Assembly (NCBI GenBank): GCA_038062955.1 | Contig: JBBTWE010000001.1 | Location: 627,985 to 691,984 of the forward strand | Direction: 5' to 3' | Length of the DNA stretch: 64,000 nt | DNA from: Patescibacteria group bacterium | GTDB taxonomy: Bacteria; Patescibacteriota; Minisyncoccia; Phycocordibacterales; BOKC01 | Shown: piece by piece, positions 1 through 64,000 of the stretch | Numbering within the stretch: the stretch's first letter is position 1 | Layout of the letters: the number at the start of each line of letters is the position of its first letter | The notes under the pieces: model-generated | Told to the model about the DNA's origin: nothing | The model's database searches: none | Seen by the model: only the letters and a program-made list of their open reading frames with translations | Position numbers and translations under genes: made by a program

Positions 1-230
1 TCCAAAATCCTTCAAAGCCAGTGGTTATGGTTATTGAAAGCAACATAAAAGAAATGATTAGGATCGCAATCAGTGCAACATAACCTTTCTTGTAATTCTT
101 TTTCTTGAACTTACAGAATCGAATGCAGATCAAGGCGCGAGTGAGAACCGTACCGAGGCATATTTTAAATATGACGAGGGAGGCTCGAAGTGAAGCAACG
201 ATGAGATGCGTCGATTGTGTAAGTTCAACA

Positions 231-740
231 TTATTCATGGATTAATCGTGAAGTGTGATAAGTAGTGCTAGCGATAACAAAAGAAGCTCTCAAGATATTC
301 TGCTCTGGAACTGTTGGTACAATTATATTTTCAAAATTTAAATCTTCAATCCTTATCAAACTATTGTTTAAAATATTAGCTTCGTCTCCACCTCTTTGGA
401 GTAAAATATCATCATCCACTTTTTCTAAAACAAGTGGGTTATCTGGGAAATTATTTTTTACTAAAGATAATTTATTTCCTGATTCACCAGGAGAAGGTTC
501 TTCAATAATTACACTTCCACTAAGCATCCAATTTATTTTTCCTAAAATAAATTCCGCTTCATTTGATACCAGAGCGTCCTTATTAACCTTCTCGCTACTC
601 TCGAGTAGGGAATAGAAGACCGAAACACTGCCGCCCACGATAATTCCAAAAAGTGCTAGATAGATAAGAACCTCTATAAGTAAGAATCCTTTTTTGAGAT
701 TTGAAAATTCTATTGAATATCTAATCATTGTTTTTACCAA
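231..740 (-). CDS. prepilin-type N-terminal cleavage/methylation domain protein (type IV pilin or pseudopilin)
   Basis: N-terminus KKGFLLIEVLIYLALFGIIVGG matches the class III signal motif G-F-x-L-I-E followed by a hydrophobic helix; sits in a cluster with pilC and a pilB-like gene. Confidence 0.6.
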   Translation of the reverse strand: MVKTMIRYSIEFSNLKKGFLLIEVLIYLALFGIIVGGSVSVFYSLLESSEKVNKDALVSNEAEFILGKINWMLSGSVIIEEPSPGESGNKLSLVKNNFPDNPLVLEKVDDDILLQRGGDEANILNNSLIRIEDLNFENIIVPTVPEQNILRASFVIASTTYHTSRLIHE

Positions 741-2124
741 TAATTACCAGACTATTTTCCGTATTACTGTTCGATGTTAAGACATACAGCTTGTCATCCT
801 CACAATCAAACGCGACCGGTTTTCCTGGCAAATCAATATCGTGAATCACATCAAGCAGATTATCTTCATCCAGACTTAAAAAGTGAATTTTATTCACTGT
901 GCCCAAGGTGGAAGCTACGATCAAAATATTATCCCGCAAAATTAAATCCCTAACACTAAAACCTAATCTTTTTGATGCTTTGAGATTCAAACCACCGCCC
1001 TCAACATCAAACAGAAAAATTTCATGATAAGTTGGCCCAGGACTTAAAACCGAACGCCCAAACGCGAGTAAGTTGTCATTTATGGCTACTGTTTGCCCGC
1101 CATGTTGAGTTAAACCTCCTGCTTCATAAGAATTAATTGATTGTATATTTTGATAATTCCCTGTATCGAGCACGCGAAGAGGGGTGGGGTTGGGTACAGC
1201 AACAAAAGCAAAGTCTTCTTTAAAAGCAATAGCGTTTACTTTTGTATCAACTCTGAAACTGCCAAGATACTGTGGAGCGGATGGAGTTGAGACATTAATA
1301 ATATGAAATTCTTTCCCCCAATTATTCTTCTCCGACCCAAGATATATTTTTTTATCTTTATAAAAAATACTTGATTGAGTCGTTGTACTAGAAGGTTCAG
1401 GCAACCTAAACTCTGAAAGAATTTGCGGACTTGCTGGATTTTCAACATTTAAAATTTGAAGTTGTCTTGCAGTTGACCCCGTGGCTAAATAAGCATATTT
1501 GCCTGCAACTTTTAAAGAAACGAGTCTACGACCAGAGCCAAAATTATTTGAAATAAATTCTGGATTATTAACATCCGACACATCAACCACTAAAAAGTTC
1601 GGGGAAATAATTGAATCAATTGTTATATAAGCCTTACCGCGAACGACATCGATATCGGTTACCTCATTCAACACATCAAGCGGAAATGTTTGGAGAATCT
1701 CATAGTTTTCTGAATTTTCAAACCGGCGGAAACATGTGTCGCCACCGATCGCATCTCTCCAGTTTGATACGTACAGAGGCAATTCGACTTCATGAAGATC
1801 GATATTTAATTTTCGAACTTTGCTTTTAATCTCTTTCGTATAGTCGTAGAGCAAAGAAACTTCTAAATTTTCTTGAATATCTTCATTAATTTCCTCACCA
1901 GACTCCAGGTTCTCGAAATCAAAACGGCCCCTAGCTTTAGCTTCCTCTAAATTAAATTGGGAGACAGATAGGGAGTCCTCATAAATTTTCAAATTCATTA
2001 AAATAGTCTGATTGCCAAATGACACCATAAACACAGAGGCTATCGTGACAGAAAAAACAAAAAGAGCGATCAAAATCTCTATCAAACTAAAACCTTTTGA
2101 ACCTTTTTTATTAAAATCATTCAT
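721..2124 (-). CDS. large pseudopilin-like protein (prepilin-type N-terminus with repeat-rich, beta-propeller-like body)
   Basis: N-terminus KGFSLIEILIALFVFSV prepilin motif; 467 aa with repeated motifs in the body; start overlaps the downstream pilin gene, suggesting one operon. Confidence 0.5.
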   Translation of the reverse strand: MNDFNKKGSKGFSLIEILIALFVFSVTIASVFMVSFGNQTILMNLKIYEDSLSVSQFNLEEAKARGRFDFENLESGEEINEDIQENLEVSLLYDYTKEIKSKVRKLNIDLHEVELPLYVSNWRDAIGGDTCFRRFENSENYEILQTFPLDVLNEVTDIDVVRGKAYITIDSIISPNFLVVDVSDVNNPEFISNNFGSGRRLVSLKVAGKYAYLATGSTARQLQILNVENPASPQILSEFRLPEPSSTTTQSSIFYKDKKIYLGSEKNNWGKEFHIINVSTPSAPQYLGSFRVDTKVNAIAFKEDFAFVAVPNPTPLRVLDTGNYQNIQSINSYEAGGLTQHGGQTVAINDNLLAFGRSVLSPGPTYHEIFLFDVEGGGLNLKASKRLGFSVRDLILRDNILIVASTLGTVNKIHFLSLDEDNLLDVIHDIDLPGKPVAFDCEDDKLYVLTSNSNTENSLVIIGKNND

Positions 2125-2587
2125 TAGTTCTTCCTTCTAACTCTATCTTGACCACACTTTCTCTTTGCCCATCAAAAATTCTGATTTCTCCTGTTTGTCT
2201 TGGTTTTCCGGTTAGGTTTTCAAAAACAATGGTGTCATTTGTAAAAGTATTTTCAATTTGAATAGATTTATTTCTAGGAAAATCTTCGTTAGTTCCCGAA
2301 TTTTCTTCATAGCTTTCTCCTTGAAACAAAACAAAACTTTGCTCCGAAACAAAGACACCGTGCGACACATAATTAATATTTGATATTGCTTTGCTTCGTG
2401 CCCCTCGAATCAGACTCACAAGCATTTTCTCTTCAGCGTCAAAATAATAACTTCTAAAAGAATCTGTGCTTAAAAACAAACCTCCACTTAAAATAATTGT
2501 AAAAATTCCTAAAACTACCAGAAGTTCGATAATAGTGAGTCCTCTTTGATTCCTTATAAGATATTTATCTAGCATTTTAAATTTCAT
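2117..2587 (-). CDS. prepilin-type N-terminal domain protein (minor pilin or pseudopilin)
   Basis: N-terminus RGLTIIELLVVLGIFTIILSGG class III signal motif; 156 aa. Confidence 0.6.
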   Translation of the reverse strand: MKFKMLDKYLIRNQRGLTIIELLVVLGIFTIILSGGLFLSTDSFRSYYFDAEEKMLVSLIRGARSKAISNINYVSHGVFVSEQSFVLFQGESYEENSGTNEDFPRNKSIQIENTFTNDTIVFENLTGKPRQTGEIRIFDGQRESVVKIELEGRTNE

Positions 2588-2622
2588 GAAAACATTAGAA
2601 TCTTTAAAGGTAAAAGTATCCG

Positions 2623-3714
2623 CTATCTCCTTTGGAGAGAATGCGTAACCTCATAAACAGGGGAGACAATGGATATGGCGACAAAACCAACAATGATACC
2701 AGCGACTATAAGTAAAACTGGTTCTACTGTTTGAGATAAATTTTTAACTTTTTCCACAAATTGATTTTCATGAAAATCGGCCAAATTAATTAAAATCACT
2801 AGAATATTGCCAGTTTCTTCCGCCACTGCGAGAAGATCAGTAAAATTTTCTGGGAATATTTCTGGGTGTTTCAATAAATAATGAGACATTCGACCTCCTG
2901 CGGAGACGAACTTGTGGAGTTTCAAAATATGAAAACGCAAAGGTAAGTTGGTGGTCGCAGTCTCTATTGTGAGCAAAGCTATATCAATGGAAAGACCACT
3001 TTTAAGAAGCAGGCTTAAATTGCGACAGAAATTTGTAAGCAGAAAATCTTGGTAAATTGAACCTATAATAGGTATTCTGAAGCTAAAAAGTTGAACAAAA
3101 AAACGAAATTTATTATTTTTCTTTAGTAGAATTAAAAAAATAATAAGTAAAATTGAAAGAACAATCAAAATTAAAATTCCATAATGACTCACGACCCCGC
3201 TTACAAAAATTACCGCTCTAGTTGTTATCGGTAGTTCAATATTCAAACTCCTAACAATCGGCAAAATCTTAGGAAAAATATAAAGGATCAAAAAAACAGT
3301 AATACCAATCGTAGCGAATGCGATAAAGAGTGGGTAGACAAAGGCCTGCTTCAAATTTTTAAGCATTTCTTTCTTTTTTTTCAATCGCAAAGTGAGATAT
3401 GAAATATTATCAGACAAAAAACCGCTTCTCTCGCCAGTTAAAATAATATTTAAAGCAAAGTCATCAAATATATGCCTTAGACTTTGAGTCAGAGTAAGTC
3501 CTTCAGAAATATCATGCCTGATTTTTTCATAAACCATTCGACGATTTTTGTTTTTGGTTTGATTTTTTATCAGTTCAAGACTCTGTAAGATAGATACTCC
3601 TGAATTCAAAAGAAAAGAAAGCCTTTCCGTAAAATGAATTTGTTCTTTTAAAGACAGAGTTTTCTTTTGCCTTCTCTTGAAAGTTTTTTTAAAAATAGCA
3701 AATAACTTATTCAT
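2623..3714 (-). CDS. pilC: type IV pilus or T2SS platform protein, GspF/PilC family
   Basis: Duplicated T2SS-F domain pattern with a polytopic membrane body. Likely start is MNKLFAIFKK at 3714; the 3798 start in the ORF track would overlap the upstream ATPase by 92 nt. Confidence 0.7.
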   Translation of the reverse strand: MNKLFAIFKKTFKRRQKKTLSLKEQIHFTERLSFLLNSGVSILQSLELIKNQTKNKNRRMVYEKIRHDISEGLTLTQSLRHIFDDFALNIILTGERSGFLSDNISYLTLRLKKKKEMLKNLKQAFVYPLFIAFATIGITVFLILYIFPKILPIVRSLNIELPITTRAVIFVSGVVSHYGILILIVLSILLIIFLILLKKNNKFRFFVQLFSFRIPIIGSIYQDFLLTNFCRNLSLLLKSGLSIDIALLTIETATTNLPLRFHILKLHKFVSAGGRMSHYLLKHPEIFPENFTDLLAVAEETGNILVILINLADFHENQFVEKVKNLSQTVEPVLLIVAGIIVGFVAISIVSPVYEVTHSLQRR

Positions 3715-4906
3715 AGATAACTCGAAGTATCTCCTCCAAACTAGTAATGCCTGACTTTGCCTTTTTAAAACCATCTTCCAATAATGTTTGCATACCATTT
3801 TTAATTGCCACCTTTCTGATCTCGCTTGCAGTGCTTTTATTTAAAATTAAATCTCGAATTTTTTCATCAGTCGGCATTATTTCTCCGACGATAGTTCTTC
3901 CAAAAAAGCCTGTTCCATTACAAAAATCACAACCTCTGCCTCTCCAAAATTTCTGTCTTGAAATATCTTTCTTAAAAAAATCTTTGAGATAGCTTTTTTG
4001 TCCAACATCAATCTTCTCTTCTGCTTTACATTTATCACAAAGTTTTTTTACTAGCCTTTGATTGATTGCGATACTAAATGTAGAAGCTAAAAGGAATGGT
4101 TCGATACCCATTTGAATCAAGCGGGGGAGAGTAGCCGCGGCATCATTCGTATGAAGAGTCGAAAGAAGTAGATGCCCTGTGAGCGCGGCGTTCACAGCGA
4201 TGAGCGCAGTTTCTTGATCTCTAATTTCTCCGACCATAATGATATTTGGGTCCTGTCGCAAAACAGAACGCAAGCCACTCCCAAAATTTAAATTACTTCC
4301 AGCATTAACTTGAATTTGTCTTATACCAGGAATCGCATATTCAATCGGTTCCTCAATCGTGATAATCGAAACGTCGCTTTTATTTAAAGTTTTAAGAATA
4401 GCGTAAAGAGCGGTGGTCTTGCCACAACCTGTCGGACCAGTGGAAAGAATCATGCCGCTCGGTTTCAAAATCGCCTTTTTTATTTTTTGGAGATCACCAG
4501 AAGAGAAACCTAGATTTTCTAAATTTAATGATTCATTTTGATCGGAGAGCAATCGAAGGACAGCATTTTCTCCATAGTAGGTAGGCAAAACAGAAACTCG
4601 CACATCAACAAAACCTTCTCCTATAACCAATCGAAAACGACCATCTTGAGATTTTAAATGTTCATCAATTCGGAGTCCCGCCAAAATTTTTATTTTTGAA
4701 ATTATTTCTTGGTGTTTTATCAAAGGTAAAGTCGGCAATTCATACAGACTACCATCGACCCGTAAGCGAAGTCGGATTTTATCTTTAAGCGGATCTATAT
4801 GTAAATCAGAAGCTCGTGAATCAAGAGCTTTTTTTATTAGAAATTCTAGAAGGTCTGTGACTGATTTATTCGAATCAATAATTAAATTTGAAAATCTACT
4901 TTTCAT
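3707..4906 (-). CDS. GspE/PilB-family secretion ATPase, short form lacking the N-terminal domain
   Basis: Walker A motif GPTGCGKTT; C-terminal tetracysteine zinc motif CDKC...CDFCNGTG typical of GspE/PilB. At 399 aa it is shorter than the full-length PilB at 54599. Confidence 0.7.
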   Translation of the reverse strand: MKSRFSNLIIDSNKSVTDLLEFLIKKALDSRASDLHIDPLKDKIRLRLRVDGSLYELPTLPLIKHQEIISKIKILAGLRIDEHLKSQDGRFRLVIGEGFVDVRVSVLPTYYGENAVLRLLSDQNESLNLENLGFSSGDLQKIKKAILKPSGMILSTGPTGCGKTTALYAILKTLNKSDVSIITIEEPIEYAIPGIRQIQVNAGSNLNFGSGLRSVLRQDPNIIMVGEIRDQETALIAVNAALTGHLLLSTLHTNDAAATLPRLIQMGIEPFLLASTFSIAINQRLVKKLCDKCKAEEKIDVGQKSYLKDFFKKDISRQKFWRGRGCDFCNGTGFFGRTIVGEIMPTDEKIRDLILNKSTASEIRKVAIKNGMQTLLEDGFKKAKSGITSLEEILRVIYE

Positions 4907-4943
4907 ACCAATAAATTTTATACTTTTTACACTTAAAACAAAA

Positions 4944-4974
4944 GATTCAATACCGCACTGGTATTGAATCTTTT
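4944..4974. terminator. perfect 11-bp hairpin gattcaatacc/ggtattgaatc with T-runs on both strands (bidirectional terminator-like)
   Basis: seen directly in the sequence between element A and the pilB-like gene start. Confidence 0.45.
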
Positions 4975-4996
4975 GAGCACTAAAACTTTCAGATTT

Positions 4997-5100
4997 GAGA
5001 CAAATTGTTTGATAAAACTGAGCACTGAAACGAGACGTATTACCTATACGTTGAAGTGAAGCGCGGAGGTTTTAGCAAAGAAGTTGGCCAAATATGGAAG
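4997..5100. repeat. conserved ~105-nt noncoding element, copy A; abuts the stop codon of the minus-strand small membrane protein gene
   Basis: About 85% identical to 13419..13522, including an identical 27-mer ttttagcaaagaagttggccaaatat. Confidence 0.6.
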
Positions 5101-5106
5101 TTATAG

Positions 5107-5373
5107 TTACATTGAAACTTTGTCTGTACCAATTCCGCAACCTTCTGCTTTGCAAGATTTGCATTTGCATCCGAAGATCATCATGACTCCAGCTATACCT
5201 ACCAAAAGGTAAACAACCGATTCAACAACTGGCCAGCTTCCTAAAATCATATTGACCACGTTTAAGTCGTTGCTCATCAAACCACCCAAACCAATCAAAC
5301 CCCAATTCAAAGCACCAATAATTACCAATAATTTACCAAACCTGCTACATCCACAACCTTTTTTCATCATCAT
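5107..5373 (-). CDS. DUF378-like small membrane protein with Cys-rich termini
   Basis: GALNWGLIGLGG motif typical of the DUF378 family; two predicted TM helices; Cys-rich N- and C-termini. Confidence 0.45.
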   Translation of the reverse strand: MMMKKGCGCSRFGKLLVIIGALNWGLIGLGGLMSNDLNVVNMILGSWPVVESVVYLLVGIAGVMMIFGCKCKSCKAEGCGIGTDKVSM

Positions 5374-5709
5374 ATTTTTTTATTTTAAAAAATTTATTTT
5401 GTTATTCGTATAAAGATCGACCTTTAATTGAAATTCATTATACCAACCTCAATCCTTGGAGTAAAACCGAAGAATTTTCGTTTCAAGTTGTTAATTGCAT
5501 TTTCTCTGGAGCTTCACCTAGTAAAATATCTCTAGTTGGTTAATATTTAAAGAATTTGTTATATTACCTTTAAGAAAATATCAAGTATCTAAAAGGTAGT
5601 TTTAGTTATTCGCCTTAATATTTATCAAGTTGGTCTTTGGATAAATAGTACGAAACAAACTGAAGAAATTTTTGTTTCTCACTAGAATCCAAAGATCAGC
5701 CCACGTAAC

Positions 5710-7983
5710 ATGAAAACAAAAGAGTATGTCCTAGAGGTTAATGGGAAAAATTTAACTTGTGAATTCAATGATCTAGCCAACCAAGCGAACGGTTCATGCA
5801 TCATAAAATATGGAGACACTAGTGTCTTAGCAACTGCGGTGATTTCAAAATTTCCAAAAGACAATTTTGATTTCTTTCCTTTAACTGTAGATTTTGAAGA
5901 AAAATTTTACGCCATTGGTAAAATTTTGGGCGGGCAGTATACCAAGAGAGAAGGACGGCCAACAGATGACGCGATACTTTCTGGGAGAATTGTTGATCGT
6001 ACTATTCGTCCACTTTTTGAAGATCATATTCGACATGAAGTTCAGGTGACACTTACAGTTTTGTCTTTAGGAGAAGATGATCCAGATGTTCTCGCTGTCA
6101 TTGCGGCGTCACTCGCTCTGGGTACTTCAAACATTCCTTGGCGAGGACCAACGAGCGCTATTCGAATTGGAAAATATAAAGAGTATTCAACTCCAAAACC
6201 CTTTGATCCGTCTTCGCTCGCGCATCATGAGAGTGAGTCGACAGGATCATTGTCGACACCTGTAAACGGCACTCTCGCGATGCCGCTCGCTAGCCGGAAT
6301 AAAAATAAAAAAGATTTAATAATTAACCCGACTTACAAAGAAAGAGGAGACGCCGAATTTGAATTTGATGTACTCGCCTGTGGTAAGGACAATACCTTAA
6401 ACATGATAGAAGCCGCCGGCAAAGAAACGAAGGAGGAAGATTTGAAACAGGCTTTGCAAAAAGCAGTTCTAGAAATAGAAAAAATTCAAAACTTTCAGAA
6501 AAAAATAATCGAAGAAATTGGCAAAGAAAAACTAGTTATTGAAAAAATAAAGACACCTGAAAATATTGAGAAGGTTTGGGAAGAATCGATTGCTCCGCAA
6601 ATTAAATCTGCGATCTTCAGTGACATGCCGATTTTTGAAAACAGAGGAGAAGAGTTTACATCCCACAAAAAGAAGATTCGAGATTTAGAAGAAGTCTGGA
6701 TGGAAAGTTTTGCTGAGAAAAATCCAAACGTAGATACTAATTTAGCTAAAAATTATTTTGAGATAAAAGTAAATGATCTGATTCACAAAGAGGCAATCGA
6801 AAATGACAGGCGTCCAGACGGCAGGAAGATCGATGAGCTCCGACCGCTTTTTGCCAAAGCTGGTGGCATCTCCAAAATTTTGCATGGTTCTGGAATATTT
6901 TACAGAGGAGGTACTCATGTTTTCTCTGCTCTAACTTTGGGCGGACCTGGCGATTCACAAACAATAGATGGAATGGAAACTCAAACACAGAAAAGATTTA
7001 TGCATCATTATAATTTTCCTCCTTTCTCGGTTGGTGAAACTGGAAGAATGGGAGGTATGAACAGAAGAGCCATCGGTCATGGAGCGCTCGCAGAAAAAGC
7101 TTTGCTTCCGATTTTGCCAGAAAAAGAAAATTTTCCTTACACGATAAGAGTGGTCTCGGAGTGCATGGCATCCAATGGTTCAACCTCGATGGCTTCGGTC
7201 TGCGCTGGAACTTTGGCTCTCATGGATGGTGGAGTTCCAATAAAATCTCCAGCGGCGGGTGTTGCGATCGGACTCATGATGCAAGGAGAAAAATATAAAA
7301 TTTTAACCGATATTCAGGGACCAGAAGATCACTATGGGGATATGGATTTTAAAGTGGCTGGGACAAAAAATGGTGTTACGGCTATCCAAATGGATGTCAA
7401 AGTGGAAGGAATTCCTATGCATATTCTTTGTGAAGCTTTAGATCGAGCCCAAAACGTGAGAGAACAAATTCTTAGAAAGATCCAAGAAGAAATAAAAAGC
7501 TCACGAGAAACAATATCTCCAAATGCTCCAAGGATCATGATTGTCAAAATCAAACCGGAGCAGATCGGACTTGTAATCGGTCCTGGAGGAAAATCAATCA
7601 ATCAAATAAAGGAGTTGACAGGGGTAGAGATTGATATAGAAGAAGACGGTAGTGTTTTCATTACTGGAAAAAATGACGGCCCAGAGAAAGCGGCAGAGAT
7701 GGTGAGAGGAATGACCAAAGAATACAAGGCTGGTGAAAGGTTCACCGGAGAAATAACAAAAATAGTTGAGTTTGGTGCTTTTGTTCGAATTGGCCAAAAA
7801 ACAGAGGGCCTCCTGCACATTTCTGAAATTGCCACCACAAGAATAGAAAAGGTAGAGGACATCTTATCTATTGGAGAAAAAATTCCTGTTATAATAAAAG
7901 AAATGGATGACAAAGGAAGAATGAAATTATCCTTGAAAGCCATCGAACCGGAGTTTTTCAAAAATAGGCCTAAGAAACGATAA
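5710..7983 (+). CDS. pnp: polynucleotide phosphorylase (PNPase)
   Basis: Two RNase PH-like domains followed by KH and S1 domains (C-terminal GERFTGEITKIVEFGAFV). 757 aa including a roughly 40-aa insertion, described in findings. Confidence 0.9.
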   Translation: MKTKEYVLEVNGKNLTCEFNDLANQANGSCIIKYGDTSVLATAVISKFPKDNFDFFPLTVDFEEKFYAIGKILGGQYTKREGRPTDDAILSGRIVDRTIRPLFEDHIRHEVQVTLTVLSLGEDDPDVLAVIAASLALGTSNIPWRGPTSAIRIGKYKEYSTPKPFDPSSLAHHESESTGSLSTPVNGTLAMPLASRNKNKKDLIINPTYKERGDAEFEFDVLACGKDNTLNMIEAAGKETKEEDLKQALQKAVLEIEKIQNFQKKIIEEIGKEKLVIEKIKTPENIEKVWEESIAPQIKSAIFSDMPIFENRGEEFTSHKKKIRDLEEVWMESFAEKNPNVDTNLAKNYFEIKVNDLIHKEAIENDRRPDGRKIDELRPLFAKAGGISKILHGSGIFYRGGTHVFSALTLGGPGDSQTIDGMETQTQKRFMHHYNFPPFSVGETGRMGGMNRRAIGHGALAEKALLPILPEKENFPYTIRVVSECMASNGSTSMASVCAGTLALMDGGVPIKSPAAGVAIGLMMQGEKYKILTDIQGPEDHYGDMDFKVAGTKNGVTAIQMDVKVEGIPMHILCEALDRAQNVREQILRKIQEEIKSSRETISPNAPRIMIVKIKPEQIGLVIGPGGKSINQIKELTGVEIDIEEDGSVFITGKNDGPEKAAEMVRGMTKEYKAGERFTGEITKIVEFGAFVRIGQKTEGLLHISEIATTRIEKVEDILSIGEKIPVIIKEMDDKGRMKLSLKAIEPEFFKNRPKKR
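6208..6297. repeat. GC-rich palindromic element embedded in-frame within pnp
   Basis: Local GC far above the surrounding gene; contains gtcgacacctgtaaacgg, which matches 33285..33302 at 17 of 18 positions, plus wider homology to the 33213..33322 insert. Confidence 0.5.
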
Positions 7984-8054
7984 AGATATTCACTCTTTGG
8001 TCTATCTTCGTTCGCTAACTGGAATAAACACAGAACGAGTATCTCATTTAAAAA

Positions 8055-8987
8055 ATGGAATTAAACAACAAAATAAACGAGACTAGGAATTCAACTACCG
8101 ATGAAAACTATTACAAAATAGTAAAACCTCTTCGAACTTACGAAAGAGATATTTCTGAATCAGTAAGAGAGAAAAAACCAAGCCAGATAAGCATTAATTT
8201 GGAAGAGAAAAAAAGGAAATCTGAAAAACACGAAGAAAATGGGCCAGCAAAAACCCAGCCGCAAGAAAATTATGATCATACTTCCAAAAATTCAGCTTTC
8301 AAGAAAATATTTGTCGTATTTTTTCTATTTTTGATTGTTATCGGAGTAATTGTTGTTTTTCCAAAATTTTGGAGTTTCTTAAAAGTTGAAAATACCGCAG
8401 AAATACCAGTTGTAAAAACAGAAACTTGGATAGAAGGAGATGTTCTCATAAAAATAAATGTAACGAATAAAACACGCCAAAAAATAATTGTTTTAATCAA
8501 AGAAGAACTCGAAAAAGTCACGCGAAAGGAATCTGGGGACTTAATTATAGTTAATCTAACAGAAATAATAGGTGGTGAAGAAAAAACAGTAACTGAAGAG
8601 AATTTTTTAAGAATAATGGCGCCGAATATACCTCAACCACTACTTAGAGCTTTAGATAAAAAAATGGCCTTTGGTTATCAAATAAAAGATGAGGCTAATG
8701 TTCCATTCTTAATATTAGAAATCGATTCTTACGAAAACGCTTATTCAAATATGTTGAATTGGGAGAGCAAAATGGCTTCAGATTTACTTGGTTTTTTAAC
8801 AGAAAATCAAGAAAATGAACCTAATAATAATTTTCAAGATCAAATAATCGAAAATAAAGATACTAGAATTCTAAGAAAAAATGATGGGTCAACTTCTTTG
8901 ATTTATTCATTTTTGAATAATAAGACATTGTTTTTAAGCACCGATAGGGATATTTATAGGAATATTCTTGCTATAATGAACTTCTAA
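8055..8987 (+). CDS. hypothetical single-pass membrane protein
   Basis: Long ORF with one TM helix (IFVVFFLFLIVIGVIVVF); no recognisable domain. Confidence 0.3.
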   Translation: MELNNKINETRNSTTDENYYKIVKPLRTYERDISESVREKKPSQISINLEEKKRKSEKHEENGPAKTQPQENYDHTSKNSAFKKIFVVFFLFLIVIGVIVVFPKFWSFLKVENTAEIPVVKTETWIEGDVLIKINVTNKTRQKIIVLIKEELEKVTRKESGDLIIVNLTEIIGGEEKTVTEENFLRIMAPNIPQPLLRALDKKMAFGYQIKDEANVPFLILEIDSYENAYSNMLNWESKMASDLLGFLTENQENEPNNNFQDQIIENKDTRILRKNDGSTSLIYSFLNNKTLFLSTDRDIYRNILAIMNF

Positions 8988-9024
8988 ACGTATCATTGAA
9001 TAGAAATTTCTATATTCAAATAAT

Positions 9025-9393
9025 ATGACAAATAAAGATCTAGATTTAAAATTTTTCAAAAAAAAGTTGGAAGAGGAAAAAGCAACTCTAATTTCAGAGC
9101 TTAAAACGGTTGGGGAGAAGAACCCAGACAATCCAGAAGATTGGGTTGCTAAACCAACTCAAATGAATGCGACTGGCGCAGACCAAAACGAAACTGCTGA
9201 TGGTTACGAGGCTTATGGTGAAAACGCGGCTATTCTAAACGAACTCGAAATTAGATTGGGCGAGGTGAACGCGGCAATAAAAAAAATTACCGAAAATAAG
9301 TACGGAACATGTGAAATCTGCAAACAACCAATAGAAGTAAAGCGACTTAAAGCCAATCCAGCCGCAGGAACTTGCATCAAACACATGAAATAG
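9025..9393 (+). CDS. DksA/TraR-family C4 zinc-finger protein
   Basis: C-terminal CEIC...(17)...GTC zinc-finger preceded by a coiled-coil, typical of DksA/TraR. Confidence 0.55.
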   Translation: MTNKDLDLKFFKKKLEEEKATLISELKTVGEKNPDNPEDWVAKPTQMNATGADQNETADGYEAYGENAAILNELEIRLGEVNAAIKKITENKYGTCEICKQPIEVKRLKANPAAGTCIKHMK

Positions 9394-9452
9394 ATCTAAA
9401 AGTGAATTATAGGGAAGAGTTTTCTTAAAATTTGATTTTCGGCTCGAAAAAT

Positions 9453-11015
9453 ATGTCTTTTGCAAAAGTATACAGTGGACAAAATGTTCTACTCAAAGCA
9501 AAGATAATTAGCATTGAAGTTGATCTATCAAAAGGTCTCAACTCTTTTTCAATTGTTGGTTTGCCCGACAAAGCGGTGGAAGAATCCAAAGATCGTGTTG
9601 CGGCGGCCATTAAAAACAGTGGCTTTACGTCTCCTAAAACAAAAAATCAAAAAGTGATTGTGTCTCTCGCTCCGGCTGACCTTAAAAAAGAAGGGCCGAC
9701 TTTCGATTTGGGAATTGCCTTAGGCTATCTGCTTGCGGCTGATGAAATAAAATTTAACTCTAAAAATAAAATTTTTTTGGGAGAACTTTCTCTAGATGGG
9801 AAACTTTGTCCTCTCAAGGGCATATTGCCACTGGTACAAGAGGCTAAAAAGCAAGGTTTTGAAGAGATTTACCTACCTAAAGAAAATGCTTTGGAGGCGG
9901 CCTTGATAGACAAAATAAAAATATATGGAGTTAACACTTTAAAAGAAATCATCATCCACTTGAATGAGAAGAAAGATCAGCAACTTGAAAAAAATTCCCA
10001 AATAAAAATTTTAATCCAGCCCAAAACGCCGATTAAGGTGGTTATCGATTCTCTTGAAACTAATTTGGATGATATTAAGGGGCAAGAAACAGCAAAAAGA
10101 GGCTTGGAAATAGCAGCGGCTGGAGGACACAACGTCGCAATGTACGGACCTCCCGGCACTGGGAAAACGATGCTAGCTAAAGCTTTTGCAAGTATTTTAC
10201 CACCACTTAATTTTGAAGATGTTTTAGAAATAACCTCAATTCATTCAATTGCGGGTGTTTTAAAAGAACCACTAATAGTAAGGCCGCCATTTAGATCACC
10301 ACATCACACATCTTCTCATGTTTCTTTAGTTGGAGGCGGTTCAACACCGCGCCCGGGAGAAATAACCTTAGCCCATAAGGGTGTTCTATTTATGGATGAA
10401 TTTCCAGAATTTGATAAAAGGGTCATGGAATCTCTCCGCCAGCCGCTTGAAGAAAAAATTATAAGCGTATCTCGTGCAAAGACCACTGCTGTTTTTCCAG
10501 CTGACTTCATTTTAATTGCCGCCATGAATCCATGCCCTTGCGGCAATTTTGGAACCAAAGGTAAAGAGTGTATTTGCGCTCCGATTCAAATTCATCGTTA
10601 TCAGAGAAAAGTTTCTGGACCAATTATCGATAGAATTGATTTGTGGCTCGAAGTTTCCAGGGTTGATTATGAAAAATTAAGCGAATCGAAAAAAAATAAT
10701 CAAAACGACGAGATAAAGAAGAGGGTGGAAAACGCCAGACTTATTCAACAAAGACGATTTGATTCTCTAGGACTGGGAGTAAAAATAAACAATCAGCTAT
10801 CTCCAAGAAATATCATGAAATCAATCAATCTTGCAGAAGATTTGCTTCAAAAATACAATCAAATCGCTAAAAAACTTGATCTTTCCGCTAGAAGTTATCA
10901 CCGTGTCTTAAAAGTCGCGAGAACTATCGCCGATTTAGAAAAAAGCGAAGAAATTAAAGAGACTCATCTTTTGGAAGCTTTGCAATATCGTCCAAAAAAC
11001 CAAACAGCGTATTAG
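9453..11015 (+). CDS. comM: YifB/ComM-family Mg-chelatase-like AAA+ ATPase
   Basis: N-terminal Lon-like domain; Walker A GPPGTGKT; C-terminal ChlI-type region; likely start is MSFAKVY. Confidence 0.8.
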   Translation: MSFAKVYSGQNVLLKAKIISIEVDLSKGLNSFSIVGLPDKAVEESKDRVAAAIKNSGFTSPKTKNQKVIVSLAPADLKKEGPTFDLGIALGYLLAADEIKFNSKNKIFLGELSLDGKLCPLKGILPLVQEAKKQGFEEIYLPKENALEAALIDKIKIYGVNTLKEIIIHLNEKKDQQLEKNSQIKILIQPKTPIKVVIDSLETNLDDIKGQETAKRGLEIAAAGGHNVAMYGPPGTGKTMLAKAFASILPPLNFEDVLEITSIHSIAGVLKEPLIVRPPFRSPHHTSSHVSLVGGGSTPRPGEITLAHKGVLFMDEFPEFDKRVMESLRQPLEEKIISVSRAKTTAVFPADFILIAAMNPCPCGNFGTKGKECICAPIQIHRYQRKVSGPIIDRIDLWLEVSRVDYEKLSESKKNNQNDEIKKRVENARLIQQRRFDSLGLGVKINNQLSPRNIMKSINLAEDLLQKYNQIAKKLDLSARSYHRVLKVARTIADLEKSEEIKETHLLEALQYRPKNQTAY

Positions 11016-11179
11016 GGAAACTAGGCACTAGGCTTTAGGAAAAAGAAAAGGTGACAGATAAATTTCTGGTAGGCGTGAAGTATAATACCTTAATTTTCAA
11101 TTACCAATTCACAATTATCAATGAATTTTCAATGTTCCAATTATCAAAAAGTCATAGCTTGAAAATTGTAATTTGAGGT

Positions 11180-11210
11180 TTGATTGATAATTGGTTATTG
11201 AAAATTGAAA
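11180..11210. repeat. 31-nt intergenic repeat ttgattgataattggttattgaaaattgaaa (copy 1)
   Basis: 30 of 31 identical to 27179..27209; both lie between convergent genes in AT-rich caatta(t/c)caa-repeat context. Confidence 0.5.
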
Positions 11211-11251
11211 TTTTTTTGTCATGAATCATATTTCTTGAATCATGAATCTAT

Positions 11252-12235
11252 TTAAAAAGGGTTCTTGGCACCACGTACCTCGAAATGCAAATGTGGGCCA
11301 GTGGATCTGCCTGTATTACCAACATATCCTATAACTTGACCTTGGGTAACAAATTCACCGACAGACACAACATTTCGGCTGGCATGAGCGTATAGAGTTT
11401 GAGTGCCATTAGGGTGAGAAATAACAATATAATTACCGTAACCACCATTCCATCCAGCATTCCTGCTTACGGTCACAGACCCTTCCGCAGAAGCAAAAAT
11501 CTCTGTTCCGACAGGAGCGGCTAAATCAACACCATTGTATCCGTGTATCCCTTGGCTTTTGATACTTCCATTAAGTGGTTTCAAAAAATATCCTTTATAT
11601 TCTGGTTGTCCTTGAGATAATTTTGTATTTTTTGAGTATTTTGATGAATCTGCCGCCTGTAAAATTCCATTAGGAATGATAATTTCGCTTCCAACAGCAA
11701 GTTTTGAGTTCTCGGCTATATCGTTGTAATTCATAACCTCCTTGATATCTCCTTTGTAGGCGCGAACTATACCTTCTAAAGTATCACCCTTTTTAATGGT
11801 GTATCTAACACCGGAAACTGGCAAAATAACCAGAGTTTGGCCAGGAGTTAATACATTGCCCTTTATATCATTGCCCCACTTAATAGTATTTACCGAGACA
11901 TCAAACATCTCGGCAATTTGTGAGATTGTGTCTCCTTCACGAACAACGTAGATATTTATTTGACCTTTTTCTTTCAATTCTTCTCCTGAAGCACCGGCAG
12001 GTCCCATTACTGAAACCAGAGAATTGCCATCAACAATTGAGATATCAGCACCCCCAACGGATAGATTAGAAGCTAGAGGAGCACTTAAAAGATCAATTTG
12101 TTGAGAATTTGGAGCACTTATAACTTGTGCTTGGCTCTTTTCAGCGAAAATATTGGAAAAAAACGATATGATCCCAGCGTGAGCTCCAAGAGGCAACATT
12201 ACTATGAAAAAAGCAAGCGACAACTTGGTTGTCAT
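11252..12235 (-). CDS. LysM-domain M23-family peptidoglycan endopeptidase
   Basis: Two LysM motifs (VREGDTISQIAEMF, YTIKKGDTLEGIV) and an M23 active-site region (HxxxD...HLHFEV). Confidence 0.8.
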   Translation of the reverse strand: MTTKLSLAFFIVMLPLGAHAGIISFFSNIFAEKSQAQVISAPNSQQIDLLSAPLASNLSVGGADISIVDGNSLVSVMGPAGASGEELKEKGQINIYVVREGDTISQIAEMFDVSVNTIKWGNDIKGNVLTPGQTLVILPVSGVRYTIKKGDTLEGIVRAYKGDIKEVMNYNDIAENSKLAVGSEIIIPNGILQAADSSKYSKNTKLSQGQPEYKGYFLKPLNGSIKSQGIHGYNGVDLAAPVGTEIFASAEGSVTVSRNAGWNGGYGNYIVISHPNGTQTLYAHASRNVVSVGEFVTQGQVIGYVGNTGRSTGPHLHFEVRGAKNPF

Positions 12236-12552
12236 TCGCCCAAAAACTCCAAATTTTATACCTTTCTTTGGATCGTTAGCTCCTTTTAGAAAAGGTTTAT
12301 CTTCTTTTTTATCAAGTAAAATAAGGTTAAATTAATGATAATTCAGAAATTGATCCACTCATTCCGCCAAAACAAGAATCATTCTGTAAAATTCAGAATA
12401 TGCCATCAATTATAACAACTAGGGTTCCCGGGTCAACTTTGGACACTATCCCTTGTGGATAAGAAAGATAGGGTTTAATCTTTACTTATCTAGAACAAAA
12501 TAGGGAATTCGGCACACCCAAAGAACCAAAAATCACAAGAAATTATTAATCT

Positions 12553-13347
12553 ATGACAACAATCAAAGCAAAAAAATCATTGGGGCAGAATTTTTTAAGC
12601 TCCGACAAGATATTGGGACAAATTTTAACTGCCGGCAAATTAAATTCTGCCGATACCGTTTTAGAAATAGGTCCTGGCCCAGGAGACTTAACTAATAAAT
12701 TATTAGGAACAACTGAAAAGGTGATCGCGGTTGAAAAGGATGACCGATTAATTTCAATTCTAGAACAAAGATTTTCTAAAGAGATAGTGGCAGAAAAATT
12801 TCAATTGATCCATGCTGACGTACTCGAATTTGAACCGAAAGAATACGGACTTAAAGATTATAAGCTCATAGCCAACATTCCTTATTACTTAACCGGCGCA
12901 ATTCTTAGAAAATTCCTGGAAACCGAGAACAAACCAAGACTTATTGTGTTAACTCTACAAAAAGAAGTGGTTTTAAGAATAATTGCAGAAAAGGGAAGCA
13001 TTCTTGGAATGAGTATAAGAGCCTTTGGCCAACCTTCGAGAATTGGAAATATCAGTAAAAGTTATTTTAAACCAGTACCTAAGGTTGATTCTGCAATTCT
13101 TCTCATAGATGAAATATCCAACAAATTCTTTGAAAAAGAACCTAAAATCAGAGAAGAAGCGTTTTTTAAAATATTAAAATCTGGCTTTAAGCAAAAAAGA
13201 AAAAAACTTATATCCAATCTCAAAGATTTAGCACAAAAAGAGAAGTTAATTGAGATTTTTAAATCTTGTGGCCTACAAGAAAATATCAGAGCCGAAGAAT
13301 TAAGCCTCGAAGACTGGAGAAAGATTACGCAGGCCTTAGGAGATTAG
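12553..13347 (+). CDS. rsmA: 16S rRNA (adenine1518/1519-N6)-dimethyltransferase
   Basis: KKSLGQNFL N-terminal motif, SAM-binding EIGPGPG, and NIPY motif. Confidence 0.85.
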   Translation: MTTIKAKKSLGQNFLSSDKILGQILTAGKLNSADTVLEIGPGPGDLTNKLLGTTEKVIAVEKDDRLISILEQRFSKEIVAEKFQLIHADVLEFEPKEYGLKDYKLIANIPYYLTGAILRKFLETENKPRLIVLTLQKEVVLRIIAEKGSILGMSIRAFGQPSRIGNISKSYFKPVPKVDSAILLIDEISNKFFEKEPKIREEAFFKILKSGFKQKRKKLISNLKDLAQKEKLIEIFKSCGLQENIRAEELSLEDWRKITQALGD

Positions 13348-13397
13348 GCTCTAAGCTTTAGGAAAATATAAATTTTCACACTCTAAAATTTCAGATT

Positions 13398-13417
13398 CCT
13401 GCCTGCCGGCAGGCAGG
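13398..13417. terminator. perfect 20-nt GC palindrome cctgcctgccggcaggcagg between convergent genes
   Basis: Identical 20-mer also at 38075..38094; likely a bidirectional terminator or REP-like element. Confidence 0.5.
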
Positions 13418-13418
13418 T

Positions 13419-13522
13419 GAGACAAATTATTTGATAAAAACGAGTATCGAAATGAGACGTATTTAATAATACGGCAAGTGAGAAACGGAGTTTTTAGCAA
13501 AGAAGTTGGCCAAATATCAAAG
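13419..13522. repeat. conserved ~105-nt noncoding element, copy B; abuts the stop codon of a small membrane protein gene
   Basis: About 85% identical to 4997..5100. Confidence 0.6.
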
Positions 13523-13524
13523 TT

Positions 13525-13887
13525 TTAGAGAGAGGTGCCGACAATGGGGGTAATAGTCCCAATCGGTAATCCAAAAGGGCAACAACCGCTATGACAAGGC
13601 ACTAAACAGATTCCGCCAGGACTGTAGACGCCGAGCGCCCATACGCCGGTACTGGGCAAACGATAGTAAGGAAATTGGGACGATCCAAGAGGAAAAACGA
13701 ATTGTCCACCAACCGGACCGCTGATGTTCATGATAAAATTATTGGTGCAAGCACAGTAACCTGAAAACGTAACACGACCGCCAAAAATATTCCCAGATTG
13801 ACCATAAGAAATATAAAAAATGGCAAAACTTAAAGCCAGAACCACTATTACACTGCTCGCTAATAATTTTTTGTTTTTGAATATCAT
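13525..13887 (-). CDS. small Cys-rich secreted or membrane protein
   Basis: N-terminal signal/TM segment; Cys-rich body; N-terminus MIFKNKK shared with the protein at 16980. Confidence 0.3.
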   Translation of the reverse strand: MIFKNKKLLASSVIVVLALSFAIFYISYGQSGNIFGGRVTFSGYCACTNNFIMNISGPVGGQFVFPLGSSQFPYYRLPSTGVWALGVYSPGGICLVPCHSGCCPFGLPIGTITPIVGTSL

Positions 13888-14969
13888 ATTTTTAATAAAA
13901 ACTGGCCGCTTTGTTCACTAATACCATTTGAGTTTACAACGTAAAAATAAATTGGCCATTCTATTTCCTCATTATTATATTTCTTCTTGCCTGAAAAAGC
14001 TTCAGGAAATGGCTCAACTTTGAAAGTAATTGTTTTACTATCTTTTGATTTAAGACCAGAAATAATGCCGTATCCCGCCCTAATTTCATTGTCGCTCGTA
14101 AAATTCTCTCCATGAATCGTAATTTCTTGCCCATAAATTCCTGAAGAGGGGAAGATAGAAGTGATTTTAGGTGGTAAAGAATTAGCAGAAAGAATCACAA
14201 AAAAAGTTTTATCCTCTGATTTTCCTTTTTTATTGCTAACAAAAACATCATAACGACCTTTGGCGATATCTGTCGGTACTGTGAAAGTGATAATACCATT
14301 ACTGGAGGAATTAAGATTTTTTATCTCATAATCGTCCCCAAAATGCACAATATTCCCAGTCGGAGTAAAACCGCCACCAGAGAGAGTGATGGTAGATCCT
14401 GGTAGGCCGCTATAACTTGATATAAAACCAGTAAATAATTCGGTACTCCCAGAAAAGATTGAGGTTTGAAGGCTTGGAGACAATAATGAGCTTGGATCTG
14501 TCTGGTTTGGATTGCTGTTTTCGGCTTGATTTAAGGTCGAAGGCGTCAGAATTGGGTCTTTTACCTTACTTGGGATAGAAGATTCTAAAAAAAAGTTCAA
14601 TTTATCTCTAGTTTTTTGGCCAACAAAGCCGGTGCCACGGCTTAAACCTGTCGGCACTAAAATTTCAGACGAGTATTTTTCTTGAAATCGGATAACCGCG
14701 CTCAAGGTGGCAGGCCCAAAGTAATTGGTTTCTAAGCCTTTTCCGCCCGGACCCTGAAAAGCGACCTGTGTTTCGGGATCAGAATTAAGTATTTGCTGAA
14801 GCCGCAAGACGTCTCCATTATTGTCCCCAAACTTAAGATCGTAAGAAAAAGGCAAAGAAATTAGCGTTTGAGCAGAGGTAAAATTGTATAAGAAGGTGAG
14901 AGCCAGTAGAGCAATTCCAATAATCAATCTCGATTGAATAAAAAACCTTGAAAAGAAATTATTTAACAT
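13884..14969 (-). CDS. secreted protein with a peptidoglycan-binding-like domain and IPT/TIG-like Ig domains
   Basis: PG_binding_1-like segment GDVLRLQQILN...NYFGPATLSAVIRFQ followed by two Ig-like repeats. Confidence 0.4.
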   Translation of the reverse strand: MLNNFFSRFFIQSRLIIGIALLALTFLYNFTSAQTLISLPFSYDLKFGDNNGDVLRLQQILNSDPETQVAFQGPGGKGLETNYFGPATLSAVIRFQEKYSSEILVPTGLSRGTGFVGQKTRDKLNFFLESSIPSKVKDPILTPSTLNQAENSNPNQTDPSSLLSPSLQTSIFSGSTELFTGFISSYSGLPGSTITLSGGGFTPTGNIVHFGDDYEIKNLNSSSNGIITFTVPTDIAKGRYDVFVSNKKGKSEDKTFFVILSANSLPPKITSIFPSSGIYGQEITIHGENFTSDNEIRAGYGIISGLKSKDSKTITFKVEPFPEAFSGKKKYNNEEIEWPIYFYVVNSNGISEQSGQFLLKI

Positions 14970-15078
14970 AATTTTACTGCAATTTTCAGTATATCATTAT
15001 TTTACAAGAGTTCTGATTTAAGCTCTGTCCACACAATTCTTGTTTTTTCTAAAAAATAAACATTTTTTCTGATATAAT

Positions 15079-15978
15079 TTGTATACATTTCTACTTCAAA
15101 AAATGATAAGTAAAAAATCATTAGTGTTAACCCTATCAAGTCTGTTTGCTCTCCTAATAATTTTTGGAGTTTTCTCATTTGTCCATAAAGAAAATGTCAT
15201 CACATACACAGCCCCAAACGAGCCAGTTTTTTTAACGGCAAGTTTTGCAGAAACGGATAAAAAAGATTTGGAAAATTGGGAGACGGAGATTTTAAATAGA
15301 AAATCGAGCGTTTCATCAGCGCGCACGTCATACACAGAAACAATCGCTAGATCGGCTTTGACAGAATATTTCAAAGCAAAAGACGCTAACGCCGCGATGA
15401 ATGAAGATGAAATAGCAAAAAGCATTATTCAAAAAACTTCAACAGAAAGTTTAGAGAGAAAAATTGAATTTTTAGAATATCAAATCAGTGATCTTAAAAT
15501 TATTTCTGACACAGGCAAAGAAGCATTAAAAACTTATGGGAATACTGTGGGAGAAGTAGCAATCAAAAATGTTTACAATGGAACATCTGGAAATGAGTTT
15601 GAAATATTCACTCGAGCAATGAATCAGAACGACCCCGTCGAATATGAAAATTTAAAACCTATAATTTCAAATTACGAAAAATTGATTTCTGATCTCCTTA
15701 AAATAGAAACCCCGTCGAGTTTGGCTAGCTCTCATCTAAAAGTAATAAATTCCTTGAGTGCAATTGCTGGCAGTATCAAAGAATTTAATGTGTTTTTAAC
15801 TGACCCACTTCGAGGAATTTTTATTCTAGCAAAATATGGAAGATATGGTTTGGAATTACAGAACGCCATGAAAGAAATTGACGCTTCAATGAAAAAAAAT
15901 CAGGTCAATTTTATAAACACCGACCCAGGATACTCAATAGAGAGAACAGCTAACGCTTCATTACCACCAAAGCAATGA
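15079..15978 (+). CDS. hypothetical membrane-anchored protein
   Basis: N-terminal TM helix; no recognisable domain; first gene of the T4SS-like block. Confidence 0.3.
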   Translation: MYTFLLQKMISKKSLVLTLSSLFALLIIFGVFSFVHKENVITYTAPNEPVFLTASFAETDKKDLENWETEILNRKSSVSSARTSYTETIARSALTEYFKAKDANAAMNEDEIAKSIIQKTSTESLERKIEFLEYQISDLKIISDTGKEALKTYGNTVGEVAIKNVYNGTSGNEFEIFTRAMNQNDPVEYENLKPIISNYEKLISDLLKIETPSSLASSHLKVINSLSAIAGSIKEFNVFLTDPLRGIFILAKYGRYGLELQNAMKEIDASMKKNQVNFINTDPGYSIERTANASLPPKQ

Positions 15979-16949
15979 GAATAAATCTAAGAAAAATCAC
16001 TGCTTCCGCTCTTACCTTAATTTTTTTAGTCTTTTTTGTTTTTTCTGTAGCTAAAAAATCACAAGCTCAAGTTTTTGTGCCAGTTAATGATTCTCTGTTC
16101 CAAACGGCAAATACCGCCCTCATGACCAGTTCCAACATGTATACGCTCCAAACTTCTGTGGCCACTGGTTTCTCTACAGCAAATGAAATTGGTCCTGTGC
16201 CGGGGATTTATCCGGGGGCCAACGCGGGCACAATAATTTCGGCTTCTCCATTAAGTGCCAATTATTGGGCAACTGCCGCATCCCGAGCACTTTTGAATTT
16301 AATGACTCAAGACATTGTGGGATGGATAAATAATGGTTTTTCTGGAGGGGGCCCAGGCTTCGTAACAGACCCAGAAGAATTTCTTCTAAACGCGGCAGAC
16401 ACTGTTGCGGGACAATTCATTGATGGATCTGAACTTGGCTTTCTCTGTGCCCCTTTTTCTGCAGATATTCGAGCTCTTTTGGCCTATAATTATTCAGTGT
16501 CGTTCGATGTTTCTTGTACCTTGAGTAGTGTCTTAAATAGAATAGAAAATTTTACAGCTTTTACTGAAGATTTTTCGCAAGGAGGATGGGAAGGATGGTT
16601 TGCTATGATGCAACCTCAAAATAATACCTACGGCTCATACTTAAAAGCTGAAGCAGAACTATCCGCCAGAATAAGTACGCGAAATGGCACATGGGAGAAG
16701 AAACTTAATTGGGGAAGTGGATTTTTGTCTTCTCAAGATTGTATAGATCCTCCAGGCGCAACTCTGGATAATTGTAAGACGATGGGACCGATAAAAACTC
16801 CTGGAAAAACGATTGAGACTGGACTTTCAAATACTTTAGGAATTGGTTTAACAGAAATAGGACTCGCGGACAGTGTTGATAAGATTTTAAATGCTTTAAC
16901 CAATTACGCGATTATGGAAGCTTTGGGTGCTTCAGGACTCCGACCATAA
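15975..16949 (+). CDS. hypothetical secreted protein
   Basis: Signal peptide followed by a Gly/Ala-rich body; 4-nt overlap with the upstream gene. Confidence 0.3.
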   Translation: MRINLRKITASALTLIFLVFFVFSVAKKSQAQVFVPVNDSLFQTANTALMTSSNMYTLQTSVATGFSTANEIGPVPGIYPGANAGTIISASPLSANYWATAASRALLNLMTQDIVGWINNGFSGGGPGFVTDPEEFLLNAADTVAGQFIDGSELGFLCAPFSADIRALLAYNYSVSFDVSCTLSSVLNRIENFTAFTEDFSQGGWEGWFAMMQPQNNTYGSYLKAEAELSARISTRNGTWEKKLNWGSGFLSSQDCIDPPGATLDNCKTMGPIKTPGKTIETGLSNTLGIGLTEIGLADSVDKILNALTNYAIMEALGASGLRP

Positions 16950-16979
16950 TTAAGTATTGAAGATTATAAAAAGAAATAG

Positions 16980-18983
16980 ATGATATTTAAAAACAAAAAA
17001 ATATTCAGTCTTCTCTTCCTCGGGGTAATCGCCTTGAGTTTTGTTTTGATTCCTTTACCTTTTTCTGATGTAAATATTGCTAATGCTCAGGAAGTTGCTG
17101 GCCCACCAGCACCAGGATGTAGCATTTGGGATTTAACATCCTGCCTTCATGTTATTTTGTCTTACCTAGGAGGCTTAGCTATGGGTCTTTTTGGAATTGT
17201 CTTAGGAATTTCTGGAATTTTATTAAACGGGGTCATGTCGTACACAATAGTAGACATGAGTATGAATTTGAGGTCTCTATTACAGGAAGGTGGTGGAATA
17301 TATCAAGCGTGGACCACACTAAGGGACTTAGCAAATATATTATTTATTTTTATCATCCTCTACATCGCAATCGGCACTATCCTTCGCTTGGATAGCATAA
17401 ACACCAAAAAACTTTTAGTTCACGTCGTAATTATCGCTCTTCTTTTAAACTTCAGTCTATTTTTCACTAAAGTAATAATTGACGCTTCAAATATTGTGGC
17501 AACCTCATTTCATAACGCTATTGTAATAAGTGGGGGAGGAACCGGCATTTCTGATGCTTTTGTGAAACCAATGAACATGACAAGTTTCTATAATGCAGAT
17601 GGGGCATCAGCATTTCTCTTAAAAGCTAAAGATTCTCTAGCGATGGTTTTTCTCGCCGGCTTTGCGTCAATCCTTTTTTTGATAACAGCTTTTGTATTTT
17701 TTGCCTCTTCTATAATGCTTATTTCAAGATATGTAATTTTAATTTTCCTTATGATTCTCTCACCGCTCGCCTTCATTGCTATGGCTTTGCCGAAAGATGA
17801 ATATTCGAAAAAATGGTGGAACGCTTTGATTGACCAGGCTCTCTTTGCTCCAGTTTTTTTGGCTCTTTTGTGGATCGCACTCATGCTATCGAGAAGCGCT
17901 TTAACCACTATAAGTAGTGAACAGAATTTTGCTGGCATGATCGCTGAAGTATTTACTGGCAATGTGCCAACTGGTCTCATGAAGCTACTTATCAACTTTT
18001 TGATAGTCATTGGATCAATTCTCTTTGCTCTCATTGCGGCCAAACAAATCGGTGGAGCAGGCGCTTCTGGAATTATGAAGTGGGGGAAGAAAGCCGCCGG
18101 TACAGCTTTGATGGCTATTCCAGGAAGATTAGCGGCTGGTGCAGACAAAAAATTAGGAGGAACTCGATTCGGCCAAACAATGGTGGGTTCTGCTCTTAGA
18201 TCTCCTCTGGGAGGCATCGGCAAAGCCAGTGTGTTAGGTGGCAAAAGTGGAGAAAAACAGAATAAGGAAAGTGATGAGGCCGCCAAAAAATATGCTGCGG
18301 TTAGAACCAAATACGACATAAAAAAGTCTGAAAAAATTGCCGAGAAAAAGTCTGGAGCAGCAGCGGATAGAGTTCCTGGAGAAATGATTCAGGAAGCCCA
18401 AAAAACAGAAGTGGCAATAGAAGCAAATCGTCAAAAGAGGCTTGATAGAATAAAAAAAGTTGAGGAAGGAAGAATACAGCAAACACAAAACAATATGACT
18501 ATCGGTGGTTCCACACAAACAACCAAACAAGAAATTACAAAAATTAGAAGCGAGGCCACACAAAGAATACAACAAGCAAACAAGACTGCGGAGGAAAAGA
18601 AAACTGAAGCCAAAGCTACAGTAACTTTATCGAGCATACAAACAAAGCAAGAGAAAGTTAGAAAAGAAGTTTATGATGATACTAAACAAAAAGAAAAAGA
18701 TAAAAGAATAGCGGAGCTAAAAAAGTTTAAAATACCATTTGTCACCAGAGTACCATTCTTCTCCGCAAGTAATAAAAAAAGAAAATTAGCTGCTGAATTT
18801 TTAGGAAAAGGCAGGACTGAAGTCGAAACAGATTGGGATAAATTATTAAAGGAAGTGAAGGAGGCCGCCAAAAAAGAAGAAAAGGGTCATGGTGAAGATA
18901 AAGGTGGTGGAAAAACCAGCAGTGGAGGAAGCGGTGGTAGCAGTAGTGGCGGAGGAGGGGGCGGTGGGGGCGCTCATCACTAA
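16980..18983 (+). CDS. VirB6/TrbL-like polytopic membrane protein with a Lys-rich coiled-coil C-terminal tail and a Gly/Ser tail
   Basis: Signal peptide, then about 6-8 TM helices, then a long charged C-terminal extension ending GGSGGSSSGGGGGGGG. Topology and context match VirB6/PrgH-type T4SS channel proteins, but no motif-level proof. Confidence 0.35.
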   Translation: MIFKNKKIFSLLFLGVIALSFVLIPLPFSDVNIANAQEVAGPPAPGCSIWDLTSCLHVILSYLGGLAMGLFGIVLGISGILLNGVMSYTIVDMSMNLRSLLQEGGGIYQAWTTLRDLANILFIFIILYIAIGTILRLDSINTKKLLVHVVIIALLLNFSLFFTKVIIDASNIVATSFHNAIVISGGGTGISDAFVKPMNMTSFYNADGASAFLLKAKDSLAMVFLAGFASILFLITAFVFFASSIMLISRYVILIFLMILSPLAFIAMALPKDEYSKKWWNALIDQALFAPVFLALLWIALMLSRSALTTISSEQNFAGMIAEVFTGNVPTGLMKLLINFLIVIGSILFALIAAKQIGGAGASGIMKWGKKAAGTALMAIPGRLAAGADKKLGGTRFGQTMVGSALRSPLGGIGKASVLGGKSGEKQNKESDEAAKKYAAVRTKYDIKKSEKIAEKKSGAAADRVPGEMIQEAQKTEVAIEANRQKRLDRIKKVEEGRIQQTQNNMTIGGSTQTTKQEITKIRSEATQRIQQANKTAEEKKTEAKATVTLSSIQTKQEKVRKEVYDDTKQKEKDKRIAELKKFKIPFVTRVPFFSASNKKRKLAAEFLGKGRTEVETDWDKLLKEVKEAAKKEEKGHGEDKGGGKTSSGGSGGSSSGGGGGGGGAHH

Positions 18984-19068
18984 AAAATCTTGAATTGGCA
19001 GAATTTAAATAAAAAATTTAAACCGTGAGAAAAAATATCGCACAGAACTTGACAAGTTTAACAATATT

Positions 19069-19098
19069 GTTATTATCTTGAGTAGAATCCAGTATTTT
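19069..19098 (+). promoter_or_regulatory. putative sigma70 promoter: TTGACA, 17-nt spacer, ATTATC
   Basis: Consensus -35 hexamer TTGACA at 19069 with a 17-nt spacer, upstream of the AAGGAG ribosome-binding site and the 19137 start. Confidence 0.35.
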
Positions 19099-19136
19099 GC
19101 TGGGTACTCACACTTTAACCTTACAAGGAGAAAAAC

Positions 19137-19406
19137 ATGCCATACTATTGTCCTTCTTGCCGTCATCAAGTGGGCCGCAATGCAACGGTGTGCCCAAATT
19201 GCGGAGAAAGGCCTGACGAACCATATGCCACTCTTGGGTGGAAGGAGGCGATGGAAGAAGCGGGAAAAAGACTGGAAAAAGAACGGGCAGAAGAAGCAAA
19301 GAAAGAAGAAATGACCCCAGAAGAGGCGAAGACTGTGGGTTGCTTGTTTCTTTTGCTTTTGGTGGGGTTGGGGATATTCTTTCTTTATAGGCAATTTATC
19401 GCATAA
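19137..19406 (+). CDS. zinc-ribbon protein with a C-terminal TM anchor
   Basis: CPSC...CPNC zinc-ribbon motif; C-terminal hydrophobic helix; strong AAGGAG ribosome-binding site. Confidence 0.4.
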   Translation: MPYYCPSCRHQVGRNATVCPNCGERPDEPYATLGWKEAMEEAGKRLEKERAEEAKKEEMTPEEAKTVGCLFLLLLVGLGIFFLYRQFIA

Positions 19407-19527
19407 CAACACACTCGCTCGGAACTAGCCTCTGACTACACGTCGGAGGTTTTTTAATATTAGCTTAAGTGTTATAATTTTTCTAACGAACACTCTTTAG
19501 TAAATGATAATTAATCTTTGAAATAAA

Positions 19528-20457
19528 ATGGAAGATTTAAAACAATTAATAAAAGATACCTACCAAAATCTACCAGAAGATCTGCAACAAGCAGTGATGA
19601 ACCCAAGTCTTAAAAACAGACTTGAAGATATTGGAAGGAAAAATAATTTGAACGAAGCGCAAGTTCAAGCTCTAAAAAACGAAACTTATTTTGTTCTACT
19701 CGCGCTTGAAACCATAAGCGACTTCCAAACGAATTTAGACAAACAAATTAATTTGGGAGAAGAAATAGCCGGAAAAATCGCGCTTTCGGTTTACGATGGG
19801 ATTTTTAAGCCCGTAGAAATTACTCTTTTAGCCATCGAGCAGATAATAAAGGAGAAAGAAGAGGAAGATGGAATTGTACCAGAAGAAACGAAGAATAATG
19901 AAGATAAAGAGCAGGCCCCCACTATAACTCCGTCATCTCAAAAAGAAATCTCAAGACCAAAAGATTGGCCTCGTGAAAAACCAGAGTTTCAGTCTATGAA
20001 GTCAATGATTGCGCCAAGAGAGATGCAAATTCAAAAAGTAAACGAGGAAGTGACTCCTTCTCGGGGTAAAGACGCGGCAATAGAAGAGACACTCCGAAGG
20101 GCTAAAGCGGAAATGGAAGGGGGTGATGTAAGTCTCTCTGGACAAAACCTAAGCGAAATTTCCTCTAGTTCAGGAAGTGATGATTTTAAATGGCCAGATG
20201 ACGTTGCGGGAGTTCGAATAGAAAATAAATCCGAAGAAGATCCTTTTACTCAAAATGAAAACAGTGAAAATGGTGGGGAGGAAAATTTAAATAAAGCGAC
20301 AGTTCTTGAGGAGATCGAACACCCACCAGCATATATGTCTTCTGCTTTTGAAAAGAAAATGCAAAAAACAGCACCACAACAAGTCGTTCCTCCAAAAAAT
20401 AAGCCGGATGTTGTCAAATACGGACAATCAGATCCATATCGCGAGCCAACAAATTAA
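19528..20457 (+). CDS. hypothetical acidic protein
   Basis: Long ORF with a Glu/Asp-rich low-complexity C-terminal half. Confidence 0.3.
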   Translation: MEDLKQLIKDTYQNLPEDLQQAVMNPSLKNRLEDIGRKNNLNEAQVQALKNETYFVLLALETISDFQTNLDKQINLGEEIAGKIALSVYDGIFKPVEITLLAIEQIIKEKEEEDGIVPEETKNNEDKEQAPTITPSSQKEISRPKDWPREKPEFQSMKSMIAPREMQIQKVNEEVTPSRGKDAAIEETLRRAKAEMEGGDVSLSGQNLSEISSSSGSDDFKWPDDVAGVRIENKSEEDPFTQNENSENGGEENLNKATVLEEIEHPPAYMSSAFEKKMQKTAPQQVVPPKNKPDVVKYGQSDPYREPTN

Positions 20458-20507
20458 TCATTGATTCAATTTAATCTAAATTTTGAGTTTTGGCTTAATT
20501 AAAAACT

Positions 20508-20918
20508 ATGCGTTTTCAAGTTCCACAATTTACAGATGTCGAAGACAAAATAATTGGGTCTTTTACATTCAAACAATTTATTTACCTCGCAGGAGGAGGG
20601 GGAGCGTGCATAGCCCTCTATTTTCTTTTACCTTTCTTTGTGGCAATTCTTTTCATGATTCCCATAGCAGCACTCGCAGGCTCATTAGCTTTTCTTAAAA
20701 TCAACAGCCAACCTTTTGTGCAAGTTCTTGAATCTTATTTTAAATATTTAATGGCAGGTAGACTTTATATTTGGAGACACGAACCAAAAAAGATAGAAAG
20801 TGTGCCAGAAAACGGAGAAAATGATGCAAAAATAACTCTCCCAACCATGACAGAATCGAAATTAAAAGAAATCAATTGGAACCTTGATGTGAAGAAGGAT
20901 GCAGATACACCGCTTTAG
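20508..20918 (+). CDS. PrgI/VirB3-like small membrane protein
   Basis: 136 aa with a two-TM hairpin (FKQFIYLAGGGGACIALYFLLPFFVAILFMIPIAALAG) immediately upstream of VirB4, as for VirB3/PrgI-family genes. Confidence 0.45.
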   Translation: MRFQVPQFTDVEDKIIGSFTFKQFIYLAGGGGACIALYFLLPFFVAILFMIPIAALAGSLAFLKINSQPFVQVLESYFKYLMAGRLYIWRHEPKKIESVPENGENDAKITLPTMTESKLKEINWNLDVKKDADTPL

Positions 20919-20988
20919 AAAGAAATTTGATAATTTAGTAAACCAATAGAAATGATATAATCATTGCCACAGCCTCATTTACATAAAA

Positions 20989-21636
20989 ATGGAAATTAAC
21001 GCAAAAGCAACGCAAGAATTCGTTCCGATAAAAGAAGTTAGGGACGGAACAATCATACTCAAAGATAACAGTCTACGGGCCATAATCATGGCTTCTTCTA
21101 TCAATTTTGCCCTGAAGGGCGCAGATGAGAGAAACGCTATTCTCTATCAATTCCAAGTTTTTTTAAACTCCCTCGATTTTCCAGTGCAGATAGTTGTTCA
21201 GTCTCGAGAGCTTGATATACGGCCATACTTAGCTCTACTGGAACAAAGAGAGAAAAGCCAAGTAAACGAACTCATGAAAATACAGATAGAAGAGTATATC
21301 GGATTCATAAAAGATTTTACTGAAAATACGAATGTTATGACTAAAAATTTCTTTGTGGTTGTTTCCTACACCCCCGCAGTTCTTCAGGGAAAAATCAATA
21401 AAGGGATGTTGAGCGGTTTATTTGGGAAAAAAGAGAAAAAAGAAGACATCAAGAGAGGGCAGGAAGAATCTTTTGAAGAAAATCGGACACAATTAGAACA
21501 AAGGATAGCTGTCGTTGAACAAGGATTAGTGAGATGCGGTATTAGAATCGCAAGACTAGGAACAGAAGAGGTGACGGAAATATTTTATAGAGTGTTTAAT
21601 CCTGGAGAATCGGAGAAGTCTATTAAGTTGGGTTAA
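20989..21636 (+). CDS. VirB4/TrbE-like conjugal transfer ATPase, N-terminal fragment (split gene)
   Basis: N-terminal pattern (PIKEVRDGTIILKDNSLRAIIMASSINFALKGADE...QIVVQSRE) resembles the N-terminal region of Gram-positive VirB4 (TcpF/PrgJ type). Stops 48 nt before the next ORF, which is in a different frame. Confidence 0.45.
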   Translation: MEINAKATQEFVPIKEVRDGTIILKDNSLRAIIMASSINFALKGADERNAILYQFQVFLNSLDFPVQIVVQSRELDIRPYLALLEQREKSQVNELMKIQIEEYIGFIKDFTENTNVMTKNFFVVVSYTPAVLQGKINKGMLSGLFGKKEKKEDIKRGQEESFEENRTQLEQRIAVVEQGLVRCGIRIARLGTEEVTEIFYRVFNPGESEKSIKLG

Positions 21637-21683
21637 GTTTAAGGTCAGAAGTTAAACCAATAAACTTAAAACTTGTAACTACA

Positions 21684-23504
21684 ATGTCCTTAATCGATAA
21701 ATTATTTAAAAGTAAAAAACCACAGGAAGAAAATAGTGGCCCGATACTGCCGCAGGAAATTTATGAAGCGGGAGCTTTGGAACTGCGCGATATTATTGCT
21801 CCAAGCGCCCTTAAGATCAGCCCTAAGGAATTAAATTTGGGGAATAAAATCGTTAGGACGTATTTTGTAATTTCTTACCCAAGATATCTAGGGGAGAGTT
21901 GGTTTTCTCCAATTATAAACTTAGACAAAATTTTCGATGTCTCCATATTTATCCATCCAGTAGACACATCAAAAGTTTTGAAACAATTTCAAAAGAAAGT
22001 GGCCGAAATTCAGAGCCAAATCCACGCCAGGGAAGCCAAAGGAATGGTAAGGGATCCGATGCTAGACACCGCATATGAAGACTTAGAAAATCTCCGCGAC
22101 AGTCTCCAGCAGGCCCAAGAAAAACTTTTTGACGTTGGACTTTATCTTTCAATTTATGCAGAAAATGAGAATGAGCTCGATAAAATTGAGGCTGAAATTA
22201 GGTCAATTTTGGAATCCCAACTTGTCTATACAAAACCAGCCTTATTCCAACAAGAACAAGGTTTCAGAAGTGTTGTGCCGCTTGCAACTGATCTTCTGAA
22301 CGTCCACTCCAAATTAAATTCTTCACCACTTTCTAGCATCTTTCCGTTCGTCTCGTTTGATTTAACTTCAGATAAGGGAATTCTTTATGGAATCAACAGA
22401 CACAATTCCGGACTTGTTTTGTTCGACCGTTTTTCTTTGGAAAATTACAACTCCGTCACATTTGCTAAATCAGGTTCTGGAAAATCCTATGCTACAAAAT
22501 TAGAAATACTGCGAACTTTGATGTTTGATACAGATGTCATGGTAATTGACCCTGAAAGAGAGTACGAGTATATGGCTGATGCCATAGGGGGCCGTTATTT
22601 CAAAATCTCGCTGACTTCAGAACATCATATAAATCCTTTTGATTTGCCACCTGTTGGAGAAGGGGAGTCTTCGGCTGACATATTGCGATCAAGTATCATA
22701 AATCTTGTTGGTCTCTTTCGTATTATGTTTGGGGGTCTCTCTCCAGAAGAAGATGCGATTATTGATCGAGCTATCACCGAAACATACGCGCTTAAAGACA
22801 TAACCGCTGAATCTGATTTTACAAATGTTGATGTGCCAATACTGTCAGATTTTGAGATGGTTCTATCAGGAATGGAAGGAGCCGAATCTTTAGTAAACCG
22901 CTTAACCAAATATACCAAAGGAACGTGGTCTGGTTTTATAAATAAACCAACCAATGTCGATATAAATAAAAAATTTGTCGTTTTCTCTCTGCGTGATATG
23001 GAAGATGAACTCAAACCTGTCGCGATGTATATCGTCATGCACCACATTTGGGGCGCCATAAGAAAGGAACTGAAAAAACGACTGCTAGTAATAGACGAGG
23101 CATGGTGGATGATGAAATCTGAAGACACAGCCAGTTTCTTGCTTAATCTTGCTAAAAGAGGCCGAAAATACTACCTAGGGCTTTCCACAATCACTCAAGA
23201 TGTGGATGATTTCTTGAAATCTCCATACGGCATGCCGATTGTTACCAATTCTTCGATTCAAATTCTTCTCAAACAATCACCGACCACAATAGACAAACTC
23301 CAACAAACATTCAATTTAACCGAGGAAGAAAAATATTTGCTTTTGGAATCTGGAGTAGGAGAGGGAATATTCTTCGCTGGTCTTAAACATGTGGCGGTAA
23401 AAATCATAGCTTCTTATACTGAAGATCAGATCATCACCTCCGACCCATCACAGATATTGGCCATTAAGAAAGCCAAGCAGGAATTGAAGAACTCGGAAAA
23501 GTAG
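21684..23504 (+). CDS. VirB4/TrbE-like conjugal transfer ATPase, main body
   Basis: Walker A FAKSGSGKSYATKLEIL, Walker B LLVIDEAWWMM, and the VRTYFVISYPRYLGESWF VirB4-like segment. Confidence 0.7.
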   Translation: MSLIDKLFKSKKPQEENSGPILPQEIYEAGALELRDIIAPSALKISPKELNLGNKIVRTYFVISYPRYLGESWFSPIINLDKIFDVSIFIHPVDTSKVLKQFQKKVAEIQSQIHAREAKGMVRDPMLDTAYEDLENLRDSLQQAQEKLFDVGLYLSIYAENENELDKIEAEIRSILESQLVYTKPALFQQEQGFRSVVPLATDLLNVHSKLNSSPLSSIFPFVSFDLTSDKGILYGINRHNSGLVLFDRFSLENYNSVTFAKSGSGKSYATKLEILRTLMFDTDVMVIDPEREYEYMADAIGGRYFKISLTSEHHINPFDLPPVGEGESSADILRSSIINLVGLFRIMFGGLSPEEDAIIDRAITETYALKDITAESDFTNVDVPILSDFEMVLSGMEGAESLVNRLTKYTKGTWSGFINKPTNVDINKKFVVFSLRDMEDELKPVAMYIVMHHIWGAIRKELKKRLLVIDEAWWMMKSEDTASFLLNLAKRGRKYYLGLSTITQDVDDFLKSPYGMPIVTNSSIQILLKQSPTTIDKLQQTFNLTEEEKYLLLESGVGEGIFFAGLKHVAVKIIASYTEDQIITSDPSQILAIKKAKQELKNSEK

Positions 23505-23525
23505 AATCCAAATTCTCAATTAATT

Positions 23526-23867
23526 ATGATGCCTCCAACAAACACTGCTCCTCAAATATCCAGCATCTGGGCGACTATTATGGTAGGAGTGGCTTTATGT
23601 TTTGATATTATTGTCTTTCTTATCAATCTGATTCCTATTTTGGGTCAAGTTGTTGGAATGATTATTGGCTTTATTGCTTATTTAATTTTTTGGCTCTGGT
23701 TTACGTTAAAAGGAGTGAGTCTTATGAGGCCTAAGAGAGCCGCGGCAATGGGCACGGGTTTTTTAATATCCCTTATACCCATTTTGAATATGCTTCCGGA
23801 AATAACTATTTCTGTTGTTATTACTATTGCATCAACCAGGGTAAAACTACCAGGAGTAAGAGCCTAA
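23526..23867 (+). CDS. small polytopic membrane protein
   Basis: 113 aa with 3 predicted TM helices; sits in the T4SS-like block. Confidence 0.3.
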   Translation: MMPPTNTAPQISSIWATIMVGVALCFDIIVFLINLIPILGQVVGMIIGFIAYLIFWLWFTLKGVSLMRPKRAAAMGTGFLISLIPILNMLPEITISVVITIASTRVKLPGVRA

Positions 23868-23903
23868 ATCGTGTTAGAATAAATAAGTTAAAAAGGCAAA
23901 AAA

Positions 23904-24920
23904 ATGAGTTTAAACAGAATAAATTTCATATTAGCTTTATTACTGTTTATTTTTACTATTCCTCTACACGCCCAAACACTTGATTTACCAGTTTCAAATT
24001 TACCTAATGCTGAAAGTTTTTTGAGCATTAAGACAACTCCAACAAACCCCGGTCCTAGACAAAAAGTTACCGCTACTTTAATTTTTTACCAAACCGACAC
24101 CAAGAAAGCCAATATTTCCTGGTATTTAAATGCGGAATTGAAAGAAAAAAAGATTGGTAAAACAAGTTTTGAATTCGAGACTGGCGGTATAGGATCTTTT
24201 TCTTCAGTGGCTGTAGTGATAGACACTTTTGAGGGTGAAGTTTTTCAAAAAGAAATCGTGCTGCGACCAGCTGAAGTAAATCTTGTCGCAAATGCGGAAA
24301 CTTACACACCACCATTTTACAAAGGCAGGGCTCTTTATACTCAAAAAACTGACGTCAGAATTACCGCTATTCCAGAATTTTTAAATTCAGACGGTCAAAA
24401 AATCAAACCTCAAAATTTAATGTATAAATGGCAACAAGGGAATTCTGTTTTAGGAGAACAATCGGGGGTTGGTAGAAATTCTATAACCGTTCCAGGAGAA
24501 ACTATCACAAGGCCCCTCGACATTCGAGTCGAAGTTTCTACTTTGGATGAGAGAATAAAAGCAAACGGAAGCATTGTTGTCAGAAAAGGGGAGCCAAAGG
24601 TTTTGATATACGAAAAAAATCCTCTTTTAGGCCTCCTTCTTAATCAAAAAGCGGATTTACTATTTATTTCAGAAAAAGAAATTACTTTAGAAGCAGTGCC
24701 TTACTTCTTTAGTGTTCCAACAAAAAATAGTTCCGGCATAGAGTATTTCTGGACTCAAAATTCACAAAAAATTGAATCGGGAGACGAGCAAAGTTCTATT
24801 ATTTTGAGACAAACGGAAGAAAATATGACCGGCAATGTAAATATTGGCGTTCGAGTAACAAATAAAGATAACCAACTTCAAAGCGATAGTTTTAATACAG
24901 AAATTATTTTAGGAAACTAG
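23904..24920 (+). CDS. hypothetical secreted protein
   Basis: Signal peptide; body with beta-rich character. Confidence 0.3.
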   Translation: MSLNRINFILALLLFIFTIPLHAQTLDLPVSNLPNAESFLSIKTTPTNPGPRQKVTATLIFYQTDTKKANISWYLNAELKEKKIGKTSFEFETGGIGSFSSVAVVIDTFEGEVFQKEIVLRPAEVNLVANAETYTPPFYKGRALYTQKTDVRITAIPEFLNSDGQKIKPQNLMYKWQQGNSVLGEQSGVGRNSITVPGETITRPLDIRVEVSTLDERIKANGSIVVRKGEPKVLIYEKNPLLGLLLNQKADLLFISEKEITLEAVPYFFSVPTKNSSGIEYFWTQNSQKIESGDEQSSIILRQTEENMTGNVNIGVRVTNKDNQLQSDSFNTEIILGN

Positions 24921-24923
24921 AAA

Positions 24924-25529
24924 ATGCAAAACAAAACTAAAAACAAAATAATTGCCCTGCTTCTTCTTTCTGTTATTTTGACATCTTTTGGGGGCGCAAT
25001 AATTGTTTATGCCCAACCACAACAATACACGCCACTCGCTCCACTCGATCCTAATTTGGTAGGTCCTCCTGCTCCAACTAATCTAGGAACATATGCGAAT
25101 GCTATGGTAAAAATTTTAATAGGAATTGCCGCGGTTTTGGCCATAATAATGATTATGATTGGCGGACTGCAATACATGTCTACCGATGCCATAAGCGGCA
25201 AACAAGAGGGTAAAGAAAGGATAACCCAGGCATTGTTTGGTCTTGGACTTGCCATAGCAAGCTGGCTTATTCTAGCCACGATAAGTCCAACGCTCCTAAA
25301 AGTTAATTTAACTGTCATTTCTCCTCCCCAACGATGTTTCCCAATCTCAAATAATATGACTGGAGAAGCTTTTGCTTCCATTGCTTGCATACAAGAAGAA
25401 ATTAGATACCGTTCTTATTTAAACGACAATCAGTGCAGGATATTAAATTCTACCGCGTGCCGTGTGATAACAACACCGTCCCGACAGTATTGTTTTGATA
25501 TTACATATGATAACTGTTCAAGTAGTTGA
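24924..25529 (+). CDS. TrbC/VirB2-like pilin candidate
   Basis: Signal peptide followed by two hydrophobic helices (ILIGIAAVLAIIMIMIGGL and ALFGLGLAIASWLILATI), a topology typical of VirB2/TrbC pilins; adjacent to VirB4. Confidence 0.35.
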   Translation: MQNKTKNKIIALLLLSVILTSFGGAIIVYAQPQQYTPLAPLDPNLVGPPAPTNLGTYANAMVKILIGIAAVLAIIMIMIGGLQYMSTDAISGKQEGKERITQALFGLGLAIASWLILATISPTLLKVNLTVISPPQRCFPISNNMTGEAFASIACIQEEIRYRSYLNDNQCRILNSTACRVITTPSRQYCFDITYDNCSSS

Positions 25530-25536
25530 TTAAAAA

Positions 25537-27069
25537 ATGCCCAAAACCATTAAAAAAATTATTTTTGCCGCCCTATTGATTGTCCTAATTGGATTAATCG
25601 GATTTGGTTTTTGGAATTTTCAAAATAGAGACAGTGAGAGTGGAGAGGGAATAAGTATTAGAGATTTTTTACCTTTCGGAAAAGCCCCGACGGGACCTTC
25701 TACATCTACTCCAACATCTACCCCTCAAATAAATCCAGTAAATGGAGGGAGTGAGTCAGAATTGCCAAAACTTCGAAAAATTTCGGAAAAGCCGATAGCC
25801 GGCGCTTTGGCATTTAAAGATAATTCTGATTTAAAAATAAGATTCGTAGACAAAGCTACCGGACACATCTTTGAAGCAAACACTGAAGATATCAGTCTGA
25901 AAAGACTCACAAATACCACCATGCCTAAAATAGAAGAGGCGGTTTGGGCAGGAGAAAGTTCTGTGGTTTTGCGATATCTTAAAAAAGATGAGGAAACGAT
26001 AGAGAGTGTGGTTTTAAAATTAATTCCAAAAAACGAGAGTGATAGGCCGTTCGAATTTAAAAAAAATCTTAAGGAAGGAGATGTGAACGTGGATGTGCTT
26101 TATCTTCAAAAAACTTTGAATAGGGATGTTGAAACTCTTATTGCAGAATCTGGCCCAGGAAGTAGGGGAAACGAAACAAATCGTTTTGGTCCAAAAACAA
26201 CTGAAGCAGTTAAAAAATTCCAAGTTAAATATTCTGACAACATTCTGAAACCACAAAACCTAACGACTCCATCCGGACTAGTAGATGACCTCTCAAGAGA
26301 AAAACTAAACGAAATAACTGGCGTAAACGCAGAACAATCCGAAGAAGAGGAGAATCTGTATCAAACCGCCCTAACCTTCCTTTCAGAAGACATTAAAAGC
26401 CTTGCGTTTATTGAAAGTTTGCAGAAAATCTTTTACCTCGAAGAAGATAGTTTGGGCACCATTGGAACACTCGTAGACATTTCAAACCAAAAGAAAACCC
26501 AGATTTTTGAGTCTGGCGCCACAGAATGGACTGTTCACAAAAACAGGAAGGATGTGGTTATCTCAACTAAAGCCTCTGGTAACGCCGAAGGACTTATTTA
26601 TTCTCTAAGTCCTGTTGGAGCTATGAAAAAACTCTTGGGAGGACAATTGGGACTTACAGGAAATGTTTCTCCTTCAAAAGAAAAAATTCTCTATTCCGTG
26701 AGCTCAAGAAATGGTTTTACTTTAAACCTTTATGATGGCCTTCAAGACCAGTCATCCAGAATTGATCAATCAACTCTTCCAGAAAAATGTGTTTGGAGTA
26801 AATTAAATTCAAAAATTATTTACTGTGCAGTGCCTAAAAACACACCGAGCGGAGACTATCCTGAATCTTGGTACCAAGGTGGAGTGTCATTTAATGACGA
26901 TATTTGGACGATAGATACAGAAACTGAAGAGGGGATATTAACCCAAGAATTAGATTCAACCGACGGAGTGGATATGTTTCTATCGCAAGACGAACAATAC
27001 TTATTTTTTACTAATAAAAAAGACTCAAGCCTCTGGTCGTTACGTTTGGTGAATAGTGAAACAGAATAA
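25537..27069 (+). CDS. secreted protein with a peptidoglycan-binding-like domain
   Basis: PG_binding_1-like segment GDVNVDVLYLQKTLN...NRFGPKTTEAVKKFQ; N-terminal TM helix. Confidence 0.4.
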   Translation: MPKTIKKIIFAALLIVLIGLIGFGFWNFQNRDSESGEGISIRDFLPFGKAPTGPSTSTPTSTPQINPVNGGSESELPKLRKISEKPIAGALAFKDNSDLKIRFVDKATGHIFEANTEDISLKRLTNTTMPKIEEAVWAGESSVVLRYLKKDEETIESVVLKLIPKNESDRPFEFKKNLKEGDVNVDVLYLQKTLNRDVETLIAESGPGSRGNETNRFGPKTTEAVKKFQVKYSDNILKPQNLTTPSGLVDDLSREKLNEITGVNAEQSEEEENLYQTALTFLSEDIKSLAFIESLQKIFYLEEDSLGTIGTLVDISNQKKTQIFESGATEWTVHKNRKDVVISTKASGNAEGLIYSLSPVGAMKKLLGGQLGLTGNVSPSKEKILYSVSSRNGFTLNLYDGLQDQSSRIDQSTLPEKCVWSKLNSKIIYCAVPKNTPSGDYPESWYQGGVSFNDDIWTIDTETEEGILTQELDSTDGVDMFLSQDEQYLFFTNKKDSSLWSLRLVNSETE

Positions 27070-27178
27070 ATAATCTTCTGGTACAGATTTTTTGTAAGAA
27101 AAATTATCAATTATCAACGCTCAATTACCAAGAAAGTTTCAAATTCCAATTATTAATTGAAAATTTGAACATTGAGAA

Positions 27179-27209
27179 TTGATTGAAAATTGGTTATTGA
27201 AAATTGAAA
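27179..27209. repeat. 31-nt intergenic repeat (copy 2)
   Basis: 30 of 31 identical to 11180..11210. Confidence 0.5.
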
Positions 27210-27215
27210 ATTCTC

Positions 27216-27692
27216 CTAGCGCCTAAGTTTTATAACCACTCTTCTTTGGTCTCTTTCTCCCACTGACTCTGTAACCACCCCTGAATCAGGTCCAAAGAGG
27301 GTATGGATGATCATTCTTTCGTAAGAGGACATGGGCTCCATCTCTACACTTTTTCTAGACTCCAAGACTTGCTTTCCAAGTAAGGTAGCAAGAGCTCTTA
27401 TTTTTTTAGCATTTTCTTCTTGATAATTGTTTATATCGATATTAAATTTAGCTAATCCTCTTTTTTTAAAAACTATTTTCCTTACTATATGGTTTAGAGC
27501 TTTCAAATGGTCTCCTTCATGACCTATTAAAATAGAGGAATCCAAACTTTTAATCACAAACTTTGGGAGAGATGGTCCGAACTCTGAAACCTCCACTTTA
27601 TCAAACGCAATATTGAGTTTTTTTAATAAAGTCTCTATAACGCCCTTAACTTCCAAATAATATGTAGCTGTATTTTCTTTGTCATTTGGCAT
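27216..27692 (-). CDS. jag: Jag/KhpB-family RNA-binding protein (KH + R3H)
   Basis: KH-like and R3H motifs (YERMIIHTLF...GERDQRRVVI); conserved position downstream of yidC. Confidence 0.7.
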   Translation of the reverse strand: MPNDKENTATYYLEVKGVIETLLKKLNIAFDKVEVSEFGPSLPKFVIKSLDSSILIGHEGDHLKALNHIVRKIVFKKRGLAKFNIDINNYQEENAKKIRALATLLGKQVLESRKSVEMEPMSSYERMIIHTLFGPDSGVVTESVGERDQRRVVIKLRR

Positions 27693-27711
27693 GTTAGGGA
27701 GTTAGATGTTT

Positions 27712-28449
27712 TTAGACCTTGTTTGTAGACAAGTCTTCTTTTTTGATTTTTCTTTTTATATAAATTTCTTGACCAATTGCAAATAAATTGCTTGTTAGCC
27801 AATAAAGAGCGATAGCGCCGGATATACTATAAGAAATCAGAGCGGCGACTACAGGAAAAACATATTTCATCTGAACACTCATACTGCGGGCGAGATCGTC
27901 TTTGAAAGATTTGCCTTTTTCTTTTAAATCAATTTTGGGCATCGATATTTTCATCTGCAAGAAAGCGGTAATACCCACTAATAGCGCTAAAATAAAGCTT
28001 TTCAGAGATATGTCTATTAACCCCAAGAAAACCATATTTACAGCCTGCGGCACTGCCACAAAAGAATAAAGGATGGCCTCTTGAATTTTTGGCAGACCAG
28101 ACGACATAAAAATACTGTAAAGGGCGTAAACTATCGGAATCTGGATCAGGATCAAGAAAAAGCTTGAAAATGGGTTTAATTTTTTTTCTTTATAGAAATC
28201 AAACATAGCCCTGGCTTGTTCTTGTTTGTCTTTAAATTTTTCCTTAATTTTTTTGAGTTCAGGCTCAAACTGCTTCATCTTCTGTTGCGTTCTAATGGCC
28301 TTCTGGGAGAGAGGGAAGAGAGCAAGCTTCACTATTACAGTAAAAAGCACAACTGCCACCCCAGCATCAGCCCAGGGGATAATATCCATTAAAAAAATCA
28401 ACCCGTTATACAAAGGTTGGTAAATAGCTTCACGATACAAAGAAATCAT
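27712..28449 (-). CDS. yidC: membrane protein insertase YidC (short form)
   Basis: Polytopic 245-aa protein sitting between rnpA and jag; hydrophobic core consistent with the YidC/Oxa1 fold. Confidence 0.75.
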   Translation of the reverse strand: MISLYREAIYQPLYNGLIFLMDIIPWADAGVAVVLFTVIVKLALFPLSQKAIRTQQKMKQFEPELKKIKEKFKDKQEQARAMFDFYKEKKLNPFSSFFLILIQIPIVYALYSIFMSSGLPKIQEAILYSFVAVPQAVNMVFLGLIDISLKSFILALLVGITAFLQMKISMPKIDLKEKGKSFKDDLARSMSVQMKYVFPVVAALISYSISGAIALYWLTSNLFAIGQEIYIKRKIKKEDLSTNKV

Positions 28450-28485
28450 TCGGCTATTGTAATCTATTTTGATTGAAAACGAAAG

Positions 28486-28833
28486 TTAGGGGGTTCTTAT
28501 CACCGCTTTTCGAAGCAGAAATTCTATTTGAGTCTTAATATCTTCAAAAGAAGCCTCTCCTGCAGTTTTTTTATAGACAAAAACGCACAAGAAGCCTGGA
28601 GTAACCTCTTTAAGAAAGTTTCTTACGACAGAATATCCTTGACGGCGCAATTTGTTTCTTTTGGGGGCAATCTTGCTTACTTTTTTCGAAGCGGAGAACG
28701 AAAAAAGACTGGCTTTTACAGCTTCCTTATCCTTCAAAACAAAAAGACTCAAGTCTTTACTGTGAAATACTGAACCTTTTCTGAATATATCCTTAAATAA
28801 GATTCTTCTAATTCGGAGTGGAGAGGGAAGCAT
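28486..28833 (-). CDS. rnpA: ribonuclease P protein component
   Basis: Basic 115-aa protein with an RnpA-like RNR motif region (KLRRQGYSVV); sits between rpmH and yidC. Confidence 0.75.
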   Translation of the reverse strand: MLPSPLRIRRILFKDIFRKGSVFHSKDLSLFVLKDKEAVKASLFSFSASKKVSKIAPKRNKLRRQGYSVVRNFLKEVTPGFLCVFVYKKTAGEASFEDIKTQIEFLLRKAVIRTP

Positions 28834-28869
28834 TTTATTAAGAGTTTTGTCCCTTTAAAGGAATTTCCT

Positions 28870-29004
28870 TTATACCGACAGGCTTTTTCTTCCTTTTCGA
28901 CGTCTATTTCTTACAACTCTCTTTCCATTAGCAGATTTATTTCTCACCAAAAATCCGTGAGTGGTTTTTCTTTTTCTGTTTTTTAGATTTAGAATTTTCC
29001 CCAT
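28870..29004 (-). CDS. rpmH: 50S ribosomal protein L34
   Basis: Not in the ORF track because it is under 60 aa. Translating the minus strand gives [44 protein letters not shown], a classic L34 sequence (44 aa). Confidence 0.85.
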
Positions 29005-29141
29005 ATATTTTAGTTAAGTGCCAAATATTGAAGTTGTGAACTTATCAACAGTTAGTCAACACATTATAAACATATCTAACACTTTCACACAAGTTTCCAA
29101 AAGCTCTCTAGGGATTATAATGAACGCAAGTAAAACTATGT

Positions 29142-29260
29142 ATCCCGTACGAAATCACTGACATTTGGCGGAATTATAAATTTTTATACCAAAATTATCA
29201 GTTAATTTAAAGTGGGTTACGGAATATTTTATTTTATCCGTGCCCTACTTCGTACAGGAT
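29142..29260 (+). promoter_or_regulatory. long-range inverted repeat upstream of dnaA whose downstream arm overlaps the dnaA start codon
   Basis: atcccgtacgaaatcactgac (29142..) pairs with tccgtgccctacttcgtacaggATG (..29261); near-identical architecture upstream of pilB at 56271..56387. Confidence 0.5.
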
Positions 29261-38101: not shown

Positions 38102-40591
38102 TTACCTAACATCAAATTCAATTTCGTCGCTACCTTTATTGTAGACAACGTCGGTGACTGTTACTTTGAGAGTATTTTCTCCTCGGGTCAATCCAACTTC
38201 TTCCGGTACAAAAGAGAAATTTGTGAAAGGAGCTTCTATATTGCCCAAAAAGTTATCATTTACAAAAATTTGAGCGCTTGCGGTTTGGAATCTGCCGTTC
38301 ACTTCAATTTCAACTCTTACAATATCGTTTTCTTGAAATCTTTCGCCTTGATCAGGATTTTTAATCTCTACTCTTGGGAAAAATTCTGGAACGTGAACGT
38401 CGTCATGCCCTGTTGGTAAATTTTGAGGATTTTGCGTTACAATTCCTTGTCGTTTCACCCATTCTTGGACAGGGTAGTCCCATAGAGCAAATTGCGAATC
38501 CGTTTCTGGGTTAGAGGGTGTAGGGCCTCGTGGGTCGCTTTTGGTAACAGAGTAGAGGATGCTCCGCACTTCTCCTGTGACTATTTCTTCTATAGTTTCT
38601 ATCGGAGTGTATTCAGTTGCGAGTTTTCCAGAAATTCTATCAATAAAATAAGAATCTCCACCTTGCCATTTTCCTCGAAGCACAGGTTTTAAATCAAGAG
38701 AAGTTTCTTTCGGAAGTCTCACAAAATTCTCTATAGGCACAGATTTTAGAGCGGTTTGCATAAATTCATTCCAAAATGGAGCGATAATAAAACCCGCAAC
38801 CTTTTTCTCCATAGAAGTATTGTTATTGTTTCCTGCCCATGCACCAACAACGAGGGAAGGAGTGTAGCCAATAATCCAAGCGTCTTTATAATCATTTGTG
38901 GTTCCGGTTTTTACCGCTACATCTCTATTTGGAAAATAAAGGTAAGAACTAGCTCCGAAAGCCGGAGTTCTTGCGGCGTTATCCGACAAAATATCAGATA
39001 TTTTGTCTGCCGTTTCTTCTTGTAAGACTTGGCGAGGTTCACTTTTACTCTCTTCGAGAGTATTTCCATCACGGTCCTCGATTTTCAGAATGGATTCGTA
39101 TGGCACTCTAACTCCAGAATTTGCAAATACACCGTAGGCGCTTGTAATGTCTAAAAGAGAGACCTCACCACCTCCCAGAACCAACGTTAAACCGTAGAAA
39201 TTAGCGCTGGAGAGATTTTGAATGCCCATAGCCTTCGCAAGACCCAAAGTGTTTTCTAATCCAGCCAAATAAAGAGTTTTAACTGACGGCACGTTTATTG
39301 ATTGAGCCAGAGCTTCTCGCATGCTTATCGGCCCCCGAAAGACGTTGTCGTAATTTTGTGGAGCATAACAATCTTTTCCAACTCCTTGCGGGGTGCAGTT
39401 TGCTGTGAACACAGTGGGTAAGTCGAAAAGAACAGTTTCCGGTGTATAGCCGATATTGAAAGCGGCGGCGTAAGCGAAAGGTTTGAAAGCCGAACCTGGT
39501 TGGCGATGAGCTGTCGCCACATTGAAGTTGCCATCTATTTCTTCATCAAAATAATCTCTTGAACCAACCATTGTTAAAATTTGGCCGTTTTTAGGGTCTA
39601 TCGCAACGAGAGCTAAATTTTCCGCGTTAAATTTCTCTTTGTTTATTTCCGCGTGTTTTTTTGCTAGTTCTTCGGCCTTTTTCTGCATTTCGTAATCTAG
39701 TGTGGTAATAACTTTTAATCCACCGGTCTCTAAAACCTGCTGGCCATATTTTTTTTCTAATTGATCTTTAACAAATAAAACAAAATGAGGCGCTTTTATT
39801 CCCTGGTCTTCTCTAGGTTTAAATTCCACGACCTCTTTTGTTGCCACATCATGTTCTTCTTCCGTAATGAAATTATTTCGGAGCATTTCTTGGAGTACCA
39901 AATTCTTTCTTTTTTCCAGCCCCTCTTTATTTTTGTATGGAGAATAGAAACTTGGAGCTTTTGGCAAAGCGGCTAAATAAGCAGACTCGGCAATGCTTAG
40001 GTCTTGAGATTTTTTACCAAAAAAAGCTCGGCTTGCTTCCTCAATGCCATAAATATTTCCGCCGTATGGAATTTCATTCAAATATAGAGAGAAAATCTCG
40101 TCTTTTTCCAAAATACGTTCTATTTTGATAGCCAATATCCACTCTTTTATCTTTCTCGAAATCTTTTTTTCTCCTGTTAAAATCGAGTTTTTAACCACTT
40201 GCTGGGTTATTGTAGAACCGCCCTGATCAAAACGTAGCGCTCCAAGATTTACCAAAACAGCGCGGATAATCGCCGTTGGCTTTATGCCTTTGTGTTGGTA
40301 AAAATCTACATCTTCTATAGCTAGAGTCGCTTTTTTTATGTTTTCTGAAATTTCTTCAAACGGCACAATACTTCTTTTGATACCATTAAAAACATCAAAC
40401 AAGAGAATTTCTCCAGTTTTATCATAAATTTTAGTTGATTCAGTGATTTTTCTTTCCTCAAATGATTCTAGACTGGGAATTTTTAAGGTTGAAAACCAGA
40501 TAGCGGAAAAGCCGGCCATAACAAATAAGGCAACCCCACCCCAAGCCATTATCAGTTTTATTTTTTTCTTTAATTTGCTTTTAAGGATCAT
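38102..40591 (-). CDS. class A penicillin-binding protein (transglycosylase/transpeptidase, PBP1A family)
   Basis: N-terminal TM; GT51 motifs (EDVDFYQHKGI, GGSTITQQ); transpeptidase SAFKPF (SxxK) motif; about 150-aa C-terminal extension. Confidence 0.85.
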   Translation of the reverse strand: MILKSKLKKKIKLIMAWGGVALFVMAGFSAIWFSTLKIPSLESFEERKITESTKIYDKTGEILLFDVFNGIKRSIVPFEEISENIKKATLAIEDVDFYQHKGIKPTAIIRAVLVNLGALRFDQGGSTITQQVVKNSILTGEKKISRKIKEWILAIKIERILEKDEIFSLYLNEIPYGGNIYGIEEASRAFFGKKSQDLSIAESAYLAALPKAPSFYSPYKNKEGLEKRKNLVLQEMLRNNFITEEEHDVATKEVVEFKPREDQGIKAPHFVLFVKDQLEKKYGQQVLETGGLKVITTLDYEMQKKAEELAKKHAEINKEKFNAENLALVAIDPKNGQILTMVGSRDYFDEEIDGNFNVATAHRQPGSAFKPFAYAAAFNIGYTPETVLFDLPTVFTANCTPQGVGKDCYAPQNYDNVFRGPISMREALAQSINVPSVKTLYLAGLENTLGLAKAMGIQNLSSANFYGLTLVLGGGEVSLLDITSAYGVFANSGVRVPYESILKIEDRDGNTLEESKSEPRQVLQEETADKISDILSDNAARTPAFGASSYLYFPNRDVAVKTGTTNDYKDAWIIGYTPSLVVGAWAGNNNNTSMEKKVAGFIIAPFWNEFMQTALKSVPIENFVRLPKETSLDLKPVLRGKWQGGDSYFIDRISGKLATEYTPIETIEEIVTGEVRSILYSVTKSDPRGPTPSNPETDSQFALWDYPVQEWVKRQGIVTQNPQNLPTGHDDVHVPEFFPRVEIKNPDQGERFQENDIVRVEIEVNGRFQTASAQIFVNDNFLGNIEAPFTNFSFVPEEVGLTRGENTLKVTVTDVVYNKGSDEIEFDVR

Positions 40592-40766
40592 AAATAGCGT
40601 TAATAGATACTAGCATAAAGACCCAAAACTAGTCGAAACCTTACAAGCGTCTGGATTCAAAAGGGAAGGTTGTACACATCTCCGTGTTGTGTGGGGTGAG
40701 GTGAAGAATTTTGATCTAAACAATATCGGCCTTTTATGCTAGATTGTAGTTATTAATCACGCTTTT

Positions 40767-42194
40767 GTGTGCATCTCTATGTCTAAAATAACCCCAGAAA
40801 AAGAAATAGAAGAATTTTTCACTCGTTCTGTGGGTAATTTTATTGATCCAGAAAATGGCTTCAAGGAAAAATTACTAAAGAAGATTAAAGGGGATTACAA
40901 AAAAGATATTATTGTTAAGTGGGGAATAGACCCGACACGACCAGATATTCATTTGGGTCACGCCGTGGTTCTTAGAAAACTTCGACAACTTCAAGACTGG
41001 GGATGCAAAATCGTTTTTTTGATAGGAGATTTTACCGCTCAAATTGGTGATCCGACAAATAAAAGCAAGGTTAGGCCGGAAATCGAACAAAAAGAAGTTG
41101 AAAAAAATCTTAAAACCTATTTGGATCAGGTTCAAAAAATTTTACGAACTGAAAAAGCGGTTTTTTCTTGGATAAGAAACTCTGATTGGTTTACTGCGAT
41201 AACCGACTTAAATTTGCCAGACGATTACAAAGTAAACTTGGAGATAAAGGATAAAAATTCGGTCAAGTTGATTAAGATTGCGCCAAATTCTTTCGTGGGT
41301 AAAGCTATCGCTTTTGAGAAGACGCGAATGCAGGTAAAAGACCTTGGTCTTAAAGATAAAGTTTCAATCATCACTCTACGCAGTTTTCTCTGGGCGTTAA
41401 AACACGTTACTTTTTCTCAACTTATTGAGCGGGATATGTTCCAAGAAAGAATAAAAAAAGGAAACGAACTTTTTATGCACGAGATGATTTATCCTGTGCT
41501 CCAAGGTATTGATTCTCAAATTTTGGCTCAAATTTATGGCAGTTGCGATCTTGAAGTCGGCGGAACAGACCAGCTCTTTAATATGCTCATGGGAAGGACG
41601 CTCATGAATGCTCGTTCTTTACCCCCGCAGTCGGTGATAGCTTTTTCTTTGCTTGTCGGAACTGACGGTAAGGAAAAGATGAGTAAGAGCCTGGATAATT
41701 ATATTTCTATAAATGAAATCCCCTCGGAGATATTCGGAAAAGTAATGTCGATTCCTGATTCAGTGATCATCGATTATTTTACACTTGCTACTTACTCGCC
41801 ACTTTCCGACATAAAAGACCTAGAGCTTTCTTTAAAAAAAGAAAAAGTAAACCCACGGGATATTAAACTTAGATTAGCGAGAGAAATCGTGACAATCTAT
41901 CACGGGGAAGCGGCCGGAACTGCCGCAGAAACTGATTTTTTGAATACTTTTCAAAAAGGCCAAATCCCAAAAGATATAAAGACAATTAAAGTTTCAAAAA
42001 ATAGACTATTGTCAGAAATTTTGCTAAGTGAAAATTTTGTTAAATCAAAATCTGATTTTAAAAGGCTTGTTGATGAGGGGGCGGTAAGTGATGCTATTAA
42101 AAAAAATAAAATAACCGACTTAAATTTCGCTGTGTTTGAAGATATAACATTAAGAATCGGCAAAAAAAGGTTCTTAAATATTGTTATCGAATAA
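40767..42194 (+). CDS. tyrS: tyrosine--tRNA ligase
   Basis: Class I HIGH motif in a TyrRS-like context (IDPTRPDIHLGHAVVL...FLIGDFTAQIGDPT); KMSKS motif present; C-terminal S4-like region. Confidence 0.7.
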   Translation: MCISMSKITPEKEIEEFFTRSVGNFIDPENGFKEKLLKKIKGDYKKDIIVKWGIDPTRPDIHLGHAVVLRKLRQLQDWGCKIVFLIGDFTAQIGDPTNKSKVRPEIEQKEVEKNLKTYLDQVQKILRTEKAVFSWIRNSDWFTAITDLNLPDDYKVNLEIKDKNSVKLIKIAPNSFVGKAIAFEKTRMQVKDLGLKDKVSIITLRSFLWALKHVTFSQLIERDMFQERIKKGNELFMHEMIYPVLQGIDSQILAQIYGSCDLEVGGTDQLFNMLMGRTLMNARSLPPQSVIAFSLLVGTDGKEKMSKSLDNYISINEIPSEIFGKVMSIPDSVIIDYFTLATYSPLSDIKDLELSLKKEKVNPRDIKLRLAREIVTIYHGEAAGTAAETDFLNTFQKGQIPKDIKTIKVSKNRLLSEILLSENFVKSKSDFKRLVDEGAVSDAIKKNKITDLNFAVFEDITLRIGKKRFLNIVIE

Positions 42195-42218
42195 TAATCG
42201 ACGCCTCAAATTTAAAAC

Positions 42219-42250
42219 AAAAATTCCCGCGTTTTGCGGGAATTTTTATA
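42219..42250. terminator. Rho-independent terminator hairpin aaaattcccgc-gtttt-gcgggaatttt plus T-run
   Basis: 11-bp perfect stem followed by TTTTTAT; lies between convergent tyrS and tatA. Confidence 0.65.
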
Positions 42251-42253
42251 TTA

Positions 42254-42430
42254 CTACTTCTTTTTAGAGTCGCTACCTGACTTAGGGTCATCAATATCTT
42301 TGAATGCTCCTCTCATGTGTCTTATCGCATCCACTAAACTTTTTGCCAGTTCAGGGATCTTCTTTGCGCCAAAAAGAAGAACGAATATGATAGCGATTAT
42401 TACTAATTCTTTTGTTCCAAGTCCAAACAT
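42254..42430 (-). CDS. tatA: twin-arginine translocase subunit TatA/E
   Basis: Not in the ORF track because it is under 60 aa. Minus-strand translation gives MFGLGTKELVIIAIIFVLLFGAKKIPELAKSLVDAIRHMRGAFKDIDDPKSGSDSKKK, a classic TatA; starts 10 nt after the tatC stop. Confidence 0.8.
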   Translation of the reverse strand: MFGLGTKELVIIAIIFVLLFGAKKIPELAKSLVDAIRHMRGAFKDIDDPKSGSDSKKK

Positions 42431-42439
42431 ATTATTTTT

Positions 42440-43162
42440 TTAAGTTAATTGTTTATGTCCCAGACTGTTATACATGATTGTAATTTCATACATAACAATT
42501 AAAGGTAACACCATTACCAATAATGATATCCCATCAGTTGGTGGAAGTAAAGAAGTTGTAATAAACATAGCGAGAATGACAAAACGCCGTTTTTGTCTTA
42601 GGAAATTTATACTGACAAATCCAGCTTTTATAAGAAGTGTAATTATTATCGGAAACTCAAAAATAAATCCGAGCATGGCAGAAGTTGATATAATTTGAGA
42701 TAAAAACGCGCTTATGTCCCACAGGTTTTTAATTCCCAAACTCATATTGATATTAGCGAGCGTTTGCATCGTAAAATAAAGAATAAAAAAACTATAAGCA
42801 AAACCAAGCAAAAAAAGAAAAAGGCCAATCGGTAGTAAAAAAAAGAAAATCTTCTTCTCTCCTTTTTTTAGTCCTGTACCGATGAAAGCGTAAAAATGAT
42901 ACAGAAAAATTGGAATAGAAAGAATCATTGCAAAAAAGACGCCAGCATTCATTGCTAAATTAACAAGTTGGAATGGGGAAGTGGCCGCAAGCACGACATC
43001 ATTGAAATCAAAAATCCGAGCCGAAAGTTTTATTATTGGCGCTGAAAGGAAAAAACCAATAACAAAAAAAACCACAAAAAAAATAGTCAGAAAATAAATT
43101 CTTTTAAACAAATCCTCAAAGTACGGCGAGTACTCTTTTAGTTTTTTTCGCAATTCGTCCAT
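42440..43162 (-). CDS. tatC: twin-arginine translocase subunit TatC
   Basis: 240 aa with 6 TM helices; N-terminal ELRKKL-type motif; immediately upstream of tatA. Confidence 0.7.
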   Translation of the reverse strand: MDELRKKLKEYSPYFEDLFKRIYFLTIFFVVFFVIGFFLSAPIIKLSARIFDFNDVVLAATSPFQLVNLAMNAGVFFAMILSIPIFLYHFYAFIGTGLKKGEKKIFFFLLPIGLFLFLLGFAYSFFILYFTMQTLANINMSLGIKNLWDISAFLSQIISTSAMLGFIFEFPIIITLLIKAGFVSINFLRQKRRFVILAMFITTSLLPPTDGISLLVMVLPLIVMYEITIMYNSLGHKQLT

Positions 43163-43371
43163 TTTTACAATGAAAGACTAGCACTCTATTCAGACATAAT
43201 AAACACATTGTCGATCTCGGGAGTTTCCAATAGCATAAATTGACTTCCGCCAGACTCAACTAGAAAATCAGTCACTGAACCGGTGTAGGTGGCAGTCGGC
43301 ACTTCCAAAAGAAAATCTTGTATTTCTCCTTCTTGAAAATTTACATCGGTTAAAGCCATAGAAAGTCGATA

Positions 43372-43941
43372 CTAATTAGTTGCTACATCATTTGACGAAC
43401 TTGTTTCAACATCTATGTTAACCTGCGGTGTTGCAGGAAGTTCTTGAGATTCAATGTTTTCTACCGGAGCCACGGGGGCAACATTTATGAGCGTGGGAGT
43501 ATTCGAGGTCGGTCTTATTGGATTATTACCGTGCGGAGTGCGTATGTTTGTCTCATTTGGCGTGGTGGTTGAAACCGGTGCCACACGAATCTCATTTTCC
43601 AAAGGTTTCTGTGGCGGAATTTTCTCCAATGAAAAAGAATCCATTGTTCCGTCATTCATTCGTTTCAGAAGCTCATCGTTCATTCGCACAAAAGCAGCGG
43701 CTCCGTGTTCTGATTCAGGATCAATTTTTAAAATCTCATTGCCTAAATCTTTTGGATCGTTGAATCTGTAGACTAAATTTCCGTATTTTACATATTGAGC
43801 TTGATAAGAACCTGTGGAAATTTTTGGATTGCTGACATCAAAAGATTCAATCAGGGCGGTATCGTCATAATCACCAGTGGGGGATATCACTATCAAATTC
43901 TGATTCTCTTTAATTGTTTGACCTTTTTCTATGTGTATCAT
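43372..43941 (-). CDS. hypothetical protein
   Basis: ORF translationally coupled to the upstream large surface protein gene; Pro/Thr-rich C-terminus. Confidence 0.3.
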   Translation of the reverse strand: MIHIEKGQTIKENQNLIVISPTGDYDDTALIESFDVSNPKISTGSYQAQYVKYGNLVYRFNDPKDLGNEILKIDPESEHGAAAFVRMNDELLKRMNDGTMDSFSLEKIPPQKPLENEIRVAPVSTTTPNETNIRTPHGNNPIRPTSNTPTLINVAPVAPVENIESQELPATPQVNIDVETSSSNDVATN

Positions 43942-43942
43942 C

Positions 43943-46603
43943 TTAATTTTGAGTTAATAATGCTCTTACTTTGATATTATCCGCCAGAGTAGTCGGGGTG
44001 TATCTGATATAAGTTGTTTCGTTGGCCTTATCGGTGGTGTCGTATGAACCCCATGCACTACCATCATTTGTAGATTTTCCAAATGTTCCAGAGGCAGATG
44101 ATGTGGTTGTGTCATCAAGCAATAATCCTCCAGTCGCAGAATTGTAAAGTCTGATTCGAAGAGTTGGCACTGTGCTTCCAAAGGCAGTTGAAAATCTCCA
44201 GGCGAATATTTTACTGCTTATCGAAGATTGCGCTACTGACGGTTGATAGTGACTGTCTGTAGTATTGTCTTCATAAGTGCAACAAATATTAAAAACTCGA
44301 TTTGGGATGCAAAGCGCGCCGATTAATCGAAATTCGATAGCGAACTGTACCTCACTGCTAGCTACTGCCCCAGATAAGTCTCCCGTCTGATCAACTAATG
44401 TCCAAGTGCCAGAATCATCACTGATGCCAGATGTGCGGTAATATACTCTAAGAGGTTCTGTCGGCATAGTTAAACCTCCGTCACCAAGGAAATCAGCGTT
44501 GCTTACATAAACTCTCGCGAGATTGACGGCATTTGTTGTCGCCAAAGAAGGAGTAATAATTCTTTGCTTTACTGTTCCAGTTGCATACTGCCAATCTGCG
44601 CCAAGTGGCACAGCATAAACAATATTTGTGGTGGAAGCGGTTCCTGTTCGAGCTAGATAAACAAGACCTGCTTGTGACCACACAGAAAGAGCCGCTCCTT
44701 GGGGACTGGGGTGGGGAGTTGAATTAGAATCAGCGGAAGACTGATCTTGTTGGGCAGTATCCGCCAGAAACATATGGTCAAATGAGTAAGAACCGGAAGA
44801 ATCGTATTTTGTAATATATGCTCGATGGTGAGCAACGGTAGCACCGGCACCAGTCGTTGTAATAATCAATCGATCAATTTGATCTGCGATTTCCACAGAT
44901 GTCATAAGACTTGAGAGAGTATATGTCGCGGATCCTCCAGTTGGCACTTCTGTCATAGAATCAGCAACCCAAGTTGTGCTTCCTTGAGTGATACCGGAAA
45001 TTGGCGCACGATGAATTCTGGTTGTGGCGGCAAAGTACAAGCATTTTACTCCTGATCCGGAGCCATGGCTTAATGTCCCGATTCTGCCATTGTTTGTCTG
45101 CGTCACTGTTCCTGTGACCGTTTGTGTGCCTGTTGTTAAAATCCAAGCACTGGCAGATTTTCCTGCTCCTAGTCCTCCAAGAGTAGAAAGATCTGTTCTA
45201 AAATTATATTTATAAACTTGGGGTGTCGTACCTGCCTGCAATTCAATAATATAACAGTATTGTTGCGTCCAACTATCCTTGTCATCAACTGTAAGTCCGC
45301 ATGATATTCCGTTTCCACCGACTATCACATAGGCGGTACCAGCCGAAACTGTGGCAGCAGAAGAGATTGTTAAAGAAGTAGCAGAAGCTATGGCAGTAAT
45401 TGTATACCATGTGGTGATAGCAGATGGTGTTGTAGAACCAAATCCAATCATACAACCCAAGTGTGAAGCCGCCGCCCATGTTGTTCCTGAACCCGTAACT
45501 GTTGTAGAGGTTGCTACGGTTACTGTGCCTGTTGCATACAGTGAATCAATATCAACCAAAGAATATACGGCCTTTGTTTTATCAACAGTTGTTGCGGCTG
45601 CAATAGTGGTACCTCCGACAAGAAAATCATCAAAAGAAATGCCACTAACCATAGAGAGTCCTCCTGCGCCAACAACTGCCGAAGTTGTTGCCGTGAGAAC
45701 TCTTAAATCTTCAATTACATAAGTTGCTCCTGAAGAAACTGTGATGTTAGCGGCCGTACCTCCGGTACCGCTCGTGGTGACATTTGTCTGAAGTGTTAAT
45801 GAAGTATCAGAACCAACCGCATTTATGTAATACCATGTATCAATCTGTGTCGGATCAGCACTACCAAAACCAATGCGTGACCCGATAGTAATTCTATCTG
45901 TAGACCATGTTGTAGAAGAACCTGTTACTGTCGCGCCAGAAACCGCCACTGTCCCTGTTGTATATTTTTCATAAGATACTCGCATTCCTCTTATCGTTTG
46001 AGCACCGCCTCCAGCTGGGTACGTTAGAGTGATAAATCCTTGCCACGAGAATAGCGAGGTTGTTCGATCGTATTCAAAACAAGAGATACGGCGAGTTGCT
46101 GCGGCTGTTGCTATATCTGCTAGGAATACCCAATCTTTTTCAACTCTTTTATCAATAACGAAACTAGTTCCGCTTGCAATTGTGCCAGCAGAAGAAGTTA
46201 TAGTTAAAGAAGTGGCCGAAGTAATTGTTGCAATAGTATACCAAGTCGTTATAGAAGCGTTACTCGTAGCTCCAAAACCTATGCGCGCACCAATCGGCAC
46301 ACCGTCTGCGAGCCACCCTGTACTGCTACCTGTAACGGTAGTGCCAGACACCGCCACTGTCCCGGTGGAGTAAAAGCCCTTTTTACTAACCCAAGAAACT
46401 ACGTGTGGAAATACTCCTGGTATGGCAGTACCCGCTTCGTTCGGTCTGGCCACTCCGATTTTTGCAGGCCCAGCAAATTTATCTGTTGCGCCACTTCCAG
46501 TGTACTGGTTCATCAAGTCTCCCAAAACAGTTTTGGTGGAATCGTACACCGTATATGGTGTAGTTGCGCCTGTAAAAATATGTTCAATTGCTCGATTTGC
46601 CAT
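43943..46603 (-). CDS. large Thr/Gly/Ser-rich repetitive surface protein (adhesin or S-layer-like)
   Basis: 886 aa; low-complexity body dominated by T/G/S/A with repeated YATGTVTVA...SGTTVTGSSTGW units. Confidence 0.4.
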   Translation of the reverse strand: MANRAIEHIFTGATTPYTVYDSTKTVLGDLMNQYTGSGATDKFAGPAKIGVARPNEAGTAIPGVFPHVVSWVSKKGFYSTGTVAVSGTTVTGSSTGWLADGVPIGARIGFGATSNASITTWYTIATITSATSLTITSSAGTIASGTSFVIDKRVEKDWVFLADIATAAATRRISCFEYDRTTSLFSWQGFITLTYPAGGGAQTIRGMRVSYEKYTTGTVAVSGATVTGSSTTWSTDRITIGSRIGFGSADPTQIDTWYYINAVGSDTSLTLQTNVTTSGTGGTAANITVSSGATYVIEDLRVLTATTSAVVGAGGLSMVSGISFDDFLVGGTTIAAATTVDKTKAVYSLVDIDSLYATGTVTVATSTTVTGSGTTWAAASHLGCMIGFGSTTPSAITTWYTITAIASATSLTISSAATVSAGTAYVIVGGNGISCGLTVDDKDSWTQQYCYIIELQAGTTPQVYKYNFRTDLSTLGGLGAGKSASAWILTTGTQTVTGTVTQTNNGRIGTLSHGSGSGVKCLYFAATTRIHRAPISGITQGSTTWVADSMTEVPTGGSATYTLSSLMTSVEIADQIDRLIITTTGAGATVAHHRAYITKYDSSGSYSFDHMFLADTAQQDQSSADSNSTPHPSPQGAALSVWSQAGLVYLARTGTASTTNIVYAVPLGADWQYATGTVKQRIITPSLATTNAVNLARVYVSNADFLGDGGLTMPTEPLRVYYRTSGISDDSGTWTLVDQTGDLSGAVASSEVQFAIEFRLIGALCIPNRVFNICCTYEDNTTDSHYQPSVAQSSISSKIFAWRFSTAFGSTVPTLRIRLYNSATGGLLLDDTTTSSASGTFGKSTNDGSAWGSYDTTDKANETTYIRYTPTTLADNIKVRALLTQN

Positions 46604-46615
46604 AATAATAAATAA

Positions 46616-47242
46616 TTAAACTTCTAAATAATCTATGTTGATTTGCACCGTGGTTGTTCCTGATATTACACAATAAAGAACTTCGTTGGTTCCTCCTTCT
46701 ATGTAGTTAGGATGATTGTTGGCTCCATAAAGCCCGCCGGTTTTTGGTGATATATATTTTTCATAATCTGTGCCGCCCGAAGTGAATCTAAAAGATATTG
46801 ACGTGGCGTCGGCCGATAAAGAGAAACGTGATGCGTACACGCGGATTTTCGTGCCCGAAGTTGGAGTACGAACGGTTCCAGAAGCTGAAAGATTTATAGT
46901 GAGTTTAGAAACTCCTTGGCCGGTTAGTAGGGAACTTACGGTTTCGTTTGTTGCTGGATTTATCCTAGTATTGCTTGCATTTTTTACTCCAACCACACTA
47001 GAAGACGGCGTGCTTCCCATTATCAAGGCCTCGGCCTTTTTAGGAATAAGTTGGGAAGCGATCAATCCAGCTCCAGCGACGCTCGCGACTTTCAAAAATG
47101 TTCTTTTCCTATTGTCAGATTCTTTATCTTTGGCGTCTGTCGAGATTTTTTTTACAGCAATCTTAGGAGATAACAAATCTCTTATTTTCTTTTCAGAGAC
47201 TAACTTAAAAGAATGCTTTATTGGAATTTTTTTTAGAATCAT
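46616..47242 (-). CDS. secreted protein with a Tat-like signal (KR variant)
   Basis: N-region followed by NRKRTFLKVASVAGAGLIAS...KKAEA. Resembles the S/T-R-R-x-F-L-K Tat consensus with KR in place of RR, plus an AxA cleavage site. Confidence 0.35.
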   Translation of the reverse strand: MILKKIPIKHSFKLVSEKKIRDLLSPKIAVKKISTDAKDKESDNRKRTFLKVASVAGAGLIASQLIPKKAEALIMGSTPSSSVVGVKNASNTRINPATNETVSSLLTGQGVSKLTINLSASGTVRTPTSGTKIRVYASRFSLSADATSISFRFTSGGTDYEKYISPKTGGLYGANNHPNYIEGGTNEVLYCVISGTTTVQINIDYLEV

Positions 47243-47355
47243 ACTGACTTTATTTGATTACAATTATACTTAATTTGCTGAATTATTGTAATGCTGTACG
47301 TTGATAACAGATAAAAGACGAGATATCATTAGAAACAGTTGAATTGCTAATTTAA

Positions 47356-48849
47356 ATGCACAAGACATTTTGCAAACTCCATAAATTTTTTCGAACACAA
47401 ACATTCTTTTGGATGCTCATGATTCTTTTTGTCGTAAGTTTCGGTGCGATGACGGCTTATGCGGCATATGAAAGATTCGCCACAGGGGATACGGCTACTA
47501 TTGGAGAGTTTGTTTATGAGGATGATTTCACGGCATCCACCGCTGACTGTACTCTTTCTATTTATAATCCAAGTGGAACCGCTGTGGTTACAGACGGAGC
47601 AATGACCGAAGCTGTAAGTGGTTGGCATTATTATAGCTATTCAATACCGTCAATTGGTCCAGAAGGCACATGGCCAGCTTTAATGAGTTGTGGAACGGCT
47701 TTAGCTGGAGATCTCGTAAAAATTGATAAAACATTTTCAGTTGGGGCAACAGTTGTCGCCTCGAGCACAATTGCTTCTGCTGTATGGAACAGTACAACAC
47801 GGACACTTTCGTCCTTTGGTTCTCTTGTGGCAAATATGTGGGATTCTCTCACTTCCGGACTTACAACAGCAGACTCAATTGGTAAGCTTTTGACCGACAA
47901 CATAAATACAACTATTTCATCACGAGCTTCTCTCACAAACCAAACAGCCGAATGGAAACTCACAATGTCTGATTTTAGTTCGGTGCAAGCAGGAGAAACA
48001 TATCGAGCTAAAATTGAAATACAAAATAGTAACAGCGTTCCAACTACTCCGTTTGCGGTTCCAACAGTCACTCTTTACGATTCAGAAAGAAATGTTACGG
48101 TCTCCGCTGTGGCAATGACAGCTCTCGGCACTGGAGTTTATGAATACACATATTCAATTGCGTCCGGTGCCTCGCAGGGGGTTTGGGAAACTATTGTAAG
48201 CACGCAAGTAGAAAGTGGTAAAACTCTCACCAATAACGACTATTGGATTGTTGCCAGTTCTCCTGCACAAGTAATCATAAATGGTGTTACTGGAGATGTG
48301 CCAACGGCAACGGCAGATGTAACTATAACCAATGAAGGCCTCGCTGGGTATGAATATCAATATGAATGGTGTGTTGTCTCCGACACAAACAATGCTTGTG
48401 GAGGTGGAGACGATGTCTATTATGCTACCGGCGCAAAATTCTTAGACCCAGAAGAGAACTGGAATACAAATCTCACAGCAACTGTTGGAACTGCTGGTTC
48501 TTATTATTTTAAACTCGTTGTTTACTTCGGTACTGAAAGTTCCGGTTCATCTCGATTGTTTAGTATTGCAGCAGCTTCTGGGGGCGGAGGAGGTAGTGGT
48601 GGAGGGGGAGGCGGTGGGGGTGGGGGTGGTGGATCTTCTTCATCTGGAAATTCTAGTAGAGGCGTTGGGGCTGATTTTAGTGGAGACAGCATAGTCAATT
48701 CTGTTGATTTTTCGATACTTTTGGCTTATTGGAAAACGACGGCTCCGTTTGCTAATCCGTCAGTGGATATCAATCATGACGGTGTAGTAAATTCTACCGA
48801 CTTCTCGATTCTCTTGTCACAATGGGGCACAGTGGGCCGAGCAATATAA
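47356..48849 (+). CDS. surface protein with a C-terminal dockerin-like domain
   Basis: C-terminal duplicated Ca-binding repeats GDSIVNSVDFSILLAYW and DINHDGVVNSTDFSILLSQWG (dockerin type I pattern), preceded by a poly-Gly linker. Confidence 0.55.
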   Translation: MHKTFCKLHKFFRTQTFFWMLMILFVVSFGAMTAYAAYERFATGDTATIGEFVYEDDFTASTADCTLSIYNPSGTAVVTDGAMTEAVSGWHYYSYSIPSIGPEGTWPALMSCGTALAGDLVKIDKTFSVGATVVASSTIASAVWNSTTRTLSSFGSLVANMWDSLTSGLTTADSIGKLLTDNINTTISSRASLTNQTAEWKLTMSDFSSVQAGETYRAKIEIQNSNSVPTTPFAVPTVTLYDSERNVTVSAVAMTALGTGVYEYTYSIASGASQGVWETIVSTQVESGKTLTNNDYWIVASSPAQVIINGVTGDVPTATADVTITNEGLAGYEYQYEWCVVSDTNNACGGGDDVYYATGAKFLDPEENWNTNLTATVGTAGSYYFKLVVYFGTESSGSSRLFSIAAASGGGGGSGGGGGGGGGGGGSSSSGNSSRGVGADFSGDSIVNSVDFSILLAYWKTTAPFANPSVDINHDGVVNSTDFSILLSQWGTVGRAI

Positions 48850-48860
48850 TTTTTTGCATC

Positions 48861-49730
48861 ATGAAAATACAAAAAACAATTTTACATATCGCAATTGCAG
48901 CACTTTTTTTATGGTTACCTTTCCACGCTTTCGCGATTTCTATCTTTGTAGATTTTCCTGAAGCATTCGTGCGAGTTAATAACACCGCTCTTCTTAAGGT
49001 ATCAGTTAAAACTGAAGGAAAAGAAATAAACGCTGTTGATGGAAAAATCTTTTTCAGTGACCCTGATGGAATCGTTTCTATTACAACAGGGGGTTCTGTA
49101 TTTAGTCTTTGGCCCAAAAAGCCCTCTTTAGAGGGGAGCGTAATATCATTTACTGGGGGAACACCGTCTGGGGTCTATGGCGATTCACTGCGACTGTTTA
49201 CTATTGCCATAAAACCAACATCAACAAACCCAATAAAAATTACTTTTGAAGATGTTACAGCGTATTTGAATGATGGAAATGGAACAAAAATTTCTGTTTC
49301 GGCTCCGTTCTTGGAGATTCCTGTTTTACAAGCGGGAGATACGGAGGATGAACTCGCGTCTCTTGTTGAATCGGACACTAATAAGCCATCACCTTTTTCA
49401 ATTGATTTAGGCAGAGACCCCGCTCTTTTTGGCGGCAGATATTTTATAAGTTTTTACGCTACAGATAATGAATCTGGAATAAACAGGTATGAGGTTGAGG
49501 AAGATGGATTTTCTATTGTGCAATCAGACAGTCCGTATGTTCTTCAAAATCAAAATCTATCTGGCGTTGTAGAAGTGAGAGCTATTGATAATGCTGGGAA
49601 TGCTCGGGTCCAAAGTCTGGAACTAAAACCTACAATGCATTGGTTTAAGATAGTTTCAATTATCATATTAATAATCATAGTTTTTTTGCTCGTCTACTTT
49701 GTTGTAAGAAAAATATTTAGAAAAAAGTGA
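48861..49730 (+). CDS. putative cohesin-like domain protein, C-terminally membrane anchored
   Basis: Signal peptide; roughly 140-aa beta-sandwich-like domain paralogous to the one in the next gene; C-terminal TM plus basic tail; start chosen at the internal Met after the upstream stop. Confidence 0.35.
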   Translation: MKIQKTILHIAIAALFLWLPFHAFAISIFVDFPEAFVRVNNTALLKVSVKTEGKEINAVDGKIFFSDPDGIVSITTGGSVFSLWPKKPSLEGSVISFTGGTPSGVYGDSLRLFTIAIKPTSTNPIKITFEDVTAYLNDGNGTKISVSAPFLEIPVLQAGDTEDELASLVESDTNKPSPFSIDLGRDPALFGGRYFISFYATDNESGINRYEVEEDGFSIVQSDSPYVLQNQNLSGVVEVRAIDNAGNARVQSLELKPTMHWFKIVSIIILIIIVFLLVYFVVRKIFRKK

Positions 49731-51493
49731 TGAAAAAATTACTCACCATCTTAATGGTTTTTGGATTCGTGTTTTCTCCTTCGTTTTTAAACGCGGCGGA
49801 CATGTATCTGATTTTGGACAAAAACCAAGTTGCAGAGCAAGGCATATTTAGTGGAACCGTTTATGTTTCAACCGGAGGATTACCAATAAATAACGCCGAA
49901 AGTACAATTCATTTTCCCGCTGATCTTTTAAGTGTTGATTCTGTGAGTACTCTTGGCTCGATTTTTAATATTTGGGTTGAACAACCAAGTTTTTCCAACA
50001 TAGCTGGCACGATTTATTTTAATGGAGGTTTGCCGACACCAGGGTATTCCGGACAGTCTGGGAATACTCTCCGCATAAATTTTAGAGCAAAAAAGCAGGG
50101 TGTGGCTGATCTGTCTTTTGGTTCCTCTGCGGTTAGAGCAAACGATGGAAGTGGCACCAATGTTCTATCACAAACAAGAGGATCTTCCATTTCTATTGCC
50201 CCCGTTGCGGTTATTCCACCTCCTCTAATTCAAATAGGTTTGCCAAAGGCCCCGGTTATCACTTCGGAAGATATGCCTATCCAGAATGATTGGTACAACA
50301 AGATCAACGGAAGGTTTTTTTGGGATCTACCGACAGATGTGACAGCTGTGCAACTTATTTTAAGTAGTTCTTCGGATACTGACCCTTCTATAACTTACGA
50401 CCCACCGATTAAAAATAAAACTCTCGCAGATCTTGCGGACGGAGTTGTTTATCTTAATGCAAGATTCAAGAATGCAAACGGTTGGGGTAAGATCACGAGT
50501 AGAAAAATTCAAATTGACACGACGGAACCAGAAGGTTTGTCTGTTAACACTAGAGTAACAGAGGACGATTTGGTTTCAATTGAAGCAACGGCAAAAGATG
50601 CGCTGTCAGGAATTAAGAGCTATGTTGTTTATGTGGGAGGGAAAAAGATCGCCGAACAGATGGTCGACGCAATGTCTGATGATATTGCTTCAGCTACTGT
50701 TTCTAGGGCTATTAACAATATCACCACAAATGACAAAACTAAATTTAATCTAGTTCCTCTCAAAGAAGGCCAAACCAAACTTGCCGTAAGAGTATACGAT
50801 AAAGCTGGAAATTATTCCGAAACAGATGTCTCTGTGAATGTGCCAGAAACAAAAGCTCCGAAAATCACGCACTATCCTGAATACATAAATATCGGTTCAA
50901 AAATTGAAATTAGGGGCAAATCGCCTTATGTTGGCGCGGACATCAATGTTTGGATCAAAGAAGAAGGAAAAGAGGCAAAAAGTTATCTAGTAAAATCAGA
51001 CGAGGATAAAGTTTTCTTGTTTACAAGTGATTCCATAGAAACATCTGGTACGGTAAGCGTTTGGGCAGAAACAGTCAGAAGTGAAGATGTAAGAAGTGAA
51101 GAGTCTGAAAAGGTGTATATCAGCGCGAAAGAAACTAATTTTGTCTGGCTCGGCTCACGAATAATTCAGATAGTATCGATTGTAATCACCATACTTGTAT
51201 TGTTGTTTGGTCTTCTCGCTCTTATATATCTAGGAATCAGAAAGTTGAATATTTTGAAACGCAACTTAAGAAGGGATTTGATACATACAGAGCAAGAAGT
51301 ACACAGGGTGTTTGAAATTCTTAAGGGCGATACGAAGCGTCATTTGAAGATGCTTGAGAGAGCAAGTACCAAACGAAAACTGACAAAAGAAGAAAGTAAG
51401 ATATTTGCCGAACTATCTGAAGATTTAGATGAAACAGAGAAATATCTAGCAGAAAAAATTGAAAATATTGAGAAACAGGATTTGTTGAAATAG
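49727..51493 (+). CDS. putative cohesin-like domain protein, C-terminally membrane anchored
   Basis: Signal peptide; domain pattern IFSGTVYVSTGG.PINNAESTIHFPADLLSVDSV...GTIYFNGG...LRINFRAKKQGVADLSF resembles cohesin; C-terminal TM plus charged tail. Confidence 0.35.
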   Translation: MMKKLLTILMVFGFVFSPSFLNAADMYLILDKNQVAEQGIFSGTVYVSTGGLPINNAESTIHFPADLLSVDSVSTLGSIFNIWVEQPSFSNIAGTIYFNGGLPTPGYSGQSGNTLRINFRAKKQGVADLSFGSSAVRANDGSGTNVLSQTRGSSISIAPVAVIPPPLIQIGLPKAPVITSEDMPIQNDWYNKINGRFFWDLPTDVTAVQLILSSSSDTDPSITYDPPIKNKTLADLADGVVYLNARFKNANGWGKITSRKIQIDTTEPEGLSVNTRVTEDDLVSIEATAKDALSGIKSYVVYVGGKKIAEQMVDAMSDDIASATVSRAINNITTNDKTKFNLVPLKEGQTKLAVRVYDKAGNYSETDVSVNVPETKAPKITHYPEYINIGSKIEIRGKSPYVGADINVWIKEEGKEAKSYLVKSDEDKVFLFTSDSIETSGTVSVWAETVRSEDVRSEESEKVYISAKETNFVWLGSRIIQIVSIVITILVLLFGLLALIYLGIRKLNILKRNLRRDLIHTEQEVHRVFEILKGDTKRHLKMLERASTKRKLTKEESKIFAELSEDLDETEKYLAEKIENIEKQDLLK

Positions 51494-51494
51494 A

Positions 51495-51526
51495 AAAATC
51501 CCCGCGTTTGCGGGGATTTTTATAGT
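51495..51526. terminator. Rho-independent terminator hairpin aaaaatccccgc-gttt-gcggggattttt
   Basis: 12-bp stem plus T-run; shared by convergent genes. Confidence 0.65.
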
Positions 51527-51531
51527 TCTTA

Positions 51532-51654
51532 TTACTCCGTTTCTTCTTCGTCTTCAGCTTCCTCATCATCTTCATCAATCTCTAGATCATCTTCTTCTAC
51601 ATCATCCATACTCATTAACTCTAATTCACTATCTAGTGCAAATTCTTGTTCCAT
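51532..51654 (-). CDS. small highly acidic protein (40 aa)
   Basis: Not in the ORF track. Sequence MEQEFALDSELELMSMDDVEEDDLEIDEDDEEAEDEEETE, with a perfect AAGGAG ribosome-binding site 8 nt upstream of the ATG. Confidence 0.4.
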   Translation of the reverse strand: MEQEFALDSELELMSMDDVEEDDLEIDEDDEEAEDEEETE

Positions 51655-51821
51655 ATTTATTGCTCCTTAAATTATTAAAATAACTTATAAAGACCTTTAA
51701 ATTCACAATTCTTACTTTAAAGGTAAATCATTTTTACCAAATTTAATTTTTTTTGCAAATTTTTCTCTATAAAAATTGTGGATAAGTAATAATAATTAGA
51801 AATACGCAAATATCACAAGTA

Positions 51822-52319
51822 TTACGCTTTTTCTTTTAACCTATTTCCACCATAAGCAAAAAAGGTTAAACCTACAGCGATTGCGTCACTCTCATCGTCA
51901 AATTTTGGTTTTTTACCCTTCATATTTATGAGTTTACTTACCATAAATTCCACTTGAGTCTTGTCACTTTTGCCATTACCCGTAATAGCTGTTTTTATTT
52001 GGGATGGTGTAAATTGGTTTATACACAGACCCGCCTTAGATGCTTCGTAAATTATAACTCCTCGCACCTCCGCAACTGCAACTGCTGTTTTAAGATTCTT
52101 ACCAAAGAAAATATCCTCGATGACTAATTCCGATGGATGATAATTTTTAATTAACTCGTCAATTTTTTGGCCAATCTCGAGAATTCTTTTTTCTTTAACG
52201 ATGTTTTTGGTGGGGGAGAAGCATTCTGAAAATAAAAGCTCTTCTTTTTCACTATTTTCTTTTTCAAGCACCGCAATACCCATTCTGTCATATCCTGGAT
52301 CTATGGCTAGTATAATCAT
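51822..52319 (-). CDS. ruvC: Holliday junction resolvase RuvC
   Basis: N-terminus MIILAIDPGYDRMGIAVLE with catalytic Asp in the IDPG motif; 165 aa. Confidence 0.8.
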   Translation of the reverse strand: MIILAIDPGYDRMGIAVLEKENSEKEELLFSECFSPTKNIVKEKRILEIGQKIDELIKNYHPSELVIEDIFFGKNLKTAVAVAEVRGVIIYEASKAGLCINQFTPSQIKTAITGNGKSDKTQVEFMVSKLINMKGKKPKFDDESDAIAVGLTFFAYGGNRLKEKA

Positions 52320-52347
52320 TTCAGTTTATAAGTTACGTTTTTCAATC

Positions 52348-52878
52348 TTACTCGGCGTTTGTAAAAACGTCTTGAACCTCATCGTTCTCGTCCAAATTAT
52401 TTACAATTTCATCTAATTTAGATCGATCTTCTTCTCCTAGAGGAATTTTTACCTGGGGGATCCACGCCGCGCCATTTTTTTGAAAAGCCCACGCCGCCGC
52501 GCCTATTCCTGCAAGTTCAAGCTCATGAAGACTCAATATATGTTTAATTTCAGCTGAAGCTTTATTTCTGTTATCAGTCAGCACCTCGATGATAATCGCG
52601 CATCCTCCCGGACCATAGGCTTCGTAAGTAACCGCTTCAAGTTTTACGCTGTCTTCACCCCCTCCTTTTTTTATAGCTCGTTCGATATTTTCTCGAGGTA
52701 GATTTTCTGCTCTAGCTCTCTCAATAGCCGCCTTGAGACCAGGAGAATTAGTGTCACCGTTTGCTTTCTTGGCCTCCATATTAAGTAGCCTTACTATTTT
52801 GGTAAATGTTTTGCTCTTTACGGCATCTGTCGCCGCTTTTTTATGTTTCACTTTTGACCATTTGTTGTGACCTGACAT
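52348..52878 (-). CDS. YebC/PmpR-family protein (short form)
   Basis: N-terminus MSGHNKWSKVKHKKAATDAVKSKTFTKI is typical of YebC/TACO1; 176 aa, C-terminally shorter than typical. Confidence 0.65.
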   Translation of the reverse strand: MSGHNKWSKVKHKKAATDAVKSKTFTKIVRLLNMEAKKANGDTNSPGLKAAIERARAENLPRENIERAIKKGGGEDSVKLEAVTYEAYGPGGCAIIIEVLTDNRNKASAEIKHILSLHELELAGIGAAAWAFQKNGAAWIPQVKIPLGEEDRSKLDEIVNNLDENDEVQDVFTNAE

Positions 52879-52978
52879 ACGTGATTTAAGATTTATGATC
52901 TATGATTTTCGATATTTAAATCTGAAATCTTACATCTTAAATCTAAAATAATATAAAATCTGATAAAAATTTTAAAAT

Positions 52979-54025
52979 TTAATCCTTTCTATCAAACAAT
53001 CCTTTTCTGGAAATGTGTAAGTGGGTGTATCCAGCATCTGTGACGGTTCTTCCTCTAGGAGTTCTCTCCAAAAAACCAATTTGAATTAAATAAGGTTCAT
53101 TATACTCTTCGATAGTGGCCATTTCTTCAGATATTGCCGCCGCAATAGTATTTAAACCGACTGGGCCGCCTTTAAATTTTTCGATAATGATTTCTAAGAT
53201 TTTTCGATCAGAAGGTGCGAGCCCCTTTTCATCTACTCCCAAAAGGTCCAAGGCCTCGTGAACAGCTTTTTCTGTAAGATCCATTCTTTTAATTTGGGCA
53301 AAATCACGACACCTTTTAAGAAAATAATTAGCGGTCCTCGGAGTAAATCTGCTTCTTTTGCTTATTTCCGTGATTGCACTTTTGTCTATTTTTACATTTA
53401 AAATTTTTGCCGATCTCTTAATGATCTCCTCAACATCGTTTTCTGAATAAAATTCCAATCTGAAAATTCCTCCGGAAAATCTACTACGCAGAGGCGCGGA
53501 AATCAAAGCAATCCTAGTAGTCGCGGCAATCAATGTAAAAGGGGGGAGATCAAGCTGAACGGTTCTTGCAGATGGTCCTTTGCCGATTATAATATCCAGC
53601 TTACCGCTTTCCATGGCTGGATAAAGAATTTCCTCGATTACCTTGTTCAGTCGGTGAATCTCATCAATAAACAAGACATCTCCCGGATTTAGGTTTGTGA
53701 GAATTGATGCCAAATCGCCAACTCGCTCAATAGCAGGGCCCGAAGTGATTTTTATTTGCGCCCCCATTTCCCTGGCGATTAAATGGGCTAAGGTGGTTTT
53801 TCCAAGTCCTGGCGGGCCATAGAAAAGCAAATGTTCCGGAGGGTGTTTCCTTTCTTTGGCGGCTGTTAATAAAATATTGAGATTTTCTTTGATATTTTTC
53901 TGTCCGATATAATCGTCCCATTTTAAAGGGCGCAATTGTTGGTCCAAATATTGAAAATCGACATCCTTTTCCTCTTTTTTGTCTTGCTCTTTCATTTTCA
54001 TTACTTTTACACCCACACCAATCAT
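52979..54025 (-). CDS. ruvB: Holliday junction branch migration helicase RuvB
   Basis: [12 protein letters not shown]...[14 protein letters not shown] Walker A, DEIHRL Walker B, winged-helix C-terminus. Confidence 0.9.
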
Positions 54026-54598
54026 TTTCTTGAATCTGTCGGTGGTATTTAGCTTATTTTCACCTCAATTTTCATCTCCTCTAACTTTTTTCACTCATAT
54101 ATGATACATTATTCCGACTAGAAAATGATTGGTGTGGGTGTTCAGTGTAACTTATTCACTTCCTTTCGTTTTTGCTCAATCTAGGGGAAGAGAAAATTAT
54201 CTATTGACCCCGTAGTAGATTTTGACATAGTTTCTCGTTTTTGGTGAAGCTGGGCGTCATATTTGGTGTCAAAATTCACTACGGGGTTGACACAAAACTC
54301 TTTCTATGCTAGACTTGCAGGGTTCAGAAAAAGTAGGATCTTTTACATAAATCCAGACTATAAACCTCTAAACAACGGAGCCCCCGGGCTTTATTGATTT
54401 TTTACAAGGACATTTTGGTTTCGGCTGAAATTATCCTTAGTATAAAATGATCTTTTTTGGTGAATCTTAAAAGTGTTGTTTAGAGGTTTATGTTTTGGAT
54501 TTTTTTTCTAACAAGATAAGAAGAAATTCAGTATCGATACTCTCCATTATTCATAAAACCGGTCTGGAAACAACTTCCCAATGATTTTTTTTTGTTCT

Positions 54599-56272
54599 TT
54601 ATTCCAAAAGGTCAATAACTCTCTCAAGTTCGCTTATCGAAGTGATGCCTTGGAGAACTTTTAGTATCCCATCTTGTTTCATGTTTAAAATATTTTGGTC
54701 TAAAGCGGCCTTATTTATTTCTCTTTCGCTTGGATTTTGCTCAACAATCTCTTCTATTTTTTGATTGGTTAGTATAGCTTCATAAATTCCAATTCTGCCT
54801 CGGAATCCTGATGAATGGCACTCCGAACAACCAACCGGCTCGAAATTAAATTCGGTCTGAATGTTTTCTAAGTAACTTTTATCTTGAATAGCCTCCAATG
54901 TTTTTTTAACTAAATCTTTCTTTTCTGGAGTGAGAGGAATCTTTTTCTTGCAAGATTCGCAGAGCTTTCTTACTAGCCTTTGAGCGATTGCAATGTTTAT
55001 GGCCGAGGTCAGGACTTTTGGGTTTACTCCTAAGTCAATGAGCCTTGGAAAAGAACCGGCGGCGGTATTGGTGTGGAGAGTGGTAAAGACTAAATGTCCG
55101 GTAAGTGCGGCATTTATTGCGATTTCCGCAGTGTCTCTGTCTCTGATTTCACCAACCATTATGACATCAGGGTCTTGTCTTAAAGCAGAGCGCAAACCCT
55201 CCAGAAAGGTATAACCTTTTTCTTCGTTGGTTTGAGTTTGGACGATGCCGGATAAATGATATTCAACAGGGTTCTCGATGGTGATTATTTTTATTTCAGG
55301 AGAATAGATTTTTTTCAGGAAAGCATAAAGAGTGGTAGTTTTGCCGCTTCCCGTTGGGCCAGTTGTCAAAATCATTCCGTTTGGTTTACCCGCTTCACGA
55401 AGCAATATTTTAAGCAGGCGGGGATTAATACCCAAATCTTCAAGCGGCACCCCAATAGATTTTGGATTTAAAATTCGAAGCACGATGGTCTCGCTTTCTG
55501 CAACTGGCAAAATAGATGTTCTTATTTCTATCTCTTCTTCTCCTAGTTTTATGCTGAATCTGCCATCTTGACCTTTACTAGTAACATTTAATTTCAGATT
55601 TGAAAGAAGTTTTATTCGAGAAAGGATCAATTTATACGTCGATAGGTCAATATCTAAAACGTCAACTAAAACTCCATCCATACGGAAGCGGAGCCTGACA
55701 TTTTTTTCTTCCGGTTCCATGTGAATGTCAGAAGACTTGGTAGAAAGAGCGCCCGCGAGCATGATTTCCAAAATTCGAGTAATCCTGTAAGCTTTTTTTG
55801 AAGTTAAATCCTCTTCAATTAATTTTTTTATTTTTTCTAAATCGCTAGCTTCTTTTAAAAATTCAACGATTTCTGCGCTTGAAATTTCAAGCGACCCAGC
55901 GTGAATTTCTTTATTACCTGATAAATCTTTATATCTCTCCCAAATCCTTTCCAAACTCTCACGAGAGACCATGAAAATTATTGGTTCGAAGCCTTTTCTT
56001 TTTAAATCTTCTACCACCTCCAAACTTTTAAGATTTTCCGGCGAAAGTAGCCCTAGGTGTATTTTTTTGTTGATGATGTTGAAAGGAGCGAGTTCTGCTT
56101 CTCTTGCGTCTTTCTCGGAAACCTCGAGAAGCGCGGCCATATTTATTCCTCCCATACTCAAATCTTTGTATGGCACCCCATGTCTCTTAGCAAGAATCTC
56201 TGTTAAATTTTCCGCCTCTACCTTTTTGAGCTCGGTAAGTCTCTGTTTTTGTTTTTCTTCGTTGAATTTCAT
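54599..56272 (-). CDS. pilB: type IV pilus assembly ATPase PilB (GspE family, full length)
   Basis: N-terminal GspII-like domain, Walker A GPTGSGKTT, and tetracysteine motif CESC...CSECHSSG. Confidence 0.85.
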   Translation of the reverse strand: MKFNEEKQKQRLTELKKVEAENLTEILAKRHGVPYKDLSMGGINMAALLEVSEKDAREAELAPFNIINKKIHLGLLSPENLKSLEVVEDLKRKGFEPIIFMVSRESLERIWERYKDLSGNKEIHAGSLEISSAEIVEFLKEASDLEKIKKLIEEDLTSKKAYRITRILEIMLAGALSTKSSDIHMEPEEKNVRLRFRMDGVLVDVLDIDLSTYKLILSRIKLLSNLKLNVTSKGQDGRFSIKLGEEEIEIRTSILPVAESETIVLRILNPKSIGVPLEDLGINPRLLKILLREAGKPNGMILTTGPTGSGKTTTLYAFLKKIYSPEIKIITIENPVEYHLSGIVQTQTNEEKGYTFLEGLRSALRQDPDVIMVGEIRDRDTAEIAINAALTGHLVFTTLHTNTAAGSFPRLIDLGVNPKVLTSAINIAIAQRLVRKLCESCKKKIPLTPEKKDLVKKTLEAIQDKSYLENIQTEFNFEPVGCSECHSSGFRGRIGIYEAILTNQKIEEIVEQNPSEREINKAALDQNILNMKQDGILKVLQGITSISELERVIDLLE

Positions 56273-56387
56273 CCCGTACGAAGTAGGACACGGACTAAAT
56301 AAATTATGTCGTGCCTACTTTTAATTAAATATTAATATTAAGTTTTAACTTATAACCCTGCCAGGTGTCCGTGACTTCGTACGGGAT
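56271..56387 (-). promoter_or_regulatory. long-range inverted repeat upstream of pilB whose start-proximal arm overlaps the pilB start codon
   Basis: Arms 56271..56295 and 56367..56387 (atcccgtacgaagt...cacggac) flank a 71-nt AT-rich loop; homologous to the dnaA upstream structure. Confidence 0.5.
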
Positions 56388-56430
56388 TCATTATTACAAA
56401 TTGTCTCCTAAATAATACTCTTTTTTACAT

Positions 56431-56464
56431 AAAAAAACACCCGCAAGTCCTATGACTGCGGGTG
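56431..56464 (-). terminator. Rho-independent terminator (minus strand) at the left edge of the GC-rich island
   Basis: On the minus strand: caccCGCAGTCatagGACTTGCGGgtg followed by TTTTTTT. Confidence 0.55.
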
Positions 56465-56502
56465 GTGAACGATTTTCTTCCCTTTTTCTGCTCGACGCTC
56501 CT

Positions 56503-56608
56503 GTAGCACACCCCCCATCGTATTCGGTGTTCTGCTACCAGATCGTCCAAGGGGGTTCTATTACCCTTATGTAGCACACCCCCTCCATCGTATTCGGTGT
56601 TTTGCTAC
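56503..56608. repeat. two direct hairpin repeats (36 and 38 nt) separated by a 32-nt unique spacer (CRISPR-like mini-array)
   Basis: Unit 1 is gtagcacaccccccatcgtattcggtgttctgctac (56503..56538). Spacer is cagatcgtccaagggggttctattacccttat (56539..56570). Unit 2 is gtagcacaccccctccatcgtattcggtgttttgctac (56571..56608). Each unit folds as gtagca...tgctac with an inner cacc/ggtg stem. Confidence 0.4.
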
Positions 56609-56944
56609 TTAAGAAATGAGCTGTGGGGGTTTTCTTGCCTACCTTCTTGTGAAGGCAGACAAACATCATTCATAGGGGCTCAATCCTATGACGGCCCTGC
56701 TACGGGGCAAAGATGAGGCGTTTCTGCCTGCATCCACAAGGAAGAAATCGTTATGTGAGAAAAACATCTCAAACCGTCCTAAAACGGTAGGTGTTCTTCT
56801 CATGTCTCTCAAGGTGCTGTTCCTTGGACACACTAGCATGAGGGAGGTGGGGTGTCAAGGAGAATCAGCTTGCGTTTATTTTTAATCTATGATATAGTCG
56901 CAATAGATAAAGTTCTTTAACAATCAACCAAAAAGGAGGCTCAA

Positions 56945-64000: not shown

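Follow-up and report, generated by a model that had tools for sequence, protein, structure and literature searches.

A 41-codon insertion in the PNPase gene of a Patescibacteria group bacterium and a family of interspersed hairpin-forming repeats

The polynucleotide phosphorylase (PNPase) gene of this Patescibacteria group bacterium, an ultra-small organism of groundwater, contains a GC-rich, palindromic patch, which raises the question of what this DNA is and how it came to lie, in frame, within a housekeeping gene. We refer to the whole stretch of DNA analysed (64 kb) as the window. A preliminary description of the window had reported a PNPase insertion of roughly 40 amino acids. That observation is confirmed and is stronger than first described: judged by nucleotide homology, the insert is a copy (c1) of a previously undescribed interspersed family of hairpin-forming repeats. 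The host gene and the copy are located as follows.

5710-7983, + strand: pnp, encoding polynucleotide phosphorylase (757 aa), host of the insertion (Pfam RNase_PH twice, RNase_PH_C, KH_1 and S1)
6176-6303, + strand: copy c1 with both ATAAA pentamers, at 6176-6180 and 6299-6303 (covariance model 90.2 bits, E = 4.5e-21)

DNA alignment with orthologues gives a net insertion in pnp of exactly 123 nt, or 41 codons, and the 41 extra residues fall between GKY and KNKKD in comparisons with P0002, P0003 and other aligned relatives. The segment is missing from all 63 aligned relatives (P0002, P0003 and 61 more), even from P0002 (88% identity, 715 aa), as well as from P0003 (77% identity), so that its lineage specificity, raised as a check in the preliminary description, is borne out. 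At the DNA level the empty site of the orthologues reads GGAAAATAY/AAAAATAAAAAAG, with the slash marking the junction, and is exact in both L001 and L002; in the filled gene, the same AAA codon stands on both sides of the insert (TAT AAA ... AAT AAA). GC content is 0.57 in the patch versus 0.38 in the window. The host gene is intact and under purifying selection, with a dN/dS of 0.077 against the P0002 orthologue, and its protein is 100% identical to a PNPase from an NCBI metagenome-assembled genome (MAG). The peptide encoded by the insert is rich in Ser, Thr and Pro and contains EYSTPKPFDPSSLAHHESESTGSLSTPVNGTLAMPLASR; a search of 1.84 billion representative proteins returned no homologue of it, only eukaryotic tandem-repeat artefacts. 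Word-indexed searches for other in-frame hosts, run with concatenated six-frame peptides and with an alignment, gave no match, but as they missed even the window's own PNPase, the positive control, this negative carries no weight.

A canonical copy of the family is ∼85 nt long: a small hairpin (hairpin 1, AAAGGG-TATTAA-CCCTTT) forms its left end, and a long GC-rich hairpin with imperfect pairing (CCGTCTTCGCTCGCGCATCATGAGAGTG ... CACTCTCGCGATGCCGCTCGCTAGCCGG) its right end. In c1, the parts are arranged as follows.

6188-6196, + strand: 9-nt expansion of the hairpin 1 loop, CAACTCCAA, or 8 nt against the TATTAAAC variants (family alignment and frame analysis)
6208-6236, + strand: 5' arm of the long hairpin, CCGTCTTCGCTCGCGCATCATGAGAGTGA (RNAalifold, nine copies)
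6237-6269, + strand: 33-nt REP-like module, a GTCGAC stem-loop with the conserved tail ACCTGTAAACGG (nhmmer module model, E = 3e-7)
6270-6297, + strand: 3' arm of the long hairpin, CACTCTCGCGATGCCGCTCGCTAGCCGG (fold, inverted-repeat search and RNAalifold)

The element had previously been placed at 6208-6297, an interval that does cover the GC-rich core but stops short of the full element, which with its ATAAA borders spans 6176-6303. The nested inverted repeats described earlier are present: the arms GCATCATGAGAGTG and CACTCTCGCGATGC (14 nt each) are 86% complementary, and GTCGACA pairs with TGTCGAC at 7/7 positions. As RNA, c1 folds at -41.7 kcal/mol (z = -4.7 against shuffles). Across nine copies, RNAalifold recovers 29 pairs in the long hairpin, 11 of them with compensatory changes.

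The module, which c1 carries in the apical loop of the long hairpin, is a unit of 30-34 nt made of a 6-7-bp stem and the conserved tail ACCTGTAGACGG (GTAG; CGTC on the other strand). Its stem covaries, with 92% of cells paired and compensatory changes at 4/7 pairs, a level reached by 1/500 shuffles. Both its location (apical loop, arm, or beside hairpin 1) and its orientation vary among copies, as does its number: none in L014, L017 and L021, one in c1, c2, L024 and L040, two in L027 and three in L035b. Besides the module tail, where it is on the complementary strand, CGTC occurs at the long hairpin's base. Terminal inverted repeats are absent, the left end (ATAAAGGGTATTAACCC) being dissimilar to the reverse-complemented right end (TTTATTCCGGCTAGCG). 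Because of the permuted module arrangement, hammerhead and other small ribozymes were considered and rejected; their core motifs do not fit, and there is no Rfam match.

A metagenome scan combined with nhmmer and covariance-model searches gave ∼16 distinct copies in total. Three are in the window (c1 in pnp, c3 at the pnp stop codon and c2 upstream of a Kelch gene), and at least 13 more, nearly all intergenic, are in metagenome contigs of related Parcubacteria-type bacteria, which answers the earlier suggestion to look for additional copies. The carriers of the family form a small clade of Patescibacteria (Parcubacteria/Paceibacteria-like) in metagenomes of groundwater and sediment. Beyond c1, the window holds the following features.

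7980-8028, + strand: copy c3, a mini-element with an internal deletion (covariance model 25 bits, E = 6.6e-4)
33207-33324, - strand: copy c2, a 113-nt insertion plus ATAAA, 30 nt upstream of a Kelch-repeat gene (covariance model 61 bits; blastn against c1)
33270-33302, + strand: 33-nt module of c2, GTCGACTGGTTAGGTGTCGACACCTGTAGACGG (module model; window repeat pair)
36197-36201, + strand: paralogous empty site of c2, upstream of a second Kelch gene (alignment, repeat pair)

Copy c3 retains hairpin 1 but, of the long hairpin, only the beginning of the 5' arm and the last part of the 3' arm, and matches a 16-mer with three mismatches; the pnp stop codon (7981-7983) lies inside its left ATAAA, and the copy is missing from orthologous spacers. 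Copy c2 folds on the + strand at -49.2 kcal/mol (z = -5.4) and has its module between hairpin 1 and the long hairpin, in the orientation opposite to that in c1. The preliminary description had already linked c1 to this region (33213-33322), and the core of that link holds, since the window contains GTCGACACCTGTARACGG at two positions and no others (6252 and 33285), where chance would give 0.01 occurrences. The wider similarity claimed there proved to be mostly on the opposite strand: on the same strand c1 and c2 share only the 33-nt module (27/33), whereas the similarity of the outer arms (32/40 and 31/40) is between opposite strands. Homology between c1 and c2 thus extends along almost the whole element, the inner module having been inverted and moved.

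From the reading of flanks, intergenic copies lie in both orientations relative to their neighbour genes (∼7 forward and ∼8 reverse), which argues for selfish DNA over an oriented RNA signal. The pnp copy is the only one inside a long ORF, L032 being a possible N-terminal case; with ∼1/16 copies clearly intragenic, in-frame insertion is an exception in the family and not its habit, and its tolerance rests on one example, c1. Samples with the P0003 organism contain copies of the family, yet the pnp recovered from them is empty; likewise, a sister sample of the one with the P0002 organism contains copies, and the recovered P0002 pnp is empty.

ATAAA stands both left of the element and at its right end in 13/14 copies whose left flank could be read, the exception being L014 with GTAAA. 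One ATAAA/ACAAA is already present in both empty sites, that of the pnp orthologues and that of the c2 paralogue, and the latter (TTTGT, against TTTAT...TTTAT when filled) shares the AATAY/AAA junction with the former. A third polymorphism runs in the reverse direction: L027 is filled between a 310-aa gene and a dksA-like gene, a spacer that is empty in the window and in L002.

Why c1 can be read through appears from a comparison of frames. Canonical copies read GGG TAT TAA in the pnp frame, and c1, which is open in the pnp frame only, owes this to the 8-9-nt expansion in its first loop, which splits and thereby removes that TAA. The expansion is unique to the pnp copy. Copies of the same architecture (L024 and L040) are 115 nt long, and 115 + 8 gives 123, so a small secondary indel seems to have restored the frame of c1.

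The insert maps to the turn of a β-hairpin in the first RNase PH domain, where it is predicted to form a disordered surface loop; the preliminary description had proposed locating the loop on the structure. In the AF2 monomer model, residues 161-199 have pLDDT below 50, and the insert is preceded by a strand (149-156) and followed just downstream by a two-residue strand. The PNPase alignment to 5yjj breaks at the insert (chain residues 168/174). Its position is compatible with the host fold: the length of this turn varies among relatives, and in another lineage (P0084/P0110) it carries an unrelated insert of ∼20 aa, which marks the site as permissive. We found no sign that the latter is another repeat, with no second copy in 14 kb and an unexceptional fold (z = -1.3).

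Taken as a whole, we think it likely that a non-autonomous hairpin repeat landed at an ATAAA-like site in pnp and is carried as a translated, tolerated 41-residue passenger loop, not as a functional domain. Copies would insert precisely at ATAAA-like sites, leaving ATAAA on both sides; one would have hit the TAT-AAA codon pair of pnp at the β-hairpin turn; and the 123-nt copy, open in frame, would be read through as a surface loop that the enzyme tolerates. Translation of the loop is what its open frame suggests, its neutrality seems plausible, and spread of the family would be catalysed in trans. The putative mobilising agent would most likely be a single-strand-DNA enzyme (HUH/Y1, RAYT- or IS200/IS605-like), because the ends are hairpins and not inverted repeats. 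Instead of such a single-strand signature, the ATAAA borders may represent a genuine 5-bp target duplication made by a DDE enzyme; with the same 5-nt repeat at every copy, such a duplication looks identical to site-specific insertion without duplication. We more tentatively raise a bolder reading, which we hold to be possible though rather doubtful: that the family is a new kind of single-strand, hairpin-guided mobile DNA in an ultra-small CPR genome, specific for ATAAA, lacking inverted-repeat ends and itself serving as the preferred landing pad for the REP-like module, with overlapping GTAG/CGTC tags, and that an HUH-type enzyme or a host replication/repair activity may move both.

Neither the 78 kb inspected of the 704-kb genome (∼11%) nor the flanks of other copies yielded a transposase or HUH enzyme. 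Pfam searches of 53 ORFs of the window and of 20 that neighbour other copies returned no transposase and no RAYT, and tblastn with IS608 TnpA and E. coli RAYT sequences gave no match. At gathering thresholds, Rfam reported nothing in the whole window, and permissive Rfam scans of c1 and c2 produced one meaningless lncRNA match only; the element therefore does not belong to any known RNA family. Neither a tRNA nor a tmRNA turned up. Scanning the copies for promoters and terminators gave nothing above shuffled expectation and no U-tract terminator signature, and GC skew in the window, which holds three copies, showed no clear switch at dnaA. Scanning a genome-contig collection, to which the source genome does not belong, with TTCCGGCTARCGAGCGNNATCG yielded one chance match in an Eremiobacterota MAG, and there was no match in viral contigs scanned with two patterns or in plasmid and phage collections searched by blastn.

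Among other explanations, a host-beneficial signal deserves the most weight, although we regard it as unlikely. Here the repeat would act as an RNA or DNA signal (a stabilising or terminating hairpin, or a site for a nuclease or nucleoid protein), and the pnp copy would be kept for mRNA regulation, for example autoregulation by hairpin cleavage. The mRNA of E. coli PNPase is autoregulated through a hairpin, the hairpins of the family are maintained by compensatory changes, and most copies lie directly against the start or stop codon of a housekeeping gene. REPs and MITEs are, moreover, often co-opted as regulatory signals (PMC10969869, PMC3733652). Placement is nevertheless inconsistent, with copies in both orientations and upstream of, downstream of or between divergent genes; the terminator scans detected no U-tract signature at them; occupancy differs among close relatives at three loci, as for mobile DNA; and a requirement of transposition explains the structural conservation equally well. 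That the insert is present in the gene but not in the protein, through ribosome bypassing or RNA processing that yields a PNPase of orthologue length, seems to us considerably less probable again. Programmed translational bypassing is known from T4 gene 60 and from the mitochondrial 'byp' elements of Magnusiomyces, and take-off at the first AAA with landing at the second would restore GKYKNKKD exactly across an intervening RNA that forms a very stable hairpin. Against this, the length of the insert is exactly divisible by three and only its pnp frame is open, the unique 8-9-nt change that removes the canonical stop would be needless if the insert were skipped, and no stop codon follows the putative take-off codon, as it does in known bypass systems.

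A lineage-specific functional loop that evolved in place, by duplication or de novo, with the likeness to intergenic copies due to capture of pnp sequence or to chance, is already contradicted by the evidence and hence very improbable. Length variation at this turn is tolerated, as the unrelated insert of the other lineage illustrates, but the pnp copy has whole-element nucleotide homology to at least 15 intergenic copies in several organisms, scores 90 bits against the family model, departs from the window in GC content, has the same precise ATAAA boundaries as other copies and encodes a peptide whose homologues are absent from the protein collection searched. Least credible of all is a chimeric join through a repeat during assembly or binning. 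Repeats are common sites of misassembly in metagenomes, but four contigs, each assembled independently and drawn from different samples and filter fractions, contain the identical 2274-nt gene with its insert, so the insertion is not an assembly artefact; these contigs are 99.97-99.99% identical over 10-18 kb, and the frame is intact on either side of the insert.

With the passenger-loop reading preferred, the family can be compared with known systems, and by analogy it is an intragenic palindromic repeat of the Rickettsia RPE/REP type. RPEs are palindromic elements of Rickettsia that insert in frame in housekeeping genes (Ogata et al. 2000, summarised in PMC10969869). The resemblance to them proposed in the preliminary description holds as a description of behaviour: these are short (∼100-150 nt) palindromic interspersed repeats in a reduced genome, without an associated transposase, and the in-frame copy in a housekeeping gene adds a peptide segment at a fold-compatible position. 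RPE-4 and RPE-6 are, in addition, CGTC-tagged (PMC3733652). The likeness shown is one of behaviour, in another phylum, and it breaks down where the present family is built as a mosaic, with a sub-module that can move and ATAAA borders that stay constant, and where its canonical element has a stop in the pnp frame. Nearly half of the copies in some RPE families are intragenic and encode a conserved peptide, compared with the ∼1/16 found here; frequent in-frame insertion into many genes with a conserved peptide is thus an RPE trait that this family lacks.

With REPs and REPINs (PMC3733652, PMC3479197, PMC8266576) the family shares a stem-loop with compensated stem variation and a conserved unpaired tail containing GTAG/CGTC. 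Modules are single, tandem or inverted and nested in larger palindromes, as in some REP families, and REPs inside genes are known. In contrast to REPs, the tag lies 4 nt from the stem on its 3' side and does not abut the 5' side, no RAYT gene was found in the scanned ORFs, and copy number appears modest. The stems of CGTC-1 to CGTC-4 have 8-9 bp and loops of 4-5 nt (PMC3733652), compared with 6-7 bp and 7-9 nt in the module. BOX elements of Streptococcus pneumoniae and BIMEs of E. coli resemble the family in having constant ends and a variable number of internal units (PMC10969869). Insertion of one element into another and a stable RNA fold are further points of likeness, while the internal units of BOX are tandem and co-oriented, unlike the several positions and both orientations seen here. 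We know of no sequence relation between BOX or BIME and this family. PATEs derived from IS200/IS605 (PMC6006769) also lack terminal inverted repeats and have different hairpins near their ends, and the fixed pentanucleotide ATAAA before and at the end of copies is as for IS200/IS605 insertion 3' of a target without duplication; unlike in that group, no TnpA/Y1 gene was seen, in 78 kb of 704 kb. Classical MITEs differ in having the terminal inverted repeats that are absent here; they also share their ends with a parent insertion sequence, and for such a parent the 53 and 20 ORFs scanned gave no transposase candidate.

In the literature we found no description of intragenic palindromic repeats in Candidate Phyla Radiation bacteria, and remodelling of essential proteins by such repeats is best known from Rickettsia; the pnp copy thus adds a new host group. 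Despite a size of ∼0.7 Mb, which leaves little space for selfish DNA, the genome harbours a mosaic repeat family that looks active. Filled and empty sites in orthologues and a paralogue, together with a host enzyme of well-understood structure, amount to a natural experiment. In metagenomic catalogues, inserts of this type make proteins look more novel than they are, and they can mislead annotation based on orthology or structure, and the constant ATAAA borders, ends without inverted repeats and nested REP-like module bear on how palindromic repeats without a transposase spread. If the single-strand, hairpin-guided reading were true, Patescibacteria would join the groups in which in-frame inserts of the RPE kind are linked to tagged REPs, and this small genome, with few copies and several filled and empty sites, would offer a tractable system for the spread of CGTC-type repeats that lack a transposase.

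The pnp gene and the repeat copies of the window lie as follows.

5710-7983, plus strand: pnp, polynucleotide phosphorylase (PNPase), 757 aa, Pfam RNase_PH (twice), KH and S1
6176-6303, plus strand: repeat copy inside pnp (c1)
7980-8028, plus strand: internally deleted third copy (c3), 49 nt, detected by the family covariance model (E 6.6e-4)
33207-33324, minus strand: repeat copy upstream of a Kelch gene (c2)

The in-frame PNPase insertion of about 40 aa proposed in the preliminary description was recovered as 41 extra residues between GKY and KNKKD, which protein alignments place in the window sequence alone among 64 PNPases, as expected of a lineage-specific insert. The closest relatives (715–716 aa; 88% and 77% identity) lack it, and codon-level alignment against these two orthologues sets its length at exactly 123 nt, with an empty site reading GGAAAATAY/AAAAATAAAAAAG. 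The inverted repeats named earlier are present, and the RNA fold of c1 is strong (−41.7 kcal/mol, z = −4.7). An assembly artefact is ruled out, because the gene with its insert is base-for-base identical in four contigs assembled independently from different samples. The window PNPase is also 100% identical to that of an NCBI MAG labelled “Patescibacteria group bacterium” (GCA_964363395.1, 703 865-bp contig). Strong purifying selection acts on pnp as a whole (dN/dS 0.077, dS 0.47 against the 88% orthologue).

In an AlphaFold2 model of the protein (mean pLDDT 80, pTM 0.77), the Ser-, Thr- and Pro-rich peptide falls at a turn between strands, with pLDDT <50 at residues 161–199, strand 149–156 before it and a strand of two residues shortly after the insert. 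Against 5yjj, the closest solved PNPase, the sequence alignment is interrupted at query residues 155/204, corresponding to chain residues 168/174. Turn length at this position is fixed in 50 of 64 relatives. Two PNPases of another Parcubacteria-type lineage (P0084 and P0110) have an unrelated ∼20-aa insert there, which marks the turn as permissive. That insert (L043:10461-10530), at the β-hairpin turn holding the window's insert, is Ser/Thr-rich (SGSEEPSGHSTQRVSDSTSSMSRN) and its DNA contains the short palindromes GGCTCTGAAGAGCC and GACTCAGAGAGTC; its fold is unexceptional (z = −1.3), and no second copy was found in the 14-kb locus. Separately, the window PNPase shares with its two closest relatives, and with no others, a 12-aa segment in the helical domain, PIFENRGEEFTS (window 6625-6660, PNPase residues ∼306–317). 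The model gives this segment low confidence (pLDDT <50 at 310–317), and it represents an older insertion specific to the lineage, with no connection to the repeat.

The motif said to be shared with the Kelch leader, GTCGACACCTGTARACGG, has exactly two occurrences in the window (6252 and 33285), against a chance expectation of 0.01. The wider similarity claimed for the two regions holds in a modified form: on the same strand, blastn matches only a 33-nt inner module (27/33), but the matches of the outer parts (32/40 and 31/40) are on the opposite strand. We infer from this combination that c1 and c2 are homologous over nearly their full length, the module differing between them in position and orientation relative to the rest of the element. 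The left ATAAA of c3 contains the pnp stop codon (TAA, 7981-7983). From sequence reading, CGCTCGC is a direct repeat present in both arms of the long hairpin described below, and the c3 deletion appears to join the two arms at this shared repeat. Orthologous spacers in the loci of the two closest relatives (L001 and L002) lack c3, and the covariance model detects nothing else in the window beyond these copies.

Further copies, also anticipated in the preliminary description, were found outside the window. A metagenome scan with the 3′-end motif returned 31 loci, about half of them true members and the remainder chance matches; nhmmer and the covariance model added further copies on these loci, for a total of ∼13 distinct copies outside the window. 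These come from samples yielding the organism of the 77% orthologue (Ga0209541/Ga0209542), from Ga0163151, a sister sample of the one yielding the organism of the 88% orthologue, and from further contigs of the window's own groundwater site (Hain-H43). Despite these copies in related samples, the pnp genes recovered from both organisms have the empty site.

The canonical element spans ∼85 nt, (A)TAAAGGGTATTAACCCTTTGATCCGTCTTCGCTCGCGCATCATGAGAGTG-loop-CACTCTCGCGATGCCGCTCGCTAGCCGGAATAAA. For nine copies, RNAalifold predicts a small left-end hairpin (hairpin 1) and a long imperfect hairpin of 29 pairs; at 11 of these, both partners have changed and pairing is preserved. The 33-nt module consists of a stem, GTCGAY/RTCGAC (CCTACC/GGTAGG in one copy), and a conserved tail, CACCTGTAGACGG; the stem is 92% paired and 4 of its 7 pairs are compensatory, a score reached by 1 of 500 shuffles. 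Copies contain zero to three modules (0, 1, 2 or 3), in either orientation, in the apical loop, within the 3′ arm, beside hairpin 1 or replacing the 5′ arm. No module was found outside a host element in the DNA examined.

Neither end of the repeat is an inverted version of the other. All copies terminate in ATAAA, and ATAAA (GTAAA in one case) precedes every copy whose left flank was read. A second empty site, for c2 and independent of that in pnp, is provided by the leader of a second, paralogous Kelch gene, which aligns to both c2 flanks without 113 nt. The two Kelch-repeat genes (33353-34558 and 36231-37385) share 74–82% nucleotide identity, and their leaders (33096-33352 and 36097-36230) are also related, the second without the repeat. 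Both the orthologous pnp site and the paralogous Kelch site read AATAY/AAA, so that each event has added one ATAAA along with the element. A strongly preferred target duplicated over 5 bp would give this pattern; so would, by analogy with IS200/IS605-type single-strand transposition, an element that ends in a fixed pentanucleotide and inserts 3′ of the same five bases. A third polymorphism runs in the reverse direction: a locus syntenic with window 8628-9393 (L027) carries a two-module copy between a 310-aa gene and a dksA-like gene, a spacer with no copy in the window or in L002.

Canonical copies read GGG TAT TAA in the pnp frame, so a standard copy would truncate PNPase at about residue 160, and two copies of c1-like architecture from the same groundwater site (L024 and L040) measure 115 nt, not a multiple of three. 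Only the pnp copy carries a CAACTCCA(A) insertion in the loop of hairpin 1 (alignment of copies), an expansion that splits the TAA and makes the copy 123 nt long; c1 is open in the pnp frame and in none of the other five. The copy was a rare variant when it inserted, or else its frame was rescued later; selection for an intact pnp is evident under both scenarios. In 9 of 13 family copies (window, L013-L040) the net length inserted is divisible by three, though most of the copies are intergenic; the binomial P of ∼0.009 assumes independent copies, but the copies are not independent and modules measure ∼33 nt. One copy (L032:1444-1535) has an open frame continuous with an upstream extension of a MurC-like ORF, the Mur_ligase domain beginning only at residue 65 of the longest ORF; it could be a second translated copy forming an N-terminal extension, or could just precede a true start near 1435.

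Flank reading places nearly all copies in short intergenic spacers, often over a stop codon or ≤30 nt from a start, with ∼7 forward and ∼8 reverse relative to neighbouring genes. Selfish DNA that targets AT-rich sites in a compact genome would account for this placement better than a regulatory RNA of set orientation. Neither 53 window ORFs nor 14 kb of extra flank (with the window, ∼11% of the genome) nor 20 ORFs near other copies yielded a transposase, and tblastn with Y1-transposase sequences gave no match.

Several small features of the window lie outside the family. Two intergenic repeat pairs, 5054-5106/13476-13528 (53 nt) and 11162-11213/27161-27212 (52 nt), each 85% identical, directly follow genes on the minus strand and may represent further families of small repeats or terminators. 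Between ORF 32838-33095 and c2, a near-perfect palindrome, ATACATAGGACGACCCTATGTAT (33126-33148), preceded by an A-run and with a T-run on the opposite strand, resembles a bidirectional terminator. Gene order at 27216-31899 is origin-type: Jag/R3H, yidC and rnpA lie on the minus strand and are followed by plus-strand dnaA and dnaN, dnaA being preceded by a gap of 425 nt. GC skew does not switch there. A type IV secretion/conjugation-like cluster (20508-27069; PrgI family, TraG/VirB4-like ATPase, T4SS pilin) neighbours many ORFs without a Pfam match (15079-20457). The highest local GC (0.68) belongs to a G-rich run at 48570-48640, unrelated to the repeat, encoding a poly-Gly/Ser linker within ORF 47356-48849 (MG2 and dockerin matches).

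Searches of Rfam and of plasmid, phage and viral collections returned no relatives of the repeat, and a literature search found no description of such repeats in Patescibacteria. The suggested resemblance to Rickettsia palindromic elements (RPEs) stands as far as c1 behaves like these in-frame passengers of housekeeping genes (PMC10969869); membership is not supported, the comparison being one of behaviour rather than sequence, and frequent intragenic insertion with a conserved peptide is not seen in the window's family. The module is similar to REPs, which Di Nocera et al. divided into GTAG- and CGTC-tagged super-families, assigning RPE-4 and RPE-6 to CGTC families (PMC3733652). GTAG is present in the module tail GTAGACG, with CGTC on its complementary strand, and CGTC also stands at the foot of the long hairpin, but tag position and stem and loop sizes deviate from published families. 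In its mosaic organisation, where the ends are constant and the internal units vary in number, the family recalls pneumococcal BOX and enterobacterial BIME elements. It recalls IS200/IS605-derived elements (PMC6006769) in having terminal hairpins, a fixed pentanucleotide at its flanks and ends that are not inverted repeats.

Overall, the intragenic palindromic repeat in PNPase is real and its initial interpretation is supported. The nested REP-like module and constant ATAAA borders, together with an apparent frame-rescuing indel and three filled/empty site comparisons, make the family of interest to specialists in mobile DNA.

Follow-up and report, generated by a model that had tools for sequence, protein, structure and literature searches.

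A probable vertically inherited, origin-proximal type IV secretion system with a predicted two-gene VirB4 motor in a Paceibacteria genome

Twelve co-directional genes on the + strand, at positions 15079-27069 of the 64,000-nucleotide stretch of DNA analysed here (the window), very probably encode a chromosomal type IV secretion system (T4SS) of vertical descent, typical of Patescibacteria, in the Paceibacteria arrangement, which descends from MPF-FATA conjugation machinery and is no longer a DNA-transfer element. The host genome belongs to the class Paceibacteria/Parcubacteria of the ultra-small Patescibacteria. The ORF listing supplies 11 of the genes as ORFs of at least 100 aa, and the twelfth, an 89-aa ORF at 19137-19406, had been overlooked in the original prediction, which otherwise recognised the block correctly. 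The products comprise a PrgI/VirB3-like protein, a VirB4 split into 215 and 606 aa, a TrbL/VirB6-like protein and a VirB2-like pilin, together with seven accessory products that are membrane, secreted or small proteins. The architecture and its location have already been published between 2023 and 2025 (Quinonero-Coronel et al. 2025; Wang et al. 2023; a 2025 FEMS review), whereas the hypervariable tail of the pilin and the variable adhesin domains of the protein upstream of VirB6 go beyond published descriptions. Both the literature description and the splitting of the VirB4 gene had gone unnoticed in the original prediction.

The VirB4 motor is predicted to be encoded in two genes, a TrsD-like N-domain and an ATPase body, because their products are colinear with residues 23-197 and 206-757, respectively, of a full-length Clostridium VirB4. 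The 606-aa ATPase body (21684-23504, +) is of the MPF-FATA CD1110 type and matches the NCBIfam model conju_CD1110 (VirB4-like) at E 8e-111 and 371.6 bits (cut-off 325), covering profile positions 184-732 of 752, as well as P-loop_TraG (PF19044) at E 8.9e-27. Among PDB entries it matches VirB4 4ag5 at E 9e-39 and TrwK at E 3e-8. Its Walker A (AKSGSGKS, residues 261-268) and Walker B (LLVIDE, residues 467-472) motifs are both intact. The 215-aa TrsD-like protein (20989-21636, +) corresponds to the VirB4 N-terminal domain as a separate gene and aligns with the 797-aa Clostridium plasmid protein at E 2e-8. In NCBIfam it matches VirB4_plasma at E 1.4e-11 (profile positions 101-234) and TrsD at E 5.9e-7, and it occupies positions 2-120 of the CD1110 VirB4 profile. 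The TrsD-like gene forms its own ORF in 78 of 78 loci, is fused in none, and is present in 46/46 related loci with a median identity of 61%. Further upstream lies the gene for the 136-aa PrgI/VirB3-like protein (20508-20918, +), likewise found in 46/46 related loci, whose two TM helices form a hairpin at residues 24-66 (TM scan) and which matches PF12666 at E 1.9e-11 and 44.8 bits, above the curated cut-off of 27. The original prediction had set this gene immediately before that of the VirB4 ATPase; it is indeed upstream, but the TrsD-like gene stands between the two.

The 667-aa polytopic membrane protein (16980-18983, +; TM scan) is supported as VirB6/TrbL-like by profile matches of its orthologues and by a structural match of its model. 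The protein itself matches no Pfam family and gives no hhalign match to one Clostridium CD1112 VirB6; 7 of its 43 orthologues match TrbL/VirB6 PF04610 (best E 6e-5), and its database homologues carry PF19590, PF04610 or PF19597. A weak match to the NCBIfam model of the Mbov_0396 ICE TM protein (E 8.7e-4) is also seen. The AlphaFold (AF2) model of residues 1-440 has a pLDDT of 84, and the top two Foldseek matches in the PDB are both R388 TrwI/VirB6 (8rtd_L and 7o3v_F), the former with prob 1.00, TMt 0.52 and E 0.059. The remaining tail of about 270 aa is rich in Lys, Gly and Glu and ends in a poly-Gly/Ser run ("extended VirB6"), and the gene is retained in 45/46 related loci. The VirB2-like T4SS pilin (201 aa; 24924-25529, +) matches T4SS_pilin PF18895 at E 1.4e-7 and 31.9 bits (curated cut-off 26.6), TrbC at E 0.0028 and the NCBIfam Mbov_0395 pilin-like model at E 1.9e-5. 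Its signal peptide is followed by a conserved two-helix core at residues 31-128; the C-terminal tail is 70 aa long and contains six Cys. Identity among orthologues is about 50% in the core and 4-14% in the tail, which is thus hypervariable and in some orthologues is a peptidoglycan-hydrolase or Ig domain. The gene, named 'pilin' by NCBI, occurs in 45/46 related loci, and 30 of 31 orthologues match PF18895. The PrgI, VirB4 and pilin assignments of the original prediction are thereby sustained by family-specific matches beyond a generic ATPase, and its VirB6-like assignment by the orthologue and TrwI matches.

Six of the 12 products (the 299-, 324-, 309-, 113-, 338- and 89-aa proteins) belong to no recognisable family. 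The 324-aa secreted protein (15975-16949, +), encoded directly upstream of VirB6 in 42/46 related loci, appears from its orthologues to be the short form of a family that mostly bears variable C-terminal adhesin-type domains. Of 30 orthologues, 24 run at least 99 aa past its end, and the extensions match F5/8 type C (5), Bact_surface_Ig-like (2), InlB B-repeat (2), fn3, PKD and DUF4141 (2). The protein, whose structure model has a pLDDT of 51, is a candidate surface or host-contact subunit. The 338-aa secreted protein (23904-24920, +) carries a signal peptide, is beta-rich and, being encoded in 46/46 related loci, is a predicted universal partner of this T4SS. It has no Pfam or NCBIfam match and is probably built of Ig-like repeats; its orthologue profile gives only weak Ig-like matches in the PDB (Hoc, E 0.0058, and SGBP-B). 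Similarly present in 46/46 loci, the 510-aa protein (25537-27069, +) is anchored by an N-terminal TM and is TolB/PD40-like, with a putative beta-propeller; its own family matches are all sub-threshold, and its orthologues match PD40 (3), DPPIV_N (2) and PG_binding_1 (2, best E 1.9e-5). Residues 173-250, missing from more than 80% of orthologues, form a lineage-specific insertion that resembles a PG_binding_1 domain (E 0.0017, 19 bits, below the cut-off of 23). The several secreted peptidoglycan-binding proteins originally proposed thus reduce to this one sub-threshold match, no other block protein having any. The 299-aa bitopic protein (15079-15978, +) has a single N-terminal TM helix followed by a helical extracytoplasmic domain, and its translation more likely begins at ATG 15103 than at TTG 15079. 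It has no Pfam, NCBIfam or PDB match and is detectable at the same position in 25/46 related loci. The 113-aa polytopic protein (23526-23867, +; about four TM helices by TM scan) has no Pfam or NCBIfam match and is detectable immediately 3' of VirB4 in 19/46 loci.

The block is flanked by ksgA on one side and by jag-yidC-rnpA-rpmH and dnaA-dnaN on the other, dnaA and dnaN having been identified in the window by profile search. A putative oriC lies in the dnaA-dnaN spacer (30619-30786, no strand assigned), about 3.5 kb from the block end, where 4 of the window's 21 DnaA-box-like 9-mers, one of them perfect, fall within 170 bp. The GC content is 0.380 in the block and 0.377 in its flanks. Because gene order and strand are kept in 42-46 of 46 Paceibacteria species and VirB4 (median identity 79%) is better conserved than DnaA (61%), the block is read from these comparisons as a vertically inherited core system and no mobile element; the corresponding medians for YidC and KsgA are 50% and 47%. 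The best 80 VirB4 genome matches are all Patescibacteria MAGs with 76-85% identity. More than 5000 plasmid VirB4 matches were also found, the best at 36%, from Firmicutes or Actinobacteria and of the CD1110 family.

No match to VirD4, relaxase, integrase or recombinase families is found among the 51 window ORFs scanned, a set that takes in most ORFs that are 100 aa or longer and do not overlap; those at 58466-58945 and 59169-59549 are outside it. By tblastn there is no VirD4 in the window, nor any closer than 10 kb to virB4 in 80 related loci. A coupling protein may be encoded elsewhere in the roughly 0.7-Mb genome, and VirD4 homologues are distant from virB4 in most Patescibacteria according to the literature. 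The original suggestion of a non-conjugative T4SS with no relaxase or coupling protein in view fits these results, the housekeeping origin-proximal context and the synteny in 46 species, and agrees with the interpretation given in the literature (PMC12102498, PMC10633639).

Comparison with Patescibacteria T4SS loci reveals the same gene set in conserved order. The Paceibacteria T4SS (Quinonero-Coronel et al. 2025, PMC12102498) shares VirB4, the adjacent TrsD-like gene, PrgI/VirB3, VirB6 and the VirB2-like pilin, as well as the dnaA, dnaN, rnpA, rpmH and ksgA neighbourhood, and likewise has no relaxase or coupling protein nearby; identity to the VirB4 of other Paceibacteria is 76-85%. There is no essential difference; the present block has a single pilin gene, not an array, its pilin tail and 324-aa protein are short forms, the 89-aa zinc-ribbon gene is additional, and the 510-aa protein bears the PG_binding_1-like insertion. 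The T4SS of Southlakia epibionticum ML1 (SEML1_0006-0019; Wang et al. 2023, PMC10633639) is also chromosomal, origin-proximal and Gram-positive-like; it includes VirB2-like pilins, its cluster lacks any recognisable coupling protein or relaxase, and type IV pili co-exist with it. In contrast, this member of the Saccharimonadia has six divergent pilins in an array and peptidase/lysozyme genes downstream of virB4.

The MPF-FATA systems of Firmicutes of the CTn2/CD1110 subclass, such as that of C. botulinum pCDC3875, display the same VirB6-like, PrgI, VirB4 order with VirB4 proteins 32-36% identical, and the block VirB4 passes the CD1110-family cut-off. Unlike the block, they reside on mobile elements, lack a VirB2 pilin and encode VirD4 (CD1115), a relaxase and a large SLT/CHAP VirB1-like hydrolase; of the pCDC3875 cluster proteins compared, the seven other than VirB4 and TrsD match no block protein (best E 0.032). 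The pGO1-type systems (TrsD/TrsE split) likewise encode TrsD, a relative of the VirB4 N-terminus, as a protein of its own. The Mycoplasma ICE module, a wall-less/monoderm system likewise endowed with a pilin-like protein, has NCBIfam counterparts in the block for its pilin-like Mbov_0395 (E 1.9e-5), TM protein Mbov_0396 (E 8.7e-4) and VirB4 Mbov_0397 (E 2.8e-77 to the ATPase body and 1.4e-11 to the N-domain), all under the equivalog cut-offs, which indicates a different family. In Mycoplasma the module belongs to a mobile ICE, which also carries a coupling protein and a DDE recombinase. R388/VirB-D4 (MPF-T) has counterparts of VirB2, VirB3, VirB4 and VirB6 in common with the block, and its TrwI is the best structural match of the VirB6-like model. 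In contrast, profile searches of the block reveal neither the VirB7, VirB9 and VirB10 outer-membrane core nor VirB11, VirD4 or a recognisable VirB5 or VirB8, and the match of its VirB4 to R388 TrwK reaches E 3e-8 only.

In the proposed mechanism the two-part VirB4, judged by homology, would act as the motor and dock on the membrane through the PrgI/VirB3-like and VirB6/TrbL-like proteins, the latter forming a putative membrane channel or pilus-assembly platform. The motor would pull the VirB2-like pilin from the membrane into a short pilus or conduit across the cell wall, and the 324-, 338- and 510-aa proteins, along with the bitopic 299-aa and polytopic 113-aa ones, may complete the envelope-spanning and host-contact part. 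The missing relaxase and coupling protein, taken together with published Saccharibacterium genetics, lead us to infer that the machine serves the dependence of the cell on a host cell, most likely by protein export onto or into the host or as a contact conduit, with conjugation presumably excluded. Southlakia epibionticum cannot grow epibiotically without its T4SS genes, whereas a comEC deletion mutant is viable (PMC10633639, PMC12857230); the essentiality derives from Tn-seq in Saccharimonadia, another class than this Paceibacteria genome.

It is rather unlikely that the VirB4-VirB6 platform mainly builds a host-binding pilus or surface structure with no substrate translocated. The presence of a VirB2-like pilin, although monoderm T4SSs normally lack one, its hypervariable Cys-rich tail, the variable discoidin, Ig, fn3 and PKD domains of most 324-aa family orthologues and the lack of a nearby gene for a coupling protein, the usual substrate receptor, would all suit such an attachment organelle. 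However, the same window encodes type IV pili (pilins at 721-2587, PilC at 2623, ATPases at 3707 and 54599), the adhesion device experimentally implicated in this phylum; Ptl and Brucella VirB secrete without a coupling protein, and adhesion and translocation can coexist. A DNA-uptake machine like Helicobacter ComB or archaeal Ced, drawing on host DNA for nucleotides or genes, is quite improbable: competence in Southlakia needs type IV pili and ComEC, so that the essentiality of its T4SS, given the viable comEC deletion, is not explained by ComEC-dependent uptake, and the block contains no ComEC, ComEA or DprA gene. In favour of uptake, T4SS-derived DNA importers are known, the surroundings include type IV pilus genes and a ComM-type Mg-chelatase-family protein (9432-11015) and, in the literature, the T4SS of the ABY1 class adjoins comF, recG and radA and nucleotide synthesis is beyond these bacteria; the weak VirB4 match to the CedB model (E 5e-8, 32 bits) falls far short of the 700 bits set as its cut-off and comes from VirB4 homology in general. 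That the block is an integrated conjugative element, or what is left of one, passing DNA to other cells is hardly credible and largely refuted, for although VirB4, PrgI, VirB6 and the pilin are all of conjugation-machinery descent, the closest relatives outside the Patescibacteria are conjugative or mobilisable Firmicutes plasmids and the models of three adjacent Mycoplasma ICE genes (Mbov_0395, 0396, 0397) each match one block gene, no relaxase, coupling-protein, integrase or recombinase match was found among the 51 window ORFs scanned, composition is flank-like, the block is embedded with ksgA on one side and the rnpA-dnaA origin region on the other and keeps its gene order across 46 species, VirB4 conservation above DnaA is the opposite of the mobile-element pattern, and relaxases occur in just 103/3035 Patescibacteria genomes (literature).

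Against the vertically inherited, non-conjugative T4SS favoured here counts the lack of any VirB8-like or VirB1-like protein in the block. Outside it, a gene at 11252-12235 (-) encodes a LysM + Peptidase_M23 cell-wall hydrolase (PF01551 E 5.4e-32, LysM E 7.9e-22) that may take the place of the absent VirB1, M23/LysM domains having been reported in Patescibacteria VirB1-like proteins (PMC12102498). Between the VirB6-like and PrgI-like genes, the largely low-complexity acidic 309-aa protein (19528-20457, +) has no TM helix (TM scan) and no Pfam or NCBIfam match and is probably cytoplasmic; its N-terminal ~30% alone is detectable, at the same position in 14/46 loci. The neighbouring 89-aa zinc-ribbon protein (19137-19406, +), with an N-terminal CxxC...CxxC and a C-terminal TM (residues 63-89), is annotated by NCBI in a 72-aa form (AAB534_03345) and has no homologue in 80 related loci. 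Its gene is preceded by the region's best promoter-like site (19049-19076, 11/12 matches plus a TG extension) and followed by the region's best terminator-like hairpin (19427-19451), and appears to be a lineage-specific insertion with its own transcription unit.

Positions 15079–27069 of the window are filled by eleven plus-strand ORFs, each 100 aa or longer, whose junctions are short or overlapping, and the sole sizeable gap in this block of T4SS genes holds an 89-aa ORF (19137–19406, plus strand). Profile searches identified four hallmark T4SS components in the block, namely a PrgI/VirB3-like protein, a VirB4 ATPase, a VirB2-like pilin and a VirB6/TrbL-like protein. The PrgI/VirB3 homologue, encoded near virB4, comprises 136 aa with two TM helices and matches PF12666 above the curated cut-off (E 1.9e-11). 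The VirB4 ATPase (606 aa, 21684–23504) matches PF19044 (E 8.9e-27) and the NCBIfam model conju_CD1110, a VirB4-like conjugal transfer ATPase of the CD1110 family (E 8e-111, 371.6 bits, cut-off 325). Among PDB entries it matches the solved VirB4 4ag5 (E 9e-39) as well as TrwK. Its Walker A (AKSGSGKS, residues 261–268) and Walker B (LLVIDE, residues 467–472) motifs are intact and, as judged from its sequence, the protein is a predicted VirB4 ATPase of MPF-FATA ancestry that retains the catalytic motifs. The 201-aa pilin matches PF18895 above the cut-off (E 1.4e-7), a Mycoplasma ICE pilin-like family (E 1.9e-5) and, weakly, TrbC/VirB2. The PrgI, VirB4 and pilin profile matches, all above cut-offs, bear out assignments made in the original prediction. 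In GenBank, VirB4 of this MAG is named "DUF87 domain-containing protein" and the other products "pilin" or "hypothetical protein".

The PrgI gene had been placed immediately upstream of the ATPase gene; the order stands, but a 215-aa gene (20989–21636) sits between the two. Its product is similar to the N-terminal stretch of VirB4 models (VirB4_plasma E 1.4e-11, TrsD E 5.9e-7) and covers positions 2–120 of the conju_CD1110 profile, with positions 184–732 covered by the 606-aa protein. Similarly, the 215-aa protein aligns with residues 23–197 (E 2e-8) and the 606-aa protein with residues 206–757 (E 2e-88) of the same 797-aa VirB4 from a Clostridium botulinum plasmid. None of the 78 related loci in which both genes were detected has them fused, and on this ground a frameshifted or pseudogenised VirB4 is rejected. 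Model coverage, the Clostridium alignment and the 78 separate pairs together identify a conserved two-gene VirB4. The smaller gene encodes a TrsD-like homologue of the VirB4 N-domain beside virB4, and it corresponds to the TrsD family, which according to PMC12102498 is more abundant in Patescibacteria than any other T4SS-associated protein.

The 667-aa polytopic protein has no Pfam match of its own. Searches of Pfam (E up to 0.1), of PDB sequences with phmmer and of the PDB with a profile returned matches to its low-complexity tail only, and hhalign comparison of the family profile with a single Clostridium CD1112 VirB6 gave nothing (prob 0.2). As these searches are empty, the VirB6 call rests on its orthologues, 7 of 43 of which match TrbL/VirB6, and on a structural comparison. 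The AlphaFold model of residues 1–440 is good (pLDDT 84), and the R388 VirB6 homologue TrwI supplies its two best Foldseek matches among 350,542 PDB chains (prob 1.00 and 0.99, TM 0.52 and 0.49, E only 0.059). In addition, database homologues carry PF19590, PF04610 or PF19597, and the protein itself displays a weak Mbov_0396 match in NCBIfam. This indirect but convergent evidence argues for a probable VirB6/TrbL homologue near virB4, and the orthologue matches together with the TrwI fold agree with the VirB6-like assignment first proposed.

VirB4 has more than 584 relatives among species-representative genomes. The best 80 of these matches all derive from Patescibacteria MAGs with 76–85% identity, distributed among Paceibacteria/Parcubacteria, Zambryskibacteria, Taylorbacteria, Campbellbacteria and Nomurabacteria, some being labelled generically ("bacterium", "uncultured Candidatus Saccharibacteria"). 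Among more than 5000 plasmid-borne VirB4 matches, identity does not exceed 36%, a value reached by a protein of Firmicutes or Actinobacteria from the CD1110 (MPF-FATA) family. By this proxy, VirB4 may fall inside the monophyletic Patescibacteria clade. Gene order and strand are conserved in the 46 loci that retain full 10-kb flanks around virB4. PrgI, the TrsD-like protein, VirB4 and the 338-aa and 510-aa proteins are in place in 46/46 loci, VirB6-like, pilin, yidC and dnaA in 45/46, dnaN in 44/46, and ksgA and the 324-aa protein in 42/46. VirB4 is the most conserved of 20 proteins compared across the 46 species, with a median identity of 79% vs 61% for DnaA (gene at 29259–30608), 50% for YidC, 48% for DnaN and 47% for KsgA. 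That VirB4 is more conserved than DnaA suggests that purifying selection on this ATPase is unusually strong.

The block is chromosomal and lies near the replication origin. Type IV pilus genes, pnp, a ComM-type ATPase, an M23/LysM hydrolase and ksgA are located upstream, and the block is followed directly by jag, yidC, rnpA and rpmH (minus strand) and then by dnaA and dnaN. This neighbourhood of dnaA, dnaN, rnpA, rpmH and ksgA matches the Paceibacteria/Microgenomatia pattern, and its location is kept in 42–45 of the 46 loci. GC content is 0.380 in the block vs 0.377 outside, and a recently acquired island was rejected by composition and synteny. Four DnaA-box-like sites cluster in the dnaA–dnaN spacer (30619–30786). 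If this cluster is oriC, transcription of the whole 12-kb block runs towards the origin and meets the leftward replication fork head-on, an orientation kept in 45/46 species; GC skew did not locate the origin, so its position, and hence the head-on reading, is not firm.

The core gene order is also common to the C. botulinum plasmid pCDC3875, which encodes VirD4, a hypothetical protein, VirB6 (CD1112), PrgI, a hypothetical protein, VirB4, a hypothetical protein and an SLT hydrolase. In contrast, the conjugation-specific genes of the plasmid are absent from the block. When all pCDC3875 transfer proteins were compared with the window and the surroundings of the 80 best VirB4 matches by phmmer and tblastn, only VirB4 and TrsD were matched. 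The tblastn search with the plasmid VirD4, which in the 80 loci extended to 10 kb from virB4, was negative there and in the window. A Pfam scan of 51 window ORFs, comprising most of those that do not overlap and reach 100 aa, revealed no coupling protein, relaxase or integrase family in these 64 kb of a ~0.7-Mb genome. The earlier statement that no relaxase or coupling protein is in view holds for the ORFs scanned, and the block would appear to lack the relaxase, coupling protein and mobile-element signature of a conjugative T4SS or ICE. No match to a VirB7/9/10 outer-membrane core, a VirB11 ATPase, a VirB1-like SLT/CHAP hydrolase or a VirB8-like (PrgL/TraM) protein was found in the block. An M23/LysM hydrolase is encoded 3 kb upstream on the other strand, and the T2SSE-family ATPases at 3707–4906 and 54599–56272 accompany type IV pilus genes.

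Patescibacteria make up much of bacterial diversity; most have not been cultured, and they live attached to other microbes. Their T4SS has been described by Quinonero-Coronel et al. 2025 (PMC12102498). In that study, most VirB4s form one monophyletic Patescibacteria clade (2407/3035 genomes) nested in MPF-FATA; TrsD, PrgI/VirB3, VirB6 and VirB2-like pilins are found near virB4; hardly any relaxases occur, and homologues of coupling proteins seldom lie close by; and the Paceibacteria and Microgenomatia neighbourhood includes dnaA, dnaN, rnpA, ksgA and rpmH. The block agrees in its VirB4 of MPF-FATA ancestry, TrsD-like protein, PrgI, VirB6, pilin, lack of a relaxase or coupling protein among the ORFs scanned, and neighbourhood. 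Wang et al. 2023 applied Tn-seq to the Saccharibacterium Southlakia epibionticum and found its T4SS cluster essential for epibiotic growth, a requirement shown in this organism only; they also pointed out the unusual pilins and the absence of coupling and relaxase proteins (PMC10633639). A 2025 review speculates that the T4SS is a pilus-like conduit serving exchange with the host (PMC12857230). These published descriptions agree with the non-conjugative T4SS of the original prediction; the observation is confirmed and its interpretation supported, and the system is already known rather than a new kind. The locus is a clean and complete example, from the class Paceibacteria, of one of the few machines found essential for the attached lifestyle in one cultured Saccharibacterium.

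In the best-supported explanation, the two-polypeptide VirB4 motor would, by homology, dock to a PrgI/VirB3 and VirB6-like platform in a single membrane. From VirB2-like pilin and the accessory secreted proteins it would then probably build a structure that crosses the wall and serves host-cell interaction rather than conjugation. That the machine instead imports DNA is weakly suggested by the neighbouring competence-type genes; the comEC result in Southlakia speaks against it. Parts specific to Ced or ComB were also missing: CedB scored 32 bits and CedD 13.8 bits, where the cut-offs are 700 and 600, and there was no other Ced or ComB match. An organelle serving adhesion only is a less likely reading. 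An active ICE is contradicted by composition, context and synteny and by the missing relaxase, coupling protein and integrase.

Two proteins of the block stand out by their variable C-terminal parts. The pilin is not of the textbook type. Its core (residues 31–128) is ~50% identical to orthologues, 30 of 31 of which match PF18895 in this region. In contrast, the tail (residues 131–201, window 25314–25529), which contains six Cys, shares 4–14% identity with orthologues. The orthologues have a median length of 313 aa and carry mutually unrelated tails with recognisable domains in single cases: one, in locus L024 (3479–5203), combines a core at residues 265–327 with an NlpC/P60 hydrolase at 394–501, above cut-off, and others match SLT, He_PIG (an Ig domain) and, weakly, Peptidase_M15_4. 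By the established VirB2 topology, the C-terminus would lie outside the cytoplasm. Similarly, the 324-aa secreted protein encoded directly upstream of VirB6 (15975–16949) is a member of a family whose N-terminal region is conserved, and 24 of 30 orthologues carry a C-terminal extension of 99–422 aa, the window copy being a short form. Extensions in loci L001–L041 match discoidin (5), surface Ig-like (2), InlB B-repeat (2), fn3 and PKD domains. Two orthologues of the 324-aa protein match DUF4141, a family of Bacteroidetes conjugative transposons. The AlphaFold model of this protein, from 19 homologues, is poor (pLDDT 51).

It is conceivable, if doubtful, that the Paceibacteria pilin and the secreted protein upstream of VirB6 are modular host-interaction proteins rather than simple structural subunits, joining a conserved T4SS-docking module to a rapidly diversifying extracellular C-terminal cargo. 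The docking modules may be the two-helix pilin core and the ~300-aa N-domain of the 324-aa family, and the cargoes may comprise Cys-rich tails, Ig, discoidin, fn3 and PKD adhesin domains, and NlpC/P60, SLT and M15 peptidoglycan hydrolases. The pilin fusions behind this modular reading come from few orthologues, and a homologue search with the pilin core retrieved 4 proteins only, too few to generalise the observation. The available portions of the published T4SS descriptions make no mention of modularity in either family. If true, the T4SS would display or deliver species-specific host-recognition and wall-breaching domains whose tails set host range, and the variable extracellular tails of the two proteins could serve to predict host specificity.

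The remaining proteins of the block are accessory. The 338-aa protein is secreted and universal, and its orthologue profile gives only weak Ig-like PDB matches; orthologue profiles of the 299-, 324- and 510-aa proteins gave nothing useful against the PDB. The 510-aa protein is membrane-anchored, with weak PD40/DPPIV-type propeller signals in orthologues. Its residues 173–250 contain a sub-threshold PG_binding_1 match in an insertion absent from more than 80% of orthologues, the block's only trace of the "PG-binding" secreted proteins originally listed. No family matches were found for the bitopic 299-aa protein, the 113-aa protein with ~4 TM helices or the acidic 309-aa protein, which has no TM helices. 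Between the VirB6-like and 309-aa genes, the 89-aa ORF (72 aa in the NCBI annotation) specifies a protein that starts with a CxxC...CxxC zinc ribbon and ends with a TM helix. The ORF lacks a counterpart in the 80 related loci and is flanked by the region's best sigma-70-like promoter match (19049–19076) and best terminator-like hairpin (19427–19451).

Several features surround the block. Two genes divergent from it (13525–14969) encode a 361-aa IPT/TIG-domain surface protein, which occupies the same position in 19/46 related loci, and a 120-aa TM protein. The same origin-proximal 64 kb also holds type IV pilus genes (721–4906 and 54599–56272), which encode two N-methyl pilins, PilC (T2SSF) and two ATPases, one of PilT/PilB type and a second of PilB type that has an MshEN domain. 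The type IV pilus has been experimentally implicated in adhesion and competence in Patescibacteria. Neither Rfam nor tRNA scans of the window gave a match, including at 56001–60000, where GC rises to 0.46–0.47 vs ~0.37 elsewhere; several ORFs of either strand overlap a 424-aa GTG-start ORF there (56945–58219), which has no family match. A possible surface-protein cluster occupies 43372–51493, where successive large proteins have hardly any family matches or none. Those of the minus strand comprise 189, 886 and 208 aa, and those of the plus strand 497 aa (MG2 and dockerin), 302 aa and 588 aa (weak Big_7). At 33353–37385, two Kelch-repeat beta-propeller proteins (401 and 384 aa) lie on either side of a 503-aa protein without a family match, such repeats being eukaryote-like and unusual for a bacterium with a tiny genome.

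Follow-up and report, generated by a model that had tools for sequence, protein, structure and literature searches.

The two hairpin repeats and the unique sequence between them at positions 56503-56608 of the window (the whole stretch of 64,000 nucleotides that was analysed) are best explained, and we hold this with good confidence, as the array part of a minus-strand guide-RNA unit belonging to a Cas14e-type type V CRISPR locus of Patescibacteria, whose effector would bind DNA without cutting it. The protein, the repeats and the scaffold RNA were each shown to belong to the Cas14e family, and the 106-nt feature turns out to be only the part first noticed of a guide-RNA unit that is both compact and complete. 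Cas14e is a named but uncharacterised CRISPR family, of which the window carries a reduced form that lacks cas1; CRISPR-Cas14e loci, with Cas14e.1, are said to have been described by Harrington and colleagues in 2018.

The feature is a genuine, minimal CRISPR array that is read on the minus strand. Sequence reading and a repeat finder both recovered the leader-proximal repeat R2 (56571-56608, 38 nt; minus strand GTAGCAAAACACCGAATACGATGGAGGGGGTGTGCTAC) and the distal repeat R1 (56503-56538 on the minus strand, 36 nt; GTAGCACACCCCCCATCGTATTCGGTGTTCTGCTAC as the window is read), and R2 differs from R1 by a single mismatch and a 2-nt insertion. Between them lies a unique single spacer of 32 nt (56539-56570, minus strand; ATAAGGGTAATAGAACCCCCTTGGACGATCTG in crRNA sense), and the start-to-start spacing on the minus strand is exactly 70 nt. 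The 2-nt deletion in R1 leaves its 3' handle, GGGGGTGTGCTAC, intact, and the putative trailer (56465-56502, minus strand, beginning AGGAGCGTCGAGCAGAAAAAGG) could therefore enter the effector as a further, fixed guide; in most relatives, by contrast, the last repeat is 3'-truncated. Elsewhere in the 64 kb, neither the full repeat (with three or fewer mismatches) nor its 13-nt 3' core has a further copy, against a chance expectation of ~0.02 matches. The preliminary description of this DNA had reported the repeat pair, the unique spacer, an internal hairpin in each repeat, canonical CRISPR dimensions, a position about 340 nt upstream of a TnpB-like gene and a minus-strand terminator at 56431-56464, and all of these observations were borne out. 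The repeats and spacer have the dimensions of CRISPR arrays in general (at least two direct repeats of 23-47 nt around a unique spacer of similar length), an outer stem GTAGCA/TGCTAC and an inner stem CACC/GGTG are present in each repeat (-10.6 and -10.7 kcal/mol for R1 and R2 folded as RNA, z ~ -1.9), the gene begins 337 nt away with a GTG at 56945, and the terminator folds as a hairpin followed by seven U. The locus also has what is expected beside a CRISPR array in an adjacent cas14e-like effector gene and a conserved leader with a promoter; in place of a functional cas1 it holds only a 37-codon pseudogene fragment. Four further assemblies from the same groundwater population have an array and scaffold region with 100% identity to that of the window.

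The assignment to the Cas14e family draws on 58 loci, of which an exact look-up of the protein supplied three, species genomes in GTDB 16 and metagenomes 39. Nearly all of the ~55 homologous Patescibacteria loci have the order cas14e, then cas1, then arrays, and in almost all of them a Cas1 of ~233 aa is encoded 55-100 nt downstream of the effector. Their arrays have a period of 70-73 nt, repeats of 39-41 nt and spacers of 29-35 nt (138 spacers), a range that includes the 32-nt spacer of the window, and their repeats share a conserved 3' half, GGGG(G)TAYGCTAC, and end in ...GGGGGTATGCTAC. The window array has the repeat type (~40 nt), the 70-nt period and the outward reading of the family: of the 13 nt at its minus-strand repeat end, GGGGGTGTGCTAC, 12 agree with the family consensus GGGGGTATGCTAC, and the repeat fits the family type only as the reverse complement, ...GGGGGTGTGCTAC. 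The genomic contexts of these cassettes are unrelated among loci, the Cas14e.1 locus lying between rplB and rpsS. In many relatives twin modules, each with promoter, scaffold, array and terminator, flank cas14e-cas1 in inverted orientation; complementarity between the two modules is 99-100% for the leaders and 94-99% for the trailers, and the spacers differ. Two-repeat arrays were found in cas1-positive loci too (L010/L041, L029 and L055), and a single spacer is therefore the ground state of the family and not in itself a sign of exaptation.

On the repeat's own hairpin the preliminary description needs correcting, for covariation lends this hairpin no support. RNAalifold on the family repeats gave only a C-run:G-run stem that was weak and all but devoid of compensatory change, and no more than some of these repeats have the terminal palindrome GTAGCA/TGCTAC; for these reasons we do not claim the hairpin as a functional feature. 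The outer stem GTAGCA/TGCTAC occupies the same 3' nucleotides as the pairing with the scaffold described below, and it is this pairing of the repeat 3' end with the scaffold, not the hairpin of the repeat, that the family conserves. Separately, a tandem duplication of leader plus repeat was considered, given the likeness of spacer segment GGTAATAGAACCCCC to scaffold segment GGCAAGAAAACCCCC (12/15 positions), and was rejected as being at chance level, since 19 of 1000 shuffles and 6 of the 138 real spacers did equally well.

Every array in the family reads outward from the cas gene, behind a gene-proximal and strongly conserved leader 5' of the array. Downstream arrays have the canonical orientation on the gene strand, and upstream arrays, seen in L012, L016, L019, L023, L036, L038, L039 and L041, are always the reverse complement of the downstream arrays. 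Since it is only in reverse complement that the window repeat fits the family, the window array is of the upstream, outward-reading kind, and the guide unit is, as judged from sequence, transcribed on the minus strand away from the effector gene, which is divergent. Consistent with this direction, a predicted promoter (56830-56858, minus strand), identified by sequence reading and by its conserved position in the family, has a -35 element TTGACA (56858-56853), a 17-nt spacer and a TG-extended -10 element tgcTAGTGT (56838-56830). The corresponding family promoter is of the sigma-70 type, TTGAC(A/T/G)-16/18-(TG)nTAnnnT, with the -10 element ending 22-30 nt before the scaffold in ~30 of 34 loci; in the window it ends 25 nt before the conserved RNA, which is the family mode. 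At the other end an intrinsic terminator (56423-56468, minus strand; stem 56464-56438, U-run 56437-56431) closes the array, as in the family, where the terminator usually lies past a 3'-truncated last repeat. A 46-nt inverted repeat has this terminator as its left arm. For the complete predicted RNA (56823-56425, minus strand), the folding energy is -145 kcal/mol (z -6.4).

Between promoter and array lies a structured RNA, a guide scaffold that was newly recognised in this analysis. Family leaders form a structured RNA of ~175-215 nt, a copy of which adjoins the arrays in the same orientation in essentially every locus, and the window copy of ~190 nt (56613-56804, minus strand) has five predicted helices and lies directly 5' of the array. 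With the window left out, 22 homologous leaders served to build a covariance model (174 positions, 34 base pairs); it matched the window copy over its full length at 113.4 bits (E 2.8e-28) and had no other strong match in 64 kb, the next one, at 18 bits, being the palindromic first stem read backwards. Among 43 distinct copies, in an alignment that was fitted to the model, so that the figures lean towards the structure, 95.8% of helix cells were paired, compared with 43-51% with slid partners, 22 of the 34 pairs had changes on both sides, and the covariation score was 0.595 compared with at most 0.112 in slid controls. A search of the scaffold region against Rfam returned nothing at gathering or E-value thresholds.

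Covariation links two scaffold segments to the final 13 nt of the repeat, and the scaffold thus behaves as a split anti-repeat, like that of a tracrRNA or omega-RNA. In the first pairing (a), a GC-rich hairpin has a 7-nt loop (xGTAGCx) that complements the final 6-7 nt of the repeat and co-varies with them: loop GTACCG faces repeat end CGGTAC in L016, GTTACCC faces GGGTAAC in L019, GTGCCGT faces ACGGCAC in L038, TGTCAG faces CTGACA in L017, GTATCG faces CGATAC in L018 and GTAGCC faces GGCTAC in L012. The window equivalent joins loop GTAGCA (56703-56698, minus strand) to repeat end TGCTAC. In the second (b), a segment past GAAA(A) is complementary to the G-run of the repeat plus T, with scaffold ACCACCC and repeat GGGTGGT in L012, L043 and L044, ACGTCC and GGACGT in L014 and L051, AGCCC and GGGCT in L047, ACCTTC and GGAGGT in L010, and ACCCCC (56630-56625, minus strand) and GGGGGT in the window. 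A third pairing (c) links the loop of the next hairpin (TGAGC) with GCUCA just 5' of the first repeat; its counterparts are GTGAAT with ATTCAC in L009, TGGTCA with TGACCA in L055 and GCCAA with TTGGC in L019, and in the window the two sides lie at 56682-56678 (minus strand) and 56621-56617.

Complementarity was higher in matched than in mismatched loci, the observed mean being reached by 0 of 2000 permutations for (a), 0 of 2000 for (b) and 10 of 2000 for (c). In a structure-naive MAFFT alignment, which was not fitted to the model, the 17 pairs concerned were paired in 92.4% of cells versus 33-49% when slid, and 10 of the 17 showed compensatory change versus 3-7 in slid controls; among the sequences, the sixth pair of (a), for instance, was A-U 18 times, G-C 9 times and C-G 7 times. 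A classic tracrRNA was also looked for, as the longest repeat complement in 19 loci, and nothing consistent emerged; the anti-repeat is split into two segments of 6-7 nt. Through pairing of this kind the Cas12f tracrRNA, and likewise the pseudoknot of the TnpB omega-RNA, holds the segment just 5' of the guide, which is why we read the present RNA as a tracrRNA/omega-RNA-like scaffold.

The gene beside the array (56945-58219, plus strand; GTG start, 424 aa) encodes a cas14e-like effector with a TnpB/Cas12f fold and is followed by an intrinsic terminator at 58223-58262 (plus strand). The protein is MEK7552460.1 from a Patescibacteria MAG, and its 79 homologues come almost entirely from Patescibacteria metagenome-assembled genomes and metagenomes. 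Among these is P0016, GenBank QBM02463.1, 'CRISPR-associated protein Cas14e.1', to which it is orthologous (51% identity over 99% of the length, E 2.7e-131). Profile matches were weak, to NCBIfam guided_TnpB (E 4e-6, profile positions 2-339 of 389) and to Pfam HTH_OrfB_IS605 (E 0.005). An AlphaFold2 model (pLDDT 86) was assigned the TnpB/Cas12f fold by Foldseek, the best PDB matches being TnpB 8h1j (E 1.6e-12) and AsCas12f 8j12 (E 2.6e-11) at 10-15% identity, with the natural dCas12f 9n9c among the top matches. Of the 86 positions with a conservation of 90% or more across the family, the effector retains 82, and cas1-linked members retain 80-100%. The preliminary description had suggested that an inactivated TnpB-like protein may be served here by a minimal guide locus, either CRISPR-like or omega-RNA-like; the guide locus and the inactivation are supported by the family protein, repeats and scaffold and by the loss of RuvC residues. 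The effector is a CRISPR-associated protein of the Cas14e family and not a transposon TnpB.

From its sequence and model, the effector is probably nuclease-dead and C-terminally truncated, without the RuvC-I, -II and -III catalytic residues and without a zinc finger. The RuvC-I motif in the window is VSLGAS, and the position of the Asp is Ala, Ser or Thr throughout the family; in the only such sequence alignment, GVDLG of a solved TnpB-type protein aligns with v-a-l-G-a-s. The position that we take to be that of the RuvC-II Glu, going by a motif comparison with TnpB, is the Thr in 'VVTD/E', and the acidic residue next to it is not conserved in the family. The C-terminus ends shortly past the LxxK...GG...V strand, in a helix without a conserved acidic residue, and neither a CxxC pair nor a Zn-ribbon Pfam domain was found in any of the 79 homologues. 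The match to the TnpB profile also breaks off at position 339 of 389. The features of an active nuclease, the RuvC D-E-D triad and the zinc-finger (TNB) domain, are accordingly absent, and from their absence we take RNA-guided DNA binding without cleavage to be the likely mechanism. It is also possible that the active site is rearranged rather than lost, for which the invariance of D262 and D343 in the family would speak.

In comparison with its relatives, the window locus is reduced. A cas1 directly downstream followed by a downstream array, which almost all relatives have, is missing: a Cas1 profile built from 27 loci matched the window only at 58276-58386 (plus strand), a pseudogene remnant comprising the N-terminal 37 codons in which the ATG has become ATA and which contains two in-frame stops. 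Its frame reads I-NALWLNRIFA(stop)KIQSFLPKPQKVLLEFKF(stop)K, it is identical to the N-terminus of the L023 Cas1 at 16 of 37 positions, and it lies 54-57 nt past the effector stop, a cas1 spacing equal to that in the L001/Cas14e.1 locus. Further downstream, an outward-facing terminator at 58982-59027 (plus strand) forms the right arm of the inverted repeat; it is 91% complementary over 46 nt to 56423-56468, and the sequence is unique to these two sites in the window. We interpret it as the putative terminator/trailer of a second, downstream array that has been lost, and the inverted duplicate trailers of the twin-array relatives explain the 46-nt inverted repeat. Only the upstream, inverted module remains. 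The array is small because the locus has decayed, with cas1 a pseudogene and the second array lost, although two-repeat arrays exist in cas1-positive relatives as well. The loss or decay of cas1 is shared with L021, L043, L027/28 and L042/52; in L021, diverged repeats were seen on both sides. The 159-aa ORFan ORF159 (58466-58945) was considered as an accessory or decayed cas gene and rejected, having no Pfam domain, homologue or Cas1-profile match. Neighbouring genes in the window encode a pilB-like ATPase, ruvB, an ORFan, tsaE and polA.

Taken together, we propose that a unit in the order promoter (56858-56830), scaffold (56804-56613), repeat-spacer-repeat (56608-56503) and trailer with terminator (56464-56431) would be transcribed as one minus-strand RNA of ~390 nt and processed to a crRNA consisting of the repeat 3' handle and the 32-nt spacer. 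This crRNA would pair with the scaffold and load the effector, in the manner of the Cas12f tracrRNA or the TnpB omega-RNA pseudoknot, and the loaded complex would bind complementary DNA without cutting it. Without Cas1 the array would be frozen at one spacer, the trailer being a possible second fixed guide.

Searches for the target of the guide, for which the preliminary description had named the genome, phages and plasmids, gave none in the sequences covered. Spacer and trailer had no target in the window (both strands, seeds with mismatches, neighbouring promoters included; 64 kb of a ~0.7-Mb genome). Exact 22-24-mers of the window spacer, the trailer and three relatives' spacers against IMG/VR, the window spacer against INPHARED phages and PLSDB plasmids, and all 138 family spacers against all fetched loci were negative or gave matches at chance level.

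These searches bear on whether the effector and its frozen guide or guides could have been domesticated as an RNA-guided transcription factor for a host gene, which we consider possible though not to be expected. Precedents are TldR (PMC10705468) and dCas12f with or without sigma-E (PMC13472631), which are C-terminally truncated, RuvC-inactive, guide-RNA-directed DNA binders, some dCas12f lying in the vicinity of CRISPR arrays. Such a role would fit a locus that has only a pseudogene for cas1 but an intact effector, scaffold, promoter and terminator, in which array and scaffold are invariant across the four other population assemblies, and in which the full handle of the distal repeat makes a fixed trailer guide possible; against it, no spacer or trailer seed matched in the 64-kb window, neighbouring promoters included, and the small size of the array alone is no evidence, given the two-repeat arrays of cas1-positive relatives. 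The window also differs from the known cases in having no rpoE, HTH, fliC or oppF partner and in its host phylum, Patescibacteria. TldR has a single guide of the omega-RNA type at the gene 3' end and a host promoter as target; in the window the guide is in an upstream array on the opposite strand, and no host target was found within 64 kb. Systems of dCas12f with sigma-E are marked by an operonic rpoE (ECF sigma) and by loss of the CRISPR array; here there is no such partner, and an array is present. The Cas14e family, unlike TldR and dCas12f, keeps Cas1 and growing arrays, and so looks adaptive rather than like a fixed-guide regulator. For the window locus in particular, the proposal that a Cas1-less, RuvC-less Cas14e with its scaffold and frozen one-spacer array (a trailer guide being possible) serves as a chromosomal RNA-guided transcription regulator is, in our view, doubtful.

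It is unlikely that array and scaffold are non-functional leftovers of a dying CRISPR locus. Decay is evident in the 37-codon cas1 fragment with its stops, the deleted downstream scaffold and array, and the divergence of the repeats by one mismatch and a 2-nt indel, and the cas1-less locus may be on its way to complete decay. However, the effector reading frame is of full length and has 95% of the positions conserved in the family, a share inside the span seen among cas1-linked members; the scaffold reaches 113 bits, with all three long-range pairings in agreement with the window's own repeats; and promoter and terminator are intact. Highly improbable is a feature unrelated to CRISPR, be it a REP-like dispersed hairpin, the end hairpins of an IS200/IS605 element or a tandem duplication that arose by chance in a region of divergent promoters: palindromic hairpin repeats do lie beside a TnpB-like gene and a 46-nt inverted repeat does bracket the cassette, but the dispersed hairpin family without association to the gene that the preliminary description had allowed for is contradicted by there being only two copies in 64 kb and by a repeat type that accompanies ~55 orthologous loci, there is no tnpA and the unit is single-copy in the window, those orthologues form fixed cas14e-cas1-array cassettes that share repeat type, period, leader RNA and terminator in unrelated contexts, and the inverted repeat is accounted for by the twin-array architecture.

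The Cas14e-type assignment can be set against the systems that it most resembles. With Cas14e loci the window shares an orthologous effector (51%), the repeat type, the 70-nt period, the scaffold RNA, the promoter and the terminal terminator; it differs in having no functional cas1 or downstream array, its sole array being upstream, inverted and of a single spacer. With Cas12f (type V-F) and TnpB it has in common the miniature TnpB/Cas12f fold and, as the Cas12f tracrRNA:crRNA and the TnpB omega-RNA are generally pictured, a long structured scaffold whose short, split duplexes or pseudoknot engage the repeat segment just 5' of the guide. Identity to those proteins is only 10-15%, the window effector is without the RuvC triad and zinc finger, and the scaffold is directly upstream of and co-oriented with the array instead of at the gene 3' end. 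Binding-only CRISPR immunity is associated with Cas12m and Cas12c, and is the proposed route by which a type V effector that is deficient in cleavage but has acquired spacers could protect, namely by blocking transcription or replication. Cas12m and Cas12c are larger and keep RuvC, which is partly active or used for RNA processing. Binding-only action of Cas12m is described in PMC10691335.

The analysis defines a Cas14e scaffold with a split anti-repeat, its promoter, the direction of transcription and the twin-array architecture; no published description of these, or of the RuvC loss, was found in the searchable literature, and the scaffold is not in Rfam. A family without an apparent nuclease site has nevertheless kept Cas1 and growing arrays, and one may ask how a binding-only effector of ~420 aa gives immunity. 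If functional, the effector would be a naturally dead and very small programmable DNA binder. In the window, the cas1-less locus with its single spacer stands as a natural half-way form between adaptive CRISPR and regulation by a fixed guide. Should the regulator proposal be true, it would constitute an independent, CRISPR-array-based route to a TldR-like factor in the ultra-small genome of an episymbiont.

The window cassette of 2.6 kb is enclosed by the arms of a 46-nt inverted repeat (56423-56468 and 58982-59027), which are 91% complementary, unique within the 64 kb and extendable to ~65 nt if small indels are allowed, and both of which are intrinsic terminators that face outward. Within this cassette, at the spacing expected downstream of the effector stop, is a plus-strand cas1 pseudogene fragment of 37 N-terminal codons (58276-58386; 16/37 identity to the Cas1 of the homologous locus L023), in which the start ATG has become ATA and there are two in-frame stops. 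The place where cas1, the scaffold and an array would be is occupied by a 159-aa ORF (58466-58945, plus strand) with its own promoter-like site. This ORF had no Pfam match and, among 5.8 billion proteins, matched only itself; either the gene is specific to this lineage or the ORF is spurious. Outside the cassette, the pilB-like ATPase gene (54599-56272, minus strand) has its start codon under one arm of a perfect 14-nt inverted repeat (56271-56284 and 56374-56387), and additional, imperfect pairing is present between the two arms. This arrangement points to a long hairpin in the 5' UTR, by which initiation of translation could be masked.

In five relatives (L012, L016, L019, L038 and L041), cas14e-cas1 is flanked by inverted twin promoter-scaffold-array-terminator modules (e.g., L012 3647-3895 and 6032-6280). 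The spacers of the twins differ, yet their leaders are 99-100% complementary, which implies that the non-coding modules have undergone gene conversion or were duplicated recently. A further locus, L039, has a 100% perfect inverted repeat of 1415 nt (1-1415 and 3579-4993) in which the spacers are identical too, and this may be an assembly artefact instead of a real twin array. At the Cas14e.1 locus (L001 4856-7910), the cas14e-cas1-array cassette interrupts a conserved ribosomal protein operon at the rplB (L2)/rpsS (S19) junction. The closest relative with context, L021 (57% identity), is likewise without cas1 and has about four strongly diverged repeats per side (1100-1350, minus strand, and 3300-3640, plus strand), one of them interrupted by a ~25-nt insertion; arrays whose renewal has ceased would be expected to look like this.

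The array ends also differ, as the last repeat of the window retains its 3' handle, the repeat end that pairs with the scaffold, whereas in relatives the last repeat is usually truncated 5' of the handle (L001 7497-7535, L012 6525-6565, L029, L043, L044 and L055) and is followed by a common 'CACAAGGAA'-like motif and then the terminator. At the other end of the array, the anti-repeat loop of the scaffold (GTAGCAG) is, in the palindromic-repeat subfamily, the same as the repeat 5' end (window 56703-56697 versus 56608-56602; L005 6096 versus 6169). In L001 and L005, the distance from this loop to repeat 1 downstream is approximately one period (73 nt). The sequences are compatible with an origin of the arrays via duplication of the 3' part of the scaffold.
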